The notes under the pieces: model-generated
Databases searched by the model: none
What the model saw: the letters and a program-made list of their open reading frames with translations, nothing else
What the model was told of the DNA's origin: nothing
Assembly: GCA_015065785.1 (NCBI GenBank)
Contig: SVPR01000007.1
Coordinates: 35,634 to 99,633, forward strand
Source: Oscillospiraceae bacterium
GTDB taxonomy: Bacteria; Bacillota; Clostridia; Oscillospirales; Acutalibacteraceae
Direction: 5' to 3'
DNA length: 64,000 nt
Program-made: the position numbers and the translations under genes
Shown here: positions 1 to 64,000 of the stretch, one piece after another
Numbering within the stretch: position 1 is the first letter of the stretch
Layout of the letters: every line of letters begins with the position of its first letter

Positions 1-1293
1 AGCTTCCATAACACCACCTGTTGCACCGAAGATTGTACCGGCACCTGAACCAAGTCCGAATGGTGCATCAAATTCTGCATCAGGAATATTATTGAAGTTG
101 ATACCTGCTTTTTTAATCATTCTTGCAAGCTCTCTTACTGTGATTGAAGCATCAATATCAGCGAGACCTTTAACTGCTGTGTGGTCAAGTCTTTCTGCTT
201 CAAATTTCTTTGCAGTACAAGGCATAACAGATACAACAAAAATATCTTTAGGATCGATACCCATTTTTTCAGCGTAGTAAGTTTTAGCTACTGAGCCGAA
301 CATACCTTGTGGTGATTTACAAGATGAAAGGTTAGGAATAAATTCAGGATAATAGTGTTCGCAGAATTTAATCCAGCCTGGTGAGCAAGATGTGATTAAA
401 GGAAGATTTTCTTTCTTTTCAAATCTCTCAAGGAATTCTGTTGCTTCTTCCATAATTGTAAGGTCAGCTGTGAAGTTTGTATCAAACACCTTATCAAAGC
501 CGAGCATTTTAAGAGCTGCAACCATTTTACCTGTAACAATTGTACCCATTTCCTTGCCGAATTCTTCGCCAAGTGCAACACGAACTGCAGGAGCAGTCTG
601 AACAATAACATGCTTTGCAGGGTCGTTGATTGCGTCAAATACCTTAGCTGTATCATCTCTTTCTGAAAGAGCACCTGTAGGACAAGCAGTGATACATTGA
701 CCGCAAGATACACAAGCAACATCGTTAAGATTGTATTCAAATGCTGAGCCGATGTGAGTATCAAAACCACGAGCGTTAGCACCGATTACAGAGATGCCCT
801 GAAGCTTTTCACAAGCGGCAACGCAACGACGGCAGAGGATACATTTTTCGTTATCACGATACATATGAGTTGCAGAATCGTCGATAGCGTAGTTTATGAA
901 TGCACCATCGAATTTGTTAGCGTCTTCAATACCGTAATCCTTACAAAGCTTCTGAAGCTCACAATTGCCACTTCTTACACAAGAAAGGCATTCTTTTTTG
1001 TGTGTTGAAAGAATAAGCTCAAGAGTAGTTTTTCTTGATTCAATAACTTTTGGTGTGTTTGTGAAAATTTCCATACCCTCGTTTACAGGGAATACGCAAG
1101 ATGCAACAAGGCTTCTTGCACCTTTAACCTCAACAACACAAATACGGCAAGCACCAATAGCGTTGATATCTTTAAGGTAGCAAAGAGTAGGAATTTCAAT
1201 ACCTGCTTTATGAGCAGCTTCGAGAATTGTGATTCCGGCAGGAACTTGATAGTCGAAGCCATTTATTTTAATATTAACTAAATTTTCCATCAT
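1..1293 (-). CDS. hydA: [FeFe]-hydrogenase catalytic subunit (HydA/HndD type), first 431 codons; 3' end lies beyond the window start
   Basis: Absent from the ORF track because it is open at the window edge. My reverse translation from ATG 1293 gives MMENLVNIKINGFDYQVPAGITILEAAHKAGIEIPTLCYL... It carries Fe-S Cys motifs (GACRICVVEV, CILCRRCVAAC, CVSCGQCITACPTGA) and H-domain motifs ITSCSPGW and VMPCTAKKFE. AGGAGG RBS at 1299-1304. Confidence 0.9.
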   Translation of the reverse strand, partial: MMENLVNIKINGFDYQVPAGITILEAAHKAGIEIPTLCYLKDINAIGACRICVVEVKGARSLVASCVFPVNEGMEIFTNTPKVIESRKTTLELILSTHKKECLSCVRSGNCELQKLCKDYGIEDANKFDGAFINYAIDDSATHMYRDNEKCILCRRCVAACEKLQGISVIGANARGFDTHIGSAFEYNLNDVACVSCGQCITACPTGALSERDDTAKVFDAINDPAKHVIVQTAPAVRVALGEEFGKEMGTIVTGKMVAALKMLGFDKVFDTNFTADLTIMEEATEFLERFEKKENLPLITSCSPGWIKFCEHYYPEFIPNLSSCKSPQGMFGSVAKTYYAEKMGIDPKDIFVVSVMPCTAKKFEAERLDHTAVKGLADIDASITVRELARMIKKAGINFNNIPDAEFDAPFGLGSGAGTIFGATGGVMEA

Positions 1294-1303
1294 CAGTTCC
1301 TCC

Positions 1304-3109
1304 TTATTTATTTATAGCCTTTGGCTTACAGTTACCGATACATACGCCACATTTTACGCACTTATCTGTATCAATTGTGAATGATGCAAGCTTATGGCCA
1401 GGTGCGATGTAATCTGTTCTTGTAATTGCTTCAACAGGACAGTTTTTAGCACAGATACCGCAACCGATACATTTATCTTTATCAATTGAGAATGATACAA
1501 GGTCTTTACAAACACCTGCTGGACATTTCTTATCAACAACATGAGCAATATATTCATCTCTGAAGCGTTGATATGTAGAAAGAACAGGGTTTGGAGCAGT
1601 CTGACCAAGACCGCAGAGTGAGTTTTCTTTGATGTAGTTACAAAGCTTTTCCATTCTGTCAAGGTCTTCTAAAGTACCTTTACCGCTTGTAATCTTTTCA
1701 AGAATTTCAAGAAGTCTTCTTGTACCAACACGGCAAGGTGTACATTTACCGCAGGATTCATCAACTGTGAATTCAAGGAAGAATTTTGCAATGTCAACCA
1801 TACAGTCGTCTTCATCCATAACGATAAGACCGCCTGAACCCATCATTGCACCTTTAGCAACGAGGTTATCGTAGTCGATTTCAATATCAAGTAAGTCAGC
1901 AGGAAGACATCCGCCTGAAGGGCCGCCTGTCTGTGCTGCCTTGAATTTTTTGCCGTTTGGAATACCTCCACCGATATCTTCAACAATTTCACGGAGTGTA
2001 GTACCCATAGGAACCTCAACAAGACCTGTGTTGTTGATTTTACCACCTAATGCGAAAACTTTAGTACCCTTACTGTTTTCGGTACCCATTGTGTTAAAGA
2101 ATTCAGCACCGTGAAGAATGATTTGCGGAATATTTGCAAATGTTTCAACATTGTTTTCAGTTGTTGGTTTGCCGAAAAGACCTTTTACTGCCGGGTATGG
2201 AGGACGAGGACGAGGCTCACCACGATTACCCTCAATAGAAGTCATAAGAGCAGTTTCTTCACCGCATACGAAAGCACCGGCACCAAGACGAATAAATAAA
2301 TCAAAGTCAAAGCCTGAGTTAAAGATATTTTTACCTAAAAGGCCATATTCACGAGCATCGTCAATAGCCTTCTGAAGTCTTTCAACTGCGATTGGGTATT
2401 CAGCACGAACATAAACATAACCCTCTGTTGCACCTGTTGCATAACCGCAGATTGTCATAGCTTCAACTAAGCAGTGTGGGTCACCTTCAAGAACTGAACG
2501 GTCCATAAATGCACCTGGGTCACCCTCGTCGGCATTACATACAACATATTTCTGGTCAGCTTTATTAGCAGCAGTAAAGCTCCATTTTCTACCTGTCGGG
2601 AAGCCACCGCCACCACGGCCACGAAGACCTGAGTCAATAACAGTCTGAATAACTTCATCAGGTGTCATTTCTGTAAGAGCCTTTGCAAGTGCACGATAAC
2701 CGTCATAAGCAATATACTCTGTAATATCTTCAGGGTTAATAACACCGCAGTTTCTAAGAGCAACCCTGTGTTGCTTTTTATAGAAGTTTGTTTCATTTAA
2801 AGGCTTAACTGTTTCTTCTGTAACTGTCTCACTGTAAAGAAGTCTTTTAACAATACGACCTTTAAGAAGATGTTCTTCAACGATTTCAGGAATATCTTCC
2901 ACCTTAACTTCACTGTAGAAGCAGCCTTCAGGATAAACAATCATAATAGGACCTAAAGCGCAAAGACCGAAGCAACCGGTTCTTACAACCTGTACTTCAT
3001 CTTCGAGGCCCTTTGCCTTAATGTTTTCATTAAGAGCATCTATAAGCTCGCCACTGTGGCTTGAAGTACAACCAGTACCACCACAAACGAGAACATGGGC
3101 ACGATACAT
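1304..3109 (-). CDS. hydB: NADH/FMN-binding flavoprotein subunit of bifurcating hydrogenase (NuoF/HydB/HndC-like)
   Basis: 601 aa. N-terminal thioredoxin-like 2Fe-2S (VCGGTGC...CFGLC), NuoF core (GRGGGGFPTGRKW, ADEGDPGAF, SCGKCTPCR), C-terminal 2x[4Fe-4S] (CIGCGICAKNCP, CVKCGVCIGNC). Confidence 0.92.
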   Translation of the reverse strand: MYRAHVLVCGGTGCTSSHSGELIDALNENIKAKGLEDEVQVVRTGCFGLCALGPIMIVYPEGCFYSEVKVEDIPEIVEEHLLKGRIVKRLLYSETVTEETVKPLNETNFYKKQHRVALRNCGVINPEDITEYIAYDGYRALAKALTEMTPDEVIQTVIDSGLRGRGGGGFPTGRKWSFTAANKADQKYVVCNADEGDPGAFMDRSVLEGDPHCLVEAMTICGYATGATEGYVYVRAEYPIAVERLQKAIDDAREYGLLGKNIFNSGFDFDLFIRLGAGAFVCGEETALMTSIEGNRGEPRPRPPYPAVKGLFGKPTTENNVETFANIPQIILHGAEFFNTMGTENSKGTKVFALGGKINNTGLVEVPMGTTLREIVEDIGGGIPNGKKFKAAQTGGPSGGCLPADLLDIEIDYDNLVAKGAMMGSGGLIVMDEDDCMVDIAKFFLEFTVDESCGKCTPCRVGTRRLLEILEKITSGKGTLEDLDRMEKLCNYIKENSLCGLGQTAPNPVLSTYQRFRDEYIAHVVDKKCPAGVCKDLVSFSIDKDKCIGCGICAKNCPVEAITRTDYIAPGHKLASFTIDTDKCVKCGVCIGNCKPKAINK

Positions 3110-3144
3110 ATCAATTTCCTCCTTGAGATTATCTTATAATAAAA

Positions 3145-3528
3145 TCACTTTGTAACAGCACCAACTGTGTATTCAACAACAGGCTTGCCGTTAACGAGAT
3201 GTTCTGAAACTACTTTAGCTGCTTTTTCAGCTGTCATCTGAACATAAGTAACTTTTTCTTTACCTGGTTCAAAAACTTCAACTATTGGTTCATATTGGCA
3301 CATACCAATGCAACCTGTCTGTGTAACAGAAACATGTTGAACATTTCTTTTTGCAACCTCATCAACGAGTGCTTTTAAAACAGGACGCGCACCTGCTGCA
3401 ATACCACAGGTAGCCATACCAACAACTACTCTTACGCCGTCGTTACCCTCAGCATCACGAGCTGCAAGCTGTGCCTGAGCCTTTTCTTTTATAGCAAGTA
3501 ACTCTTCAAGAGATTTCATAAAAGTCAT
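3145..3528 (-). CDS. thioredoxin-like [2Fe-2S] ferredoxin (HndB-like small subunit)
   Basis: 127 aa with MATCGIAAGA ... TGCIGMCQYEP motifs. Lies in the operon between the GHKL protein and hydB. Confidence 0.75.
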   Translation of the reverse strand: MTFMKSLEELLAIKEKAQAQLAARDAEGNDGVRVVVGMATCGIAAGARPVLKALVDEVAKRNVQHVSVTQTGCIGMCQYEPIVEVFEPGKEKVTYVQMTAEKAAKVVSEHLVNGKPVVEYTVGAVTK

Positions 3529-4073
3529 TCCTTTCGTGTTAACTCATTTGTTTGTTCGTTTAAGTATTCTTCAATCCAATTCATAACAGATGGCTCCGAA
3601 AGCGGTACACCATCAAGAATTTTCTTTATTTCAACGGTTGAAAAGACAAATTCTTTATCATCTAAAACCCGTTTATATAAAAATTCCTTATCGTTATTCA
3701 TTGAAACTATCGTCACAATAGTCGAGGCAATATCACCTAAGGGGGTAAAATCAATGCTGTCTGTTTTAAACAGAGCTTCAATTCTTGTACCTACACCCTT
3801 TTCTGAATTTATTGAGAAGCTACCGCCTGTCTGTTCAGCAGACATTTTAAAAAGCGGTATTCCCATACCTACCTTACGGGTAGTGCGGGTTGTAAAAAAC
3901 GGGTCAATCACATTTTTAACCTGTTCCTCACTCATTCCGCAACCGTTGTCATAAATTCCGATTAAAAGAGTTTTTTCTTTTGTATTTTCATTCACGACAA
4001 TTTCTGTAAGAGTAGCACCTGCAACTATTGAATTTTGTGCAATATCAAGAATATTAAGTGAGAGTTCTCTCAT
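3525..4073 (-). CDS. stand-alone GHKL (histidine-kinase-like) ATPase domain protein inside the hydrogenase operon
   Basis: 182 aa. N-box LNILDIAQNS, G1 YDNGCGM, G2 GMGIPL...GVGTRIE. No HisKA/dimerisation domain. 4-nt overlap with the downstream gene and 1-nt gap to the upstream one. Confidence 0.7.
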   Translation of the reverse strand: MRELSLNILDIAQNSIVAGATLTEIVVNENTKEKTLLIGIYDNGCGMSEEQVKNVIDPFFTTRTTRKVGMGIPLFKMSAEQTGGSFSINSEKGVGTRIEALFKTDSIDFTPLGDIASTIVTIVSMNNDKEFLYKRVLDDKEFVFSTVEIKKILDGVPLSEPSVMNWIEEYLNEQTNELTRKE

Positions 4074-4074
4074 T

Positions 4075-4572
4075 TTATTTCATATATTTAGCGAGGATAC
4101 CCGGAATATCATCTGCAGTAACCTTACCATAAACCTCACCATTGATTGTGAAAACAGGTGCAAGACCGCAAGCACCAATGCAACGGCAAGCTTCAAGTGA
4201 GAATTTACCATCTGCTGTGCATTCACCTGCACCAATGCCTAAAATCTCACTGATTTTATCAAGAATTTGTTGTGAGCCTTTAACATAGCAAGCTGTACCA
4301 AGACAAACTGAAATGTCATACTCACCCTTTGGTGAAAGTGAGAACTGTGCATAGAAAGTTGCAACGCCATAAACTTTTTCAAGTGGTACATCCATACCCT
4401 CAGCAATCATAACTTGAACTTCACGAGGCAAATAACCATAGATGCCTTGTGCTTCCTGCATTACGTGCATAAGCTGACTTTTATCATCTTTGCACTCTGC
4501 AATAACTGCGTCAAGCTTCGCTTTTTGCTCAGGTGTACCCTTGAATGGAATACTACTGATTTTTTTGAGCAT
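4075..4572 (-). CDS. hydC: NuoE/HydC/HndA-like [2Fe-2S] subunit
   Basis: 165 aa. CLGTACYVKG ... CRCIGACGLAPV, typical of the NuoE 24-kDa family. GGAGG RBS upstream. Confidence 0.88.
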   Translation of the reverse strand: MLKKISSIPFKGTPEQKAKLDAVIAECKDDKSQLMHVMQEAQGIYGYLPREVQVMIAEGMDVPLEKVYGVATFYAQFSLSPKGEYDISVCLGTACYVKGSQQILDKISEILGIGAGECTADGKFSLEACRCIGACGLAPVFTINGEVYGKVTADDIPGILAKYMK

Positions 4573-4867
4573 TCAAAACTCCTCCATTTCAAAAATAGAA
4601 ACTATATTAGGTGGCTTTTCGCCACATGCATACCTTATAATTATAGCAATTCTCAACTGAAAAGTCTATAGAATTTCTCGACTTTTTTCGCCAAATTGAT
4701 ATTTTTTTAACATTTTTATGTTTTGCATAAATTTCGGAGCTAATTTTTTATATCTTTAAACGATATATATATCTTTTCGCTTTAAATTTAGAAACTTTTT
4801 ACAATAGAATAATGTTTTCATTTATGATAGAATATATATATTATATTTTCTTACTGGAGAGCTTTAT

Positions 4868-5218
4868 ATGAAGATTTCTGAAATTCAAACCATACTTAAC
4901 GCAGAGCTTATTTGCGGTGCCGATTTATTAGAGAGTGAGGTTTTCACCGCTTGTGGCAGTGATATGATGAGCGATGTGTTAGCATTTGTAAAGGAACAAG
5001 CTGTTCTTCTTTCCGGTCTTGTTAATCCTCAGGTAATAAGAACTGCAGAAATGATGGATATGAAATGCATTGTTTTCGTTCGCGGCAAAAAACCTGACAT
5101 TGATATGATTGACCTTGCAACAGAAAGGGATATTGTTCTTTTAAGAAGTGAATTAGAAATGTTCACCGCTTGCGGTCTTCTTTATAAAAACGGACTTAAA
5201 GGAGGCAGCGGAATTTAA
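4868..5218 (+). CDS. DRTGG-domain protein
   Basis: 116 aa, GGAGAG RBS. Small CBS-associated-type domain pattern (SDVLAF..., LLSGLVNPQVIRTAE, VFVRGKKP). Family call is from memory of this conserved hydrogenase-linked cluster. Confidence 0.55.
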   Translation: MKISEIQTILNAELICGADLLESEVFTACGSDMMSDVLAFVKEQAVLLSGLVNPQVIRTAEMMDMKCIVFVRGKKPDIDMIDLATERDIVLLRSELEMFTACGLLYKNGLKGGSGI

Positions 5219-5219
5219 A

Positions 5220-5642
5220 ATGGAATCTATTAAGCTTCATTATGATGTCAGCGGTAACGATTTTACTTGTGCAGGTGAAGCATCAGGTAAAATCAAACGC
5301 GAATTAAAAGGCTTGGGCTTCCCTACAGATATTGTAAGGAATGTGGCAATTGCCGTTTACGAGGGTGAAATCAATATGGTTATCCACGCAGGTGGTGGTG
5401 TAATTGATGTCGAAATCACACCTGAATGCATTTCACTTGACTTAATAGACGAGGGTCCTGGTATTCCCGATGTTTCTCTCGCAATGAAGGAAGGCTTTTC
5501 AACCGCACCCGAAAATGTTCGTCAATTGGGCTTTGGTGCCGGTATGGGCTTACCAAACATAAAAAAATACACCGACGAAATGGTTATTGATACTGAGGTT
5601 GGTGTTGGTACTACAATACATTTAAAGGTTTTTGTAAAATAA
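5220..5642 (+). CDS. GHKL ATPase / anti-sigma-factor-type Ser-kinase-like protein
   Basis: 140 aa. AVYEGEINMVIHA, DEGPGIPD, GFGAGMGLPNIKK, GTTIHL motifs of HATPase_c. Confidence 0.7.
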   Translation: MESIKLHYDVSGNDFTCAGEASGKIKRELKGLGFPTDIVRNVAIAVYEGEINMVIHAGGGVIDVEITPECISLDLIDEGPGIPDVSLAMKEGFSTAPENVRQLGFGAGMGLPNIKKYTDEMVIDTEVGVGTTIHLKVFVK

Positions 5643-5673
5643 ATTCAGAAGTATAATTTTGGAAGGTTTATTT

Positions 5674-6996
5674 ATGGACGCATATTTCCATTCTGTACGA
5701 CTTGATAAAGACAAATGCAAGGGCTGTACGAACTGCATTAAGCGTTGTCCTACACAAGCAATAAGAGTTCGTGCCGGAAAAGCTCATATTATAAAAGAGC
5801 GTTGCATTGATTGTGGTGAATGTATAAGAGTTTGTCCGCACCACGCAAAATATGCAAGTCGTGACTCATTATCACAAATTGTAAATTATAAATACAGAAT
5901 AGCACTCCCTGCTCCTGCACTTTATGCACAGTTCAACAACTTAGAGGATGCTACCCCTGTTTTAAGGGCTCTTCCCCTTTTAGGCTTTGATTCAGTATTT
6001 GAGGTTGCGGCAGCGGCAGAGCTAATTTCAGAAGCTACAAGAAGAATGATGAAAGAAGGCAAGCTCAAAAAGCCGATTATTTCATCTGCCTGTCCTGCGG
6101 TAGTAAGACTCATTCGTGTGTGCTTCCCTGACTTGCTTGATAATCTTTTGCCGATTAACCCACCGGTAGAAGAGGCTGCAAGACTTGCAAGAGAATATGC
6201 AGTTAAAGAAACGGGCTTAAGACCACAGGAAATCGGTATATTCTTCATCTCTCCTTGTCCTGCTAAAATTACATCGTTCAAGAATCCGTTAGGTATGGCA
6301 AAATCCAATGTTGACGGAGCTGTCAGCATAAACGATATTTACCCTGTTCTTTTAAAAATTATGGAAAAGGCAGATAAATACAACATTCCTAAAGCAGCGC
6401 AAAACTCTGGTATTATTGGTATGAGTTGGGCTGCAAGTGGTGGCGAGGTTTCAGGAAGTCTTAATGAAAATGCACTTTCAGCAGATGGCATTGAAAATTG
6501 TATGAAAATTCTTGAAGAGGTTGAAACCGGCACTCTTGATTCAGTTGATTTCATTGAGCTTAATGCTTGTCAGGGCGGTTGCGTCGGCGGTTGCCTTACT
6601 TCAGAAAACCCCTACATTGCTAAATCAAGACTTAAAAAGCTCAGAAAATATGCCCCCGTTTCTAAAAACAGTTTATCTGTCGAGGGCATACCGGAGCACC
6701 TCTTGAAAGAAAGTCCTATTGAGCCTTGTAACGATGTTATGAAGCTTGCTGACAATGTTACAGAAGCTATGACCAGAATGAAGCGAATGAATGAGCTTTT
6801 AGAAGTTTTCCCAGGGCTTGATTGCGGTACCTGTGGTGCTCCTAGCTGCAGAGCCTTAGCAGAAGATATTGTAAGAGGCTTTGCAAGTGAAGACGACTGC
6901 GTTTTCAGAATGAAGCAGAACCTTGCTCAGCTTCAGAATGGTGAAAATTTTGAAAGTCTTATTCCTGCACCGTTCAGAGAAAATCCGGAAGAGTGA
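5674..6996 (+). CDS. sensory-type [FeFe]-hydrogenase-like protein (HydS-like, no PAS domain)
   Basis: Track ORF starts at TTG 5659. ATG 5674 has a GGAAGG RBS. Contains 2x[4Fe-4S] (CKGCTNCIKRCP, CIDCGECIRVCP), H-domain motifs SSACPAV (6082-6096), ISPCPAK (Cys 6256-6258) and ELNACQGGCVGG, and a C-terminal extra Fe-S motif CGTCGAPSCRALAEDIV. Confidence 0.8.
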   Translation: MDAYFHSVRLDKDKCKGCTNCIKRCPTQAIRVRAGKAHIIKERCIDCGECIRVCPHHAKYASRDSLSQIVNYKYRIALPAPALYAQFNNLEDATPVLRALPLLGFDSVFEVAAAAELISEATRRMMKEGKLKKPIISSACPAVVRLIRVCFPDLLDNLLPINPPVEEAARLAREYAVKETGLRPQEIGIFFISPCPAKITSFKNPLGMAKSNVDGAVSINDIYPVLLKIMEKADKYNIPKAAQNSGIIGMSWAASGGEVSGSLNENALSADGIENCMKILEEVETGTLDSVDFIELNACQGGCVGGCLTSENPYIAKSRLKKLRKYAPVSKNSLSVEGIPEHLLKESPIEPCNDVMKLADNVTEAMTRMKRMNELLEVFPGLDCGTCGAPSCRALAEDIVRGFASEDDCVFRMKQNLAQLQNGENFESLIPAPFRENPEE

Positions 6997-7002
6997 TATA
7001 TT

Positions 7003-7332
7003 TTGACAGTAAAAGAATTCAGTGATAAATTAAATTTAAAATATCTGACAAGTGAATCTAAAGCAACCGAAAGAGAAATTAACGGTTGCTACTGTGGCGA
7101 CCTTTTAAGCTGGGTTATGTCAAGAGCTAAAGAGGATAATATATGGTTAACAGTTATGGGGAATATTAACTCCATTGGTGTTGCTGTTTTAACCGATGTT
7201 TCCTGCATTGTTTTGACAGAAAATGCACCTCTTGATGATAACGCAAAAGAAAAAGCAGAACAAAACGCCGTTATTATTCTCACAACTGATAAAACATCTT
7301 ACGAAGTAGCTGCGGAGTTTTCTGAAATTTAA
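7003..7332 (+). CDS. DRTGG-domain protein (second copy)
   Basis: 109 aa, TTG start after GGAAGAG. GDLLSWVMSRA..., WLTVMGNINSIGVA, IILT pattern. Confidence 0.5.
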   Translation: MTVKEFSDKLNLKYLTSESKATEREINGCYCGDLLSWVMSRAKEDNIWLTVMGNINSIGVAVLTDVSCIVLTENAPLDDNAKEKAEQNAVIILTTDKTSYEVAAEFSEI

Positions 7333-8048
7333 TGAAGCTTTATTACGATTTTCACATCCATTCAGGGCTCAGCCCCTGCGGTGATAACGAAATGACACCT
7401 AACAACATTGTCAATATGGCAAAGCTTTACGATTTAGATGTCATCGCTTTAACTGACCATAACTCCACGCTTAATTGCAAAGCGGTTATGGAAGCAGCTG
7501 AAGAAATAGGCTTACTTGTAATTCCGGGAATGGAGCTATGCACATCGGAAGAGGTGCACATAGTTTGTCTGTTCCCCAATTTAGAAAGTGCGACTAAATT
7601 CGGCGATTATATTCGCTCGACACTACCACCTATCAGAAACAAGCCTACTGTTTTTGGTGAACAGCTTGTTTTTGATAAGAATGACAATGTACTTGGATTT
7701 GAACACACCCTTTTAATTACCGCTTCTTCTATCAGTGCTAATGATGCGGTGAGTGTCGTTGCAGATTATGGCGGAATTTGTTTCCCAGCTCACATTGACA
7801 GAAATTCTTATAGTATTTTATCTAATTTAGGTACAATAGATGAATCTTTCAGATTCAATTGTGCAGAAGTTTTTGACACTGAACAAATAGAGCAATTAAA
7901 AATACAACATCCCTACTTAAACAATTTAAGAATTCTTTCAAGCTCAGATGCCCATTATTTGGAGCATTTAAGACTAAAAGAGCATTTTATTGAACCGGCA
8001 GAAAATACAATTGAAGCAATTTTTGAATATTTAAAATCACCTTGTTAA
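7332..8048 (+). CDS. PHP-domain metal-dependent phosphoesterase
   Basis: 238 aa. DFHIHSGLSPCG, ALTDHNS, PAHIDR, SSSDAH motifs. Start overlaps the previous stop (TAATG). Confidence 0.8.
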   Translation: MKLYYDFHIHSGLSPCGDNEMTPNNIVNMAKLYDLDVIALTDHNSTLNCKAVMEAAEEIGLLVIPGMELCTSEEVHIVCLFPNLESATKFGDYIRSTLPPIRNKPTVFGEQLVFDKNDNVLGFEHTLLITASSISANDAVSVVADYGGICFPAHIDRNSYSILSNLGTIDESFRFNCAEVFDTEQIEQLKIQHPYLNNLRILSSSDAHYLEHLRLKEHFIEPAENTIEAIFEYLKSPC

Positions 8049-8061
8049 AAGGAGTGTCGTA

Positions 8062-9567
8062 ATGAGTACAGAAACCGTTGCTACCTACGATAAAAATAAA
8101 CCCCTGCGCTATGTAGGCAAACGCGAAACCTTCGCCTACATATTAAACGATATTGCGGCTAGTCTTAACATAAATGATTACAAAGAACGATTTATTTATG
8201 ATGTTGTTAAAATCGATTTTGGCTACCTTGCAATTCAGAATGTTATTGCTACTGTATGGGACTCTATAAACGATACATTTATAGGTGTTATGGTTGATAA
8301 AACCAGAACCCGTTGGGGCAAATTCAAGCCTTATGTTCTTTTTGGTGAAATACCTTTAACACTTATCGGTCTTTTTATGTGGTTGATTCCGTTCATCTTT
8401 CCTAACACAGTTGCAACACACATTCCTAAATGGCTTTTCTATTTTGCTATGAGCATAGTAACAGAAACTGCCGAAACATTCACATCAATTGCAAAAACGG
8501 GATTTCTTGCAACAATTACGCCTGAACCTTTAGAGCGTTCAAGGTTAATTGCACTTGCAAATGTCACTTCACACTTAATAGAAGATGTACCTAAGCAGAT
8601 TTTTGGTATTTTATTTGACCTTATAGCAAACAAAAAAATAAATATGCAATTACCAAGACTTTTCTCAACATTTGGTATTGCTTGTGCAGTTATTTCTGCT
8701 TCGTTTACATTATTCTTCGCAACAAACTCAAGAGAGCGTGTTTCACAATCTATTAAGCAACCATCGGTAAAGCATTGTCTTAAAGCCGTTGTAAATAACA
8801 AACCTATGCTTATTTATCTGCTTTCCGATTTCTTGTCGGGATTCAGCGTAGGTTTAAGCAGAACGAACTTCTATATAGATGTTCTTGGTTCTGTAACCTG
8901 GAAAACAATTGTTGGTATTCCTGCATTCCCCGTTAAATTTATAAGCTACAGCTTCGTTGAACCTTTAAGAAAACGATTTGCAACAAAAACCCTCTGGATT
9001 TTAGAGGATGCCTGGACTGATATGTTATGGCTCACCGTTTTCGGTATAGGCTCTATAAATAAAAACTTCAAGAAAAAAGCAGTTATATTACCTTTAATGG
9101 CAATTGAAGAAGTTTTTGAAATGTGCGTTTATGGTTTAAGGCGAGTTATTCCTGCCGAAATACAGAATGAAGCTCTTGACTATTGTGAATGGAAAAATGG
9201 TTATCGTTCTGAAGCAATGATTGGCGTTTCAAAAGGTCTTATTACTAAACTTCAAAGAGCAATTATGGGTAGTGTAAATAATCTTGTAATGGGCAAAATC
9301 GGTTACATTCAGGGTAAAGAAATCGGCACACAAACCGATAAAACAAAATGGTGGATTTTTGCTCTCGGTACAGGTATTCCGATTATTTCTTCCTGTCTTG
9401 GAATTGTTCCGAAATTATTCTATACGCTTTCTGGTGAAAAGCGTGAAAAAATGTACTCTGACCTTCAGATACAAAGAGCTGAGCTTGCAGAATTTATGAA
9501 AACTGCAACTCCTGAAGAAATTGAAGAAATGGCAGAAAGACAATTAAACGGTGGTTTCAGCCATTGA
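8062..9567 (+). CDS. GPH-family (glycoside-pentoside-hexuronide) MFS symporter
   Basis: 501 aa polytopic. DSINDTFIGVMVDKTRTRWGKFKPY signature loop typical of MelB/GPH transporters. AAGGAG RBS. Confidence 0.8.
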   Translation: MSTETVATYDKNKPLRYVGKRETFAYILNDIAASLNINDYKERFIYDVVKIDFGYLAIQNVIATVWDSINDTFIGVMVDKTRTRWGKFKPYVLFGEIPLTLIGLFMWLIPFIFPNTVATHIPKWLFYFAMSIVTETAETFTSIAKTGFLATITPEPLERSRLIALANVTSHLIEDVPKQIFGILFDLIANKKINMQLPRLFSTFGIACAVISASFTLFFATNSRERVSQSIKQPSVKHCLKAVVNNKPMLIYLLSDFLSGFSVGLSRTNFYIDVLGSVTWKTIVGIPAFPVKFISYSFVEPLRKRFATKTLWILEDAWTDMLWLTVFGIGSINKNFKKKAVILPLMAIEEVFEMCVYGLRRVIPAEIQNEALDYCEWKNGYRSEAMIGVSKGLITKLQRAIMGSVNNLVMGKIGYIQGKEIGTQTDKTKWWIFALGTGIPIISSCLGIVPKLFYTLSGEKREKMYSDLQIQRAELAEFMKTATPEEIEEMAERQLNGGFSH

Positions 9568-9588
9568 TATTAAATCAGATAAAAAATC

Positions 9589-9634
9589 CAAGGTGTCTTG
9601 ACTTTGATAGTCAAGACACCTTGTTCTATTATTT
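9589..9634. terminator. bidirectional intrinsic terminator between convergent genes
   Basis: Perfect 14-bp stem CAAGGTGTCTTGAC/GTCAAGACACCTTG (9589-9602 / 9610-9623), A-run before and T-rich run after. Confidence 0.8.
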
Positions 9635-9640
9635 TTAAAA

Positions 9641-12600
9641 TTATTTGCAGGTTATTCCTTTTGTATCATAATAGCTCATATAACTACCAGAAACTGCTCT
9701 TACTGTGTAAATATATTCAACCTTTTCATCGGCTGTGCTATCGGTATAATTTACATAATCATTACCTTTTACATTTTCAACTATTACCCAAGATGTATCA
9801 GCAGTTTTTCTGTAAATTCTGTATCCGTCCGCTCCCTTTATTTGTTGGTAAGTAATAACATTACCGTCAACCGTTTTAAATGCACTCATAAGCTGTGGAG
9901 TGCTGAGGAATTTCATAGAAGCTGACGCTGTGTAGCTTGAAAGTGAGCTTCCGCTTACAGTGCGGACTGTGTATCTGTAAGTAACGCCTGAAACAACACT
10001 TTTATCTACCCAAGCAGATTTGTTGTTCTTTGCAGTGCCCATAACTTTCCAGGAAGACCATTTTCCTGTTGCTTCGTTATATTCTGAACGATAAACTCTA
10101 TAACCCTTTGATTTTAAAGCCTGTGTCCATTTAACATTAATACCGTTAGCTACATTTGAAATTGTAACCTTAGGCTCTTTTAAATAAAGCACACTATTAG
10201 ATGCTTTATATGAGCTTTTACAGCTTCCGCAAACAGTTCTTACAGTGTAGCGATATGTTGTTCCGCTTTGTGCGCTTTTATCAATCCAGGCAGATTTACC
10301 CGCCGCTGCGGTACCCATTTTTTTCCATGAAGACCACTTTCTGTTAACTGAATCATAAGTAGAACGATAAACGGTGTAACCCGTTGCAGCTTTATTTGTT
10401 GACCATGTAACCTTTACACCCGTAGATGCATTCGCAATTTTTACTGTCGGAGTTGAAAGAATTGCACCTGACCAACCGGTTGTATTATAAGATGAAAGAA
10501 CGCTTCCCTTATAAGCTCTTATTGTATAAGTATATTTGATATTTGCTTTAACGCTTTTATCCATATAAGATGTAGTTTTTACGGTTGCAATTCTTGTCCA
10601 ACTGGTTGCGTTATTTGCTTTTCTGTAAAGCACATAGCCTGTTGCTCCGCTGACTTTATTCCAGCTTACTTTTATAGAATTTGCACTATTGAGTACAGAT
10701 GTCGCAGACGGTGTGCCAGGTGTAAACTGACGCTTCCAACCACTTGAATAATATGTTGATGTAGCACTGCTACCAACAGCCTTTAATGTATAAATATATG
10801 TTGTACCAAGCTTTACATTTTTATCCACAAACAATAAATTGGTAGTTGTTCCGATTCTCGACCAACCGGAATTACCTGTTTTTCTGTAAACATAATACTT
10901 TTCAGCACCATGAACATCTGCCCATTTAATTGTAATACCTTTACCAATCTGCGAATCAAATTTAGTTATTTTTGGTGCAGCTATAAAAGATATTTTATAG
11001 TTTTCATAGGCACTTCTGTAGCCCTCCGCTACCGCTCTGACAGTATAAAGATATGTTTTACCACTTTCAGCCTTTTTATCAGCATAGCTTGTTTTTGTAC
11101 CTGCAACTGTTGCTATTGTTTCCCATGTACCGTTTTCAAGTCTTCTGTAAACGAGATAATTTTCAGCACCTGTTACCTTAGACCATGAAACATTTACACC
11201 GTCAACAGTAATTGCTAATTTAACTGTTTTGACTTTTGATAAAAATACAACCGATTTTACTTCAGATAATGCACTCTCATAAGTACCATCAGTTGAAACC
11301 GACTTAATTGCATACTCATAAGTTACACCACTTGAAACTGCAGTATCTAAATATGTTGTTATATCTGAAGAGGTAGTTTTTAAAACTGACCAATCTGTCT
11401 GACCCTTAACTCTTTTGTAAATTACAAAATCACTTAAATCGTCCGTTATTTCCCAACTGAGAGAAATGCCTGTTGCCGTTAAGGTTGCACCCAATGCTGA
11501 CGGGATATTCACATAAGTTGCACTTTTTGTATTTTCTTCACCTATGTAGCTTTCTGTATTATTTTTAACAGCTGTAACAGTGTAATAATATTTCACACCG
11601 CTTTTAACATTAGTGTCTTTATAGCTCACTTCACTATTTTCAACAGTTGCTATTTTAATCCAGTTACCATCTGTGTGACGATAAATATTATAAGACTCAA
11701 CACCACTTACAGAATTCCACATTACTGTAACAGCATTCACTTCAGGAATTGCATTTGTCACAACAGGTGGCGCTATTCTGTAGAAGCTGTTGGTATATGG
11801 ATTACCGATACTGCCCCAGCCTCTGCTGTCAACTGCAGTTACCGAATATGAGTAGCTTGAGAAGTTCACGACAGAGCTATCAACAAATGAAGTGGTTTTT
11901 ACTTCTGCAATAACCTCTCCACTGCCCGAATCATTCACTATTCTTTTAACAATATAATATTCTGCATTTATTGAAGGCTCCCAGGAAACCTGCATGCCAT
12001 TCATAACATTCTGAACACTTATATTTTTGGGGGATCTGAGGAAATAAACCTCGTAGCCGATTGTACCCATCGGACTTTCTGATTTACCGATTGTTGCGAC
12101 TACGCCATACTCATAGTAACCGCCATCAACTGAAATATCTTTAAATGTTGTCACAGCATTACTTACTGTACCAACATTTTTCCAATCACTTTCGCCTCTT
12201 GCTTTTCTGTAAATTTTATAACCGGTTGCACCTTCTACCTCTTGCCAGTTAACAACAACTGAATCTGCCTGAGCTTCGAGTGAAGTAACCTGTGGTGCTC
12301 CAAGATATGCCAATGTTGCAGTTGTATTAAGGCTACTTACAGTAGAAGCGTTTACTGCTTTAACAGAATAAAAATATGTTGTTCCGTTTAAAACATTTAC
12401 ATCTGAAAAGCTTGTTTGTGTAGTTGTTTCAATCAGTTGCCATTCTTTACTGATATCAGTTTTACGATAAACCTCATATTTATCAGCACCAGTAACTAAA
12501 TTCCAGTTAAGCACAATGCCATTAGCAGTATTTTCAACCGCTGTAAACTCAGGTGCACTTAAAAAACTATGAGAAACATTGTTAGCACCAATTATTGAAA

Positions 12601-13639
12601 TTATATCACCATTTTCAACAGCTACTGCATATTTGTAGGTTTTGTTGCTTTCAACTGTTTCATCAACATAATAAAGTCTTTCAGACGCAGTTTTTTCTAA
12701 AAGCACCCACTTATTAGAAGGTGGATCCTGACGATAAACAGCATAGCTTTCTGCACCGCCGACTGCACCCCACATAATTCTGACAGTATCATTAACATTT
12801 GTAACTGATGTAATTTTTGCCGCCGTTAAATATAACTGTGTAGCACCTGCTGAGAAAAAGCCACTGTCACCGTAGCCGTTACCACATTTTACTGAATATG
12901 TGTAAGTAACACCACTATCAACCTTTGTATCAAGATATGAAGTGTAATCACTGGTAACCTCTGCTATTGTTTTCCACACGCCTTCATTATCTGCTTTTCT
13001 TATAACGGCATATTCCTCGGCACCTGCTACAGGCTCCCATCTGAACAAAATACCATTTTCCATAAGCTCAGCAGAAATCGGAGTAGGATTATCTAATGTA
13101 GAAAATTTTTCCTCTTTAATAAGCACTCTCTCGTCAGATGGTCTTATTTCGTTATTCTCATTATCATCTGATGAGTACTCTTTACAATAAAATCTTACAC
13201 TTGTCTGCGGTCTTAAATTCGTAACAACTCTGAATGTCAACATAAAGAAATCCTTGTATTCACTGTTGCCTGTTGAAACACCGTTGTTATTCATATAAGC
13301 AATTGAGTAAACGCTGTCACTTCCGCTTACAAAGCCATTTATGTATTCACCATAAACATTAAGTTTATTATTATCGTCTTCATCTTTAACATAAACTGGT
13401 GATGCAGATTTCAACTCTAAAATTGAAGTATCAAACTCAACATTTAAAATTGCACCGTTAAATTTTGTAATATTCGGCTTCAGATTTATAATAAATGAAA
13501 TCTCGCCGTTTTTCATACCTGTTGATTTAACATCAAAAAAGCTTGTTTGTGTGTCTGCTGCAAAAGCTGTAAAGGCATTTGCACCTATTACAGATATGCA
13601 CATAATAATACACAAAGCTGTAGCAATAAATTTTTTCAA
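9641..13639 (-). CDS. secreted cohesin-domain protein with 13 tandem Fn3-like modules
   Basis: TTG start with GGAGGAG RBS. Signal peptide MKKFIATALCIIMCISVIGANAFTAFA. N-terminal cohesin-like sandwich (ISFIINLKPNITKFNGAILNVEFDTSILELK ... FMLTFRVV). Then 13 modules with signature W-x-x-V-x-GA-x-x-Y-x-VYR ... W ... Y-x-D ... G-x-x-Y-x-Y-x-V-x-A (my manual count). Confidence 0.85.
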   Translation of the reverse strand: MKKFIATALCIIMCISVIGANAFTAFAADTQTSFFDVKSTGMKNGEISFIINLKPNITKFNGAILNVEFDTSILELKSASPVYVKDEDDNNKLNVYGEYINGFVSGSDSVYSIAYMNNNGVSTGNSEYKDFFMLTFRVVTNLRPQTSVRFYCKEYSSDDNENNEIRPSDERVLIKEEKFSTLDNPTPISAELMENGILFRWEPVAGAEEYAVIRKADNEGVWKTIAEVTSDYTSYLDTKVDSGVTYTYSVKCGNGYGDSGFFSAGATQLYLTAAKITSVTNVNDTVRIMWGAVGGAESYAVYRQDPPSNKWVLLEKTASERLYYVDETVESNKTYKYAVAVENGDIISIIGANNVSHSFLSAPEFTAVENTANGIVLNWNLVTGADKYEVYRKTDISKEWQLIETTTQTSFSDVNVLNGTTYFYSVKAVNASTVSSLNTTATLAYLGAPQVTSLEAQADSVVVNWQEVEGATGYKIYRKARGESDWKNVGTVSNAVTTFKDISVDGGYYEYGVVATIGKSESPMGTIGYEVYFLRSPKNISVQNVMNGMQVSWEPSINAEYYIVKRIVNDSGSGEVIAEVKTTSFVDSSVVNFSSYSYSVTAVDSRGWGSIGNPYTNSFYRIAPPVVTNAIPEVNAVTVMWNSVSGVESYNIYRHTDGNWIKIATVENSEVSYKDTNVKSGVKYYYTVTAVKNNTESYIGEENTKSATYVNIPSALGATLTATGISLSWEITDDLSDFVIYKRVKGQTDWSVLKTTSSDITTYLDTAVSSGVTYEYAIKSVSTDGTYESALSEVKSVVFLSKVKTVKLAITVDGVNVSWSKVTGAENYLVYRRLENGTWETIATVAGTKTSYADKKAESGKTYLYTVRAVAEGYRSAYENYKISFIAAPKITKFDSQIGKGITIKWADVHGAEKYYVYRKTGNSGWSRIGTTTNLLFVDKNVKLGTTYIYTLKAVGSSATSTYYSSGWKRQFTPGTPSATSVLNSANSIKVSWNKVSGATGYVLYRKANNATSWTRIATVKTTSYMDKSVKANIKYTYTIRAYKGSVLSSYNTTGWSGAILSTPTVKIANASTGVKVTWSTNKAATGYTVYRSTYDSVNRKWSSWKKMGTAAAGKSAWIDKSAQSGTTYRYTVRTVCGSCKSSYKASNSVLYLKEPKVTISNVANGINVKWTQALKSKGYRVYRSEYNEATGKWSSWKVMGTAKNNKSAWVDKSVVSGVTYRYTVRTVSGSSLSSYTASASMKFLSTPQLMSAFKTVDGNVITYQQIKGADGYRIYRKTADTSWVIVENVKGNDYVNYTDSTADEKVEYIYTVRAVSGSYMSYYDTKGITCK

Positions 13640-13664
13640 GCTTTCTCCTCCTTCAGATATATCT

Positions 13665-13686
13665 AAAGCATTTATCCCCCTAATTG
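13665..13686 (-). terminator. GC-rich hairpin between the tandem surface-protein genes (weak terminator or processing site)
   Basis: ATCCCCCT-aattgt-AGGGGGAT, 8-bp stem. Only a weak U-tract on the minus strand. Confidence 0.35.
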
Positions 13687-13707
13687 TAGGGGGATATTAA
13701 CTAAAAC

Positions 13708-16395
13708 TCAATCAGCACAAGAAATACCATTTGTATCATAGTAGCTAACATTTTTACCGTTAACTGCTCTTACTGTGTAAATATATTGTGTACCATCAAT
13801 TATATTTTTATCAGTATAAACTGTGTTTTCTGCGCCACTTACGGTTTCAATCAAAGACCAGCCTGTATATAAGGTCTTTCTGTAAATTCTGTAGCTGTCT
13901 GCTTTTGAATTTGATTCGTAAGTCAAAATATTTCCCGATGTATCTGCTGTGCAGGATAACAATTGTGGCACCTTTAAAAACATTGTTTCACTTGAAGCTT
14001 TATAGGTTGACATAACCTTACCGCTAACTGTTTTCACAGTATATCTGTATATTACGCCGTCAACTGCACTCTTATCTGTCCAAGCAGATTTTGAAGCTGC
14101 CGCTGTACCCATAACCTTCCATGAACTCCACTTTTCTGTTTTTACATCAAATTGTGAACGATAAACTCTATATCCGGTTGCGCCGGTTGCTTTCGTCCAT
14201 TTTACACTAACACCATTAGCTACATTTGAAATTGTTACAGTTGGCTGTGCTAAATAAACGAGTGAAGCAGACGCCTTATATGAACCCTTGCAAAGACCGT
14301 TCACTGCTTTTACTGTATAACGATAAGTAGTGCCACTACTTACAGTCTTATCTACCCAGGCAGATTTTGAAGCTGCCGCTGTACCACGGTTTTTCCAAGA
14401 TGACCATTTGCCTGTACTTGCGTTGTACTGAGAACTGTAAACTGTATAACCGCCAGCACCGCTTACCTTTGACCATGTAACCTTAATACCGGTTTCATAA
14501 TTTGCTATTTTTACTGTTGGTGTTTTAAGAATTACACCAACCCAACCCTTAGTGTTGTATGATGAAAGGGTGCTACCCTTGTAAGCTCTTATTGTGTATG
14601 TGTAAACAGCACCTGTTTTCACATTTTTATCTGTATAAGCTGTGCTTGATGTTTTTGCAAGCAATGACCAGCTTGTTTCTCCCGGAGCTTTTCTGTAAAC
14701 ACGGTATCCATCAACACCCTTTACTGCGCCCCATTGAATTTTAATGCTTGAGCTACCAGGTGTAACAGCAGTAACCGAAGGTGTTGTAAGTGTATATTTC
14801 ACAGTCCAGCCTGTTTTATTGTATCCGGAAAGATTACTACCATTTTCTGCTTTTAAGGTGTAAATATATGATTTATTTAACGAAACATTTTTATCTGTAT
14901 AAGATGTAGCTGTTGTTCTGGTGAGTAATGACCAACTGCCACTTGCTGAAGTTTTTCTGTAAACGCGATATTGTGCTGCACCGGGAACCTTATCCCACTT
15001 AATTGTAATGCCTGTGCCAATTGTTGAGGTTGTTTTAGTCGCTTTTGGTGAAGCTAAATAGTTAAATGGATAAGATTTATAGGCACTCCATACACCGTTT
15101 GAATAAACCTTAACAGCATAGCTATTTGTTTTACCGCTTGTTGCACCTGTATCTACCAAGCTTAAAACATCAGCATTTACCGTCTTAAGAACCGTCCATG
15201 ATTGTTCACCAGTGACTTTTCTGTAAATTCGGTATTTTTCCGCACCGGAAACAGCCGACCACTTAACGCTTACGCCGTCATAAGCATTAGCTAATGTGAC
15301 ATTTGAAACCATAGCAACATATTGAATTTTTTTAACATCAGCATCAGCACTTACATAACTGTTCTTAATAACCTTTGCTGTATATTCATAAGCTTTACCG
15401 CTTGAAATAGTTTTATCAGTTATTGTAAGTACATCCTTACCTACCTGTTCAACTGCTTCCCAGCTTCCTCCTACAACGCGTCTGTAAATCTTGTAGGCAG
15501 TTGCACCCTCTACTCTGTCCCAGGCAATTTTCACACCGGAGGTAGAATTAGTTACAGTAATATTGGGCGGGTCCATATAACCGAACTCTTTACCCTCATA
15601 CCAGCCATAGCCATTTGCACTTTTAGCTCTGACAGCATAAGTATAAACTGTGTTGTTTTTAATATTTTCAGTATCGACATAAGATATATTCTTAACAGTA
15701 GCGATAGCTCTGTAAGTTGCATCCTCGCCACCCTTACGGTAAACAAGATATTCTGTTGCACCCGGAACAGAATCCCACTTAACAGTAATTGACTTTTTGC
15801 CTGCTGTAAATGAAGAAATTTTACCTGAATTAAGTGTTGAGAAACCGTTGCCGTTCTGACCGGCAAATTTCTTGATTGTATCAGTTGATGTATAATCGCC
15901 TGCAACGAACTCTACAATTGTGTTAGGATATGTTTTATCAATTACCTCAAATGTAATGTAAGCATACTCTTTACCTGAGTTACCTGTATTAAAGCCACTT
16001 GCGCTGATATATGCAAAGGTATAAGCAGAATCATCACCTATTGATACACCTTGTGTATGCATACCTGTAAGTACCTCAACAGGATTCCCGTCTGCATCAG
16101 TAGTTGTAGCCGGCCCTGCGTCAACTATCTTTAAAACTTTTTTATCATATTTCACAGTTACCAAAGCCCCTGTAACTGTTACTCCGCTTGAAACATTGAT
16201 TTTAAATGTTGCTCTGCCATTGTTAAAAATTGGTTGAGAGGCGTTAGAAACAGTACCGTCACTGATTACATAGTTTGAAGCATCAAGATATGAATCTGGT
16301 ACTGCTACGGCAGAAGCTGTGAGCATAAAGCTCATTAAAACAGAAACTACCATTAAAGCTGCAAGAGTTAATTTAAGGCCTTTTTTCATCTTCAT
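13708..16395 (-). CDS. secreted cohesin-domain protein with 8 tandem Fn3-like modules (tandem paralog of 9641-13639)
   Basis: Track ORF runs to 16425. The ATGs at 16395/16389 follow AAAGGA and begin the signal peptide MKMKKGLKLTLAALMVVSVLMSFMLTASA. Cohesin-like N-domain (ATFKINVSSGVTVTGALVTVKYDKKVLKIV ... AYITFEVI). The last five modules are collinear with the last five of the neighbour. Confidence 0.85.
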   Translation of the reverse strand: MKMKKGLKLTLAALMVVSVLMSFMLTASAVAVPDSYLDASNYVISDGTVSNASQPIFNNGRATFKINVSSGVTVTGALVTVKYDKKVLKIVDAGPATTTDADGNPVEVLTGMHTQGVSIGDDSAYTFAYISASGFNTGNSGKEYAYITFEVIDKTYPNTIVEFVAGDYTSTDTIKKFAGQNGNGFSTLNSGKISSFTAGKKSITVKWDSVPGATEYLVYRKGGEDATYRAIATVKNISYVDTENIKNNTVYTYAVRAKSANGYGWYEGKEFGYMDPPNITVTNSTSGVKIAWDRVEGATAYKIYRRVVGGSWEAVEQVGKDVLTITDKTISSGKAYEYTAKVIKNSYVSADADVKKIQYVAMVSNVTLANAYDGVSVKWSAVSGAEKYRIYRKVTGEQSWTVLKTVNADVLSLVDTGATSGKTNSYAVKVYSNGVWSAYKSYPFNYLASPKATKTTSTIGTGITIKWDKVPGAAQYRVYRKTSASGSWSLLTRTTATSYTDKNVSLNKSYIYTLKAENGSNLSGYNKTGWTVKYTLTTPSVTAVTPGSSSIKIQWGAVKGVDGYRVYRKAPGETSWSLLAKTSSTAYTDKNVKTGAVYTYTIRAYKGSTLSSYNTKGWVGVILKTPTVKIANYETGIKVTWSKVSGAGGYTVYSSQYNASTGKWSSWKNRGTAAASKSAWVDKTVSSGTTYRYTVKAVNGLCKGSYKASASLVYLAQPTVTISNVANGVSVKWTKATGATGYRVYRSQFDVKTEKWSSWKVMGTAAASKSAWTDKSAVDGVIYRYTVKTVSGKVMSTYKASSETMFLKVPQLLSCTADTSGNILTYESNSKADSYRIYRKTLYTGWSLIETVSGAENTVYTDKNIIDGTQYIYTVRAVNGKNVSYYDTNGISCAD

Positions 16396-16443
16396 TTTTC
16401 CTTTCTGAATTGCCATTGTTTTCAAATAAATTCATACATTGTA

Positions 16444-16472
16444 AATATACCATATATATGCCATTTAGTCAA
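16444..16472 (-). promoter_or_regulatory. sigma-A-type promoter of 13708-16395
   Basis: Minus strand: TTGACT (16467-16472), 17-nt spacer, TATATT (16444-16449). Confidence 0.55.
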
Positions 16473-16526
16473 TGAAATTAAATAAAACATAGTGTTAAAA
16501 AAATGTAAATAAAAAGAGGGGCAGGT

Positions 16527-16763
16527 TGGGGCACCCTCCGTAAGGAAGGTGCCCCAGTTATATTCGCCTGACGGCGAGTTATATTGCTTCGCAGTTATAT
16601 GATGCTTATGCATCGTGATATTGCCTTTCGGACAGTTAAAATGCGAATATAATATCACGAAAGCCGATAGGCTTTCATATTACTTTGCTACTAGGCAAAA
16701 TATCACTGTGAGACCTGTCTCACAATATCACTTATTATTCTTGGTTTTTTATATAAAAACCAA
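16527..16763. repeat. array of ~10 dissimilar short hairpins joined by a constant heptamer (GTTATAT x3, GTGATAT, then ATATCAC x3 / ATATTAC)
   Basis: Plus-strand stems: 16527-16556 (12-bp), TCGCC/GGCGA 16564-16577, TGC/GCA 16585-16593, GATGC/GCATC 16601-16614, 16622-16634 (bulged), GAAAGCC/GGCTTTC 16659-16676, TTTGC/GCAAA 16684-16699, TGTGAGA/TCTCACA 16707-16724, TTGGTTTTT/AAAAACCAA 16741-16763. Heptamers at 16557, 16578, 16594, 16615 (forward) and 16652, 16677, 16700, 16725 (inverted). Confidence 0.8.
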
Positions 16764-16812
16764 GGGAGAGCTCTTCTTTACGAAGTGTCTCCTTTACTTT
16801 GCTCCTCAGATA

Positions 16813-17274
16813 TTAAACATGTAATCTGTGACGGACATAGAAAAGCAAGTCTTCTGCTTCCCGTTTAAATGCTCTTGTAGAAACCGAAATAACACAGCTT
16901 GCTGTACCGCCTGACAAAGAAACCTCTGTTCTTAAAGCGTCTGCTGCTCTTTTAGTGCTTCTGCCCTCACCGAAAACAAGACAAATTACATTTTTAAATC
17001 TTAATTCATTCTGGCGGATAAACACCTTCATTGCGGGTGCTATATTGCCAAATGTTTCATCTGTTGCAAGAATTACATTATCATATTCATTTAAGTCAAC
17101 ATCGTAACCTCTTAAACGAATTGATGAAGTCTTTTTTGTGCCAAAGTGATTTTTCAAAAAGGATTTTCTGGATAAATCCCTCAGCTCTAAAACATCAATA
17201 TCCTGAGATTCACTTCTGCTGCAAAGGTCTTTGACTTCATTGTCGTATGAAAAATGAACAAGTAATGTTTTCAA
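16813..17274 (-). CDS. flavodoxin-like-fold protein (uncharacterised)
   Basis: 153 aa, TTG start after GGGGGTG. Alternating beta-alpha pattern (MKTLLVHFS..., YDNVILATDETFGNIAP, VICLVFGEG), but no clear FMN-binding T/S-x-T-G-x-T loop. Confidence 0.4.
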   Translation of the reverse strand: MKTLLVHFSYDNEVKDLCSRSESQDIDVLELRDLSRKSFLKNHFGTKKTSSIRLRGYDVDLNEYDNVILATDETFGNIAPAMKVFIRQNELRFKNVICLVFGEGRSTKRAADALRTEVSLSGGTASCVISVSTRAFKREAEDLLFYVRHRLHV

Positions 17275-17491
17275 TGAAACACCCCCGAATTCGTAGGTTA
17301 AACCGTAAATTAAGATTCCACATTATATTGACAAGTAATTAGCTTTACAATACAACATCTTGAGTATAACACAAAGATTACTATTTGTAACTATTTTTTT
17401 GCAATTTTCGACAATTTTCTATTTTTTGCACAAATAATTTTAGTTGCATTTATGGAAAGTGTTACAAAAAATGTTAATATTTTGTATTCTA

Positions 17492-17520
17492 TTGAATAAA
17501 TATTACACTTCTGCTACAAT
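17492..17520 (+). promoter_or_regulatory. sigma-A-type promoter of 17595-18818
   Basis: TTGAAT (17492-17497), 17-nt spacer, TACAAT (17515-17520). Confidence 0.5.
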
Positions 17521-17594
17521 ATCTGGTGGTTAGGTGGTATTAAATCTTTATTATTTTACACCTCATATTTTCCTGAATAAGAAGGTAATGTATT

Positions 17595-18818
17595 ATGAAA
17601 CCAATCCGCACATTTTTACAACAAAATGCAATTAAATTGTGGTTAGGAATTGAAAAGCCTGTGTATGAGATTACAAAAGGCAGACATGCAAAAAACAGAT
17701 TTCTTTCTTCTGTTGATTTTCATCATGTAGGTACTAATGTAAAAATTATCAAAGAAACAAACAATGCAACATATATCGCAAAATTCAATGAAGATGGCAC
17801 CATTGATAACAGTGATTTTAAAATTCTCTCTACTACCGATATGCACACAGATGAGGATTATGATTTAAACGACAAAACCTATGATAGATTGTTTAAGCAA
17901 ATTCGTGACAACAAGCCTGATCTTGTAGTATTAACAGGTGACTGCATTCAATCTAAATACCAGCAAATTGATGCGATTCAGTTTGCCCAGATGATGGAAG
18001 AAATCGGTGTTTACTGGGCTTATGTTTTCGGTAATCACGAAGCAAGAGAAGAAAAAGAATACCATAAATATCTTCTTTTTAAAAGTCTTTCAGATTTCCC
18101 ACACTGCCTTTCAAAATTCGGTAATCCCGACCTTTTTGGTTACGGTAATTTCATTATAAATATTATGAATAGTGAAACTGAATTAAAACAATCTTTATTC
18201 TTCTTAGACTCAGGCAGAGATATTGTGGAAGCTCACGCACTTAATGACAATGTTCCAAAAGAAATGTGGAAAGGTTACGACTACATCAAGCCATCACAAA
18301 TCCATTGGTACGAAAATGAACTCAAGTCATTAAGAAGCATTTATGGCGAAGTAAAAAATATGCTTTATATGCATATTCCTATCCCTGAATATAAGTACGC
18401 TTTTAAATTAGATGAAAATGGCGACTATATGAGAAATGAAGACGGCACTCTTAAAAGAGACGAAAAAGACCAACAGCTTATACGAAATGAGAATGCAGAA
18501 ATCATTTATGGCAGAATGTTTGAAGCAGTTGGTTGTTCGCCTTTTAACTCAGGCCTTTTTGAAAGTATGAAAAAGAATAATGCAGTAGCAATTTTCTCAG
18601 GTCACGACCATGTTAATGACTACGCATTTAAATTAGACGGCATTTATCTTGTATATTCTCAATATGCAAGCTACAACGCTTATAATTTAGGTCATTACGA
18701 AAACGATGGACTCATTACTTTACCTGAAAGCGAATGGCAACAGGGTGTTACAATTACGACAGTAAAAAATGATGGTTCAATAGAGCTTAAGCAGATTTTC
18801 AATAGTATATACCTTTAA
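17595..18818 (+). CDS. calcineurin-like metallophosphoesterase
   Basis: 407 aa. TDMHTDED, LTGDCIQ, FGNHE, SGHDHVND motifs. Confidence 0.8.
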   Translation: MKPIRTFLQQNAIKLWLGIEKPVYEITKGRHAKNRFLSSVDFHHVGTNVKIIKETNNATYIAKFNEDGTIDNSDFKILSTTDMHTDEDYDLNDKTYDRLFKQIRDNKPDLVVLTGDCIQSKYQQIDAIQFAQMMEEIGVYWAYVFGNHEAREEKEYHKYLLFKSLSDFPHCLSKFGNPDLFGYGNFIINIMNSETELKQSLFFLDSGRDIVEAHALNDNVPKEMWKGYDYIKPSQIHWYENELKSLRSIYGEVKNMLYMHIPIPEYKYAFKLDENGDYMRNEDGTLKRDEKDQQLIRNENAEIIYGRMFEAVGCSPFNSGLFESMKKNNAVAIFSGHDHVNDYAFKLDGIYLVYSQYASYNAYNLGHYENDGLITLPESEWQQGVTITTVKNDGSIELKQIFNSIYL

Positions 18819-18820
18819 AA

Positions 18821-18866
18821 ATGTGTACCCATCAGTAAAATCAGAGATTTTACTGATGGGTACATT
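18821..18866. terminator. bidirectional intrinsic terminator
   Basis: About 18-bp stem TGTACCCATCAGTAAAA / TTTTACTGATGGGTACA, flanked by A-run and T-run. Confidence 0.8.
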
Positions 18867-19951
18867 TAAAATATTTCTTTCATTAAATTTTCTGTGATTT
18901 CTTCAATTACCGAAAAATCGGTTGCTCTTATATAATAATCCTCTAATCTGTCGTGAATTCCTTTTGCTACCGATATTTTCTTTACTGCCTCCGAAAGCAT
19001 TTCCTGTTGTGTTTTTTTATTGAATTTCAAGCGCTCCTTGATTCCCTTAAGAGCTTCTTTATTTAAAAATCTTGTAGCGTGAACAACCTTTTCATCACCA
19101 AGAAGTGATTTATGAGAAGAATTTTCTGTGAAGAAGCAAAGCTTTAATTCAGGAATTATTATATGTTCTATTTTCGCAGTCGGAAAAATCGGGCAATAGC
19201 AAGCATAAATATCATAGCCATTTTCTAAAGCGTATTCTGCAATATAATCCATAATTGCAGGGGTGCAAACCGAAAAATCGTCTTCAATAGTAATTATTTT
19301 TTCGCTCAATGCCACTATTGTGTCATACTGCAAAACCACACCATCAGGTGTAACTGCACTTAAAAATCTTCTGTTAAGATTACCTCTTTCAGCACCTTTT
19401 CTTGTCGGAATTTCTCTTTTACAAAGTCTTTCAGCATAGTTTCTGACCTTTTCTCTGTCTGTAATTTTATCGCAAAGCTTCATTGCTTCAAGCTGGAGCT
19501 TTGATGTCACTAAGATATATTCTGAAGCTTTTTTATGCAAACGCTTATTTTCATCCGCTAAATTCATAATTGCAGTTTTATATTCATTTAAGTACTTTTT
19601 ATCCCACGCCTCACCAAGATTTATAATACACTCAGTAACACCCGGATAAGTTGCATCAAATGTATGCGGTGCAGTGCCGTCAAGAATTGAAAAATTGATT
19701 TCAGGTGCTATTACAATATCAAGTGAATTCGGGTCAGCACTGCAATAGCCTCTTTCAACGAAATACCCTTTTTTCTCTAATTCAACAGCCAGTTTTTTCA
19801 TCAGTGTGGATTTACCTGTGCCTGGTCCACCTTTTAAAATATAATGCATTCCATCTGCCTTATTATCATAAGCAGAAGAAAAAAGTGAAGTATATTCTTT
19901 TCTTGAATTCGCACCAAAGAAAAATGATACAGGTGTAATTGTTTTAGTCAT
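18866..19951 (-). CDS. uncharacterised P-loop NTPase
   Basis: Walker A GGPGTGKSTLMKK. ATG 19951 (MTKTITP...) follows AAGGAG, whereas the track start at 19978 has no RBS. Walker-B-like SILDGTAPH. Confidence 0.7.
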   Translation of the reverse strand: MTKTITPVSFFFGANSRKEYTSLFSSAYDNKADGMHYILKGGPGTGKSTLMKKLAVELEKKGYFVERGYCSADPNSLDIVIAPEINFSILDGTAPHTFDATYPGVTECIINLGEAWDKKYLNEYKTAIMNLADENKRLHKKASEYILVTSKLQLEAMKLCDKITDREKVRNYAERLCKREIPTRKGAERGNLNRRFLSAVTPDGVVLQYDTIVALSEKIITIEDDFSVCTPAIMDYIAEYALENGYDIYACYCPIFPTAKIEHIIIPELKLCFFTENSSHKSLLGDEKVVHATRFLNKEALKGIKERLKFNKKTQQEMLSEAVKKISVAKGIHDRLEDYYIRATDFSVIEEITENLMKEIF

Positions 19952-20033
19952 AACATCACTCCTTGATTGATAAACCAAAATTTATCACTTACAGAGCATA
20001 CTATGAATTTTTGTGGCTTAATGTTACAAAAAT

Positions 20034-20217
20034 AATGCAGAATGCAGAGTGCAGAATGCAGAGTTTCGGAACTGCGTTGGCAATTATAAAGTGCTGAATG
20101 CTGAGTGCTGAGTGCTGAATTTCGGAATGTGCGTTGGCAATTATAATTCGGAATGCGTAATGCGTAATTCGGAATTGAAGGGTCTGCGACGCAATTATAA
20201 TTAAATAACAAAAGATA
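20034..20217. repeat. heptad blocks A (AATGCAG x4, 20034-20063), B (AGTGCTG x4, 20090-20119) and C (TTCGGAA TGCGTAA TGCGTAA TTCGGAA, 20147-20174) separated by 26-27-nt linkers TTTCGGAA(C/TG)TGCGTTGGCAATTATAA
   Basis: Read directly. Linkers at 20064-20089 and 20120-20146, variant TTGAAGGGTCTGCGACGCAATTATAA at 20175-20200. Palindrome AATTATAATT recurs at 20139 and 20193. Confidence 0.85.
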
Positions 20218-20263
20218 AGTTCTATCATTTAAAGTTTTTCGTAAACTAAAAATGATAGAACTT
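20131..20263. repeat. direct repeat copy 1 (133 bp, identical to 20680-20812)
   Basis: Base-by-base visual comparison shows no mismatch over 133 bp. Similarity extends about 12 bp further left with 1 substitution and 1 indel. Confidence 0.85.
20218..20262 (-). terminator. conserved core hairpin of the composite element, copy 1
   Basis: Minus strand AAGTTCTATCATTTTTAGTTT-acgaa-AAACTTTAAATGATAGAACTT, followed by ATCTTTTGTTATTT. Confidence 0.7.
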
Positions 20264-20285
20264 ATTTATTTTCAGCGAAGCAATA

Positions 20286-20627
20286 CCTTCTTTGAAAAGA
20301 AGGGGGACCATTCTTCATATAAACTATATTCCATAATATTTTTCAAGCGTGTAGCAAAGTTATTTTCAAAATTTAAGTTAAAGCGGAATGGTGGAAAATT
20401 GATATAAAAATACGCTTTAGCGTACGGACACGAGGTTAATATTATTAATACTCCAACCTCATTGCCTTGCACTACCGTGCATTTTAATATCAATTCTCCA
20501 CCAAGCAAGCTTGGTCCCCCTCTTTTTCAAACGAGGTCGGGCTTCGCGTTCGGTTCACGCGTTGCACTCGATTGCTTTGTTAAAATAAAAACTACTCCCA
20601 CTACTGCGGGCGACCACAGGTCTGCCC
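20286..20627 (-). ncRNA. candidate structured RNA, unclassified (multi-stem domain in the unique core)
   Basis: Long-range stems 20297-20310/20512-20524 (13 bp, 1 bulge) and 20389-20405/20487-20503 (17 bp). The second encloses three perfect hairpins (20411-20424, 20432-20460, 20469-20480). Further hairpins at 20501-20514, 20532-20570, 20608-20627. The single non-Watson-Crick pair in the 17-bp stem is G-U only on the minus strand. Confidence 0.4.
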
Positions 20628-20637
20628 CTACCATTTT

Positions 20638-20669
20638 AGAATTAAGAATTAAGTATTAAGAATTAAGAA
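20638..20669. repeat. heptad block D (AGAATTA AGAATTA AGTATTA AGAATTA AGAA)
   Basis: Read directly. Followed by linker copy 20670-20695 and block C copy 20696-20723. Confidence 0.85.
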
Positions 20670-20679
20670 TTTCGGAACT

Positions 20680-20812
20680 GCGTTGGCAATTATAATTCGG
20701 AATGCGTAATGCGTAATTCGGAATTGAAGGGTCTGCGACGCAATTATAATTAAATAACAAAAGATAAGTTCTATCATTTAAAGTTTTTCGTAAACTAAAA
20801 ATGATAGAACTT
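20680..20812. repeat. direct repeat copy 2 (133 bp), offset 549 bp from copy 1
   Basis: Identical to 20131-20263. Confidence 0.85.
20767..20811 (-). terminator. conserved core hairpin of the composite element, copy 2
   Basis: Identical to 20218-20262. First terminator-like structure downstream of the GPH transporter gene (stop at 20927). Confidence 0.7.
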
Positions 20813-20852
20813 GTTGTTTTTATTGACTAATAATTATAATCAAGGCGAAGCC

Positions 20853-20893
20853 TTCCGAAATTCAGCACTCAGCATTCAGCACTCAGCATTACT
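20853..20893. repeat. heptad block B' (inverted copy of block B plus TTTCGGAA)
   Basis: The reverse complement AGTAATGCTGAGTGCTGAATGCTGAGTGCTGAATTTCGGAA aligns with 20089-20127, differing only at three A/G positions. Confidence 0.8.
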
Positions 20894-20926
20894 TTGGCTT
20901 ATCATTCAGCTCTTGAGCGAAGCGAA

Positions 20927-22471
20927 TTATTTTTTCCTTGCTGCAATTTCTGCAACCATCTCTGCCTGGCGTTTTTCTGTGAGCTTGTAGAAGAACATTG
21001 GAACTGCACAAGCGAACATACTGATAACACCTGCACCTACGAGCATATTCCAGAGAGTGTTTGCACCCTCTTGTGAAATGAAGCCTGTTTCAGCGTCGAT
21101 ACCTGCTGCTGCGAATGAAATAACACCGATAAATGCACCAACTGCCATACCGATTTTGTTGATAAGTGTCTGCATAGCAAAGCAAATACCCTCACCGCGT
21201 TCACCTGTTTTCCATTCAAGATAATCAACAGTATCACCAATCATTGCATAAGTAATAATGTTGTTAACACCTTGTGGAATACCGAGAAGAACAAGTGCAA
21301 TAGCACAAATTACTAATTTCCAAGGAGCGTCGTAACCAACGAAATACATAATTCCCATTACAACGCCACCGAAAATGTGAACTGCAACATAAGCCCATTT
21401 CTTTGTGAATTTCTTTGACATCCACGGAACGAGTAATGAAGCAACAAGACCGCCCGGAACAACAAGAAGTGTTATTAAACTATACATACCCTCATTCTGA
21501 AGAACATACTTTGCGAAATAAAGTCCGCCTGTGTATGTATAAACCATTCTCGCACCGCCGAGAATACCTGAAAGAACGATTAAAAGAAGCTCTTTATTTT
21601 TAAAGAGGAGCTTTAAGTTGTGACCAAGGCTTGGTGGGTTATCGTCTGCAGTGAAGCGTTCCTTTGTGTGCTTAAAGCCATAGAAGAACATTGGAACTGC
21701 TACAATAACAAGTACAACTGCACAAATGAAATATGTCATTTTAAGAGTGTCTGCATTTGCGAGCTCCTGACCTTTAATGACTGTACCAACAAAATTCTGA
21801 GCAACATCAGCAGTTACACCTTTATCAAGCATAATTTGTCCAATATCATCAACAGTATATTTATATTTTGAAGTAACAGCATTTGTAATAATAGGAACAA
21901 AAACAGTAACAATACCTGCACCTAATGTGCAAAGAAGACGGGTAATTGTAAGCATATTACCACGAACTACTGTGTCATTGGTCATACAGGTTGAAAGTCC
22001 CCAATAAGGAACATCTGCAACTGTGTAAACAACTGACCAGATAACATAGATAATTGCGATTATAATAAATGATGAGGTTGCTTTTGCCTGGAATGCAGGG
22101 AGGAAGCAAGCTAAAGTCATAATACCGATTGGAATTGCCATCCATTTAAGGTAAGGACGACATTTACCCCATTTAGTTCTTGTTCTGTCAACAATACTAC
22201 CCATAATAGGGTCATTAAATGCGTCAAAAATACGAGTACCGAGCATTAAATAAGCAACAGCCATTGAACCTGCAACAGAGCCTACTGTAACACCATCAGC
22301 ACCAAAAAGAAGCGCATCTGTTAAAAAGATTGTTAAATAGGAACCGATAATTGTACAAATAAAGTTCTGACCGAAGCCTGCTATACCGTAAGCAATGGCT
22401 TCTTTTGGTTGAAGGTTTCCGTCATTTGGTGTAGTGCCGTAAACCTTATGAAGTAAATCATTGATTTTCAT
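20927..22471 (-). CDS. GPH-family MFS sugar symporter
   Basis: 514 aa polytopic. FDAFNDPIMGSIVDRTRTKWGKCRPY signature loop. AAAGGTGA RBS. Confidence 0.8.
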   Translation of the reverse strand: MKINDLLHKVYGTTPNDGNLQPKEAIAYGIAGFGQNFICTIIGSYLTIFLTDALLFGADGVTVGSVAGSMAVAYLMLGTRIFDAFNDPIMGSIVDRTRTKWGKCRPYLKWMAIPIGIMTLACFLPAFQAKATSSFIIIAIIYVIWSVVYTVADVPYWGLSTCMTNDTVVRGNMLTITRLLCTLGAGIVTVFVPIITNAVTSKYKYTVDDIGQIMLDKGVTADVAQNFVGTVIKGQELANADTLKMTYFICAVVLVIVAVPMFFYGFKHTKERFTADDNPPSLGHNLKLLFKNKELLLIVLSGILGGARMVYTYTGGLYFAKYVLQNEGMYSLITLLVVPGGLVASLLVPWMSKKFTKKWAYVAVHIFGGVVMGIMYFVGYDAPWKLVICAIALVLLGIPQGVNNIITYAMIGDTVDYLEWKTGERGEGICFAMQTLINKIGMAVGAFIGVISFAAAGIDAETGFISQEGANTLWNMLVGAGVISMFACAVPMFFYKLTEKRQAEMVAEIAARKK

Positions 22472-22520
22472 TTCTTCACCTTTTTCTTTATAGTTTTATA
22501 TAAATCGAGTAGTCGTTTGA

Positions 22521-23012
22521 TTACTCAATAATTTCTGCCTTTTTCATCACAATCGGAGTAACAGGTGCAGAAAGCTCTCCGCCTCTCATTACTCTTTCAG
22601 TATTAAGGAAATCGTCAACTGTTTCCATACCTTCAACTACCTTACCGAATGCGGCATATTGTCCATCTAAAAATGTGCAATCGCCATAGCAAATGAAGAA
22701 CTGACTGCTTGCAGAGTTAGGATTCATACTTCTTGCCATAGAAACAACTCCACGAGTGTGTGAAAGTGTATTGTTAACACCATTCATTTTGAATTCGCCT
22801 TTAATTTCCTTATCACTACCGCCACAGCCTGTGCCCTCCGGGTCACCGCCCTGAGCCATAAAATCTTCAATAACTCTGTGGAATGTAAGGCCATCATAAA
22901 AGCCTTTCTTTACAAGAGCTTCAAAGTTTTCTACTGTGATTGGTGCGTGTTCCGGGTAAAGCTCAATAATAAATTCTTTACCATTTTCCATTGTTACTTT
23001 TACTTTTGACAT
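22521..23012 (-). CDS. ppiB: cyclophilin-type peptidyl-prolyl cis-trans isomerase
   Basis: FHRVIEDFMAQGGDP and SMARS..PNSASSQFFI motifs. ATG 23012 follows GGGTGA; the track start at 23021 is a GTG. Confidence 0.88.
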   Translation of the reverse strand: MSKVKVTMENGKEFIIELYPEHAPITVENFEALVKKGFYDGLTFHRVIEDFMAQGGDPEGTGCGGSDKEIKGEFKMNGVNNTLSHTRGVVSMARSMNPNSASSQFFICYGDCTFLDGQYAAFGKVVEGMETVDDFLNTERVMRGGELSAPVTPIVMKKAEIIE

Positions 23013-23025
23013 TTTATTCACCCTT

Positions 23026-24105
23026 TTATTTTACTAACATAGCATAATTTTCATCATACTCTACAACATTCTTCATCTTCATTACCATACCTGAGGTTTC
23101 TGCATCGTTTGAAACAACCTCCATAGTTGTGGTGTAGCGATAAAAGAAATCAACATTGATTATTTCGCCTGTTGTTGAGTCAACCTCTAATGTAACCTTA
23201 CCATTATCAAGAACAACTTTTTCCATTTCGTAGCCAGAGCCGTCGTTGAATTCAGGAAGATTAAAAATCTTTCCGTAAGGTAAATTCTGTCTTTCAACAT
23301 CCTCATAGGTTGTTGCAGGATATGGATTTTTTTCATCATAAGTGTAACTGCCCATTGTTACCGTTATAATAAATTTGCCATTCTGAGATTTGAATGAGAT
23401 ATCTTTAATCTCATCGAAAGATAATCTGCAGGTATTTGATAAGCTCATAACAGGGAAATATGTGTAATGGCTCTTACTTCCTGCTTCCACTTTCTTTGTT
23501 TTAATATTCGGCTCGTAAACTGCCTTAGCTTCTTCGAGCATATTGTTATATTCTTCATCAGAAGCTACCAGCTTCCATACTCTTTCAGTTCTTTTATAAT
23601 AACTGACACATTCTTCATTATTTGCATTTATATCAGGGAAAAGCGGTATTTTTGGTGCACCACTTACAGAAATTCTCGCATCAGTGCAAGTACCTGTTAC
23701 TGTTCTGTTAAAGCCGGGGAAGGTAATCTTTACTGAGTTAAGCTCATTTGTGAAATACTCAAAAATTTCTTCATCTGTAGCACCGATTTCAAGACCACTT
23801 GCTATTCTTAAAGCTCTTCTTGCGTCTTCAGTTGTAACTCTTCCGTCACCTGTTATATCGTAATTAACACCTGCAACAGGCTCGTCAAGTCTTGCTGCTA
23901 TTCTTAAATATTTTGAAGCCTCTTCTACAGTAACCTTGTTATCGCCATCAAGGTCACCCCTGTTCATCTGACTTAATAATATTTCTGTGTATTCTTTTGT
24001 TAAATTTGCATTTGCTTCAGCCGAGCTGTCCGCAGCAAACACATTAAACGAAAATGCTGTCATAAAAAGACAAACAGCTAAAGAAATACTTAACACTCTT
24101 TTCAT
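23026..24105 (-). CDS. secreted dockerin-containing protein of unknown function
   Basis: Signal peptide MKRVLSISLAVCLFMTAFSFNVFA. Two EF-hand-like dockerin segments, DLDGDNKVTVEEASKYLRIAARL and DITGDGRVTTEDARRALRIASGL. About 250-aa C-terminal region with no motif I recognise. Confidence 0.7.
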   Translation of the reverse strand: MKRVLSISLAVCLFMTAFSFNVFAADSSAEANANLTKEYTEILLSQMNRGDLDGDNKVTVEEASKYLRIAARLDEPVAGVNYDITGDGRVTTEDARRALRIASGLEIGATDEEIFEYFTNELNSVKITFPGFNRTVTGTCTDARISVSGAPKIPLFPDINANNEECVSYYKRTERVWKLVASDEEYNNMLEEAKAVYEPNIKTKKVEAGSKSHYTYFPVMSLSNTCRLSFDEIKDISFKSQNGKFIITVTMGSYTYDEKNPYPATTYEDVERQNLPYGKIFNLPEFNDGSGYEMEKVVLDNGKVTLEVDSTTGEIINVDFFYRYTTTMEVVSNDAETSGMVMKMKNVVEYDENYAMLVK

Positions 24106-24128
24106 AAATCTTCTTCCTTTCTTAATTC

Positions 24129-24785
24129 TTACTTAAATGCCGCTTTTATAAACTTTAATGTCTGTTCAATTATAAAATCATCTTTATTTTCAACATCTTC
24201 GCCTAAGTAAACCTTAAAGCGTTCCTTGTAGTAATCACAAGAGGTTGAAAACTGAAGCATCATAAAAACATTGTCAAGCAAAAATGCAAAGAATTTCGGG
24301 TCAATATCTTTTCTGACATCACCTGTGCTCTGAGCTTTTTCAATAACCTCGGTGTAAACCTTTGCTGAAATAGACTCAACTCTTTGTGCTAAAAGTCTTG
24401 AAAACTCTGTATTATTACCTGTTGTTATAGCGCAATAAAGCTTGATTAACTGCGGGTGCTTTTTAGAGAACTTTAAAAGCTCCTTTAACACCTTTTCAGC
24501 TTTTACAATTACATCCTCATTCGACGAAGAATGATGAAGCAACAGCTCTTCAAGTAGTGTAAGATTTTCTTTTACAACCATTGCAAAGAGTTCATCTTTA
24601 TTTTCAAAATACTTATACACCGAGCCTACGCTTATTTCGGCTCTTTTTGCAATTTGTTGAATTGAAGTATTTTCAAAACCATAATTAGCAAATTCATCTG
24701 TTGCTGCATCTAAAATCCTTTTTCTTTTTTCTTCAGGAATTTTGTCAAACGCTTCTTTATGAAATTGCATTTCTTGAGAATCCAT
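24129..24785 (-). CDS. TetR/AcrR-family transcriptional regulator
   Basis: HTH region RILDAATDEFANYGFENTSIQQIAKRAEISVGSVYKYFENKDELF. ATG 24785 follows AAGGAG; the track start at 24842 is unsupported. Confidence 0.85.
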   Translation of the reverse strand: MDSQEMQFHKEAFDKIPEEKRKRILDAATDEFANYGFENTSIQQIAKRAEISVGSVYKYFENKDELFAMVVKENLTLLEELLLHHSSSNEDVIVKAEKVLKELLKFSKKHPQLIKLYCAITTGNNTEFSRLLAQRVESISAKVYTEVIEKAQSTGDVRKDIDPKFFAFLLDNVFMMLQFSTSCDYYKERFKVYLGEDVENKDDFIIEQTLKFIKAAFK

Positions 24786-25038
24786 TGTCTGCTCCTTTGC
24801 ATAATAATCCAATTTAACAATATTATTATAGAATTTTATCATTTTTGACTAAAAAAAGCAATAAAATAACGGAAATAAGCATATCCAAAAAAACACATCA
24901 TTTTTTGTTAAGTGTGACTACAACCTGAGTAAAAACCGTGTTTTTTATTCATAAAAAATTCCATTTTTCACAAATATTCTCTCACAAAAATGAAATTTTT
25001 TACTAGTTTGTTAATTCTTTATAAATTGCCAAAAAATC

Positions 25039-25067
25039 TTGAAATATATATTGTATTATGATATAAT
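25039..25067 (+). promoter_or_regulatory. near-consensus sigma-A promoter of 25125-28271
   Basis: TTGAAA (25039-25044), 17-nt spacer, TATAAT (25062-25067). Confidence 0.6.
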
Positions 25068-25124
25068 TCGTGTATGTATCGTCAAAAATCATTTCACTAT
25101 ATAAATAGTTTTAGGAGGTTAATT

Positions 25125-28100
25125 ATGAAGCGCTCTGTTTCAATTAGAGTTATCTCAATGCTTCTTGCTGTAATGGTTATCTTCGGCACCTTAGGAGTAG
25201 CTACCCTTGCAGCAGACAAAGAGTTCGGGGGAACTTATGGTTATATTGTACCTACCGACTCTAATCTTTCAGCACCAAAAACATCTTACACCTTTTATGG
25301 TAACTCTACCGTTCTTTACTTTATGCTTTTCAGTAATGGTAAAGAAAACTCTTTTTACACGGTAGAAATTTATTCAAGCTCTGACTACAACCCTGACAAT
25401 GTTGTGTCAAGCTTCACTTCCGAATATGGTGATAAGGGCACAGCGCCTCTTGCACTTACCTGGCCATTCAAATCAAACCCAAGTGGTACTTATTACGGAA
25501 GATGCTACACTTCAATTATTGATGGCGAAGACGAAACAATAGATACTTCTACAATTTATGAATTCACTATAAAGCTTAACCGTCTTGGTAAAGAAGAGGT
25601 TGCATTAACAAGCGTTGCAAACGGCAAAGCTGGTGTTGTGCTTAAATGGACAGGATTAAGCACAGCCACAAAATACAGAGTTTACAGAAAACTCAAAGGT
25701 GACACAAGCTGGACTGTTCTTAAAGATGTACCCGCCGGTACCACATCTTACACAGATGCAACCGCAAAAAGTGGTGTTCAATACACATACACAGTTAAGG
25801 CTTTTGATAAGCTTTACTCAAGTCTTTACAATAAAACAGGACTTACAACTATGTTCCTTTCAGCACCAAAGCTCACTCAACCAACAGCAAGTTCAGATAT
25901 TTACCCAGTGATAAAATGGTCACAGGTTGCAGGTTGTCAGGGTTACTACATTTACAGAAAGGGTGGCTCACTCAACGACTCAACCGATTGGAAGAGAATT
26001 GCCACTGTAAAAGGTGCTACAACCTTAAGCTATACAGATAAAACTGCTACAAGTGCTGACTGGCAATACGACTACACTGTGCGTGCATATAATGGCAGCT
26101 ACGGCAGTTCTTATGATGCAGCGGGTGTTAGTTACAATTGTGTTTCTGCTCCTGTTTTAAAATCCGCTTCGAGTGTTAATGGCGGTGTTAAGATTACCTG
26201 GTTAGATACAAACACTGCAACAAAGAAGTTTAACATCTACCGCAAAGCCCCCGGCGAAACATCATGGTCAAAAATAGGCACTTCAACAACCGCTTCTTTC
26301 ACAGATAAAAATGTTACTAATGGCACTACTTACACTTACACCGTAAAAACCGTTTCAAGTACAAATGTAAGCTCATACAACAAAACAGGTATTTCTACTC
26401 TTTACATTGAAACACCTGCGTTGAAAAAAATATCAATTGCAAATAATGGTGATACTACCGTAACCTGGGGCGCAGTTAAGGGTGCAAAAGGCTACTATGT
26501 TTATAAGAGTGTAAACGGCGGAAGCTGGACAAAAATTGCAACCATAAAAAATGCAAGCACTCTTTCTTATAAAGATACTACAGCAAAAAAATCAGGCGAA
26601 ACCTACACCTACACAGTTCGTGCATTTAACGGCTCATACGGAAGTTACTATGTAACAAGTGGTATTTCTGCTATGTACCTTTCTACACCTACTGTAACTG
26701 TAAAAAATGATTACACAGTTGAACAAGGTAGCACCGTAAAGGTTTCATGGAACTCTATCGCAGGTGCAAAGAGCTACAGGGTTTACAGAAAAACCTCCTC
26801 CGATAGCACTTGGACAATAATCGCAGATGATTACACAGATAAAGTTTACTACGATAAAACCGCAGAAAGCGGTGTTAACTATTACTACACTGTAAAAGCT
26901 AAAAATGCTTCTTATATGAGTGGTTACACTTCAAGTGCACTTATCACAGTGCTCGCTGCACCAATCCTTAATGATGCAATTGTAACTGATACTGGCGTTA
27001 AAATTTCATGGAGCGAAGTAGGAGGAGCAACTAGCTACATTGTATTCAGAAGAACACTTACAGGCGCTTGGGAAAACCTCGGCACCTCTTCAACTACAGA
27101 ATATGTTGATATAACAAACAACTCAACTACAACACCTTATATTTACACAGTTCGTGCAGTTTTAGGCGACTTAAAGAGTAACTATATGGTTAACGGCGTT
27201 AAAAACTATATAAATGTAGATACAACAGACATCATTTTTGAAAACAATGTTGAAGCAAATACTGCATTTGTTAACTTAACATGGACTGCCAGCGGTGCTG
27301 ACTCTTACGAAATCTACCGTTCAGACAATGGTTCTGCTCCTGTTCTTTTGGCAACAGTTTCTGCTACAGAGCAACAAAGCTTCATTGATGATGAAATAAT
27401 TCAGGGTACAACTCACATTTATACAGTTAAGCCAATTAAAGAAGGAAAGCTTTCAGTTACTCTCGATTCCGAATCAGTTAAATGGGACTTCCCACCTGTA
27501 CCTGTAATTAAAGTTCTTGCAGTTCCTGCTTATGCTAAGGTTGATTTAGCAGACAGAATTGAAATTTACTGGGAAGGCACAGAGGTTGCCGAAAGCTACG
27601 ATGTATATCGCAGAACTGCTGATTCTGATTGGGTATATTTAACCACAGTAGCAAAAGACAGCGAATACACTTACATTGATACTGACATCGAAACAGATGT
27701 AACTTATTATTACAGTGTTAAAGGTGTGGCTTCTGACCGTGACAGCCTTTTCGACAATGTAGGTACAGAAGCAATGCTCAATGGTCCTGTTGAAGAAATT
27801 CAGGATATGTTCGCTCAGCTTACAGATGACCCAAGTGAAAAAGGTAAAAAACAAGTTACCCTTGCCTGGGCACCAAACGAAAAAGCTTCGCTTTACAAAG
27901 TAATGCGTAAAGCTGGTCCTGATGGTGAATGGGAATTTATGGGACTCTTCCTTAGCTGTGATGTATTAGTATTTACTGATAATACAATTGAGCAAGGCAT
28001 TGAATACACTTACACAATTCACACCTATGCACCAGACAGACCAAGCATTAACAACCTCGTAGGTAAAAAGATTATCTGGACAGACGGTACTGAGGACACA

Positions 28101-28271
28101 ACAACTCCTGAAACTACTGTTCCTGACACAACTATTCCGGATACAACAGTTCCTGAAACCACTGTTCCTGAAGTAACAGTTCCCGACACTACAGTTCCTG
28201 AAACAACACTTCCAACAACAAAACCGGAAGATACAACCTATGATGGTAGCTTAGATATTCCGGATGCTTAA
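25125..28271 (+). CDS. secreted protein with 9 tandem Fn3-like modules and Thr/Pro-rich tail
   Basis: ATG 25125 after AGGAGG. Signal peptide MKRSVSIRVISMLLAVMVIFGTLGVATLAA. About 130-aa unknown N-domain, then 9 modules of the same family as 9641-16395. C-terminal (TTVPE/D)n. Confidence 0.85.
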   Translation: MKRSVSIRVISMLLAVMVIFGTLGVATLAADKEFGGTYGYIVPTDSNLSAPKTSYTFYGNSTVLYFMLFSNGKENSFYTVEIYSSSDYNPDNVVSSFTSEYGDKGTAPLALTWPFKSNPSGTYYGRCYTSIIDGEDETIDTSTIYEFTIKLNRLGKEEVALTSVANGKAGVVLKWTGLSTATKYRVYRKLKGDTSWTVLKDVPAGTTSYTDATAKSGVQYTYTVKAFDKLYSSLYNKTGLTTMFLSAPKLTQPTASSDIYPVIKWSQVAGCQGYYIYRKGGSLNDSTDWKRIATVKGATTLSYTDKTATSADWQYDYTVRAYNGSYGSSYDAAGVSYNCVSAPVLKSASSVNGGVKITWLDTNTATKKFNIYRKAPGETSWSKIGTSTTASFTDKNVTNGTTYTYTVKTVSSTNVSSYNKTGISTLYIETPALKKISIANNGDTTVTWGAVKGAKGYYVYKSVNGGSWTKIATIKNASTLSYKDTTAKKSGETYTYTVRAFNGSYGSYYVTSGISAMYLSTPTVTVKNDYTVEQGSTVKVSWNSIAGAKSYRVYRKTSSDSTWTIIADDYTDKVYYDKTAESGVNYYYTVKAKNASYMSGYTSSALITVLAAPILNDAIVTDTGVKISWSEVGGATSYIVFRRTLTGAWENLGTSSTTEYVDITNNSTTTPYIYTVRAVLGDLKSNYMVNGVKNYINVDTTDIIFENNVEANTAFVNLTWTASGADSYEIYRSDNGSAPVLLATVSATEQQSFIDDEIIQGTTHIYTVKPIKEGKLSVTLDSESVKWDFPPVPVIKVLAVPAYAKVDLADRIEIYWEGTEVAESYDVYRRTADSDWVYLTTVAKDSEYTYIDTDIETDVTYYYSVKGVASDRDSLFDNVGTEAMLNGPVEEIQDMFAQLTDDPSEKGKKQVTLAWAPNEKASLYKVMRKAGPDGEWEFMGLFLSCDVLVFTDNTIEQGIEYTYTIHTYAPDRPSINNLVGKKIIWTDGTEDTTTPETTVPDTTIPDTTVPETTVPEVTVPDTTVPETTLPTTKPEDTTYDGSLDIPDA
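28099..28218 (+). repeat. 15-nt in-frame tandem repeat (about 8 units) encoding T-T-V/I-P-E/D
   Basis: Units read directly: acaacaactcctgaa / actactgttcctgac / acaactattccggat / acaacagttcctgaa ... Confidence 0.8.
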
Positions 28272-28280
28272 ATAAAAAAT

Positions 28281-28320
28281 AAATCCGTTACAAGTTCATT
28301 ACTTGTAGCGGATTTTAATT
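28281..28320 (+). terminator. intrinsic terminator
   Basis: AAATCCGTTACAAGT-tcatt-ACTTGTAGCGGATTT followed by TAATTT. Confidence 0.7.
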
Positions 28321-28388
28321 TAACTCTACGAATCATAGGTTGATTATTTTTTAGATTATTATAAACTATTTACAAAGGGAGTGATAAT

Positions 28389-29150
28389 TTGAATGCACAA
28401 AAATGCGGGGAATTTATTGCTGAATTAAGAAAAGAGAAAAATTTAACACAAAAAGATTTAGCAAATGAGCTTAATGTTTCAGATAAAGCAATTTCTCGTT
28501 GGGAAACAGGTAAAGGCTTCCCCGATGTTGATTCTTTACAGGCTTTGAGTAAATTTTTCTCCGTTACAATAAACGAACTTTTAGCAGGAGAAAAAGCAGA
28601 AATTGAAACATTTGAAGAAAAGTCAGGAGAAAAAATAGAAAATAAAAAAATAGAAATTTTAGCCGAAGAAAATATAATTTCTGCATTTAAAGAAAAAGAA
28701 GAAGTAAAAAAATCAAATAAAATAATTTCTATAATTTTCTCAATATTTTTTGGTATAGTTTTCTTTATTGCAATTTTAGCACACGGTTCAGAAACATCTT
28801 TGAAATACTTAGCACACACAATCAAAATTGAAAACCCCTGGGAATTCGCATTTTTGCTTTTTATGGAATTATGTATTTTTTCACTTGGATTACTTGTTTC
28901 TAAAGGGCATTATAAAATTTTACACAAATATCATTATCGCAATGTAACCAACAAAAAAGAATATTCCAAAAAAATAGGAATAGGAATTATGTGGCTCAGT
29001 GCACCACTATTTGTTACTACAATATTAAGTATGTGGTCATCATTTAATATTATTGCTATTATAAGCAGTGCCATTTTACCAGCTTCTTATATATTTATAA
29101 TAATATACCTCATTACAGTTCAGGTTAAATATAATGGAGGTATCTTTTAA
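28389..29150 (+). CDS. XRE-family HTH protein with C-terminal membrane domain
   Basis: TTG start after AGGGAG. HTH_3 region GEFIAELRKEKNLTQKDLANELNVSDKAISRWETGKGFPDV. Several hydrophobic segments in the C-terminal half. Confidence 0.75.
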   Translation: MNAQKCGEFIAELRKEKNLTQKDLANELNVSDKAISRWETGKGFPDVDSLQALSKFFSVTINELLAGEKAEIETFEEKSGEKIENKKIEILAEENIISAFKEKEEVKKSNKIISIIFSIFFGIVFFIAILAHGSETSLKYLAHTIKIENPWEFAFLLFMELCIFSLGLLVSKGHYKILHKYHYRNVTNKKEYSKKIGIGIMWLSAPLFVTTILSMWSSFNIIAIISSAILPASYIFIIIYLITVQVKYNGGIF

Positions 29151-29157
29151 AACAAAT

Positions 29158-29202
29158 ATCCCCACAGATATTTTCTCAAAATATCTGTGGGGATGATTTT
29201 TT
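29158..29202. terminator. bidirectional intrinsic terminator
   Basis: ATCCCCACAGATATTT-tctca-AAATATCTGTGGGGAT followed by GATTTTTT. Confidence 0.8.
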
Positions 29203-29206
29203 AAAC

Positions 29207-31090
29207 TTAATCTTCCTGAGCTGCTGCTTTAACAACCTCATCAGGAACTGCTTCGCCGTGTTTTACGAAGAAGAGCATTATAATCGCTATCGCAAACGCC
29301 ACAGGGCTGTAATAGAAGAGCGACATATAAGTTCCTGAGAACATTCTTATAAAGCCGTAGAGAATAGGAGATGCGATTTGTGCTGAGAAAGTTGCTGTGT
29401 AGTAATAACCTGTGAAAGTACCAACCTTTTCAACACCACCAATATCAAGAACAAGTGGAAGTGTGTTAACGGTGATGAACATATTTGCAGAACCACCGAG
29501 AACAAGAACAGGATAAATAAGAATGCGAAGTATTTTTGTAATATCAGTTACTGCTAAGCTAACTGCTGAAAGTGCACTTGCAAAGCTTGCATTTTCTTCA
29601 GCACCGAGAACATCCTGACTTACAGTAATAACTGCATCATAAATACCCTCACCTGCATTTGCTTCAAGGTAAACCTCAAAGTCTTCATAATAGCTATCAG
29701 TAGCAGTTGTTTCGCCTGCTTCTTTTGCTGTTACGAAAGCTAAGTAGCCTTCCATTGAAAGAACCGCTTCATCCTTAAGCTCAATGCCGGCCTCTTTAGC
29801 CTCTGCACTCTTCTCAGAGTTATAAGCGTTAATCTGGTCATTAACTGCAATATACGCGTTATTAACCTGAACATATTTATTTATTGTAAGGTTCTTGCTA
29901 CCGAGCATTCCAAGGAATACACCAAAGAACATAATAAACGCTGCAAGGAATACTGCAAGACCTGCAAAGATTGTCTTTTTTCTGCCGAATTTCTTACCTG
30001 ATTTACCTGCAGGGATTGCCGCAATAGCTGAGCAAACTGCAAAAATAAGCATTATAATTGTTGCTTCTGATGTAATCATATGAAGAATTTCTTGTGCAAA
30101 AAGTGAGAAGAATGTTGTAATAGCATTTGCTGCACAGAAAAGGAAGAAAAGACAAGCAAGCATAAAGAGAAGACTCTTTCTTTCGCTTCTTGTAAGCTTT
30201 GTAGCTTTAAGAGCAGCTTTCTGAGCTTTAGCAGCTTCTTTCGCTGCTTTCTTTCTTGCTTTTTCGTCAGCGTACTGGTTAGCTTCACCTTTAAGCTTAA
30301 TGCTTGTATCCTGCTCTTTAACAAAGAAGAGAAGAACGAGCATACCTAAAATCATAATAACAGAGCCCAAAATGAAAACATAAGGGAATGAAAGTGTTTC
30401 ATCAGCCTTAATCTGAGCACTGCTGTAACCGCCAATAAGTGTGCAGAGTGCAATAGCAATTGTACCGGCAACCATACCAACAGCTGAGCCTAAGCCACCC
30501 ATAAGGTTAATAACTGCGTTACCCTCTGAACGAAGCTCAGGTGGTGTTAAGTCAGGCATCAATGCAACAACAGGTGCACGCCACAAAGACATTGAGAATA
30601 CAAACAAAATAACTGTAAGCATTGTAAGTGGAAGAGTTAAAGTGCCCTGCACATTCAACGCAACTATCGGGATAAGTGTAAACAACACCGCTGAAATAGG
30701 TGCGCAAGCTACAATAAACGGACGGCGTTTACCTAACTTTGAGTGACAGTTATCTGAAAGCTTACCAAATGTCGGTTGGAAAATAACACCGAAAATATTA
30801 TCGAATGTCATAATAATACCGATAAAGAGTGGAACTAAAGTAAAGCCACCGCCTAAAGCAACAGTGCTTTCACCTTGTGCTGCAGCAAAGTCACCAATCC
30901 ACGGAACAGCCTTTGCTATTGCATTACTCCACTCAGAAATCATTGCACTTTCTGAAAGGATTTTATTAAGAATTTTTGTAATGTATGGGTCGTAAATCGC
31001 CCAGGCAATTGATGTAGCCAAGAAGCCGAATCCAGTTAAAATCGTCTTTTTATAGTCGAGCTTTAAACCGCTTTTTGTTTTTTCAGCCAT
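29207..31090 (-). CDS. MFS transporter with two large non-membrane inserts
   Basis: ATG 31090 after GGAGGT. Polytopic MFS pattern interrupted by a Lys/Ala-rich loop (ADEKARKKAAKEAAKAQKAALKATK, about 30180-30300) and an acidic soluble insert of about 125 aa (about 29520-29890). Confidence 0.75.
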   Translation of the reverse strand: MAEKTKSGLKLDYKKTILTGFGFLATSIAWAIYDPYITKILNKILSESAMISEWSNAIAKAVPWIGDFAAAQGESTVALGGGFTLVPLFIGIIMTFDNIFGVIFQPTFGKLSDNCHSKLGKRRPFIVACAPISAVLFTLIPIVALNVQGTLTLPLTMLTVILFVFSMSLWRAPVVALMPDLTPPELRSEGNAVINLMGGLGSAVGMVAGTIAIALCTLIGGYSSAQIKADETLSFPYVFILGSVIMILGMLVLLFFVKEQDTSIKLKGEANQYADEKARKKAAKEAAKAQKAALKATKLTRSERKSLLFMLACLFFLFCAANAITTFFSLFAQEILHMITSEATIIMLIFAVCSAIAAIPAGKSGKKFGRKKTIFAGLAVFLAAFIMFFGVFLGMLGSKNLTINKYVQVNNAYIAVNDQINAYNSEKSAEAKEAGIELKDEAVLSMEGYLAFVTAKEAGETTATDSYYEDFEVYLEANAGEGIYDAVITVSQDVLGAEENASFASALSAVSLAVTDITKILRILIYPVLVLGGSANMFITVNTLPLVLDIGGVEKVGTFTGYYYTATFSAQIASPILYGFIRMFSGTYMSLFYYSPVAFAIAIIMLFFVKHGEAVPDEVVKAAAQED

Positions 31091-31217
31091 CGGAACTACC
31101 TCCATTCATAAATTGATATTTCGATTATAACATAATTGGATTCAATTTCCAATTACAAATACTGTTTAAAATCATTTTTGGAATTTTACCCAAATAAAGC
31201 GTTTTTATTTTGTGCAA

Positions 31218-32324
31218 TTATTTTACTTGCTTACTTCTATAAGCTTCAGCTTCCCAATTCACAATAAAATCAGTCAATTCATCGGTCATTGGCTTGCCGC
31301 CGCCAAAGCTTTCAGCATAGCACGCAATTTTAAGTGCATCATTAAAGAGCATTGAAGCATTTTCAGAGCCTTTTTCACTTACATCTACCGCATAAGCACC
31401 GCAGTCTTTAACAAGAATAAGCTTTGGTAAAAATCCGTTTTGTGTTTTGTATTCTTCCACTTTTTCAGGAATTGTTTTTTCATCTTCAATATAAAGCGGA
31501 TATGGCTTACAGTAAACTATCTGGTCAGGGTTAAATGGCTTATAGATTTTTTCTACTGTGTCTTTGCTTTTTGCCACATTTAAAGATTCTACTGACGGGT
31601 CATAAGTAATGACAGATTCGTCTGAAAATGTATCATTTAAAACATTAAATGTACTCATACTCTTGTCGCCATCAAATTCACCTGATGATAAGTCAGGCTC
31701 TCTTTTTATTTCATTTCTTATTTTACTTGTTATAAGACCTAACTTTTCGCCTAATTCCTCTACTGTGTTACCTGCTACGAATACACCGTGATTTTCGAGT
31801 AAAATCATATCAGCTGACTTACCCATTTTCTTTTTATATTCTTCCATTAAATCAAAGCAGATTTTTGAAAGAACATAGCCAGGCTTACAAACATCTACCC
31901 AGATTACACTATCACCGAATAACTCTCTTGCTTTTTCTTTACCATTTTGTGAGCAGGTCAAACCATTAACAAGAGCTGGGTGTAAATGCAAAACAAAAGT
32001 ATATTCAAAAAGACTGTGCAAGGTTGTTTCTACGCTCGGTCTTTTGCTTTCTTCACCAGGCTCTTTAGCAGCGGATAAATCCTCCAAAAACAAAGCTTCT
32101 CTTTCTTTATCGTTATCAGGGTATGTCTTAGTGAAAATATCCCTGAGCTTCGCTCTGTTCATTTTAACAAAGCCGTCTTTTGTAATAGTAGAAAGACTTG
32201 TGCCGGAGCCTTTAATATACATAACTCCATCTTCTTTTGCAGAGGTATTACCGCCACCTGCTAACACAAGCTCTTCGTTACTTCCGTAAAAATTTGAAAA
32301 TCTTACTAATTCATCAACAACCAT
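31218..32324 (-). CDS. class II aldolase/adducin-domain protein (resembles the N-domain of bifunctional rhamnulose-1-P aldolase/SDR)
   Basis: VLAGGGNTSAK...MYIKGSGTSLSTI...GFVKMNR pattern. 2-nt gap to the YgiQ stop. Confidence 0.6.
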   Translation of the reverse strand: MVVDELVRFSNFYGSNEELVLAGGGNTSAKEDGVMYIKGSGTSLSTITKDGFVKMNRAKLRDIFTKTYPDNDKEREALFLEDLSAAKEPGEESKRPSVETTLHSLFEYTFVLHLHPALVNGLTCSQNGKEKARELFGDSVIWVDVCKPGYVLSKICFDLMEEYKKKMGKSADMILLENHGVFVAGNTVEELGEKLGLITSKIRNEIKREPDLSSGEFDGDKSMSTFNVLNDTFSDESVITYDPSVESLNVAKSKDTVEKIYKPFNPDQIVYCKPYPLYIEDEKTIPEKVEEYKTQNGFLPKLILVKDCGAYAVDVSEKGSENASMLFNDALKIACYAESFGGGKPMTDELTDFIVNWEAEAYRSKQVK

Positions 32325-32326
32325 TT

Positions 32327-34237
32327 TTAACGCTTCTTTCCTTTAGTATTTCTTTTAGATTGCATTTTATTATTTGAATGCAGATTGTTTTTTCGAGTAT
32401 TTTGCTTATTATTTTGCTTTGCCTTTTCAACTCTGTCTTTATAAGACGGTGCAACAAGACAATTTTTAGAGTGACCTATTAAATCCTCACGATGAGCAAT
32501 TTTAAGTGCCTTTCTTACTAAATCAGCATTTTTAGGGTCCTTACATTGAAGCAATGCTCTTTGCATTCTTTTTTCTTCTGCAGAACGCGGAACATAAACT
32601 TCATTTAAAGTAAACGGGTCAAGACCTGTATAAAACATAACTGTTGAAGCAGTGCCGGGTGTCGGGTAAAAATCCTGCACCTGTTCGGGATTATAATTCC
32701 ATTTTCTGATAAACTCCGAAAGCTTGATTGCATCCTGTAATTTGCTACCGGGGTGACTTGACATTAAATAAGGCACTAAATACTGTTCTTTATTAAAGCT
32801 CTTTGTAAGTTCAAAATATCTGTTTCTGAATTTTTCATAAACAGTAAAATCGGGCTTACCCATAAGCTTCAGCACACTTTCAGAGCAATGCTCAGGTGCT
32901 ACCTTTAACTGACCGCTTACATGGTCTTTTACAAGCTTTTTAAAGAATGCATTGCCCGACGGTGATTTATCAGCTAAAAGATAATCAAATCTTATACCTG
33001 AACGGATAAACACCTTTTTCACCTTTGGCAATCTTTCAATCTGTGAAAGCAGCTCTATATATTCACTGTGGTCCGCCTTTAAATTTTTACAAGGTGTTGG
33101 CGCAAGACATTTTCTGTCGGCACAAACACCACTTTTTAATTGCTTATCACAAGCATGCTCTCTGAAATTTGCGGTAGGTCCGCCAACATCATTTATGTAG
33201 CCTTTAAAATCTTCCATAGCAGTTAAAAGCTTTGCTTCTTCAACTACACTTTCTACACTTCTTGAACGGACGCTTCTGCCCTGATGGAATGCAAGCGCAC
33301 AGAAGTTACAGCCACCGAAACAGCCTCTGTTGTGAGTAAGTGAAAACTTAACCTCTTCAATAGCAGGCACGCCACCTTGTGACTTATATGAAAAATGGTA
33401 ATCCCTCATATACGGCAAAGCATAAACCTCGTCAAGCTCTTCTCTTGTTAATGGTGGCATTGGCGGATTTTGCACAAGCATTTTATCGCCATAATATTCA
33501 ATTAATGCTTTACCAGAAACACTGTCCTGATTTTTATATTGAACAGCGAAGGCCTTTGCGTATTCTTTTTTATCATTTTTTATTTTACTGAAATCCCAGC
33601 TGCCGCCAATTTCAAAATGCACCTTGTCATCTCTGTTACCGAGCCACACAGTACCGCGAACATCTCTGATTTTATTTATTGGCACACCTTTATCTAAAAG
33701 CTCTGCAATTCTTCTTAAAATATTTTCGCCCATACCATAGGTTAAAATATCTGCTCCCGAATCTACTAAAAGGCTTTGCATTACTGTGTCATCCCAGTAA
33801 TCATAATGACCAAAGCGTCTTAATGATGCTTCAAGTCCACCTAAAATAATTGAAGCTTCGGGGTACGCCTCACGAATTTTTTTACAGTAAACTAAAGTTG
33901 CTCTGTCAGGACGAAGCCCCATTTTGCCATTTGGTGAATAATAATCATAATTTCTTTTTCTTTTAGCTACGGTGTAGTGAGCGACCATTGAGTCAATGTT
34001 TCCTGCTGAAACTAAAAAGGCAAGACGAGGCTCACCGAAACGCTTAAAATCATTCACAGAGCGAAAATCGGGTTGTGCCAAAAAAGCAACATTAAAGCCC
34101 ATATCCTCTAAAACTCTTGTAATTATAGACGCGCCAAAGGACGGGTGGTCAACATACGCGTCACCCGAAACATAAACGAAATCCGGCTGTACCCAGCCAC
34201 GCTCTTCCATTTCTTTTTTAGTTGTAGGTAAAAACAT
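32327..34237 (-). CDS. ygiQ: YgiQ-family (UPF0313) radical SAM protein
   Basis: MFLPTTKKEMEERGW N-terminus typical of the family. Radical SAM CFGGCNFC. Lys/Arg/Asn-rich C-terminal tail. ATG 34237 preferred over the track start at 34249. Confidence 0.8.
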   Translation of the reverse strand: MFLPTTKKEMEERGWVQPDFVYVSGDAYVDHPSFGASIITRVLEDMGFNVAFLAQPDFRSVNDFKRFGEPRLAFLVSAGNIDSMVAHYTVAKRKRNYDYYSPNGKMGLRPDRATLVYCKKIREAYPEASIILGGLEASLRRFGHYDYWDDTVMQSLLVDSGADILTYGMGENILRRIAELLDKGVPINKIRDVRGTVWLGNRDDKVHFEIGGSWDFSKIKNDKKEYAKAFAVQYKNQDSVSGKALIEYYGDKMLVQNPPMPPLTREELDEVYALPYMRDYHFSYKSQGGVPAIEEVKFSLTHNRGCFGGCNFCALAFHQGRSVRSRSVESVVEEAKLLTAMEDFKGYINDVGGPTANFREHACDKQLKSGVCADRKCLAPTPCKNLKADHSEYIELLSQIERLPKVKKVFIRSGIRFDYLLADKSPSGNAFFKKLVKDHVSGQLKVAPEHCSESVLKLMGKPDFTVYEKFRNRYFELTKSFNKEQYLVPYLMSSHPGSKLQDAIKLSEFIRKWNYNPEQVQDFYPTPGTASTVMFYTGLDPFTLNEVYVPRSAEEKRMQRALLQCKDPKNADLVRKALKIAHREDLIGHSKNCLVAPSYKDRVEKAKQNNKQNTRKNNLHSNNKMQSKRNTKGKKR

Positions 34238-34272
34238 TTTGCCTTCCATACTTTAAAATTGCCTTTCACTTT

Positions 34273-35064
34273 TTATAAACCTAATAACTTTTCTGCATTT
34301 TTATAAAAGATTTTATCTTCCTCAGCTTCTGTTAATCCCAGTGTTTTTATCATTCCAATATCCCACGACGGTGCATTCCAGGGGCTGTCTGAGCCGAAAA
34401 TTATTTTATCAGTACCCTTTTTCTCAAGAATTCTCAACGCTCTGTCTTTCGGCATTGTACCGTAGCCGAATGCCGTATCAAAATAGCAATTATCTATATC
34501 GCAAAGATATTTTAAAACATCCTCACCCATAGAAAGACTTCCCCAATGAGCACAAATAACTGGTGTTTCAATAAGTGTTGCTACTTTTCTTAACCTTTCG
34601 GGTGTTGCGTGGTATGGTGGCGGAAAGCCAAAATCCTCACCAGCATGAAATATAAGAATAAAACCTAACTTTTCTATTTTTTTATAAATAGGAAAAAACC
34701 TTTCTTCATCGACAAAAAACTGCTGATAATCCGGGTGAAGCTTAATCCCTTTTATGCCGTCAGCCTTTAATCTTTCAAGCTCTTCTTCCCAATTTTCTGA
34801 AAACGGGAATACCGAGCCAAAAGGAATCAGCCTTTCACTTTTTAAAGATATGGCAAAATCATTAACCTTTGTTTGCTGATTTGCATTTGTGACGATTGAT
34901 AAAACTACACTTTTATCAACACCGTCTTTACTCATTAAATTTAAAAGAGAATCTTTTGTACCATCTGTCTGCGGAATAAGTCCACCTGAAACAAAGCTTA
35001 ATTTTTCTATTGTATTTTTTGCTATTTTGTCGGGAAAACAATGTGTATGAAAATCTATAACCAA
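34273..35064 (-). CDS. TIM-barrel metal-dependent hydrolase (amidohydrolase_2-like)
   Basis: IDFHTHCFP, IKLHPDYQ, IFHAGED, CAHWGS, FGSDSPW motifs. TTG start after AAAGGTGA. Confidence 0.75.
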   Translation of the reverse strand: MVIDFHTHCFPDKIAKNTIEKLSFVSGGLIPQTDGTKDSLLNLMSKDGVDKSVVLSIVTNANQQTKVNDFAISLKSERLIPFGSVFPFSENWEEELERLKADGIKGIKLHPDYQQFFVDEERFFPIYKKIEKLGFILIFHAGEDFGFPPPYHATPERLRKVATLIETPVICAHWGSLSMGEDVLKYLCDIDNCYFDTAFGYGTMPKDRALRILEKKGTDKIIFGSDSPWNAPSWDIGMIKTLGLTEAEEDKIFYKNAEKLLGL

Positions 35065-35232
35065 TTTTTAATCACCTTTTCTATGATAATCCAAATCCAC
35101 TAAAAATTCAACATTTTTCAATAATTTATATATTATATATCTTCTCCACTTCTTGACAAATTATATTGTGTTTGCTAAAATTTATTTTTGTATGGAAGTG
35201 ATATATTCATCTTTCAAAAAGGGGTGTTCATT

Positions 35233-36732
35233 TTGGAAATTGAAAGAAAAATCGGCTTTAATAACGATATGTATATCGAAAAGCAGTCTGAACAAATCAA
35301 AAAAAGAATTGACGAATTCGGTGGCAAGCTCTACTTAGAATTCGGTGGCAAGCTTTTTGACGATTTTCACGCTGCAAGAGTTTTACCGGGATTTAAGCCT
35401 GACAGTAAACTGCAAATGCTCTTAAAGCTTAAAGACCAGGCAGAAATTGTTATTGTTATTTCTGCAAACGATATTGAAAGCAACAAGGTAAGACGCGACC
35501 TTGGTATTACCTATGACATTGATGTGCTTCGCCTTATGGATGCTTTCACAAGTGTAGGTCTTTATATAGGCAGCGTTGTTATTACTCAATTCAGCGGTCA
35601 GCCTGCTGCAATTAAATTTAAAGAAAAGCTCGAAACTCTCGGCATTAAAGCTTTTGTTCAATATGTTATCGAGGGCTACCCCTACAATGTTCAGCATATA
35701 GTAAGTGACCAGGGCTTTGGTAAAAACGATTACATTGAAACCTCTCGCCCACTTGTAGTTATTACAGCTCCGGGCCCCGGTAGCGGTAAAATGTCAACCT
35801 GTCTTTCACAGCTTTACCACGAAAATGCCCGTGGCGTTAAAGCAGGTTACGCTAAATTTGAAACATTCCCCATCTGGAATTTACCACTTAAACACCCTGT
35901 TAATTTAGCTTATGAAGCCGCTACTGCCGATTTGAATGATGTTAATATGATTGACCCTTATCACCTTGAAGCTTACGGCGAAACAACTGTAAACTACAAT
36001 CGTGATGTTGAGGTTTTCCCTGTTTTAAACGCTATGTTTGAAAAAATCGAAGGCGTCAGCCCATACAAATCACCTACTGATATGGGTGTTAATATGGCTG
36101 GTTTTTGCATTACTGATGACGAGGTTTGCAAAAAAGCTTCTCACGAGGAAATTATAAGAAGATATTTTTCAACTCTTTGTGACAAAAAAATGGGGCAGAA
36201 AAACGACCCTGCAATTCAAAAAATTGAAAGTCTTATGAATCAGGCAGGTATTTCTGTTGAAAATACAAGACCAATTGTAAAAACCGCACTTTTAAAGAGC
36301 GAAACCACAAACGGTCAACCTGCCGTTGCTTTAGAATTACCTAACGGACAAGTAGTAACAGGCAAGACCTCTGACCTTTTAGGTGCATCTTCAGCGGCAA
36401 TTTTAAACGCATTAAAAGTCCTTGCAGGAATTGATGACAACGAGCTTCTTATCAAAAGAGAAATTATTGAGCCTATTCAGGATTTAAAAACAGATTTCTT
36501 AGGCAACAGAAACCCAAGACTTCACACTGACGAGGTTTTAATTGCACTTTCAATGAGTGCTGTTACAAGCGAAAATGCTAAAAAAGCAATAGCAGAGCTT
36601 AAAAATCTCAGAGGAAGCGAGGCTCACTCAACAGTTATTCTTTCACAGATTGACGCTGACACATTCAGGAAATTAGGCGTTAATTTAACCTGCGAGCCAC
36701 AACACCAAAGCAAAAAGCTTTACCACAAATAA
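35233..36732 (+). CDS. DUF1846 / UPF0371 family protein
   Basis: KIGFNNDMYIEKQSEQIKKRI...LYLEFGGKLFDDFHAARVLPGF is characteristic of UPF0371. TTG 35233 after AGGGGTG preferred over the track ATG at 35188. Confidence 0.75.
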   Translation: MEIERKIGFNNDMYIEKQSEQIKKRIDEFGGKLYLEFGGKLFDDFHAARVLPGFKPDSKLQMLLKLKDQAEIVIVISANDIESNKVRRDLGITYDIDVLRLMDAFTSVGLYIGSVVITQFSGQPAAIKFKEKLETLGIKAFVQYVIEGYPYNVQHIVSDQGFGKNDYIETSRPLVVITAPGPGSGKMSTCLSQLYHENARGVKAGYAKFETFPIWNLPLKHPVNLAYEAATADLNDVNMIDPYHLEAYGETTVNYNRDVEVFPVLNAMFEKIEGVSPYKSPTDMGVNMAGFCITDDEVCKKASHEEIIRRYFSTLCDKKMGQKNDPAIQKIESLMNQAGISVENTRPIVKTALLKSETTNGQPAVALELPNGQVVTGKTSDLLGASSAAILNALKVLAGIDDNELLIKREIIEPIQDLKTDFLGNRNPRLHTDEVLIALSMSAVTSENAKKAIAELKNLRGSEAHSTVILSQIDADTFRKLGVNLTCEPQHQSKKLYHK

Positions 36733-36743
36733 TTTTAAAAAGC

Positions 36744-36785
36744 AAAAAACCGTAACGAGAAAATCTTCTCGTTACGGTTTTTTAT
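36744..36785. terminator. bidirectional intrinsic terminator
   Basis: AAAAAACCGTAACGAGAA-aatc-TTCTCGTTACGGTTTTTT. Confidence 0.85.
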
Positions 36786-36790
36786 TTTAT

Positions 36791-39700
36791 TTAATTTGCA
36801 TTTGTTGTGCCGGGTTCTGTTGTCGGTTCAGTTGTCGGTGGAGTTGTCGGCTCTGTTGTCGGTGGAGTTGTCGGCTCTGTTGTCGGTGGAGTTGTCGGCT
36901 CAGTTGCTGGTGGAGTCGTCGGCTCTGTTGTTGGTGGGGTTGTCGGCTCTGTTGTTGGTGGGGTTGTTACTTCACCCTTACTGCTTTCAATAACTAAACC
37001 TTCACTTGCAACATAAGCACTTCTGACACTACCGTTTACTGTGCGGACTGTATAGCGATAAGTAACATCCTCTTTTACGCTTTTGTCAATCCAGGCAGAT
37101 TTTGTTTCTTTCGCTGTTCCCATAACTGTCCATGATGACCACTTGCCATCTTTGCCTAAAGTAGCTCTGTAAACTGTATAACCTTTTGATCCGGCAGCTT
37201 TAGTCCAGGAAACCTTTATTCCTGTCTGGACAGCTTCAAGAGAAACTGTCGGTGTAGCAAGATATAAGAGCTCACTACTTGCAGTATAAAGACTTCTGCT
37301 TTCACCATTCACTGCACGAACAGTATATTTATACTTAACATTGCTTACAGCCTTTTCATCTACATAAGATGTAGTTGTTACTGATTTTAATGTAGTCCAG
37401 CCTGACCACTTGCCAGATTTATATTCAGCACGATATACCGTGTATTTTGTTGCACCGCTGATCTTATTCCAGCTTACATTTACACCTTTAGCTGCATTTG
37501 CAATTTTCACAGTAGGAATACTGAGGAATACATTTGTATTAGAAGCAACATAGCTACTCTTATATTTACCGCTTATTGCTCTGACTGTATATCTATAGGT
37601 GCCACCGGATTTAACTGTTTTATCAGTAAATGTTTTTGCAGTTGCTTTTGCAGTACCAAGATTCACCCATTTTGACCACTTGCCATCTTTCAATTCAGAA
37701 CGATAAATTGTGTAACCTTGTGCACCATCAACTTGATTCCAGCTACCAGAAATTCCATTTGCAGCATTGGTTACCTTTAAAGTAGGTTGTGCAAGATAAA
37801 TAAGAGTATTTGAAGCCTTATAGGTACTTCTTACAGAACCACTTACTGCACGAAGAGTATATCTGTATTGGCTACCTGATTTAACTGTTTTATCAGTAAA
37901 TGACTTTGCAGTAGCCTTAGTAGTGCCAAGGTTTAACCAGCTTGACCACTTACCATTCTTATATTCAGAACGGTAAATTGTGTAGCCTGTTGCACCATCA
38001 ATAGCATTCCATGTACCTGTAATGCCTGCTGCAGCATTTGAAATTGTCAAGGTTGGCTGTTCAAGAAAAATCATTCCTGCAGAAGCAGTATATCCACTTC
38101 TTTCCTTGCCAACAACTGCACGAATTGTATATCTGTATGTTCCACCACATTTTGTTTTATCATCTAACCATGAATTCTTTGCAGACTCAGTAGTGCCAAG
38201 AATAATCCAGCTTGACCACTTACCATCCTTTAATTCAGCTCGATAAACAGTGTAACTGTCAGCATTCGCTATTTTGTTCCACTTGATTAAAAGTCCTGTT
38301 GTAGAAATTGTCAAAGTAACCTTTGGTGACTCAATAAATGTTAAGCCAGCACTTTCTTTATAAGAACTTCTGAAATCACCGTTTACTGCACGAACTGTAT
38401 ATCTATATTTAACACCGGTTTTTGTAGTTTTATCTACCCAGGAAGATGCAGTTTCTTTTGCTGTGCCACGAACTTTCCAAGCAGACCATTTTTTTGTTTT
38501 AGTGTTATATTCAGAAGAATAAACTGTGTAACCTTTAGCATCTTCGTCCTTAGTCCAGCTCACTTTAATGCCGTTTGAAGCATTTTCGATTGTAACCTTT
38601 GGTGTATCAAGTGTGAGCTTTTCAATAATTGCCTTTTCGAGCTCCGCTTTACATACAGTACATTCTTTATGTTGTGAGCCTGTTTCTGTAAATGTTGCTT
38701 TCTTATCTGTAATCCACTCACTCTTTGTATGACCTGTTGCCTTTAATACTTCACCTGTTTCAATTGTTTTCTTACAATCAGAACAATATAAATCACCTGA
38801 ATAGCCCTCTTCTGTACAAGTCGGGGCTTTAGCGTTTACTGTTTCAGTGTTTTTGTGATTATCAGCGTCAATCGGAACTACAGTAACCTCTGTTTTTCCA
38901 ACACAATCAGGATTTACACACGGCTTATATTCAGAGCCCTCTGCAATACATGTTGCTTCGTCAATTGTAAATTCGGTAGCCCATGTGTGAGTTTTACCGT
39001 CCGGTTGAACCTCTTCAGTTTCTTTGTAATCGCAATCACCGTTCTGACAGAACTTTGCAATTTCACCTTTTACAGTACACTTTACTGGAACTGTAATTTC
39101 CCAACCGCCTAAATTATGAGAAACACCGTCCGCTTTAATTACTTCTGTTACTGAATGTGTGCAACCATCATTAAGACATTTTTGTACTTTTTCGCCATCG
39201 GTAACACAAGTTGCAGGAGTTACAATTTCCCAATCAGCGCTCATATTGTGGGCATCCTTGTCAATAGGAAGCACTTCTTCTACTTTGTAGTCACAGCCGT
39301 TCAAGCAAGTTGCAACTTTTTTACCCTCTGCAACACAGGTAGCAGGAATAACACTCCATCCACCTAAATTATGCGCATTTTCATCAACAGGAATTGAATC
39401 TGTTTGTGTCTGACCGCAACCATTTGCACATTCTTTAGTTTTTACGCCCTCTGCATTACAAGTCGCAGGAGTTGTTACAACCCAATCATTGGACCAGTCG
39501 TGAGTTTTACCATCTGCTTTAAGAGTATCAGTTACCTTGTATTCGCAACCATTATTCTGGCAATATCTTACCAAAACACCATCTTTTATGCAGTTTTGTG
39601 CTTCTAAAACCTCAAAACCGCCTAATGTATGAGCATTTTCGTCAATTTCAGTTTCTCTTGTAATCACTTCTTCACAAAGAGTACATTCACCTGATTCTAC

Positions 39701-41818
39701 ACCCTTTGTAACACAAGTTGCAGGAGTTGTTTCTGTCCATTGAGTTATTTCGTGATTTTCAGCATCCAATTCGCCATAAGGATTTTTACAAATTTCACAA
39801 ATAGCCTTAGCAACACAAGTTGCAGTACCACCTGTGTGGTCATCTTCACCATGCTCTTCTATTGTAAGAGTACCATTTACATAAGTTATTTCATAGTTAG
39901 CACCCGCATCTGCAGCTGAAGCTACAATATCGTATGTGCCATTAGTTTCAGTATCTGTTGCAGTTGTGGTTAATTCCGGTTCCAATGTTAATTCATCTTC
40001 ACCAATCAAGCCCTTAACTGTATATTCTGTAAATTCCGGCATTTCAGCGTACTGTGCAATTGTTTTGTCACCGGCTGTAATAGTAAGAGGAGCTTTAGTA
40101 ATAGCAACAGTTGTTTCAAAAGTTACTGTTTCTAAAGTATAGTTTGCTACATTTTCACCTGTAAGAACAAAATCAGTTACTATAACTGTTTTATCATTGC
40201 CTACATTAGCATCCTCTGAATTTGCTACAAGCTTATCTAAATCAATTTTAACAATTTCAGAAGGAATGATACCATTTAATGATACTTCTGATATTTTAAT
40301 CGCAGTTGTTCCGTCGTATGTGCGACTTGTTGCAGTTGCACTTACTACTGAAAGAATTGCTTTTTCAATCGTATAAGTTTTAGTTACTGTACCTGTGTAG
40401 TTACCTTTACCTGTAATTACAACTGTAATTTCACCTGAATTTATGAAATCTTCTGTTGCTGTTTCACCGCGTTTATATTCTACTGTGTAATCGGTATCGA
40501 GAGTTAATCCATCAACAGTAACAGTTGGTTTTTGTTCTGCACCATTATAGGTAACATTCTCTGATAATGTTGCCATTTCATCAGTGATAGCTTTTTGCCC
40601 AATAGTTACAGTAACAGGGCCTGCAGCTTCAACATCGTTATAGTTTTCATTACCTACAACTCTGTAATACACATTATAAGTACCTGCATCTGTAGCAGCA
40701 GGAACAGTTGTGCTCCATTCAGCATCTTCGGATTCCCCTAATTTGTACTCAATTGTACCATTAGTAGCAGTACCAGCTGCTACAAGATTCTGTTCTTCGC
40801 CTGTATAAACTAAATTTTCAATTGCTGTCGGTGCGGTTAAAACTGTTGAATCAGCTTTAGTTACATTTACAGTGAATTCTGTAGCTGACGGTGCTTCGTT
40901 AACAGGTGATCCAACATAAGCTTCACCCTGAGGGTTATAAGAAACAGTATAGCTGTATTCACCTACACTCAATGTATTTAAATATGAAGCGTTAAGTGTA
41001 ATTTTATTGTTTTCTGTATCTACTGTGTAATCATCGCTATCAAGCTGTGCTTCACCACATTCAATAGCTTCTACAGTATTACCATTAAATGTTACACTTA
41101 TTTCTTTATCAGTATTTTCATTATAAGTGTACTCAATAGTTTGATTTTCTGATACTGAATCACTGTAAAGAACAATACCATCACTACTGATATATGTTAC
41201 ATTACCAACATTATCAGTAATTTTTGCATAAATTACATTTTTAGAGTCAGCATTGAGTGAAACTGCTCCACCATTTTCAATGGTCTGCCACTCAATAATT
41301 TCAGACATATCAGAAATTTGCTCGGCAGAAACATAATATTCAACAGAAGCAACACCACTACCCTCTGCATCATCAGCAGTAATAGTTAATGTATTTGCTT
41401 CTTTAAAGAACAACGCAAAGCTTATTGTATCAAGAAGTGTTGACCAGTTGTTGCTTTCACCAAGTTTAATTAAACCTGTTGGATAAACTGAATCTATCTG
41501 AACATCAGAAATAGTGATAATATCTGATACTGCATCGTCAGACAACCTTTTTACATAAAAGCTTTTAGAACTGTCAGCTTCAAATGTTAAGCTTTCACTC
41601 CAATCACCATCCGGAGTGGTTGAAAGCGCATAACCGTCTGCAGCAGTAACTGTCAAGCTCCTTGCCCATGTTTCATACTCTGATGTTTTTTCCAGTGTGT
41701 ACATATCAGGATCATCCAGATAACCTGAATCACCTTCTGCACTCGCAATTATAGGTGTTGAAAAGCATACGCCTATAACAAATATGCATGATAAAAATAA
41801 ACTTAAAAATCTTTTCAT
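36791..41818 (-). CDS. giant secreted adhesin-like protein: Ig/MBG-like repeats, 10 His-Cys3 modules, 6 Fn3-like modules, (TTEPTTPP)n tail
   Basis: ATG 41818 after AAAGGAAG. Signal peptide MKRFLSLFLSCIFVIGVCFSTPIIASA. YTGEEQ/YNGAEQ/RTYDGTT...NYxL adhesin-type repeats (about 39860-41000), Cys-rich region 38620-39860, Fn3-like modules 37010-38620. Confidence 0.85.
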   Translation of the reverse strand: MKRFLSLFLSCIFVIGVCFSTPIIASAEGDSGYLDDPDMYTLEKTSEYETWARSLTVTAADGYALSTTPDGDWSESLTFEADSSKSFYVKRLSDDAVSDIITISDVQIDSVYPTGLIKLGESNNWSTLLDTISFALFFKEANTLTITADDAEGSGVASVEYYVSAEQISDMSEIIEWQTIENGGAVSLNADSKNVIYAKITDNVGNVTYISSDGIVLYSDSVSENQTIEYTYNENTDKEISVTFNGNTVEAIECGEAQLDSDDYTVDTENNKITLNASYLNTLSVGEYSYTVSYNPQGEAYVGSPVNEAPSATEFTVNVTKADSTVLTAPTAIENLVYTGEEQNLVAAGTATNGTIEYKLGESEDAEWSTTVPAATDAGTYNVYYRVVGNENYNDVEAAGPVTVTIGQKAITDEMATLSENVTYNGAEQKPTVTVDGLTLDTDYTVEYKRGETATEDFINSGEITVVITGKGNYTGTVTKTYTIEKAILSVVSATATSRTYDGTTAIKISEVSLNGIIPSEIVKIDLDKLVANSEDANVGNDKTVIVTDFVLTGENVANYTLETVTFETTVAITKAPLTITAGDKTIAQYAEMPEFTEYTVKGLIGEDELTLEPELTTTATDTETNGTYDIVASAADAGANYEITYVNGTLTIEEHGEDDHTGGTATCVAKAICEICKNPYGELDAENHEITQWTETTPATCVTKGVESGECTLCEEVITRETEIDENAHTLGGFEVLEAQNCIKDGVLVRYCQNNGCEYKVTDTLKADGKTHDWSNDWVVTTPATCNAEGVKTKECANGCGQTQTDSIPVDENAHNLGGWSVIPATCVAEGKKVATCLNGCDYKVEEVLPIDKDAHNMSADWEIVTPATCVTDGEKVQKCLNDGCTHSVTEVIKADGVSHNLGGWEITVPVKCTVKGEIAKFCQNGDCDYKETEEVQPDGKTHTWATEFTIDEATCIAEGSEYKPCVNPDCVGKTEVTVVPIDADNHKNTETVNAKAPTCTEEGYSGDLYCSDCKKTIETGEVLKATGHTKSEWITDKKATFTETGSQHKECTVCKAELEKAIIEKLTLDTPKVTIENASNGIKVSWTKDEDAKGYTVYSSEYNTKTKKWSAWKVRGTAKETASSWVDKTTKTGVKYRYTVRAVNGDFRSSYKESAGLTFIESPKVTLTISTTGLLIKWNKIANADSYTVYRAELKDGKWSSWIILGTTESAKNSWLDDKTKCGGTYRYTIRAVVGKERSGYTASAGMIFLEQPTLTISNAAAGITGTWNAIDGATGYTIYRSEYKNGKWSSWLNLGTTKATAKSFTDKTVKSGSQYRYTLRAVSGSVRSTYKASNTLIYLAQPTLKVTNAANGISGSWNQVDGAQGYTIYRSELKDGKWSKWVNLGTAKATAKTFTDKTVKSGGTYRYTVRAISGKYKSSYVASNTNVFLSIPTVKIANAAKGVNVSWNKISGATKYTVYRAEYKSGKWSGWTTLKSVTTTSYVDEKAVSNVKYKYTVRAVNGESRSLYTASSELLYLATPTVSLEAVQTGIKVSWTKAAGSKGYTVYRATLGKDGKWSSWTVMGTAKETKSAWIDKSVKEDVTYRYTVRTVNGSVRSAYVASEGLVIESSKGEVTTPPTTEPTTPPTTEPTTPPATEPTTPPTTEPTTPPTTEPTTPPTTEPTTEPGTTNAN
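36811..36968 (-). repeat. 24-nt in-frame tandem repeat (about 6.5 units) encoding TTEPTTPP
   Basis: Plus strand ggctctgttgtcggtggagttgtc reiterated with few substitutions. Confidence 0.85.
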
Positions 41819-41866
41819 CAAAACACTTCCTTTTTATTTATTTTATAGCAATAATTATACATTATA

Positions 41867-41895
41867 ATTGTACCGAATTTTGTGTGTAAAGTCAA
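41867..41895 (-). promoter_or_regulatory. sigma-A promoter of 36791-41818
   Basis: Minus strand TTGACT (41890-41895), 17-nt spacer, TACAAT (41867-41872), immediately downstream of the composite element. Confidence 0.55.
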
Positions 41896-41905
41896 TATGT
41901 TTTTT

Positions 41906-42025
41906 AGTGGTCAGTGGTCAGTTATTAAGTATAAAAGTTCTGCCATTCTTAGTTTACAAAAAACTAAAAATGACAGAACAAACTATTTTTATATCCAGCG
42001 ACTGACCACTGACTTACTGACCACT
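41906..42025 (-). repeat. complete composite element: arm (GTGGTCA heptads) / core hairpin / inverted arm
   Basis: Arms 41906-41923 (AGTGGTCAGTGGTCAGTT) and 42001-42025 (ACTGACCACTGACTTACTGACCACT) are complementary apart from one extra unit. The right arm overlaps the argF stop codon (42024-42026). Confidence 0.8.
41937..41979 (-). terminator. conserved core hairpin, copy 3; terminator of the arg operon
   Basis: Minus strand GTTCTGTCATTTTTAGTTT-tttgt-AAACTAAGAATGGCAGAAC followed by TTTTATAC. The two non-Watson-Crick positions are G-U on the minus strand and C-A on the plus strand. Confidence 0.75.
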
Positions 42026-43010
42026 ATTTAAGCGTAGCTAACATAACTGCCTTAATTGTATGCATTCTGTTCTCTGCCTCCTGGAATACAACTGATTGCT
42101 CACTTTCAAAAACATCGTCAGTAACCTCAACTGCAGTTCTGTTGAACTTATCGCAGATTTTTTTACCGATTTCTGTCTTTTTGTCGTGATAAGATGGAAG
42201 ACAGTGCATAAAGATTGTGTCTTTGCCTGTGTGTGACATTAACTCTTTATTTACTTGATATTTAGAAAGGTCGTTAATTCTTTCTGCCCATACAAGCTCA
42301 GGCTCACCCATTGAAACCCAGACATCTGTGTAAACAACATCTGCGTTTTTAACTGCAGAAACAGGGTCCTCCGAGAAAGTGAGTGTAGCACCTGTTGTCT
42401 TTGCAATTTTTTTGCATTCGCCAACTAAATCTGTATCAGGAAAATATTTTTTAGGTGCACAGGCAACAAAGTTCATACCCATTTTTGCACAGCCCACCAT
42501 TAAAGAGTTACCCATATTATATCTTGCATCGCCTAAATAAACGAAGTTAATGCCTTTTAAGTAGCCAAATTTTTCTTTAATTGTAAGAAAATCTGCAAGA
42601 ATCTGTGTAGGGTGAAATTCATTTGTAAGGCCGTTCCATACAGGAACAGAAGAATATCTTGCCAATTCTTCAACAACCTCTTGCCCGTAGCCACGATATT
42701 CAATTCCGTCATAAATAGAAGAAAGCACTCTTGCTGTGTCAGCAATACTTTCTTTTCTGCCTATCTGAGAAGCAGACGGGTCAAGGTAAGTAACGCCCAT
42801 ACCCAAATCTCTTGCCGCAACCTCGAAGCTACAACGGGTTCTTGTGCTTGTTTTTTCAAATATAAGAGCAATATTTTTACCCTTTAAAACCTCGTGAGAA
42901 ACATTATTTTTCTTTTGCTCTTTAAGCTCTGCCGCAAGGTCTATAAGATATTCAATTTCTTCGCTTGTGTAGTCAAGCAACTTTAAAAAATCTCTACCTG
43001 CTAAATTCAT
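42024..43010 (-). CDS. argF: ornithine carbamoyltransferase
   Basis: [17 protein letters not shown] motifs. 328 aa. Confidence 0.93.
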
Positions 43011-43014
43011 TTTC

Positions 43015-44178
43015 TTACCCCTTTACTGCCATTTTAATTACTTCAATTGCCTTTTTCAGCTCTTCATCAGTAATATTAAGCGGTGGCAAAAGTCTTACTT
43101 TATTTTTTGCTTTTATAGGAAGCACGCCGTTTTCACGGCAGATTGCAATTACTTCGCCTGCGTCCTTTTCTGTTTCAATACCGAGCATAAGACCCAAACC
43201 TGTAACACTCTTTACGCCCTCTGCATTGTTAAGCTCATCAATTATATATTGTGATTTTCTTTTAACTTCAGCTAAAAACTCACAGGTCAGACGAGAAATT
43301 ATATTCACAGCACCCGCACAAGCAACAGGGTTACCGCCGAATGTTGAGCCGTGAGTGCCTGCTGTTAAAACATCCTTTGTTTTTTCGCCGAACATAACAG
43401 CACCTATAGGGAGTCCACCACCCAAGCCCTTTGCAGTAGTTACAATATCAGGTGTAACACCGTAATTCATATATCCGTAAAGCTTGCCTGTTCTGCCGTT
43501 ACCTGTCTGAACCTCGTCAACAATCATTAAAATATCTTCTTTTTCGCATATCTCTTTAATTGCAGAAACAAATTCCTGAGTAAGCGGAACAACGCCACCC
43601 TCGCCCTGAACAGTTTCAAACATAATAGCCGCTAATTTATTTTCAGAAACTACTTTTTTAAGCATTTCAACATCATTAGCATCAGTGTAAACGAAGCCCT
43701 CTGTAAGCGGGAGAAAATCGTTGTGGAATGTATCCTGACCTGTTGCCGCTAATGTTGTAATTGTTCTGCCGTGGAAGCTGTTATTAAGAGTTAAGATTTT
43801 ATAATAATCTTTGCCTTTCTTCTGAAACGCATATTTTCTCGCAGTTTTAATTGCACCCTCATTAGCCTCGGCACCGGAATTACCGAAAAATACTTTCTTC
43901 ATACCAGTTTTTTCGCAAAGAAGCTCAGCTAAATTAACACAAGGCTCTGAGTAATAAAGATTTGAGGTGTGCTGACAGGTAGTTAATTGCTTTGTAACAG
44001 CACCTACCCATTCTTCATCACACATACCGAAAATATTTACAGCAATACCGCTTCCCATATCAATATACTCTTTGCCGTTTTCATCATAAACCAGAGAGCC
44101 TTTACCTGAAACGATTTCTACAGGAAATCTTCCGTAGGTATTAGCTATGTAACACTGGTCTTTCTCCTTAACGCTCAT
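43015..44178 (-). CDS. argD: acetylornithine aminotransferase
   Basis: [12 protein letters not shown] and TTAKGLGGG (PLP Lys) motifs. ATG 44178 (MSVKEKD) sits 7 nt after GAGGAG. The track start at 44217 lies inside argB. Confidence 0.9.
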
Positions 44179-45049
44179 CGTCATACTCCTCTGTAACCAT
44201 TGTACCTGCACCCTCATCAGTCAACAACTCAATGAGAATTGAATGTGGAATTCTACCGTCCATAATAATTACTTTTTCTACGCCTTTTCTGATAGCGTCA
44301 ATACAGCATTCTACTTTTGGAATCATACCGCCTGAAATAACGCCTGTCTGGAAAAGCTTTTGTGCATCTTCAATATTGATGCACTTAATAATAGAATTCG
44401 GGTCATCCTTATCCTTTAAAACACCTGCAATGTCTGTCATAGAAATAAGTCTTGTTGCATTCATTGCACCTGCTATATAAGAAGCCGCAGTGTCAGCATT
44501 TATGTTATAAACATTACCCTCATTGTCGCAACCAACAGTTGAAACAACAGGAATGTAGCCTTTTTCTAAAACATCTAAAACAGGAGTAACATCAACCTTT
44601 GTAATTCTTCCTACAAAGCCTAATCTTTCGTCTTTTGTTTCCGCTTCAATCATATGACCGTCAAGACCTGAAATACCAATAGCCTTGCCACCGTTAATCT
44701 GAATAAGATTAACGAGTGTTTTATTGATTTTACCTGCAAGTACCATCTGAACAACATCTGCAGTTTCTTTATCAGTAACACGAAGACCGTCAACAAACTT
44801 GCTTTCTTTACCTATTTTATTCAAGGTTTCTGTAATTTCAGGACCACCGCCGTGAACTAAAACAACCTTTACACCAATCAAGTGAAGAAGAACAATATCT
44901 TCCATAACCTGTTGCTTTAATTCCTCGCTTACCATTGCATTACCGCCGTATTTGACAACAACGATTTTATCGTGATATTTCTGAATATAAGGCAACGCTT
45001 GTGTAAGTATTTCTGCTCTGTCTAAATTTGTAACATTTTTATCTATCAT
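44168..45049 (-). CDS. argB: acetylglutamate kinase
   Basis: VVKYGGNAM, VLVHGGGP motifs. Start overlaps the argJ stop. Confidence 0.93.
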   Translation of the reverse strand: MIDKNVTNLDRAEILTQALPYIQKYHDKIVVVKYGGNAMVSEELKQQVMEDIVLLHLIGVKVVLVHGGGPEITETLNKIGKESKFVDGLRVTDKETADVVQMVLAGKINKTLVNLIQINGGKAIGISGLDGHMIEAETKDERLGFVGRITKVDVTPVLDVLEKGYIPVVSTVGCDNEGNVYNINADTAASYIAGAMNATRLISMTDIAGVLKDKDDPNSIIKCINIEDAQKLFQTGVISGGMIPKVECCIDAIRKGVEKVIIMDGRIPHSILIELLTDEGAGTMVTEEYDDER

Positions 45050-46257
45050 GTTCTGTAATCTCCGTTAATTTTTACATATTCATAGGTTAAGTCACAGCCC
45101 CATGCGGTAGCTTTAGCTTCACCATCATTCAATTCAATTTTTGTTGTAATTTCTTTTTCTAAAAGAATTTCTTTTGCTTTTTCTTCTGAGAAATCTACAC
45201 CTGCACCGTCTTTGCAAACAAGAATTTCACCTTTATCTGAAATGAATGAAACATCAATTTTTGTAACATCAACATCTGCACCACTGTAACCAATAGCACA
45301 AAGCACTCTGCCCCAGTTTGCATCTGCACCGAACATTGCGGCTTTTGTAAGAGAAGAGCAAATAACACTTTTTGCAACTGCTTTTGCTATATCTTCAGTT
45401 TTGGCACCGTTTACCTGGCATTCAAGAAGCTTGGTAGCACCCTCACCGTCACCTGCAATCATTCTGCAAAGATGAACTGTAATTGTGTTAAGTGCTTTCA
45501 TAAATGTATCGAAAGCTTCGCCATCTGAAGTGATTTCTTCGTTACCTGCCATACCGTTAGCGAGCACTGTTACCATATCATTTGTTGATGTGTCACCGTC
45601 AACGCTGACCATATTGAATGTATTTTTAATATCAGAAGAAAGTGCTTTTTGTAACATCTCAGGCGAGATAGCACAGTCAGTAGTAATAAACACGAGCATT
45701 GTAGCCATATTAGGATGAATCATACCTGAGCCCTTTGCAATACCACCGATTTTACACTCTTTACCGCCGACAGTAAAAGAAACTGCAATTTCTTTCAAAA
45801 CTGTATCAGTTGTCATAATACCCTCTGCGGCATCTTCACTGTTATTACCTAAAGAAGCCTTTAAAGCTTCCATTCCGTTTTTAATAGGAGTAATGTCAAG
45901 CGGTTGACCGATAACACCTGTTGAAGCAACAACAACATCGTTTTCAGAAATATTCATTGCTTCTGCTACGAGCTTACTCATACCCTCAGCAATTTCAATT
46001 CCGTTTGCGTTACAGGTGTTTGCGTTACCGCTGTTACAAATAACTGCTTGGGCAAAGCCGTCAGCAATATGATTTTTAGTAACCACAAGCGGTGCACCTT
46101 TTACTAAATTTGTAGTATAAACTGCAGCTGCAGCCGCTTTTTTCTCGCTGAAAATCAATGCTAAATCTTTTTTAGTTTTATTTTTTCTTATACCACAGTG
46201 AATACCGCCTGCAGTAAAGCCTGTTGCGGCACAAATGCCACCTTTTATAATTTCCAT
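45046..46257 (-). CDS. argJ: bifunctional ornithine acetyltransferase / N-acetylglutamate synthase
   Basis: 403 aa. Autoprocessing-site region HPNMATMLVFITTD. C-terminal YVKINGDYRT. Confidence 0.92.
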   Translation of the reverse strand: MEIIKGGICAATGFTAGGIHCGIRKNKTKKDLALIFSEKKAAAAAVYTTNLVKGAPLVVTKNHIADGFAQAVICNSGNANTCNANGIEIAEGMSKLVAEAMNISENDVVVASTGVIGQPLDITPIKNGMEALKASLGNNSEDAAEGIMTTDTVLKEIAVSFTVGGKECKIGGIAKGSGMIHPNMATMLVFITTDCAISPEMLQKALSSDIKNTFNMVSVDGDTSTNDMVTVLANGMAGNEEITSDGEAFDTFMKALNTITVHLCRMIAGDGEGATKLLECQVNGAKTEDIAKAVAKSVICSSLTKAAMFGADANWGRVLCAIGYSGADVDVTKIDVSFISDKGEILVCKDGAGVDFSEEKAKEILLEKEITTKIELNDGEAKATAWGCDLTYEYVKINGDYRT

Positions 46258-46279
46258 AACTACTTTCTCCTGAATGAGA

Positions 46280-47218
46280 TTATTTTATAACTAAACCTGT
46301 TGTTTCATCTTGTCCTAAAACAATGTTAAGACATTCTATTGCGGCACCTGAGGCACCCTTACCTAAATTGTCATATCTTGCAGTAAGAATAATTCTGTCC
46401 TCATTACCGTAAACGGAAATTTCCATTGTATCAGCACCCGAATAAGCACCGGCAGAAATAAATCCGCTTTCGTCATTATTATCTTTAAAATTTACAATAG
46501 GACCCTGATATTTTTCTTTGTAGATATTTTTGATATCTTCCATAGTAGTGCCTGACTTTAACATACTTTTAAATATCGGCACAGTAACCTCCATACCTGA
46601 ATAAAACGGAGCTACTACAGGGCAAAATGCCGGAGCATTTTCAATTCCGGTGATTGCTTTCATTTCTTTTAAATGCTTGTGCTGTTGAGTTAAACCGTAT
46701 TGTCTTGGTGCATCTAAAAGCTCTTCTCTTTCAGAAGCCTCATATTCAGCAATCATTTTCTTACCGCCACCGGAATAGCCTGTGAGTGAAAAGCAAGAAA
46801 GATTTTCATTTTCATTTAAAATACCACTTTCAATAAGCGGAAAAACGAGTGCTATAAATCCACTTGCGTGACAACCCGGCACTGCAATTCTTTTACTGCT
46901 CTGAAGCTTTTCTCTATGTAAGGAAGAAAGCTCCGGAAAGCCATAAGCGAAAGCTTCATCAGTTCTGTGAGCAGTTGAAGTATCAATTACAACTGTATTT
47001 TCGTTTTCTATTAAGCTTACAGATTCTCTTGCGGCATCATCAGGAAGACACAAAAAAGCAATGTCTGCACTGTTTAATGCTTCTTTTCGAGCCGCAATAT
47101 CTTTTCTTTTTTCTTCAGAAAGCGTAATAATTTCAATTCCCTTGAAATTTTCAAGTCTTTCAAAAATTCTGAGGCCTGTTGTACCCGCTTTACCATCAAT
47201 AAATATCTTTTTTGCCAT
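46280..47218 (-). CDS. argC: N-acetyl-gamma-glutamyl-phosphate reductase
   Basis: GKAGTTGLRI N-terminus, active-site region VPGCHASG. 312 aa. Confidence 0.9.
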   Translation of the reverse strand: MAKKIFIDGKAGTTGLRIFERLENFKGIEIITLSEEKRKDIAARKEALNSADIAFLCLPDDAARESVSLIENENTVVIDTSTAHRTDEAFAYGFPELSSLHREKLQSSKRIAVPGCHASGFIALVFPLIESGILNENENLSCFSLTGYSGGGKKMIAEYEASEREELLDAPRQYGLTQQHKHLKEMKAITGIENAPAFCPVVAPFYSGMEVTVPIFKSMLKSGTTMEDIKNIYKEKYQGPIVNFKDNNDESGFISAGAYSGADTMEISVYGNEDRIILTARYDNLGKGASGAAIECLNIVLGQDETTGLVIK

Positions 47219-48587
47219 TTATAAACTCCGTAACATAATCTATTTGCTTTTCTACTGATTCATAGCCTGTTGAACCCGCAGAAATTCTCTTTTTAATACA
47301 GGTTTCAAGTGAAATTTCGTCATATAAATCACTATCGAATAAATCACTGATTTTCTGATATTCAGAAAGCTCCATATTATCAAGAACAATATTTTCATCA
47401 ATACACTTTGCAACAATCTGACCAACAATTTTATATGCAGAACGGAAAGGAAGTCCTTTTTTCACAAGGTAATCTGCAAGGTCTGTTGCATTTATAAAGC
47501 CCTTTTGTGCGGCTTTATACATATTATCCTTTAATGTAGTCATTGTAGAAATCATTGGTGCGAAAATGCTGAGGCATTTTTTAACAGTTTCAACTCCGTC
47601 AAAAATCGCTTCCTTATCCTCCTGCATATCTTTATTATACGCAAGTGGTAAGCCCTTTAAAGAAGTTAAAAGAGCCATTAAATCGCCGTAAACTCTGCCT
47701 GTTTTACCACGCACCAGCTCTGCCATATCAGGATTTTTCTTTTGTGGCATAATGCTTGAGCCTGTTGTGTATGAGTCATCTAATTCAACAAATTTGAATT
47801 CCCATGAGGACCACAAAATAACCTCTTCTGAAAACCTTGAAAGATGCATCATAATAAGACTGAAGCAAGAAAGTAATTCAACACAGAAATCTCTGTCTGA
47901 AACGCCGTCAATACTGTTTTGTGTGATTCCGTAAAAGTCTAATTTTTCTGCAACGAATTCTCTGTCTGTATTATATGTAGTGCCTGAAAGTGCGCAAGAG
48001 CCTAAGGGTGAGTAATTCATTCTCTTAACCGCATCACTAAGGCGACCTATATCACGGATAAACATCATAGCGTAGGCTAAAAGGTGGTGAGCAAAGGTAA
48101 TGGGCTGTGCTCTTTGTAAATGTGTATAACCCGGCATAATTGCATCCTGGTTTTTCTTTGCCTGTTCTAAAATTGCTTCTATTAAATTATATAAAAGCTC
48201 ATTTACTTCTACTGCTTCATCTCTTAAATAAAGGCGGATATCAAGAGCAACCTGGTCGTTTCTGCTTCGCGCTGTGTGAAGTCGTTTACCAACATCGCCT
48301 TTTCGCTTTGTAAGCTCTGCTTCAACGAACATATGAATATCTTCTGCCTCCATATCAATAGGAAGAGCACCACTTGTGATATCATCACAGATTGAAGAAA
48401 GTCCGTCAGTAATCTCATTAAAATCTTCAGTTGAAATAATACCTTGCTTTACAAGCATTGAAGCGTGTGCAATTGAGCCTTTTATATCCTGCACATACAT
48501 TTTACTGTCAAAGTGAATGGAAGAATTGAAATCATCAGCCTCTTTGTCCAAAGCCTTTCCGAATCTTCCTGCCCACATTTTATCCAT
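47196..48587 (-). CDS. argH: argininosuccinate lyase
   Basis: MWAGRF N-terminus, SRNDQV, GSSIMPQKKNPD signature. ATG 48587 preferred over the GTG at 48620. Confidence 0.92.
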   Translation of the reverse strand: MDKMWAGRFGKALDKEADDFNSSIHFDSKMYVQDIKGSIAHASMLVKQGIISTEDFNEITDGLSSICDDITSGALPIDMEAEDIHMFVEAELTKRKGDVGKRLHTARSRNDQVALDIRLYLRDEAVEVNELLYNLIEAILEQAKKNQDAIMPGYTHLQRAQPITFAHHLLAYAMMFIRDIGRLSDAVKRMNYSPLGSCALSGTTYNTDREFVAEKLDFYGITQNSIDGVSDRDFCVELLSCFSLIMMHLSRFSEEVILWSSWEFKFVELDDSYTTGSSIMPQKKNPDMAELVRGKTGRVYGDLMALLTSLKGLPLAYNKDMQEDKEAIFDGVETVKKCLSIFAPMISTMTTLKDNMYKAAQKGFINATDLADYLVKKGLPFRSAYKIVGQIVAKCIDENIVLDNMELSEYQKISDLFDSDLYDEISLETCIKKRISAGSTGYESVEKQIDYVTEFINGKKDIY

Positions 48588-48674
48588 AACATTAAAAGTC
48601 CTTTCAATGTTATTAACCACTGACTGTTTCTAATGTTGCTAATCAGTGGCTAATACTAATTATTATAATTACAA

Positions 48675-49907
48675 TTATTTATCTAAACCGTTTTTCTCTT
48701 TCATTTTTGCCATAACCTTGATTGGAAGACCGTAAAGGTTAATAAAGCCTGCTGAATCCTTCTGGTCATAAACCTCATCTTCATCAAATGTAGCAATTTC
48801 AGGGTCATAAAGTGAGAATGGAGATTTAACACCTGCATTAATCATATTACCCTTGTAGAGCTTGAGTGTAACATCACCTGTTACTGTTTGCTGTGTGCTC
48901 TTAACGAAAGCTAAAATTGCTTCTGTAAGTGGTGTGAACCATTGTGCATTGTAAACGAGCTCTGCTAATTTTTGAGCAACGAGTGCTTTGTAGTGAGCTG
49001 TTTCTTTATCAAGACAGATTGTTTCAAGAACCTCGTGTGCTTTGTAAAGAATTGCACCACCCGGTGTTTCATATACGCCACGGCATTTCATACCAACAAG
49101 TCTGTTTTCAACAATGTCAAGAAGACCGATACCGTTTGCACCGCCGAGCTCGTTGAGTTTTTCAACAATCTCAACTGCACCCATCTCTTTACCATCAATA
49201 GCTGTTGGAACACCTTTTTCAAAGTGGATTGTTACATAAGTTGGTTTGTCTGGTGCCATTTCCGGTGAAACGCCCATTTCAAGGAAGCCCTCTTTATTAT
49301 AAAGTGGCTCATTCATTGGGTCTTCAAGGTCAAGACCCTCGTGTGAAAGGTGCCAGATATTTTTATCTTTAGAATAGTTTGTTTCTCTGCTGATTTTAAG
49401 AGGAACATTGTGTGCTTCTGCATATTCGATTTCTTCTTCACGGGATTTGATATCCCATTCTCTCCAAGGAGCGATAATCGGCATATCCGGTGCGAATGCT
49501 TTAATAGCAAGTTCAAAACGAACCTGGTCATTACCCTTACCTGTGCAACCGTGACAAATTGCGTCTGCGCCTTCGGCTAAAGCAATCTCTGCAACTCTTT
49601 TACCGATTGACGGACGAGCAAAGGCTGTACCTAAAAGATATTCTTCATATTTTGCACCTGCCTGAACACAAGGGAAAACATAATCTTCAATAAATTCTTT
49701 TGTAAGGTCTTCAACATAAAGCTTTGAAGCACCTGTTTTAAGAGCCTTTTCTTCAAGACCTTCTAATTCACTTGCCTGACCAACATTACCTGAAACTGCA
49801 ATAACCTCGCAGTTGTTGTAATTTTCTTTAAGCCAGGGAATGATAATTGAAGTATCAAGTCCGCCGGAATACGCTAAAACTACCTTTTTAATGTTTTTCT
49901 TATCCAT
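48675..49907 (-). CDS. argG: argininosuccinate synthase
   Basis: [10 protein letters not shown]-loop-like motif. ATG 49907 follows GGAGGT. Confidence 0.93.
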
Positions 49908-49930
49908 TTTTATTACCTCCATGCAACATC

Positions 49931-49986
49931 TGCAAAAATATTCATTCGATGTGCATAATATTACAACTATATTTTCCGTTTGTCAA
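49931..49986 (-). promoter_or_regulatory. arg operon promoter with overlapping ARG boxes
   Basis: Minus strand TTGACA (49981-49986), 17-nt spacer, TAATAT (49958-49963). ARG-box-like palindromes TGCATAATATTACA (49952-49965) and TGCAAAAATATTCA (49931-49944), centres 21 bp apart. Confidence 0.6.
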
Positions 49987-50036
49987 CACTTTTTTCCACA
50001 ATTATTTATATTTTTGTCAAAATGCACTTAGAGTTT

Positions 50037-50091
50037 CGCATATTTATGCAACATTTTATGTATAATATTCATTTTCGTTGAATATTCATTA
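50037..50091. promoter_or_regulatory. additional upstream ARG-box-like sites
   Basis: CGCATATTTATGCA (50037-50050), TATAATATTCATTT (50061-50074), TTGAATATTCATTA (50078-50091). Compared from memory with TGAAT-wwww-ATTCA. Confidence 0.45.
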
Positions 50092-50342
50092 TTTTTTCAT
50101 TTTCTCCCATTTTTTCCGAAATAGAACTTTTTTCAAATTCCGCACAGTTTTCACGGGATTTACTATTGATTTTTTTGGTTAAATATGTTAAATTATTGTT
50201 ATTAAGTATATAACTTTTGTGTAGTTTTCATGCACTTAGTTTATTAAACAACAATTGGTTGTCCGAAGCTTATTTCCGGTCATAAATTTTACTCTTATAG
50301 TATTGTTCAATTCTTATCACCAAATTATTGGAGGTACTTTCT

Positions 50343-52427
50343 GTGGATAAGAAAACACTCTTGGCTGTTGATGATGCCGAAATTAATAGAAAAATATTAT
50401 CAAAGCTTTTCTCAAATGAGTTTGATGTTTTAGAAGCTTGTAATGGTAAAGAAGCTATTGATGTGCTTAATAAAAAAGAAGGTAATGTTGACATTATCAT
50501 TCTTGATATTATTATGCCTGATTACGATGGCTTTTATTTTCTTGAAAAAATCAAGGCTACTGATTATGCTGATGTGCCTGTTGTTATTTCCACAACAGAT
50601 ACTTCCCCTGAGGCTGAAGAAAGACTTTTAGACCTCGGTGCTACTGACTTGATTTACAAGCCATTCAATCCACAGAATGCAGTAAAAAAGGTTAAGGCTA
50701 TTCTTGCCCGTCATGAAGCAGAGAATCAAAAAATTAAAATAACAGCTTCATCGTTAGAAGAACGCCACACAATCGTTATGCGTCAAACTAACACTTTCTC
50801 AGCAGAATACGATTTTGTGACAAAAAAAATATCTATTGACCCTGAATATTCTTCTTATGTTCACAGAGATTTCTGTAACATTGATATTTCTGACCCATCT
50901 ACTATGATTGGTCTTATTTACAGACCTGATTTAGATGCAGTTGTTTCATTCCTTAATGTTGGCGAAATCCGCGAAACAACCCAGCGTTACATAAACATAA
51001 GAATTCTCACAAACAACAACATTTACGAATGGTTCAGATTAGCTCTTACAGTACACATTGAAGATAGTGTTAAAACAAAAGCAATCATTACCTTTAACAA
51101 CATCAACAGTGAAATGGAAGCTATTAAAAAGCTTGAAATATTCTCTTCTGTTGACAGACTTACAAAAATTCCTAACAGAAATACATTTGTTGAAAAAACA
51201 CAGGGAATTATTGAAGAAAACAAAGACACAAAATTTGCAATAGTCCGTTTTGACATTGAAAGCTTTAAAATTATAAATCAGCTTTTCGGCACTTATGAGG
51301 GTGACTCAATACTCAAATTTATTGCAGTTAAGCTTCAGGAAATTATTGAGCCAATCAAAAACGGTACATATTGCCGTATTACCTCTGATTTATTTGCATT
51401 TTCAATTCCTTATGAAAATGAGGATTTATTGACTTCTGTTATTGATACATTAGTTGCTGCAGTTAAAATGTATCCACTTAATTTTGATATTACACTTTCA
51501 TTTGGTATTTACATTGCAGAAAATTCTGAATACTCTGTAAGACATATGCTTGACAGAGCTGGCGTTGCTCAGAAATCAACTAAAAACAATTACAAAACTC
51601 ACATTTCTTATTTTGACGAAGCACTTCGTGAACAAGAAGAAATTGAAATCACTATTGTTTCAGAAATGAAGCGTGCTCTCGAAAATGGTGAATTCAAAAT
51701 TTATCTTCAACCAAAATGTGATATGAGAACAGGTAAAATCATCGGTTCAGAAGCTCTTGTTCGTTGGCTTCACCCTGAAAAAGGTCTTATTTCACCAAGA
51801 AGCTTTATTCCGATTTTTGAAAATAACGGTTTCATTACAGAGCTTGACTATTATATATTTGAAACTGTTTCAAAACAGCTGAATGAGTGGCGTAATGACG
51901 GTGTTCCGATTCTCCCTGTTTCTGTGAATGTTTCAAGAGCAGACCTTTATGACCCTTACCTCTTCCCTAACATCGTAAAAATTGTTGATAAATATAACAT
52001 TCCGCACGAGTATATTGAATTCGAGCTTACTGAAAGCTCATTTATTTCAGATAACCACAAGTTAGTTGAACTCACCTACAACCTTCAAAAAGCCGGCTTC
52101 CATGTCCTTATGGATGACTTCGGCAGTGGTTACTCTTCACTTAACTCACTTAAAGATATTAAAGTAGATGTTTTAAAAATTGACATCAACTTCTTACCGA
52201 CCTCAACCTCTGATGAAAGAGCAAGTAAAATTCTTGCATCTGTTGTTTCAATGGCAAACGCACTTGACCTTAAGGTTGTTGTTGAGGGTGTTGAAACCCG
52301 TGAACAGGCAGATTTCCTTATAAGCATTGGAGCATATGAAGCACAGGGTTACTACTTCTTCAGACCAATGCCAGTTGAAGATTATGAAAAAGCTTTAAAA
52401 GCACAATTTGAAGCAAGTCAGAAATAA
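50343..52427 (+). CDS. response-regulator receiver / degenerate GGDEF / EAL phosphodiesterase
   Basis: GTG 50343 sits 8 nt after GGAGG; the track TTG at 50328 contains the RBS. REC (LLAVDDAEINR...DIIILDIIMPDYDG...KP). GGDEF site reads RITSDLF. EAL motifs intact (SEALVRW, ELTES, DDFGSGYSSL, KIDINF, EGVET, QGYYF). Confidence 0.85.
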   Translation: MDKKTLLAVDDAEINRKILSKLFSNEFDVLEACNGKEAIDVLNKKEGNVDIIILDIIMPDYDGFYFLEKIKATDYADVPVVISTTDTSPEAEERLLDLGATDLIYKPFNPQNAVKKVKAILARHEAENQKIKITASSLEERHTIVMRQTNTFSAEYDFVTKKISIDPEYSSYVHRDFCNIDISDPSTMIGLIYRPDLDAVVSFLNVGEIRETTQRYINIRILTNNNIYEWFRLALTVHIEDSVKTKAIITFNNINSEMEAIKKLEIFSSVDRLTKIPNRNTFVEKTQGIIEENKDTKFAIVRFDIESFKIINQLFGTYEGDSILKFIAVKLQEIIEPIKNGTYCRITSDLFAFSIPYENEDLLTSVIDTLVAAVKMYPLNFDITLSFGIYIAENSEYSVRHMLDRAGVAQKSTKNNYKTHISYFDEALREQEEIEITIVSEMKRALENGEFKIYLQPKCDMRTGKIIGSEALVRWLHPEKGLISPRSFIPIFENNGFITELDYYIFETVSKQLNEWRNDGVPILPVSVNVSRADLYDPYLFPNIVKIVDKYNIPHEYIEFELTESSFISDNHKLVELTYNLQKAGFHVLMDDFGSGYSSLNSLKDIKVDVLKIDINFLPTSTSDERASKILASVVSMANALDLKVVVEGVETREQADFLISIGAYEAQGYYFFRPMPVEDYEKALKAQFEASQK

Positions 52428-52473
52428 TAAACCTAAACTAAGGTATCCACCTTAATAATAGGAGATTTTTAAA

Positions 52474-52839
52474 ATGAATGAAAACATTTTAATTGTAGAT
52501 GATGCAGAATTTTCAAGAGGTGTTATGAAACAGGCGTTACTTAATGCCGGTTTTGATAATATCGTTGAAGCTACAACTGCTGATGAAGCACGAAAAATTT
52601 TAGCAACACAACAAATTGATTTAACAATTCTTGATATAATGCTTCCTGATAGTAATGACTTAAAGCTTCTTCACGAGCTTTTAGCCATTAAAAAGGATGC
52701 AAGAATTGTTGTTATTTCAGCAATAAACAAGCCCGAAATAACACGCGAGGCTCTTTTAACAGGTGCTCGTGGATTTATAACAAAACCATTCAACGAAACA
52801 GACTTTTTATGTAAAGTAAGAATGGCTTTAGAAGATTAA
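52474..52839 (+). CDS. single-domain CheY-like response regulator
   Basis: 121 aa. ILIVDDAEF, DLTILDIMLPD, ITKP motifs. Confidence 0.85.
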   Translation: MNENILIVDDAEFSRGVMKQALLNAGFDNIVEATTADEARKILATQQIDLTILDIMLPDSNDLKLLHELLAIKKDARIVVISAINKPEITREALLTGARGFITKPFNETDFLCKVRMALED

Positions 52840-52847
52840 AGCAAACA

Positions 52848-52893
52848 TTTTAGGGAACAAAACAAGTTTAAAAAACTTGTTTTGTTCCCTAAA
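52848..52893. terminator. bidirectional intrinsic terminator
   Basis: TTTAGGGAACAAAACAAGTT-taaa-AAACTTGTTTTGTTCCCTAAA followed by TTTTTT. Overlaps the spoVAC stop. Confidence 0.85.
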
Positions 52894-53326
52894 TTTTTTC
52901 TATTACCCAATAAATCAACCCATAAAGACTGGCGGCACCACAGCCGTAAACTATTACAGGACCTGCTAAATTGAACATTTTGGCACCTGTCCCTAAAATG
53001 TGGCCCTCTGCTTTAAATTCAAGTGCAGGCGACACAACTGAATTTGCAAAGCCTGTTATTGGCACAAATGTCCCAGCACCTGCAACCTTTGCAATATTGT
53101 CAAAAACGCCTACTATAGTTAATATGGCGGTTATTGCTATAAGTGTTACAGATACAAGGGTTTTCGCCTCAGTTATAGTCATAGATGTCATTAAATAAAG
53201 TGTGCGTAAAGCCTGACCTAAACAGCTTATTCCACCACCGAATAAAAATGCATTTATCAAATCTTTTTTCAAAGGGGATTTTGGCGTTATTTTTTCTACT
53301 AATTTACTATATTGATAATCTCTCAT
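52889..53326 (-). CDS. spoVAC: stage V sporulation protein AC-like membrane protein
   Basis: 145 aa. YSKLVEKITPKSPLKKDLINAFLFGGGISCLGQ N-terminus and four hydrophobic segments typical of SpoVAC/SpoVAEB. Confidence 0.7.
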   Translation of the reverse strand: MRDYQYSKLVEKITPKSPLKKDLINAFLFGGGISCLGQALRTLYLMTSMTITEAKTLVSVTLIAITAILTIVGVFDNIAKVAGAGTFVPITGFANSVVSPALEFKAEGHILGTGAKMFNLAGPVIVYGCGAASLYGLIYWVIEKI

Positions 53327-53357
53327 AAACTCACCAACTTTAGTTTATGTAAAATTT

Positions 53358-53399
53358 ATGAGCATATTCAAATTTTTAAATAAATTTGAATATGCTCAT
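53358..53399 (-). terminator. intrinsic terminator after the YabE-like gene
   Basis: ATGAGCATATTCAAATTT-ttaaata-AAATTTGAATATGCTCAT. Confidence 0.7.
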
Positions 53400-53403
53400 T
53401 TTG

Positions 53404-54660
53404 TTATAAAATATAAATAATTATATCTCTACGACCCCAGTTAACACATTCCTGTTCAGTATCCATATAAAGGTCAACTGTCCAGTCTGTGCTATTTATA
53501 AATCCACCTGTGTCGGCAGCTATACAATAGCCATAAACTCTTTTACCGTCTGCGGAAACAATATACATCTCTGTGCCATAAGGAATTTCGTTAGGATCAA
53601 CTGCAATATAACCTGTTCTTACCTTTTCACCTGTTGAGGTAGTACCACCGGGAATACAGTAAGCAGTTGCTTTTGCGTTAATTGCTTTTTTGTAGTTTGT
53701 AGGAACTCCGTTTGCACCTATATTAACATAAGATGGAACTGCAAGGTCACTTATAGGTGTTGAAGATGGTGTTGAAGATGGTTTTATATTTGCTTTTGTG
53801 CCAACCTCAAGAACCTTGTCAACGGGTCTTTTTGTAATTTTTGTTTCCTTAACCACTGAATCAATAAGAACTCCGTCAATATAACTGTCCTTATAAATAA
53901 TCTCTCTTATACCGTTCTGGCCTTCAACCTTTACTCTGGTTTTACCTGCCGCTAAAGCATCGGTATAAACATATTTTGTGGTGTAAGAAAGTGTTTCGGT
54001 AACTGTGTAGGTTTTTGTTGTTACCTTAATAACTTCAATTTCAATGCCGTTCATAAGCGGTGTGCTTTCTGACGGCTTTGTGTAGTCATCGTCACTGATA
54101 TTAAGGTCAACCTTACTTATAGCGTCGCCTACTGTTTTACCTGAAACAGTTCTCTCGTAAACTGCGCCGTTTATTTTAATCTTAATATCATACGCACCAT
54201 AAATTTCAACTTCCATTCCCTCTGAGAGTGGTTCATCGAGTGAATAGTTTACTGATGCACCTTCGGGAAGCTTGATTTCTGCCGCTTTAATAGCGTCAGC
54301 AACTGTGCCCGAAGCAAATACTGCGTAAGTTGAGCCATCATAATTTGTAATGGAAACGCTTACGCCTCTGTTGATTGTGATTACTGAGCCATCCTCACCA
54401 GCTTTAAACTCTGTAAGGTCTAATTTGTCGCCGTATGCTTCGTTAAACAAAACATCTTGTTCTTCAAGAATTTTCTCAGCATCGGTTTCTGATGTTGAAA
54501 GGCTAATAACCTTTTCACCGTCTTTTATTACTAAATCGTAAGATTTTGACGGCTTAGCGAATGCAGTAACTGAACCGAAAAATAATACTACCACCATAAG
54601 AAGCGCTAACTTCCTGTTAGGTGAGTGTACTGCTACTTCGCCTATTTTTCTGAATGTCAT
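53404..54660 (-). CDS. YabE-like cell-wall protein (DUF348 repeats, G5 domain, 3D domain)
   Basis: ATG 54660 sits 9 nt after AAGGAG. N-terminal TM anchor. G5 region (GKTRVKVEGQNGIREIIYKD...VLEVGTK). C-terminal 3D domain (IAVDPNEIPYGT...AADTGGFI...VDLYM). Confidence 0.8.
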   Translation of the reverse strand: MTFRKIGEVAVHSPNRKLALLMVVVLFFGSVTAFAKPSKSYDLVIKDGEKVISLSTSETDAEKILEEQDVLFNEAYGDKLDLTEFKAGEDGSVITINRGVSVSITNYDGSTYAVFASGTVADAIKAAEIKLPEGASVNYSLDEPLSEGMEVEIYGAYDIKIKINGAVYERTVSGKTVGDAISKVDLNISDDDYTKPSESTPLMNGIEIEVIKVTTKTYTVTETLSYTTKYVYTDALAAGKTRVKVEGQNGIREIIYKDSYIDGVLIDSVVKETKITKRPVDKVLEVGTKANIKPSSTPSSTPISDLAVPSYVNIGANGVPTNYKKAINAKATAYCIPGGTTSTGEKVRTGYIAVDPNEIPYGTEMYIVSADGKRVYGYCIAADTGGFINSTDWTVDLYMDTEQECVNWGRRDIIIYIL

Positions 54661-54824
54661 GGTATAAATACTCCTTAAACTAGCAATTCCCATAAATATT
54701 GTTTTTGCAGGAATTACCGTTAATAGATATTCTTGTTCACAATTAGAAGCTGAGGCGTCAATCTCAACTTAAAACTATAAGCAAAAACATCCGTTTTTCT
54801 TCCGTTTATCCTATGGCAAGGTGT

Positions 54825-54852
54825 ATTATACCCAATTTTTTGGTATTGTCAA
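54825..54852 (-). promoter_or_regulatory. consensus sigma-A promoter of the YabE-like gene
   Basis: Minus strand TTGACA (54847-54852), 16-nt spacer, TATAAT (54825-54830). Implies a 5' UTR of about 155 nt. Confidence 0.65.
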
Positions 54853-55114
54853 ATAATTTCAGACCATCTGATTTGTCGACATTGCACAAATCAAGTGTTT
54901 AAAATCGACCTTTCTCCCCTTGATATTGTATTTTACTCAACACCTGTCGTATTTTTTATGTGCGTTTTTTGTAGGAAATGCAAAAATTACAATTTGTAAC
55001 TTTTTCAAATCCGGATTAATCAAAATATAGTGTAATTTTTTAAAATTTATTGACATATACACAATTTAAAGCAATAATATTATATACAATATTATTAAAT
55101 TTAAAGGACACACT

Positions 55115-56431
55115 ATGAGAATTGAAATACCGGATAAAATCAACAATATAATAAATCGCTTTCAGAAAAACGGATATGAGGCTTACTGTGTAGGTGGTAG
55201 TATCCGTGACAGCATAATGGGAGCTAAAGCTTACGATTGGGATATTACCACCTCGGCACTCCCCGCTGAAACAAAAGAGCTTTTTAAAGATGAAAAAATA
55301 ATAGAAACAGGAATTAAGCACGGAACTGTTTCAATTATAAAGGACCACGAAGCAATTGAAGTAACAACTTTCAGAATAGACGGTGAATATTCTGACAACC
55401 GTCACCCGGAGCAAGTATCGTTCACAAGAAGTCTCAAGGAGGATTTAAAAAGGCGTGACTTTACTGTAAATGCTTTAGCATATTCTCATTCAAGTGGTTT
55501 AATTGATTTATATGGCGGTATAAGTGATATTGAAAATAAAATAATAAGAACTGTAGGCGATGCCGAAAAAAGATTTAATGAAGACGGACTTCGGATTATG
55601 AGAGCGTTGCGCTTTGCTTCTACTTTAAATTTCACAATAGAAGAAGAAACTAAAAAAGCAATTCACGAGCAAAAAGAGCTTTTAAAGAATATTTCAGCAG
55701 AAAGAATTGCAGTTGAGCTCAACAAATTGCTTCTTGGTAATAATGTATTTAATATTTTAACTGAATTTGCAGATGTTTTCTCTGTTATAATTCCGGAAAT
55801 TGAGCCTTGCATTGACTTTAAACAATATGGCAAAAAACACGCCTACGATGTGTGGACTCATATCTGCCACACAGTTGACACAATTCCTGCAGACAGAATT
55901 TTAAGGCTCACTATGCTTTTGCACGATTTAGGAAAAGTACCGACTCACAAATTAAACGAAAATGGCGACAGTACATTTAAAAACCACGCAACAGTAGGTG
56001 GCGAAATGGCAAAAGAAATTTTAACCCGCTTACGCTATGACAAAAAGACTATAAACAAGGTTTCGTTTTTAGTCAGTCACCACGATTTTGAGCCACCTGA
56101 AACAAAAATTGAATTAAAGAAAAAAATGAAAATATTAACTGCCGAAGATGTAAGAACTCTTCTGACAATTAAAAAAAGTGACCGCGGTGCACTCTCAGAA
56201 AGCTTCAGAGATATAAGTAAAGAATCTTCACAAGTTTTAGTATGGCTTAAAGAAATTGAAGAAAATAACGAATGCGTTACCTTAGCTCAATTAAAGGTAA
56301 CAGGGAGCGACTTAATAAAACTTGGCTTTAAAAACGAAGAAATAGGGCAGAAATTAGATTATCTTTTAGACAATGTAATTGAAGAAAAAGCAGAAAACAG
56401 TAAAACGGCACTTTTATCATTACTATCATAG
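55115..56431 (+). CDS. cca: CCA-adding tRNA nucleotidyltransferase with HD domain
   Basis: CVGGSIRDSIMG...DWDITT head domain, RDFTVNA, LLHDLGK HD motif. Confidence 0.88.
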   Translation: MRIEIPDKINNIINRFQKNGYEAYCVGGSIRDSIMGAKAYDWDITTSALPAETKELFKDEKIIETGIKHGTVSIIKDHEAIEVTTFRIDGEYSDNRHPEQVSFTRSLKEDLKRRDFTVNALAYSHSSGLIDLYGGISDIENKIIRTVGDAEKRFNEDGLRIMRALRFASTLNFTIEEETKKAIHEQKELLKNISAERIAVELNKLLLGNNVFNILTEFADVFSVIIPEIEPCIDFKQYGKKHAYDVWTHICHTVDTIPADRILRLTMLLHDLGKVPTHKLNENGDSTFKNHATVGGEMAKEILTRLRYDKKTINKVSFLVSHHDFEPPETKIELKKKMKILTAEDVRTLLTIKKSDRGALSESFRDISKESSQVLVWLKEIEENNECVTLAQLKVTGSDLIKLGFKNEEIGQKLDYLLDNVIEEKAENSKTALLSLLS

Positions 56432-56519
56432 TTGACATTGCTATTATAATAGTATAAAATAACATTACTTATATAATGGTACATTATGTGCCACAAAAAA
56501 GACGGAAAAAGGTGATAAA

Positions 56520-58877
56520 ATGCGTAATTCATATCCTCTTAACTTCCAATGGAAATATTCTCCTACATTTTCTCCTGAAATGACAAAGGCAAAATTCAAC
56601 GATAAAGATTTTGAAACCGTTGATATTCCACACGCTAACAAAGAAATTCCTTTTAACTATTTTGATGAAAAGGTTTATCAATTTGTGAGCTGCTACCGTA
56701 AAGAATTTGATTTACCAAAGAAAGACGGCAAAAAATACATTCTTCATTTTGAGGGTGCGGCGGTTTACTCTAAGGTTTATCTTAACGATGAATTTTTGGG
56801 CGAATATAAAGGCGCTTATAATCGTTTTTCTTTTGATATTACAGATGTAGTAAATAAAAAGAATAATGTTCTGGTAGTTGAATTAGACTCAACAGAGCGT
56901 CCTGAAATTCCACCTTTCGGTAATGTTGTTGACTATTTAGTTTACGGCGGTATTTATCGTGAAGTTTGGATTGAAGAAGTAAGTGAAATTTATATTTCAG
57001 ATGTATTCGTAAGAACATTAAATATTCACCAGCCTAAAAAAGTACTCGATATGGATATTACTTTCTCAGAAAGTACCGAGGGCACTCTTAAATTCCGTTT
57101 AGAAAAAGACGGTAACACAATCGGTGAAAAAGAATGTAAAGTAAAAGGTTCTGTTATAAATGCTAAATGGGCAGTAGAAAATGTTAAGCTTTGGGATATA
57201 AACAACCCTGAGCTTTACACTCTCATTGTTTCATTCAACAATGAAGATGAATACAAAGTCCGCTTTGGTTTCAGAGAGGTTAAGTTCAGAAAAGACGGCT
57301 TCTACTTAAACGGCAAAAAAATTAAAATCCGCGGTCTTAACCGTCACCAGAGCTACCCTTATGTTGGTTACGCTATGCCCCAGAATGTTCAGAAAGCAGA
57401 CGCCGACTTACTTAAATATAAATTAGGTGTTAATTTAGTAAGAACCTCACACTACCCTAACAGCGTTCACTTCCTCAATCGTTGTGACGAAATTGGTCTT
57501 TTAGTGTTCACCGAAATGCCAAGCTGGCAATTCTTAGGTGAAGGCGAATGGCGTGATATATGCCTTGACAATGTTAAGAGAATGGTTATCCGTGACAGAA
57601 ACCACCCATCAGTAATTCTCTGGGGTGTTCGTGTTAACGAAGGTCTTGACTGTGACGAATTTTACACAGAAACAAATAAAATGGCTCGTTCGCTTGATAA
57701 CACCCGTCAGACCGGCGGTGTAAGAAATATGCCACGAAGCCATTTACTCGAAGATGTTTACACATATAACGACTTTTCACATTCAGGCGGTGCTGTTCAC
57801 CTTTTACCACCTGCAATTGTTACAGGTCTTAATGCACCTTATCTTGTTACAGAGCATAACGGTCATATGTACCCGACAAAATCATTTGACCGTGAGGCAT
57901 TAAGAACAGAACACGCTTTAAGACACACAAGAGTTCTTAATACTGCTTATGGCAATGACAGAATAAGCGGTGCTATTGGTTGGTGTATGGCAGACTACAA
58001 CACTCACAAGGACTTTGGTAGTGGTGATAAAATCTGTTACCATGGTGTTACAGATATGTTCCGTGTACCAAAATTAGGTGCAGCAGTTTACCGTTCACAA
58101 CAAGAAAACGAGCCATATTTAGAGGTTACTTCTGCTATGGATATCGGTGAGCACCCAGGCGGTGTTATTGGTAAGGTTTACATTTATTCTAACTGTGATT
58201 ATGTTAAGCTTTATAAAAATGGTAAATATACAAGTACAGTTTACCCTACTGACTCACCATTTAAAAATCTTCCGCACCCACCGGTTATTGCTGCTGACTT
58301 TATTGGTGATGCATTAACAGAGGTTGATAACTTAGACCCGACAACTGCTTCAATTTTAAAGCCTGCACTTGTTGCGGCTCAGGTTGAGCAATGGAAAATG
58401 CCACCTCACAATTTCTTAAGAGCGGGTGTCGCTATGATTACAGGCAGACTTTCGTTTAACAGAATGTTTGACCTTGTTACAAAATATATCGGTGGTTGGG
58501 GTGAGCAACAAATCACCTACCGTTTTGAAGGCTATAAAGACGGCGAATGTGTTGCTACTGTTGTAAGAACTGCTGTAGAATCTCTTAATTTAGAGGTTAA
58601 TGCAGACTCAACTGTATTAAAACAAGGCGACACCTACGATGCTACAAGAATTGAGTTAATCGTAAAAGACCAGAATGGCAACAGAGTACCTTTTGTTGAC
58701 AGCGCAGTTAAGGTTACTGTTGACGGCCCCGCTACTGTTATCGGCCCTACAGAATTCCCACTTATTGGTGGCGACAGAGCATTTTGGCTCAGAACAAATG
58801 GTAAAAAAGGAAAAATTAAAATTACAATAAATGCATCAGGAATTGAAGAAAAGACAATTGAATTAGTTTCTGAATAA
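56520..58877 (+). CDS. glycoside hydrolase family 2 (beta-galactosidase-like)
   Basis: 785 aa. NRHQSYP, VRTSHYPN, WGVRVNEG (acid/base NE), FTEMPSW (nucleophile E) pattern. Confidence 0.8.
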   Translation: MRNSYPLNFQWKYSPTFSPEMTKAKFNDKDFETVDIPHANKEIPFNYFDEKVYQFVSCYRKEFDLPKKDGKKYILHFEGAAVYSKVYLNDEFLGEYKGAYNRFSFDITDVVNKKNNVLVVELDSTERPEIPPFGNVVDYLVYGGIYREVWIEEVSEIYISDVFVRTLNIHQPKKVLDMDITFSESTEGTLKFRLEKDGNTIGEKECKVKGSVINAKWAVENVKLWDINNPELYTLIVSFNNEDEYKVRFGFREVKFRKDGFYLNGKKIKIRGLNRHQSYPYVGYAMPQNVQKADADLLKYKLGVNLVRTSHYPNSVHFLNRCDEIGLLVFTEMPSWQFLGEGEWRDICLDNVKRMVIRDRNHPSVILWGVRVNEGLDCDEFYTETNKMARSLDNTRQTGGVRNMPRSHLLEDVYTYNDFSHSGGAVHLLPPAIVTGLNAPYLVTEHNGHMYPTKSFDREALRTEHALRHTRVLNTAYGNDRISGAIGWCMADYNTHKDFGSGDKICYHGVTDMFRVPKLGAAVYRSQQENEPYLEVTSAMDIGEHPGGVIGKVYIYSNCDYVKLYKNGKYTSTVYPTDSPFKNLPHPPVIAADFIGDALTEVDNLDPTTASILKPALVAAQVEQWKMPPHNFLRAGVAMITGRLSFNRMFDLVTKYIGGWGEQQITYRFEGYKDGECVATVVRTAVESLNLEVNADSTVLKQGDTYDATRIELIVKDQNGNRVPFVDSAVKVTVDGPATVIGPTEFPLIGGDRAFWLRTNGKKGKIKITINASGIEEKTIELVSE

Positions 58878-58918
58878 TTTTAAAATACTCTTAATTTAGA
58901 ATAGGAATGAAAAACACA

Positions 58919-60853
58919 ATGGAAAAAAAGCCATATTATATTACAACTGCTATTGCTTACACATCACGAAAACCGCACATCGGTAACTCTTACGAAATTG
59001 TTTTAGCCGATGCTCTTGCGAGATTCAAGCGAATGCAGGGTTATGATGTATTTTTCCAGACAGGTACTGATGAGCACGGTCAGAAAATTGAAGAATACGC
59101 AGCCGAAGCCGGTATTTCTCCGAAAGAATATGTTGATAAAGTAGCAGGCGAAATCAAAGATGTTTGCGACTGCCTTAACACAACCTATGACAAATTCATT
59201 CGTACAACTGACGAGGACCACGAAAAATCAGTACAGAAAATCTTTGAAAAGCTCTACAATCAGGGTGATGTTTACAAAAGTGAATATGAAGGCTGGTACT
59301 GTGTACCTTGCGAAAGCTTCTTTACAGACTCTCAGTTAGTTGATGGCAAATGCCCTGACTGTGGCAGAGAAGTAAGAAAAGAAAAAGAAGAAGCATACTT
59401 CTTCAAAATTAGTAAATATCAAAAACAATTAGAAGAATACATTGAACAAAATCCAAACTTCATTTATCCTGAAAGTCGTAAAAAGGAAATGATAAATAAC
59501 TTCATTAAGCCGGGTCTTCAGGATTTATGTATTTCCCGTTCAACTTTTAAATGGGGTATCCCATTCCCGAATGACCCCAAACATGTTATTTATGTCTGGG
59601 TAGATGCTCTTCTCAACTATATCACAGGGCTTGGTTACAACCCTGACAACCAACCTGAAATGTATAAAAAATACTGGCCTGCTGATGTTCACATCATTGG
59701 TAAGGATATTCTCCGTTTCCACACAATTTATTGGCCAATTATGCTTATGGCATTAGGTGAGCCGTTACCAAAACAAGTTTTTGGTCATCCTTGGCTCCTT
59801 TCCGGCGAAGATAAAATGTCAAAATCCCGTGGTAATGTTATTTATGCTGATGACCTTTGCAATCGCTTCGGTGTTGACGCAGTGCGTTATTATCTTCTTT
59901 CAGAAATGCCACACGCACAAGATGGCTCAATCACCTACAGCACAATTATTGAGCGTTTCAATTCAGACCTCGCTAATACTTTAGGTAACCTTGTTAACCG
60001 TACAATCGCTATGAATAACAAGTATTTTGACGGTGTAATTCAGGCTCCTGTAGCGGAAGAAGAATTAGACAAGGAATTAAAAGAAATGGCTCTTTCTGTT
60101 CTTCCTGAGGTTACAAAGCTTCTTGACACTTACAGAGTAAGCGATGCACTTTCAAAAATATTTGAGCTTGCAAAAAGATGTAACAAATACATTGACGAAA
60201 CAATGCCTTGGGCACTCGCTAAGGACGAAGAAAAGAAAGCTCGTCTTGGTACAGTTCTTTACAATTTACTTGAAAGCATCCGCTTTATTGCAGTTTTATT
60301 AAAACCATTTATGCCAACTACTAGTGACGCTATATTCTCACAAATCAATTGTAATATTGATGATTTAGATTCACTCGGAAGTTTCGGTAAATTAGTAGCA
60401 GGTGGTAAAGTTGGTGAAGCAACCCCTCTCTTCTCCCGTATTGATATGGAAAAGACTTTAGCAGAAATCGAAGCATCTCTTCCTGAAGTAAAAGAAGAGG
60501 AAGAAGAAAAAACAATAGTAGGTCTTAAAGAGATTGAATTTGACGATTTTGCGAAAGTTGAACTTCGTGTTGCAAAGGTTTTAGAATGTGAGCCAATAAA
60601 AAAAGCTAAAAAGCTTTTGAAGCTCACACTTGATGATGGCACAAAGGAACCACGCACAGTAGCATCCGGTATTGCACAGTGGTATTCTCCTGATGACCTT
60701 ATTGGCAAAAGTGTTGTTATTGTTGCAAACTTAAAGCCAAGAACACTTTGCGGTGTTGAAAGTAAAGGTATGATTTTAGCAGGTGAGCTTAGTGAAGATA
60801 ATGTTAAAGTTCTCTTTGTTGACGGTATGCCTGCAGGTACAATTTTAGGATAA
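58919..60853 (+). CDS. metG: methionine--tRNA ligase with C-terminal tRNA-binding (EMAP-like) domain
   Basis: HIGNSY (HIGH) and KMSKS motifs, CxxC zinc knuckles, C-terminal VELRVAKVLECEPIKKAKKLLKLTLD. ATG 58919 preferred; the alternative ATG at 58907 abuts the RBS. Confidence 0.92.
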   Translation: MEKKPYYITTAIAYTSRKPHIGNSYEIVLADALARFKRMQGYDVFFQTGTDEHGQKIEEYAAEAGISPKEYVDKVAGEIKDVCDCLNTTYDKFIRTTDEDHEKSVQKIFEKLYNQGDVYKSEYEGWYCVPCESFFTDSQLVDGKCPDCGREVRKEKEEAYFFKISKYQKQLEEYIEQNPNFIYPESRKKEMINNFIKPGLQDLCISRSTFKWGIPFPNDPKHVIYVWVDALLNYITGLGYNPDNQPEMYKKYWPADVHIIGKDILRFHTIYWPIMLMALGEPLPKQVFGHPWLLSGEDKMSKSRGNVIYADDLCNRFGVDAVRYYLLSEMPHAQDGSITYSTIIERFNSDLANTLGNLVNRTIAMNNKYFDGVIQAPVAEEELDKELKEMALSVLPEVTKLLDTYRVSDALSKIFELAKRCNKYIDETMPWALAKDEEKKARLGTVLYNLLESIRFIAVLLKPFMPTTSDAIFSQINCNIDDLDSLGSFGKLVAGGKVGEATPLFSRIDMEKTLAEIEASLPEVKEEEEEKTIVGLKEIEFDDFAKVELRVAKVLECEPIKKAKKLLKLTLDDGTKEPRTVASGIAQWYSPDDLIGKSVVIVANLKPRTLCGVESKGMILAGELSEDNVKVLFVDGMPAGTILG

Positions 60854-60867
60854 TTTCAAGGAATTTT

Positions 60868-61644
60868 ATGGACTTCATTTTTGATACACACGCGCACTAT
60901 AACGACAAAGCATTTAATGAAGACAGAACCGCTTTGCTCGACTCTTTTTCAGAGTCGGGCATTTTGGGTGTAATAAATTGTGGTACAGATATTGAGTCTT
61001 CAAAAAAATCAATTAAACTTTCAGAACAATATGATTTTATATATTCAGCGGTAGGATTTCACCCTGAAGATATAAGTAAAGCAAACGAAAATTATTTGAG
61101 CGAAATTGAAGAGCTTTCACATCACAAAAAATGCGTTGCCATTGGTGAAATCGGGCTTGATTATTATTGGACTAAAGATAACAAAGAAGAGCAAAAAAGA
61201 ATTTTTACGGAACAGATTATTTTAGCTAATAAATTAAATTTGCCCGTAATTATTCATTCTCGTGATGCTCATAATGACACATTGGAAATCTTAAAAAAAC
61301 ATAAACCAAAAGGTGTGCTTCACTGCTTTTCGGGTAGTGTAGAAATTGCTAAAGAGGTTTTAAAGCTTGGTATGTATATCGGCCTTGGCGGTGCGGTTAC
61401 ATTTAAAAACGCCCGTATTCCGTTAGAGGTAGCAGAATTTTTACCACTCGACAGACTTCTTTTAGAAACCGATTGCCCATATATGAGCCCTGTGCCGTTC
61501 AGGGGTAAAAGAAATCAAAGCACATATATTTCGCATGTAGCAGAAAAAATAGCAGAAGTAAAAAATCTTACAAAAGAAGAAGTTCTTACAACTGCTAATA
61601 AAAATGCACTCCGGTTATTCAACATTAAAAATTCTAACGAATAA
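60868..61644 (+). CDS. tatD: TatD-family metal-dependent hydrolase
   Basis: FDTHAHY, GEIGLDYYW, IHSRDA, HCFSG, ETDCPY motifs. Confidence 0.9.
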   Translation: MDFIFDTHAHYNDKAFNEDRTALLDSFSESGILGVINCGTDIESSKKSIKLSEQYDFIYSAVGFHPEDISKANENYLSEIEELSHHKKCVAIGEIGLDYYWTKDNKEEQKRIFTEQIILANKLNLPVIIHSRDAHNDTLEILKKHKPKGVLHCFSGSVEIAKEVLKLGMYIGLGGAVTFKNARIPLEVAEFLPLDRLLLETDCPYMSPVPFRGKRNQSTYISHVAEKIAEVKNLTKEEVLTTANKNALRLFNIKNSNE

Positions 61645-61969
61645 TTTCTTTTAAAGCCTCCCCTGCTTCATCTGCTTCAATGATTTCTAAAAATCCGTAA
61701 TAGCCGTACATTTCATTCAGCTTTTCTAAAAACCATTTTTGTGCTCCGTAGTTTATAATTACTACGGTGCATTTTTTATGTATTCCACAAAACTCACAAA
61801 ACTCTCTTAAATTTTCAATCCTTGAAAAAATCTCATCATTTTCAGAAAAAACAGGCAATACTAGTGTAAACTTCTCTTCTTTCCAGTTTATGAATTTAAA
61901 AATCAGATACCTTAAAATACTCAGAATTCCTATTATTGCAAAAATCAGCATTGAAATTTCCGACACCAT
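61634..61969 (-). CDS. small membrane-anchored hypothetical protein
   Basis: ATG 61969 sits 5 nt after GGGGGTG. One N-terminal TM helix (ISMLIFAIIGILSILRYLIF). Convergent 11-nt overlap with tatD. Confidence 0.45.
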   Translation of the reverse strand: MVSEISMLIFAIIGILSILRYLIFKFINWKEEKFTLVLPVFSENDEIFSRIENLREFCEFCGIHKKCTVVIINYGAQKWFLEKLNEMYGYYGFLEIIEADEAGEALKEIIR

Positions 61970-62092
61970 AAAAGCACCCCCATAATCCATATTATTCTAT
62001 TGGTGCCAAATTGGTGATTTCATATTGAAAAAAGGCTGTTTTTGTGGTATGATAGTTATGTATTGATTTTAATTCAAATTTCGGAGGGTGTT

Positions 62093-63865
62093 ATGGAAAA
62101 ATTATTGACAAGATGGGGAAAAGCTTTAGACAAAAACTGCCCACTTAACGATTATCCAAGACCGCAATTTAAACGCGACAGCTTCATTAATTTAAATGGT
62201 GTCTGGAATTACGCTATTAATGAAGAAAACAAAAAATTCGGTGGCTACCAAGGGGAAATTGTAGTTCCTTTCAGCCCTGAAACAATTTTAAGCGGTGTTG
62301 AAAAATTAGTTATGCCTAACGATATTCTTTATTACCAAAGATTTTTCAATTTTACAAAAACAAAGTCAAAAGTACTTTTACATTTTGGTGCAGTTGACTA
62401 TAAATGCACTGTTACATTAAACGGGACAGTAGTTGGCGAACACACAGGTGGCTATTTACCATTCACCTTTGATGTTACTGCATTGATTTTAAATGGTGAA
62501 AATGATTTAAAGGTTACCGTTACCGACCCTACTGATACAGGCAGTCAGGCTCGTGGTAAGCAAACCTTTAACCGTGGCGGTATCTGGTACACACCGCAAT
62601 CCGGTATATGGCAGACAGTCTGGCTTGAGGAAGTTCCTTATGATTATATTACTTCAATAAAGCTCACACCTGACATTGACAATGACGAGCTCAATATTGA
62701 AGTAGCTTATTCTAACGAAATAATACCTGAAATTGGTGTTATGGTTATGGATAAAGACAAAATGAAAGCTGCAGCAAGGCTTATAGATGGTAAAGGTAAG
62801 GTTAAGCTTTCTGATTATGAGCTCTGGTCACCAGAAAATCCTTATCTTTATGATATTAAATTTGCCGCAGGTGAAGACAGAGTTGACAGCTACTTTGCAA
62901 TGAGAAAATTCAGCACAGGTACTGATTCAGACGGCACACCGAGATTTATGCTTAATAACAAGCCATATTTCTTTAATGGACTTTTAGACCAGGGCTACTG
63001 GTCAGACGGCCTTTACACAGCACCTTCTGATGAAGCATTAATCTACGACATTCAGACAATGAAAGATTTGGGCTTCAACACATTAAGAAAGCACATTAAA
63101 ATCGAGCCACTCCGCTGGTATTACCACTGTGACAGACTTGGTATGATTGTATGGCAGGATATGATTAACGGCGGTGGGAAATATAACCCTTTCGCTATTG
63201 GTACATTCCCTGCCCTTGCTATGATCTTTAACAACAAAAAAGTCGGCAGAATCTCTGACAATAAGAAGCATTACGGTTTCTATGCAAGAACTGACGAAAA
63301 AGGCAGAGCAGAATATTTTAAAGATTCTGAAGAAATGATAAAGCACCTTTACAATGTTCCGTCTCTCGCACTCTGGACTCCTTTCAATGAAGCATGGGGA
63401 CAATTTGATTCAGTTAAAGCTTGCGAATTTTATAGACAACAAGACCCGACAAGACTTATTGACCACGCAAGTGGTTGGGTTGACCACGGTGCAGGCGATG
63501 TGAATAGCTTCCACATTTACTTTACACCATTTATGTTCCCGAAATTTGATAAAAATGACACAAGACCCATAGGTCTTACAGAGTTCGGTGGCTATTCAAT
63601 GCGTTTTAGAGGTCACACATATAACAAAGAAAAATTCTTTGGTTACAGAAAATATTATTCCCAAGAAAAATTTGACGCTGCAATTAAGCACCTTTACGAA
63701 GACAGAATTTATAAATGTATGAAAGAAAAAGGTCTTTCAGCAATAATTTACACAGAGGTAAGTGATGTTGAAGACGAATTAAACGGACTTCTCACCTACG
63801 ACCGTGAAGTAGTAAAGGTTTCACCTGAAATGATGAAAGCGGCGAATGAAAAATTGAAACTTTAA
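62093..63865 (+). CDS. glycoside hydrolase family 2-like enzyme
   Basis: ATG 62093 after GGAGGG. LRKHIKIEP, WTPFNEAWGQ (acid/base), LTEFGGY (nucleophile) pattern. Confidence 0.75.
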   Translation: MEKLLTRWGKALDKNCPLNDYPRPQFKRDSFINLNGVWNYAINEENKKFGGYQGEIVVPFSPETILSGVEKLVMPNDILYYQRFFNFTKTKSKVLLHFGAVDYKCTVTLNGTVVGEHTGGYLPFTFDVTALILNGENDLKVTVTDPTDTGSQARGKQTFNRGGIWYTPQSGIWQTVWLEEVPYDYITSIKLTPDIDNDELNIEVAYSNEIIPEIGVMVMDKDKMKAAARLIDGKGKVKLSDYELWSPENPYLYDIKFAAGEDRVDSYFAMRKFSTGTDSDGTPRFMLNNKPYFFNGLLDQGYWSDGLYTAPSDEALIYDIQTMKDLGFNTLRKHIKIEPLRWYYHCDRLGMIVWQDMINGGGKYNPFAIGTFPALAMIFNNKKVGRISDNKKHYGFYARTDEKGRAEYFKDSEEMIKHLYNVPSLALWTPFNEAWGQFDSVKACEFYRQQDPTRLIDHASGWVDHGAGDVNSFHIYFTPFMFPKFDKNDTRPIGLTEFGGYSMRFRGHTYNKEKFFGYRKYYSQEKFDAAIKHLYEDRIYKCMKEKGLSAIIYTEVSDVEDELNGLLTYDREVVKVSPEMMKAANEKLKL

Positions 63866-63868
63866 TTT

Positions 63869-64000
63869 CAGGAATCAGGAAGCAGAAATCAGAAATCAGG
63901 GCTTCGCTAAAATTAAATTCATCCTATCATTTTTAGTTGGTATTAAAACCAATTGGAATGATAGGATGACTCTTTACATTTATAATTTGGGTTGAAAACA
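63869..64000 (+). repeat. composite element on the plus strand, truncated by the window end: heptad block, GCTTCGC, spacer, core hairpin
   Basis: Block CAGGAAT CAGGAAG CAGAAAT CAGAAAT CAGG (63869-63900), GCTTCGC (63901-63907), core hairpin 63920-63968 with 5' arm CATCCTATCATTTTTAGTTGGT. The expected inverted arm would lie beyond position 64000. Confidence 0.7.

What the first reader, a model, noticed from the sequence alone, without database searches (positions are those of the whole stretch)
20286..20627. Unclassified multi-stem RNA-like fold in the unique core (minus strand)
Two long-range helices close a compact domain. AAGAAGGGGGACCA (20297-20310) pairs with TGGTCCCCCTCTT (20512-20524). 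Inside that, a 17-bp helix 20389-20405/20487-20503 encloses three perfect hairpins (20411-24, 20432-60, 20469-80), which gives a four-way junction.

The only non-canonical pair in the 17-bp helix is A-C on the plus strand but G-U on the minus strand. The minus strand is the transcription direction of both flanking genes.

The 3' strand of the outer helix overlaps an alternative local hairpin, CCTTCTT-tgaa-AAGAAGG (20286-20303). That gives mutually exclusive structures of the kind riboswitches and attenuators use. Conserved terminator hairpins lie on both sides.

No ORF with an RBS is present. I could not match tmRNA, RNase P, SRP, 6S, T-box, group I/II intron or common riboswitch signatures by eye.
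Basis: partly seen in the sequence, partly recalled or inferred. Interest (0 to 1): 0.7.

Follow-up and report, generated by a model that had tools for sequence, protein, structure and literature searches.

The report
Folded intergenic repeat element, not riboswitch
The multi-stem fold is real, but it is one copy of a previously undescribed ~275-base repeated, non-coding element scattered between genes of uncultured gut/rumen Clostridia, so it is a new family of a familiar kind of bacterial "structured repeat", not a unique RNA gene or riboswitch.

Summary
The region folds far better than shuffles on both strands (z -7 and -8).

The "unique core" is not unique. Window 20275-20547 (sense = minus strand) is one copy of a ~275-nt element. 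I found about 10 further distinct copies in Acutalibacteraceae MAG and metagenome contigs, at unrelated intergenic sites.

All copies share one architecture, a gap-free four-way junction:
- P1: a 27-bp outer helix, which is also 35-nt terminal inverted repeats.
- P2: a small variable hairpin.
- P3: a 14-17-bp helix capped by three hairpins.
- P4: a short helix closing a constant 79-81-nt AT-rich loop.

P2 (five stem versions), P4 and hairpin b show compensatory changes. P1 and P3 are invariant.

Several results argue against an RNA gene or riboswitch:
- Copies are mosaic: the P3 cap is inverted in one lineage, P2 is replaced by 110 nt, the 5' arm is missing, or the copy is truncated.
- Orientation relative to neighbouring genes varies.
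- There is no conserved promoter, ORF or Rfam match.
- A 99.97%-identical strain lacks the element.

The best reading is a new family of BOX/ERIC/Correia-like structured intergenic repeats. Its function is not shown.

The parts
20275..20547 (-). Whole conserved repeat element (~273 nt), from GCGAAGC to GCTTCGC. Sense is defined as the window minus strand.
   Evidence: Homologous over this span to L009 (85%), L014, L017, L015 (two copies), L010, L013, L024, L023 and L026/L029. Conservation stops at both ends.
20513..20547 (-). P1 5' arm, the left terminal inverted repeat: GCGAAGCCCGACCTCGTTTGAAAAAGAGGGGGACC. It contains a self-complementary 18-mer.
   Evidence: Coordinates. Pairing is 99% across 10 copies and 19 of 22 pairs never vary. 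The arm is absent in L015b, and its GCGAAGCC tip is absent in L015a, L023, L024 and L026.
20503..20512 (-). P2 small hairpin AAG(CUUG)CUU, between the ACC and GGU shoulders.
   Evidence: Five stem versions, all complementary: AAGC/GCTT, AAGC-TTT-GCTT, GCC/GGC, GCGC-GTAA-GCGT, ATCGC/GCGAT. In L023 it is replaced by a 110-nt self-folding insert.
20489..20502 (-). P3 5' strand GGTGGAGAATTGAT, the inner inverted repeat.
   Evidence: Invariant in 11 of 11 copies. 14 pairs, 100% paired, with one fixed G.U.
20404..20488 (-). P3 cap of 85 nt (the 83-nt inner segment plus one flanking base at each end). It holds hairpin a (20468-20481), hairpin b (20426-20466) and hairpin c (20411-20424).
   Evidence: Coordinates. 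Reverse-complemented relative to the outer parts in L010, L013, L023, L024 and L026/L029. The three-hairpin fold is the MFE in 6 of 12 copies.
20390..20403 (-). P3 3' strand ATCAATTTTCCACC.
   Evidence: Invariant in all copies.
20310..20389 (-). P4: ATTC...GAAT stem closing an AT-rich, poorly structured 80-nt region.
   Evidence: Length is 79-81 nt in all 12 copies although the sequence varies. The closing pair changes from A-U to G-C in L026/L029. The interior has no consistent fold.
20275..20309 (-). P1 3' arm, the right terminal inverted repeat: GGTCCCCCTTCTTTTCAAAGAAGGTATTGCTTCGC. It includes the local hairpin at 20286-20303.
   Evidence: It is nearly invariant in all copies, including those that lack the 5' arm.
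20252..20281 (-). Conserved 3' flank GCTTCGCT-N16-TATCAT, leading into the terminator-like hairpin at 20210-20270.
   Evidence: The same 16-nt spacing, with a different spacer sequence, is seen next to most copies. It also occurs at window 63902-63930 and in L001 without the element.
20548..20640 (-). Separate module holding the GC hairpin GGGGCAGACC-TGT-GGTCGCCC at 20608-20628. It is not part of the element.
   Evidence: Not conserved in L009, L010 or L014. It recurs beside elements in L025 (same arrangement) and in L023/L024 (opposite orientation). It is single-copy in the window.
20130..20272 (.). Direct repeat D1, copy 1, carrying terminator-like hairpin 20210-20270.
   Evidence: 98% identical to 20679-20821.
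20679..20821 (.). Direct repeat D1, copy 2, carrying hairpin 20759-20819.
   Evidence: The near-identical strain L001 has a single copy and no element.

Best explanation
Window 20275-20547 is one copy of a new family of ~275-bp non-coding, nested-palindrome intergenic repeats. The family belongs to the same kind as pneumococcal BOX, enterobacterial ERIC and neisserial Correia elements, and occurs in uncultured Acutalibacteraceae (Clostridia).

Shown:
- The unit recurs at unrelated intergenic sites, with at least two copies in one genome.
- It keeps a gap-free four-way junction (P1-P4) whose variable stems change in a compensatory way.
- It is mosaic: modules are swapped, inverted, lost or expanded.
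- It is present or absent between 99.97%-identical strains. Here it sits inside a duplicated terminator module, and the difference is bounded by long direct repeats.

Inferred:
- It spreads and is lost as DNA, by recombination between the repeated modules that flank it (and possibly by an unidentified transposase).
- Its sequence is kept able to fold as a single strand.
- When a neighbouring gene is transcribed through it, it forms a very stable structured RNA block (about -105 kcal/mol for this copy). This block acts passively in cis, as a barrier to exonucleases or a processing and insulating element between transcription units. It does not sense a ligand.

No function has been demonstrated. 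It may be largely selfish DNA.
For: Repeat family:
- L009 and L010 come from one MAG, with 85% and 74% identity over about 280 nt.
- L013, L014 and two tandem copies in L015 came from a 20-mer scan.
- L017-L029 came from searches with translated spurious ORFs.

Fold:
- 99.6% of 527 pair cells are standard pairs, against 42-51% when the partners are slid.
- z is -6 to -15 in every copy.

Compensatory change:
- P2 has five stem versions plus a self-folding 110-nt insert.
- The P4 closing pair changes from A-U to G-C.
- Hairpin b pairs with different sequences in different copies.

Mosaicism:
- The P3 cap is inverted in one lineage.
- Trees built from the inner and outer parts are incongruent.
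- L015b lacks the 5' arm, and L025 is truncated after hairpin a.

Presence/absence:
- L001 is 99.97% identical over 7.8 kb but lacks 20080/20272-20659.

Non-coding:
- Reading frames are broken between copies, and there are no Pfam hits.

Context:
- The element occurs in a 5' leader behind a strong TTGAAT-N17-TAAAAT promoter in L017 (read).
- It directly follows a terminator T-run in L023 and L026.
- It is antisense to tandem flanking genes in L010 and L015.
- The window is ordinary chromosome with no transposase or recombinase.
Against: - No target-site duplication flanks any copy (flanks).
- No precise empty site was found. The L001 difference is a 606-bp block bounded by repeated modules.
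- No mobilising enzyme has been identified.
- Copy number is known only as at least 2 per genome, and there is one copy in this 64-kb window.
- 42 of 50 scored pairs never vary, so most helices carry no covariation information. The stems could be conserved as protein-binding DNA.
- No transcript data are available.
- Close orthologous pairs (L014/L017, L026/L029) differ mostly by helix-weakening changes. This fits neutral decay as well as it fits function.
- The constant length of P4, the strict conservation of P1/P3 and the fixed 16-nt spacing in the 3' flank are not explained by a passive role.
Confidence: 0.55

Rival explanations
1. Stand-alone structured non-coding RNA gene, transcribed from the minus strand between the two terminator hairpins. 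The four-way junction would be the functional RNA, and the family a multi-copy sRNA.
For: - Compensatory changes occur in P2, P4 and hairpin b.
- On the sense strand the P2 loops read CUUG and GUAA, which are stable RNA tetraloops (my own knowledge). The L014/L017 version of P2 is 4.4 kcal/mol better on the sense strand.
- The sense strand is more stable than the antisense in 9 of 10 copies.
- An extra stem is inserted at a fixed position in L023, as in the variable arms of known RNAs.
- Terminator-like hairpins lie on both sides in the window.
Against: - The upstream flanks are not conserved, and no sigma-70-like promoter was found upstream.
- Orientation relative to neighbouring genes is not fixed.
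- The P3 cap is reverse-complemented in L010, L013, L023, L024, L026 and L029, which changes every loop sequence of the putative RNA.
- Truncated and armless copies exist.
- In L023 and L026 the element starts right after a terminator T-run and lies upstream of the next promoter.
- There is no Rfam match.
Confidence: 0.15
2. Single-stranded-DNA structure used as a recognition site. Possibilities are the substrate of an HUH/RAYT-type transposase (as for REPIN or IS200/IS605-derived elements) or another replication or recombination site. The hairpins would matter in DNA and on either strand.
For: - Both strands fold very strongly.
- Orientation is independent of transcription.
- There is no target-site duplication, as in IS200/IS605-type mobility (my own knowledge).
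- The element tip GCGAAGC, and GCGTAAGC in the P2 of L014/L017, match the GCGNAGC/GCGNNAGC DNA mini-hairpin motif (abstract of PMC13037366).
- The stems covary, which selects for folding rather than for a duplex binding site.
Against: - No transposase, Rep or recombinase gene is present in the 64-kb window.
- Nothing was found in the phage, plasmid or viral collections.
- The element is much larger and more elaborate than REP/REPIN units.
- The mini-hairpin match is a 7-mer and could be chance.
Confidence: 0.12
3. Invertible DNA switch (inverton). The 85-bp P3 cap (20404-20488) would be flipped by a site-specific recombinase acting on the 14-17-bp inverted repeats, toggling what the locus expresses.
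For: - The cap occurs in both orientations among copies, while the asymmetric G/A position of the repeats stays fixed relative to the outer arms.
- Two independent metagenome contigs (L003, L004) end at the same base inside the cap, at window 20463. L025 diverges at the same point.
Against: - By the inner-domain tree, all inverted copies form one clade. One old inversion plus cassette exchange is therefore enough to explain the pattern.
- The cap is nearly symmetric, with a hairpin plus a T-run at each end on both strands. It carries no promoter-like site, so flipping would change little.
- No recombinase is present in the window.
- The contig breaks lie about 24 nt inside the repeat boundary, not at it.
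- The search for the predicted 135-aa ORF of a flipped allele found nothing, but the control ORF was also absent, so this test is uninformative.
Confidence: 0.08
4. Cis-acting riboswitch or attenuator that controls the downstream ATPase gene through mutually exclusive helices.
For: - Alternative pairings are real. Each P1 arm can fold on itself.
- The ACC/GGU shoulders allow P2 and P4 to grow at the expense of P1 and P3 (read).
- The element is in a 5' leader in L017.
Against: - The downstream genes are unrelated: an ATPase, a GNAT acetyltransferase operon, large secreted proteins, and convergent genes.
- In the window a terminator-like hairpin and 300 nt of repeats separate the element from the ATPase start.
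- Antisense placements exist.
- No known aptamer matches.
- No terminator or start-codon-linked SD sequestration is conserved.
Confidence: 0.04

Closest known systems
ERIC/IRU elements of Enterobacteriaceae (about 127-bp imperfect palindromes)
   Same: - Confined to intergenic regions.
- Long imperfect palindrome that folds as RNA.
- Found in either orientation.
- Size variants arise from insertions at fixed internal sites.
- Presence/absence differs between close strains.
- No ORF, and no clear transposition signature.

The ERIC properties are from my own knowledge.
   Different: - No sequence similarity.
- Twice as long.
- The fold is a four-way junction with a second three-hairpin junction inside, not a single hairpin.
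- The host is Clostridia.
- Copy number appears low.
BOX elements of Streptococcus pneumoniae (modular boxA-boxB(n)-boxC)
   Same: - Modular, mosaic build.
- The end modules are mutually complementary.
- Internal modules vary in number or are absent.
- Firmicutes host.
- Intergenic location.

The BOX properties are from my own knowledge.
   Different: - Unrelated sequences.
- Here one module is found reverse-complemented in one lineage.
- Another region (P4) has a strictly constant length.
Correia elements (CREE) of Neisseria, and bacterial MITEs in general
   Same: - Terminal inverted repeats (35 nt here).
- Non-coding.
- Size within the 50-800 bp range.
- Several copies per genome.

The MITE definition is taken from PMC11602168.
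   Different: - No 2-10-bp target-site duplication was seen.
- No cognate transposase is known.
- The only empty site seen differs by a 606-bp block bounded by repeated modules, not by a clean insertion.
REP/BIME/REPIN elements with RAYT transposases
   Same: - Extragenic palindromes combined with other short motifs into mosaics.
- Often located at gene ends next to terminators.

From my own knowledge.
   Different: - REP units are 20-40 nt and REPINs about 100 nt.
- No RAYT-like gene was seen here.
- The conserved GTAG-type motif was not looked for.
Invertons (phase-variable invertible promoters of gut Bacteroidales and Clostridia)
   Same: Short inverted repeats flank a segment that is found in both orientations.
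   Different: - The segment is only 85 bp.
- It is quasi-symmetric and has no promoter.
- Both orientations were seen only between different copies, never at one locus.

Membership tests
MITE | Terminal inverted repeats of at least 10-15 bp | tested here: met
   The 35-nt arms at 20513-20547 and 20275-20309 are 99% paired across copies. Some copies lack the outermost GCGAAGCC.
MITE | Small (50-800 bp), non-coding, several copies per genome at unrelated sites | tested here: met
   - 273-278 nt.
- No conserved ORF.
- Two copies on different contigs of one MAG.
- Two copies in L015.
MITE | Target-site duplication of 2-10 bp flanking each copy | tested here: not met
   The flanks of 10 copies were inspected at both candidate boundaries (GCGAAGC/GCTTCGC and ACCTC/GAAGGT). 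No direct repeat was found (sequences).
MITE | Precise empty site in a related genome; cognate transposase with the same ends | tested here: inconclusive
   L001 lacks the element, but the difference is a 606-bp block between repeated modules.
ERIC/BOX/Correia-type structured intergenic repeat | Repeated imperfect palindrome restricted to intergenic DNA, in either orientation, with modular or size variants | tested here: met
   - All 11 loci are intergenic.
- Both orientations relative to the flanking genes occur.
- Variants were seen.
ERIC/BOX/Correia-type structured intergenic repeat | Co-transcribed with neighbours and altering mRNA stability or processing | not testable with these tools
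   No expression data. The only hints are the promoter and terminator positions read from the sequence.
Inverton | Inverted repeats flanking the segment | tested here: met
   GGTGGAGAATTGAT and ATCAATTTTCCACC are invariant in 11 of 11 copies.
Inverton | Both orientations at the same locus within a population | tested here: inconclusive
   The search for the ORF that a flipped allele would create found nothing, but the control ORF of the observed allele was also absent. Exact look-ups were empty.
Inverton | Orientation-dependent promoter or other asymmetric signal, and a recombinase | tested here: not met
   No promoter-like site lies in 20404-20488. No recombinase is among the 38 window proteins scanned.
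Riboswitch / attenuator | Fixed position in the 5' leader of functionally related genes, with an expression platform | tested here: not met
   The downstream genes are unrelated and the placements vary, including antisense and post-terminator positions.
Any Rfam 15 family | Score at or above the family's gathering threshold | tested here: not met
   There is no hit in the region at gathering threshold. The best sub-threshold hits were 28 bits against thresholds of 47-63, all on the flanking AT-rich hairpin.

The most novel reading that the evidence does not exclude
The element is a portable, multi-copy structured RNA (or folded-DNA) module whose central three-hairpin cassette is actively flipped or exchanged between copies. 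In that case one recombination system would reprogramme many intergenic sites at once, a dispersed phase-variable RNA fold, not a passive repeat.
Probability: 0.08. Interest if true: 0.75.

Novelty: new member of a known kind. Interest (0 to 1): 0.4.

Why it matters
If this reading is right, an apparent orphan 'riboswitch-like' fold becomes a family that can be modelled and masked in ncRNA screens of gut and rumen Clostridia.

It also adds a structured-repeat family in a clade where, as far as I know, none is described. The family has unusual features:
- Two nested four-way junctions.
- A cassette found in both orientations.
- Strict length conservation of an unstructured 80-nt loop.

The repeat sits in a block of modular terminator-associated repeats that marks a strain-variable boundary. 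These modules may therefore be recombination substrates that shape gene content.

Tried and rejected
- **Rfam.** Searches at gathering and at E<=10 gave only chance hits on the flanking hairpin.
- **Coding potential.** Pfam on three ORFs inside the core gave nothing. Six-frame comparison of the copies showed no conserved frame.
- **Phages and plasmids.** blastn of the core found no match.
- **Viral contigs.** Three conserved patterns gave 0 hits.
- **Metagenome scans.** The first scan, with a 21-mer from the invariant block, gave 0 hits even though JGI contigs L003 and L004 contain it, so that collection is incomplete. Two of the five hits in the second scan (L012, L016) were chance matches inside polyketide-synthase-like genes.
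- **Genome scan.** Five of seven hits were chance matches in high-GC Actinomycetes and Caulobacter.
- **Promoter in the cap or in P4.** The scan found none. A TTGAAA box in P4 has no conserved -10, and the idea fails in L026.
- **P4 interior structure.** There is no consistent fold.
- **Target-site duplications.** None was found.
- **Defence-system link.** The downstream ATPase gave only a weak mads_8 hit, E 9e-7, and other copies have different neighbours.
- **Retron, T-box, tRNA-like, ribozyme ideas.** No reverse transcriptase is adjacent, there are no Rfam hits, and the stem sizes do not fit.
- **Flipped allele and exact ORF look-ups at this locus.** All were empty and uninformative.

Full report
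**Setting**

The finding lies in a 950-nt gap between two minus-strand genes. One is an MFS_2 transporter (20927-22471) and the other an AAA/STAND-like ATPase (18866-19954). The window is ordinary chromosome at about 37% GC. It carries hydrogenase/Nuo-like genes, an arginine biosynthesis operon, glycosidases and similar genes. No transposase or recombinase was found among the 38 proteins scanned.

The gap is a block of repeats:
- Tandem heptamer arrays lie at 20034-20145, 20640-20671 and 20853-20895.
- A 143-nt direct repeat occurs at 20130-20272 and 20679-20821 (98% identical). Each copy carries a long AT-rich terminator-like hairpin.
- The "core" lies between the two copies of the direct repeat.

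**Check of the observation**

The outer helix is longer than described: arms 20275-20315 and 20507-20547. Folding is far better than dinucleotide shuffles on both strands, with z -6.96 (minus) and -8.06 (plus). The equally strong fold of the plus strand already warns that this is a DNA palindrome as much as an RNA fold.

**It is a repeat family**

A gapped pattern built from the GC core of the outer helix hit two contigs of one Acutalibacteraceae MAG. They align to window 20547->20268 at 85% and 74% identity.

A 20-mer from a block invariant in these three copies then found L013, L014 and two tandem copies in L015 in metagenomes. Translating the spurious reading frames of the element and searching them as proteins gave L017-L025 and L026-L029.

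In total there are about 11 distinct copies at about 9 different loci. None occurs in the phage, plasmid or viral collections.

Conservation begins at GCGAAGC (20547) and ends at GCTTCGC (20275). It recurs beside other copies in either orientation.

**Anatomy**

All copies share one plan. Coordinates are for the window copy.

| Part | Window coordinates | Description |
|---|---|---|
| P1 | 20513-20547 with 20275-20309 | Outer helix; also the terminal inverted repeats |
| P2 | 20503-20512 | Small variable hairpin |
| P3 | 20489-20502 with 20390-20403 | Helix capped by hairpins a, b and c |
| P4 | 20310-20389 | ATTC/GAAT stem closing an AT-rich region |

- The four helices abut with no unpaired bases.
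- Every corner of the junction is ACC or GGU, so P2 and P4 can each grow by 3 bp at the expense of P1 and P3.
- Each P1 arm is itself a self-complementary 18-mer: CCTCNTTTGAAAANGAGG and CCTTCTTTTCAAAGAAGG.

On an 11-copy alignment, 99.6% of 527 pair cells are standard pairs. With the partners slid by 1-3 columns the figure is 42-51%.

**How much of this is covariation?**

Most of it is not. 42 of 50 scored pairs never vary. The four "double changes" in hairpins a and c are a by-product of the inversion described below.

Independent support comes from four places:
- **P2.** Five different, fully complementary stems exist. A 110-nt insert in L023 itself folds at -37.6 kcal/mol.
- **P4.** The closing pair changes from A-U to G-C in L026/L029.
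- **P1.** One pair shows a double change.
- **Hairpin b.** It keeps pairing with different sequences.

The three-hairpin cap is the MFE in 6 of 12 copies and lies within 2-5 kcal/mol in the rest. In this window's copy the rod form is 2.4 kcal/mol better.

The element therefore seems to be kept able to fold as a single strand. P1 and P3 could equally be conserved as duplex sequence.

**Which strand?**

The sense (window minus) strand is more stable than the antisense in 9 of 10 copies, by 3-14 kcal/mol. P2 loops read CUUG and GUAA on that strand. However, the fixed wobble positions number only two G.U against one C.A.

More importantly, the family has no fixed orientation:
- Sense with respect to tandem flanking genes in the window and in L026.
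- Antisense in L010 and L015.
- In a 5' leader behind a strong promoter in L017.
- Directly after a terminator T-run, and upstream of the next promoter, in L023 and L026.

**Mosaicism**

- The inner 83 nt of the P3 cap are reverse-complemented relative to P1, P2 and P4 in L010, L013, L023, L024 and L026/L029. Hairpins a and c swap places and their loops become complements. Window versus L010 scores 61/84 inverted and 51/85 direct.
- By the cap's own tree the inverted copies form one clade. By the outer parts they are scattered among standard copies. One old inversion followed by exchange of the cassette between copies is therefore enough.
- L015b lacks the 5' arm. Several copies lack the GCGAAGCC tip. 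L025 is cut after hairpin a, at the same point where contigs L003 and L004 end.
- P4 is 79-81 nt in every copy although its sequence and (weak) structure vary. I cannot explain this.

**Presence/absence**

Contig L001 is 99.97% identical to the window over 7.8 kb up to 20659. It then continues at 20272->20080 and diverges completely. It has one copy of the terminator module and no element. The ATPase side is replaced by other genes.

The 606-bp difference is bounded by the repeated modules. No copy shows a target-site duplication. This looks like gain or loss by homologous recombination between modules, not like a clean transposition.

**Interpretation**

The best fit is a new family of structured intergenic repeats of the BOX/ERIC/Correia kind. 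Such a repeat is propagated as DNA, kept foldable, and forms a very stable RNA block when transcribed through. A passive cis role in transcript stability, processing or insulation is inferred by analogy with those elements (my own knowledge). It has not been shown.

The rivals are:
- a stand-alone RNA gene;
- a folded single-stranded-DNA recognition site;
- an inverton;
- a riboswitch.

The riboswitch is essentially excluded by the varied contexts. The inverton could not be tested, because the flipped-allele search lacked a working positive control.

**Limits**

- Only about 11 copies were found, using exact-word and spurious-ORF searches. The ORF route favours inverted copies, which open a long frame.
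- There are no expression data and no read-level data.

Noticed in passing
window 20853-20895 with 20092-20127; 41900-42030; 63866-63975; L001 10998-11135; L023 1-180; L026 4020-4160: 'Heptamer-clamped terminators'. After a stop codon come 3-5 tandem heptamers, about 25 nt, a long AT-rich hairpin beginning ..TATCATTTTTAG.., a T-run, and then the reverse complement of the same heptamers. The heptamer sequence differs at every locus (GCTGAGT, TGGTCAG, TCAGGAA, AAAATTA, GGAAATA ...), but the two sides match (94% in the window, 725 nt apart). This locus-specific complementarity looks like covariation for a long clamp helix around the terminator. The closest report I found concerns single-sequence TAACTGA heptamer arrays (PMC4679880), which differ.
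   Followed up: partly
window 20252-20281 (-), 63902-63930 (+); L001 ~11040; 3' flank of most element copies: GCTTCGCW, then exactly 16 nt of variable AT-rich sequence, then T(A/T)TCAT. This occurs both after the 275-nt element and after plain heptamer arrays. The fixed spacing with a variable spacer is promoter-like, but the hexamers are not a sigma-70 consensus. TATCAT is also the start of the terminator hairpin's 5' arm.
   Followed up: partly
window 20594-20628 (-): A GC-rich hairpin module, GGGGCAGACC-TGT-GGTCGCCC, followed by CCCGCAGTAGTGGG and a T-run. It is single-copy in the window, but homologous modules sit next to elements in L025 (same arrangement) and in L023/L024 (opposite orientation).
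   Followed up: partly
window 16540-16740 (+): The only Rfam gathering-level hit in the window, Gut-1 RNA (16555-16626, 53.6 bits), lies within a run of small hairpins. Each hairpin is preceded by AGTTATAT or ATATCAC, and the run extends beyond the Rfam model.
   Followed up: no
window ~20080 and leftwards (ATPase 18866-19954, phosphoesterase 17595-18818): Synteny with the 99.97%-identical contig L001 ends at the repeat block. The genes to the left are replaced by unrelated genes in L001, so the repeat block marks a strain-variable boundary.
   Followed up: partly
L023 209-316: A 110-nt insert replaces P2 exactly, between GGGGGACC and GGTGGAG. It contains four GTGAAAT repeats and a GCGAAG...CTTCGC hairpin, and folds on its own at -37.6 kcal/mol.
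   Followed up: partly
window 20541-20547 and 20275-20281; P2 of L014/L017: The element tips read GCGAAGC on each strand, and P2 of L014/L017 contains GCGTAAGC. Both match the GCGNAGC/GCGNNAGC 'extraordinarily stable DNA mini-hairpin' motif (PMC13037366 abstract). This may be coincidence.
   Followed up: no
window 20518-20536 (-) and the 5' arm of all copies: In most copies the 5' arm reads ACCTCCTTT...AAAGGAGG. ACCUCCUUU is the anti-Shine-Dalgarno 3' end of 16S rRNA (my own knowledge). The arm is therefore an SD sequence paired to an anti-SD mimic. A mini-ORF, GTG-GAG-AAT-TGA, follows in every copy.
   Followed up: no
L003 and L004 contig ends (= window 20463); L025 ~1433: Two contigs from different JGI samples stop at the same base inside the P3 cap, just before hairpin b. 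L025 switches to unrelated heptamer sequence at the same point. This could be a recombination junction, population heterogeneity or an assembly artefact of the palindrome.
   Followed up: partly

Follow-up and report, generated by a model that had tools for sequence, protein, structure and literature searches.

Correia elements of Neisseria and the pneumococcal BOX, RUP, and SPRITE elements are palindromic or modular multicopy repeats of intergenic DNA, mostly about 100 to 200 nt long, with BOX having the modular form A-Bn-C. They form stable hairpins and can be terminators or change mRNA stability. Tandem arrays of 7-nt units are known from heterocystous cyanobacteria, where the STRR units are CCCCAGT, TTGGTCA, and CAACAGT, and small hairpin elements lie inside heptamer arrays of Nostoc. 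The cyanobacterial STRR repeats were reportedly described by Mazel in 1990, and the small dispersed repeats nested in STRR arrays are said to have been described by Elhai in 2008. The foldback (FB) transposons of Drosophila have long inverted arms of variable short tandem subrepeats around a central segment. The REP palindrome of Proteobacteria has a conserved GTAG or CGTC tetranucleotide at its foot (PMC3733652). Heptads of the GGGAATC type occur in Xanthomonas and Nostoc, and some of the Xanthomonas arrays are convergent inverted pairs (PMC4692102); TAACTGA repeats occur upstream of start codons in Beggiatoaceae, Cyanobacteria, and Bacteroidetes (PMC4679880). Small repeats that carry terminators are treated in two reviews (PMC3184786 and PMC10969869).

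The repeat considered here was found in a window of 64,000 nt, the whole stretch of DNA that was analyzed (contig SVPR01000007.1 of assembly GCA_015065785.1, positions 35,634 to 99,633 of the forward strand), from an Oscillospiraceae bacterium of the Acutalibacteraceae. We gathered 61 copies from at least 12 species of gut MAGs (Acutalibacteraceae, Oscillospiraceae, and Clostridia) and from metagenomes, in a sample biased by the exact arm pattern that retrieved most of them. Like the RAYT-associated REP, BIME, and REPIN elements, it is a short, imperfect, extragenic palindrome that lies after gene ends in many copies and in either orientation, forms mosaics with other short motifs, often occurs in inverted pairs giving a long hairpin, is conserved above neutral DNA, and has a proposed role in termination or mRNA 3'-end protection. 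However, those elements are GC-rich, whereas this repeat is AT-rich and has a Firmicute host, and the GTAG/CGTC tag is absent from its cores, which start with GTTC, ATTC, or ATCC. It also differs in having a single central hairpin with mirror-image modules and phase-locked heptad arrays. No RAYT or IS200-like gene was seen, in what was a weak test: an IS608 TnpA query gave no tblastn match with an E value of ≤1, and only about 0.34 Mb of the DNA searched came from the host lineage.

Terminal inverted repeats are shared with MITEs, the mirror image being evident at the level of modules in all copies and at the level of sequence in 9 of 26 copies and in the window, but there is no direct repeat at the unit borders that would represent a target-site duplication. 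Heptanucleotide arrays elsewhere are likewise intergenic, with several types of 7-nt unit per genome (period 7 was assigned here by TRF) and with turnover of length and sequence between relatives. Unlike them, the arrays described here are short (about four units), have an A-R-T-N4 skeleton, are phase-locked to a conserved box, are aimed at a terminator-like core, and begin at stop codons, in another phylum and with other sequences; GTGGTCA, from the window, resembles the STRR unit TTGGTCA at 6 of 7 positions and nothing more, and the hosts are Clostridia MAGs. There is no sequence relation to Correia, BOX, RUP, or SPRITE elements, and neither a TA target duplication nor an IHF site was seen; those elements lack heptad periodicity, whereas here the center is conserved and the arms are variable. 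Bidirectional intrinsic terminators of convergent genes have the same upstream A-run, hairpin, and downstream T-run between converging stop codons, but they are conserved in shape only, whereas this core is a near-invariant 43 nt, including a TT.TT mismatch, and has extra modules. The palindromic architecture is also that of the FB transposons, but these are eukaryotic, kilobase sized, and without a terminator core. Judged from sequence, the repeat is best read as a new REP/BIME-like or foldback-MITE-like mosaic repeat that forms a bidirectional terminator.

A first-pass annotation of the window had described four hairpins, 7-nt arrays, and inverted arms, all of which are present at the positions claimed. 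With both arms counted and up to three mismatches allowed, the window contains 7 matches to the core arm, compared with 0.08 expected from shuffles. Convincing period-7 arrays occur in the window at 20034-20176, 20638-20725, 20860-20890, 41906-41922, 42001-42025, and 63868-63900 and at no other loci; the remaining period-7 rows have 2 to 3 copies and low scores. The features of locus 1 (near 20 kb), the argF locus, and locus 3 (near 64 kb) are as follows.

20034 to 20218, minus strand: three stacked outward 56-nt units, each consisting of TTATAATTGC, a hairpin, and TTCCGAAA plus four heptads; heptad types CCGAATT/ACGCATT, TCAGCAC, and CTGCATT, with TCAGCAC the inverted partner of 20860-20890
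20219 to 20261, minus strand: second (duplicated) core hairpin, with core arm GTTCTATCATTTTTAGTTT at 20243-20261, inside a direct repeat (20130-20272 = 20679-20821, 98% identity)
20275 to 20637, no strand: unrelated repeats between the duplicated copies, of which 20275-20550 is a MITE-like element of about 276 bp whose terminal inverted repeats are imperfect, and 20551-20637 is a repeat forming a GC-rich hairpin
20638 to 20767, minus strand: outward modules past the core, with a T-rich spacer, ATTATAAT with mini-hairpin GTC-GCA-GAC, and further on heptads AATTCCG/AATTACG, a second unit TATAATTGCCAACGCAGTTCCGAAA, and four CTTAATT heptads
20768 to 20810, minus strand: core hairpin of canonical sequence, which includes the conserved internal mismatch TT.TT; core arm GTTCTATCATTTTTAGTTT at 20792-20810
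20811 to 20859, minus strand: inward module with box TTCGGAA, mini-hairpin AAGGC-TTC-GCCTT (20842-20854), ATTATAAT (20833-20840), and A-rich spacer TATTAGTCAATAAAAACAACAA
20860 to 20890, minus strand: four gene-proximal heptads (AATGCTG/AGTGCTG), downstream of a transporter gene (stop codon at 20927-20929)
41861 to 41895, minus strand: sigma-70-like promoter TTGACT-17-TACAAT of a gene for a 1676-aa surface protein, 10 nt past the element
41906 to 41923, minus strand: distal arm AACTGACCACTGACCACT, the proximal arm inverted minus one unit
41924 to 41936, minus strand: T-rich tail and spacer TTTTATACTTAAT, 3' of the core
41937 to 41979, minus strand: core hairpin with a 5-nt loop and 19 pairs, two of which are G-U on this strand, then TTTTATACTT; core arm GTTCTGTCATTTTTAGTTT at 41961-41979
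41980 to 42000, minus strand: A-rich spacer CGCTGGATATAAAAATAGTTT, 5' of the core, which is the opposite-strand U-run
42001 to 42026, minus strand: gene-proximal arm, a 7/8-nt array reading TAG TGGTCAG TAAGTCAG TGGTCAGT, whose first unit, AGTGGTC, takes its first two bases from the argF stop codon TAG (42024-42026)
63868 to 63900, plus strand: heptads TCAGGAA/TCAGAAA, beginning 2 nt past the stop codon TAA (63863-63865) of a 607-aa gene
63901 to 63920, plus strand: mini-hairpin GC-TTC-GC and A-rich spacer
63921 to 63967, plus strand: core hairpin of the ATCC...GGAT subfamily with three G-U pairs on this strand; core arm ATCCTATCATTTTTAGTTG at 63921-63939

The copies at 20.2 and 20.8 kb are not independent, because both derive from a duplicated 143-nt segment (549 nt apart, 98% identity). 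The inverted arms at this locus are complementary at 94% over 36 nt (20092-20127 versus 20853-20888), and the full arms (20089-20127 and 20853-20893) are 725 nt apart, with the duplication and the MITE-like insert in between. At the argF locus, 41906-41923 pairs with 42001-42025 in the fold of 41896-42030 (-52.6 kcal/mol; z = -8.8), and both of the non-Watson-Crick pairs in the 41937-41979 stem are G-U on the minus strand, as had been noted. In the core of locus 3, stem pairs 1 and 3 have changed in a compensatory manner, and the far side of this element lies beyond the window end.

The 61 copies form a true repeat family of the kind anticipated, in which the core hairpin is conserved and the arms vary from copy to copy. 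Each arm consists, reading inward, of about four heptads (A-R-T-N4), the box AATTTCGG in phase with them, a GC mini-hairpin, ATTATAAT, and an A-rich spacer; then comes the 43-nt core, an AT-rich hairpin flanked by an A-run and, on the opposite side, by a T-run; the mirror image of the arm follows. The box is A-R-T-TTCGG and shares the 7-nt phase of the heptads, since A-R-T is found at -2, -9, -16, -23, and -30 from the box in 32, 28, 23, 24, and 22 of 35 modules, respectively, and at the remaining offsets in about 0 to 2 of 35. A stricter tabulation places the fourth, outermost heptad in 25 of 28 modules, with the pattern ending one unit farther out. Units observed include AATGCAG, AGTGCTG, AATTCGG, AATTGAA, AATTAAG, and AGTGGTC, and arrays without a box have 2 to 8 units. 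The A-R-T register reads inward in 64 of 83 arrays, compared with 19 of 83 on the other strand, and the strand bias changes across the core (G > C in 42 of 44 arrays on the left and C > G in 35 of 38 on the right). Period-7/8 arrays are concentrated around cores: 77 of 102 lie within 300 nt of one, a zone that makes up 11.6% of the sequence. The mini-hairpin has a GC stem of 3 to 6 bp, which varies yet stays paired, and its triloop reads TNC (or GNA on the opposite strand); the same slot is filled by at least seven different stems, and mini-hairpins of at least 4 bp are present in 47 of 70 modules, compared with 19% of shuffles.

The first-pass annotation had called this arrangement the opposite of a MITE, which is half right: the center is conserved and the arms vary, but the heptads keep a fixed A-R-T-N4 skeleton, number, and phase. 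It had also overlooked the modules between the heptads and the core, that is, the box TTTCGGAA, the GC mini-hairpin, ATTATAAT, and the A/T-rich spacers. We considered ATTATAAT as an inward promoter and rejected it, as a promoter scan gave no flag.

The repeat family is real and, it seems, undescribed. In keeping with the earlier remark that no described family has this architecture, no Rfam family, plasmid record, phage record, or paper matched it. Rfam 15 gave a single match in the whole window (Gut-1, at 16555-16626) and none for the repeat, and the best score in the region 19900-21000 was 28 bits, with thresholds of 47 to 63. Scans of viral contigs with a symmetric core pattern and with a box-ATTATAAT pattern returned one true copy, on a contig with a bacterial-looking gene, along with chance matches; a loose 15-mer scan of viral contigs gave only chance matches among the matches listed.

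Every core is downstream of at least one gene end, at a median stop-to-core distance of 82 nt, and none of the 61 copies is inside a credible ORF (one is under a doubtful 111-aa ORF). Cores are present in 22 of 38 convergent gaps, 15 of 172 co-directional gaps, and 0 of 28 divergent gaps (odds ratio, 17; P = 1e-11). The first heptad overlaps the stop codon or lies within 5 nt of it in 31 of 51 arms. The 64-kb window contains 4 copies, and additional unselected copies occur about every 50 kb of the loci examined. The core stems are AT-rich (-14 to -23 kcal/mol), and T-runs, defined as at least 5 T in the 8 nt after the stem, are found on both strands in 58 of 61 copies, compared with a background of 3%. 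The two-strand T-runs, the gene-end location, and the absence from divergent gaps uphold the description of the core as terminator-like. A stem-loop followed by a U-rich run, at a site downstream of a stop codon, is the arrangement of an intrinsic (Rho-independent) terminator, and the core, which reads as a hairpin plus U-run on both strands, looks like the bidirectional form; it probably does terminate transcription. The 41937-41979 copy has a terminator-like flag (19 pairs and then TTTTATACTT) and is followed by the promoter-like site TTGACT-17-TACAAT. Two loci (L202 and L213) already have a GC-rich terminator of canonical form upstream of the repeat, and thus termination is not the sole reason for the presence of the repeat.

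Between unrelated loci (L127 versus L148 and L227), similarity is confined to a unit of about 200 nt, heptads included, with 96 to 97% identity, and units are found nested, stacked, or duplicated. At the orthologous loci L127 and L138, the central 183 nt are inverted and 96% identical, whereas the coding flanks are 82 to 86% identical the other way round. A second candidate core inversion (L216 versus L228) was ruled out as an orientation artifact. Of the orthologs L217 and L157, only one has kept its arrays intact; those of the other have decayed. The base preceding the outermost heptad is variable. The orthologous loci, unit borders, and DNA searched yielded neither a transposase nor a target-site duplication nor an empty site, and a flank-pair search for empty sites found every orthologous pair filled. 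Nine contigs that encode the identical argF protein, all from the species of the window, are without differences across the argF locus, and thus present-day mobility is not seen there; nevertheless, we infer present or recent mobility of the unit. The core sequence is near-invariant across species, which is not required of a terminator conserved for structure only and points to a sequence-specific partner. Slippage alone does not explain the fixed number of about four heptads, their fixed phase, or their start at the stop codon.

We give about even weight to the proposal that this mirror-symmetric, modular intergenic repeat is specific to the lineage of gut Acutalibacteraceae and their relatives among the Clostridia, serves as a bidirectional terminator, and is copied as palindromic DNA. 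New loci would receive a copy of the whole palindrome of about 200 nt as one DNA unit, which may be nested or stacked and the center of which may be inverted; the heptad arrays would change by slippage and later decay. Arms would be complementary within a copy as parts of one palindromic DNA unit (an inverted duplication), and no selection for an RNA stem would be needed to account for this.

The first-pass annotation had instead proposed that the arms form a long RNA stem that clamps the terminator, with complementarity maintained by selection and perhaps with processing by RNase III. The arms do pair in the window copies, and heptad types match in inverted form on the two sides in 9 of 26 copies, compared with 11% of mismatched pairs (P = 0.0015), and as direct repeats in 0 of 26. 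This TRF-array test replaced a whole-flank k-mer complementarity test (P = 0.11) that was confounded by oppositely oriented orthologs and by the conserved modules. In the other 17 of the 26 two-armed copies, the heptad types of the two sides differ, which speaks against the clamp. At L141 and L238, which have a common convergent gap and a homologous core, the arms are unrelated yet self-complementary within each locus, which fits a selected stem but also a palindrome at the DNA level; in addition, wherever the stems at 41937-41979 and 63921-63967 depart from Watson-Crick pairing, the sense strand has G-U, and a read-through transcript would fold into a hairpin of about 100 bp for which a fail-safe role is conceivable. 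However, because the 3' arm is downstream of the U-run of the core, a core-terminated transcript would be without it, and the two strands fold equally well (z = -8.8 and -8.9), as is expected of a DNA palindrome. Array length is altered on one arm with no mirror change on the other between L230 and L233, the center is inverted between L127 and L138, and core polarity relative to gene direction in co-directional gaps is 8 versus 7, such that the regularity of reading in the direction of the upstream gene, seen in the window, fails outside it. The excess of G-U pairs on the forward strand (22 versus 7) and that of stability (46 versus 13) are not counted as evidence, as core orientation was set by T-richness, which biases both; the G-U excess is further confounded by the search pattern. 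Since the whole unit, heptads included, recurs at unrelated loci, the complementary arms are better seen as inherited in a palindromic DNA unit, and the RNA clamp is very unlikely.

Alternatively, the unit might be purely selfish foldback- or MITE-like DNA for which gene ends and convergent gaps are the least harmful insertion sites, the hairpin and T-runs being by-products of an AT-rich palindrome. The near-identical units at unrelated loci, their nesting, stacking, and duplication, the decay at L217/L157, the random core orientation, and the canonical terminators upstream at L202 and L213 are all consistent with this. Less easily accommodated are the A-run and T-run that flank 58 of the 61 cores, the lack of any other hairpin plus T-run after the three genes of the window that precede a core, the position of the element hard against stop codons and promoters, which leaves no DNA to spare, orthologous copies far better conserved than coding flanks, and the failure to find a transposase or target duplication, and we consider purely selfish DNA possible but rather unlikely. 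The heptads might also be periodic binding sites for an oligomeric protein, making the composite a regulated 3'-end device. HutP reads UAG-N4 beside a terminator, and omega of pSM19035 is a ribbon-helix-helix protein that reads 7-bp heptads; the protein could be of the HutP kind, binding RNA at a 3-nt motif that recurs every 7 nt, or an omega-like DNA-binding one. The strict phase of A-R-T-N4 over about four units and the box, with any N4, in most of the 28 to 35 modules, the inward polarity of the arrays, the first unit at or near the stop codon, and the implication of a sequence-specific partner from core conservation across species favor such sites. Against them, no candidate protein emerged, the skeleton carries little information (3 of 7 positions fixed), arrays are decayed in some orthologs, box-less arrays range from 2 to 8 units, and distal arrays have the wrong sense for an RNA-binding protein in co-directional gaps; this explanation is unlikely. 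We know of no case of sequence-specific DNA uptake in Firmicutes, and it is extremely improbable that the core arm is an uptake-type signal whose inverted pairs double as terminators, as DUS and USS do in Neisseria and Pasteurellaceae. Sequence conservation of a terminator stem across species would suit such a signal, and Kingsford et al. (2007; PMC1852404) reportedly tie sequence-conserved terminator stems to uptake signals; yet the motif occurs about once per 16 to 50 kb and in intergenic DNA only, compared with about once per kb of coding and noncoding DNA for DUS/USS, and, unlike DUS/USS-like motifs, it is never single (the 64 kb contain only 4 occurrences, each a pair in intergenic DNA).

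This repeat adds a well-defined, unusually structured family to the poorly known, mostly uncultured gut Clostridia, in whose genomes much of the gene-end DNA is apparently assembled from a few reusable modules. Its variable, complementary arms mimic RNA covariation but are better explained by palindromic DNA inheritance, which calls for caution in covariation-based RNA discovery. The four-heptad, phase-locked arms at stop codons go beyond current ideas of slippage and offer a handle for finding a binding partner. More speculatively, and with a rather low probability, there may be a lineage-wide system, as yet undescribed, in which the repeat is the visible half and the other half is either a factor for the core and heptads or new mobilization machinery. 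If so, the factor would be a periodic RNA- or DNA-binding oligomer that recognizes the near-invariant core and the phase-locked A-R-T-N4 heptads at stop codons and that sets termination, read-through, or mRNA 3'-end fate for dozens of genes; the machinery would lay down, or need, 7-nt-periodic arms. The repeats could also be lineage markers. The repeat is found at several contig ends, indicating that MAG assemblies are broken there.

A pattern search for the arms of the core, an AT-rich hairpin of 43 nt, returned seven matches in the window (both arms of each hairpin counted) against 0.08 expected, which bears out the four core hairpins of the first-pass annotation:

20219-20261: core hairpin, conserved T-rich arm on the minus strand
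20768-20810: core hairpin, conserved T-rich arm on the minus strand
41937-41979 (argF locus): core hairpin, conserved T-rich arm on the minus strand
63921-63967: core hairpin, plus strand

The inverted arms that it reported are also real. Those at 20092-20127 and 20853-20888 are 94% complementary over 36 nt, and at argF the arm at 41906-41923 pairs with 42001-42025 in a predicted fold of -52.6 kcal/mol (z = -8.8). The observation is thus confirmed, and the interpretation placed on it is supported in part. Tandem Repeats Finder gave convincing period-7 arrays in the window only at the three core loci. The copies at 20.2 and 20.8 kb should not be treated as independent, since both lie within a 143-nt segment duplicated 549 nt apart with 98% identity, and an unrelated MITE-like insert separates them. 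This insert (20275-20550, about 276 bp) ends in imperfect inverted repeats about 36 nt long (GCGAAGC..CCTTCTTTGAAAAGAAGGGGGACCA and the complementary sequence) and sits between the 143-nt direct repeats at 20130-20272 and 20679-20821. Its end also occurs at the contig end of L206, one of the loci collected from other MAGs and metagenomes, and related sequence flanks L171 and L199. The adjoining GC-rich hairpin repeat at 20551-20637 (..GGTAGGGGCAGACC..GGTCGCCCGCAGTAGTGGGAG..) recurs in other MAGs of the clade (flanks of L132 and L149) and has no match in Rfam.

GC content is low across the window (34 to 40%), and its genes are of Firmicute type. A Gut-1 RNA (RF01706) at 16555-16626 on the plus strand, scoring 53.6 bits against a gathering score of 50, fits an origin in a gut Firmicute. 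When one genome per species was scanned with an exact 18-mer, the matches listed included at least 12 species-level MAGs with several copies each; matches in other phyla are due to chance. The carriers, which bear the names Acutalibacteraceae, Oscillospiraceae, or Clostridia, are from guts, including those of ruminants. A strand-symmetric pattern recovered 22 further true copies from metagenomes, and fuzzy matching added unselected copies at the loci already collected, some of them from an ATCC...GGAT subfamily that also takes in the window copy at 63921. The analysis set comprised 61 copies. No similar repeat was found in the plasmid and phage collections searched, and no Rfam family matches it; one copy lies on a so-called viral contig, which carries a bacterial-looking gene.

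The core and heptads noted in the first pass are both present, but that description was incomplete. Toward the core, each arm consists of about four heptads, a box (A-R-T-TTCGG(AA)), a GC mini-hairpin, (T)GATTATAAT, and an A-rich spacer, and the far side is the mirror image. The heptads share the skeleton A-R-T-N4: of 83 arrays, 64 show the A-R-T register when read inward and 19 when the opposite strand is read. They are phase-locked to the box: A-R-T falls at offsets -2, -9, -16, -23, and -30 in 32, 28, 23, 24, and 22 of 35 modules, is nearly absent at other offsets, and ends after the fourth unit. Arrays have G>C left of the core (42/44) and C>G right of it (35/38), independently of locus orientation. 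Between constant flanks, no fewer than seven mini-hairpin stems occur (GTCC/GGAC, ACGC/GCGT, GGC/GCC, ACAC/GTGT, ATGC/GCAT, GCC/GGC, and GTC/GAC) with TNC loops, read as GNA on the other strand, and the orthologs L202 and L213 show a compensatory change from ACAC/GTGT to ACGC/GCGT. Heptad-box-hairpin-ATTATAA units can be stacked, with three in tandem at 20034-20202 (56-nt period), and can carry nested inserts, as in L227 and L220. There (L227, ~140-190; L220, ~830-880), a 47-nt insert of two small hairpins (AAAGCCGAT-AAA-ATCGGCTTT and CGAAACGCA-ACT-GCGTTTCG) separates the mini-hairpin of the arm module from its ATTATAAT, which suggests that very small elements nest at yet another level.

Of the gaps defined by ORFs of at least 90 aa, 22 of 38 convergent, 15 of 172 co-directional, and none of 28 divergent ones contain a core (convergent enrichment, odds ratio 17, P = 1e-11). 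In 58 of 61 copies, the stem has an A-run before it and a T-run after it, compared with 3% of random positions, so that the element looks like a terminator from either side. A terminator scan flags the copy at 41937-41979, within 45 nt after which lies a promoter-like TTGACT-17-TACAAT of the next gene. No other hairpin followed by a T-run was found downstream of the three window genes that precede a core. L202 and L213 have a canonical GC-rich terminator (GAGGTCGC-GAAA-GCGACCT plus T-run) about 110 nt from the core, with the stop codon on one side and the repeat on the other; thus, the repeat is sometimes redundant as the terminator of that gene. The arms take up the gap completely. Of 51 gene-facing arms, 31 have a first heptad that overlaps the stop codon or begins within 5 nt of it, most often at offset -2, where the last two bases of TAA or TAG are the A-R of the first unit. 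The argF stop codon (TAG, 42024-42026) is part of an AGTGGTC unit, and in eight cases the ORF extends 8 to 23 nt into the array.

The first-pass annotation read the arms as a long stem clamping the terminator and took their complementarity as covariation-like evidence for it. Matching arms are a real tendency, although a minority pattern: 9 of 26 two-armed copies carry the same heptad type inverted on both sides, against 11% of mismatched left-right pairs (P = 0.0015), and none of the 26 carries it as a direct repeat. Several results speak against an RNA stem. The distal arm lies beyond the U-run of the core, and 41896-42030 folds as well on the plus strand as on the minus (-48.1 and -52.6 kcal/mol, z of about -8.8 for each). 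L233 carries an array of eight units, against three to four in its ortholog L230, and the opposite arm shows no mirrored change. Nor does the T-rich core arm follow the direction of the upstream gene in general; in co-directional gaps, it is sense eight times and antisense seven times, and the four-of-four polarity within the window is therefore coincidental. GC skew turns from negative to positive at ~52000-56000, which may mark a replication origin or terminus, and the long ORFs examined lie on the minus strand in 17-44 kb and on the plus strand at 62-64 kb; core polarity, gene strand, and replication strand are thus confounded within the window.

Comparisons of loci instead indicate that complementary arms arrive jointly, as parts of one palindromic unit. 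In the orthologous loci L127 and L138, the flanks are 82 to 86% identical in one relative orientation and the central 183 nt are 96% identical in the other; the center is inverted between the inverted arrays. L127 shares with L148 and L227 only a unit of about 200 nt, heptads included (96 to 97% identity), between unrelated flanks. L141 and L238 lie in one and the same convergent gap, between genes that are 76 to 82% identical, and their cores are homologous. The arms are unrelated, consisting of GTCAGTNA octads at one locus and of AGTGCTG heptads and modules at the other, and are self-complementary within each. Partial pairing extends even to unlike heptad types, since the A-R-T skeleton is common to all of them and stands in mirror orientation.

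Conservation of the palindromic element exceeds that of its coding flanks, and in the core it extends to sequence as well as shape, which implies a sequence-specific partner or very recent spread. The core is near-invariant down to its TT.TT internal mismatch; compensatory changes affect only three stem pairs, and these changes define the subfamilies. No transposase was found by tblastn at E ≤ 1 with an approximate IS608 TnpA query in the DNA searched, of which ~0.34 Mb is from the host lineage (a weak test), no target duplication at the copies examined, and no empty site among the orthologous loci compared; the argF locus is identical in nine contigs of the species from which the window comes. 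Phase-locked arrays of four units at stop codons are contrary to the expectation for free slippage. Arrays have decayed in some orthologs (L157 versus L217), and those lacking the box vary in unit number. Within the same MAGs, heptad arrays of this general kind are also found beside hairpins or repeats that are unrelated to the core:

L122, 1226-1258: heptad array
L141, 3870-3899: heptad array
L155, 4163-4194: heptad array
L231, 438-489: heptad array
L234, 722-948: heptad array

Heptad arms are thus not confined to this core, and gene ends in this lineage may carry the arm modules as a general trait.

Intergenic heptanucleotide arrays (STRR) occur in cyanobacteria. Such arrays are also known from Xanthomonas and Nostoc, some as convergent inverted pairs, with slippage as the proposed cause (PMC4692102), and as TAACTGA arrays from Beggiatoaceae, Cyanobacteria, and Bacteroidetes (PMC4679880). 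Unlike the repeat described here, none of these is linked to a conserved terminator-like core, phased by a box, or placed at stop codons. The architecture resembles that of foldback elements. The repeat lacks the target duplication of a MITE and the GTAG or CGTC head of a REP (PMC3733652). In its presumed function it comes closest to a bidirectional intrinsic terminator on a mosaic repeat of the REP/BIME/REPIN or BOX/Correia kind. The literature searched gave no description of this family; it is a new variant within mosaic palindromic intergenic repeats and terminators, set apart by its unusual periodic arms, and would be of greater interest if a dedicated binding or mobilizing factor exists.

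The window also encodes a surface protein of 1,676 aa (36791-41821, minus strand). Its gene contains domain repeats about 270 nt long, and a 12/24-nt tandem repeat codes for a Thr/Pro-rich linker. Two stretches noted within it are 36813-36968 and 37604-38256, and domain repeats of a related kind are found at 9.9-15.8 kb and 25.6-28.2 kb.
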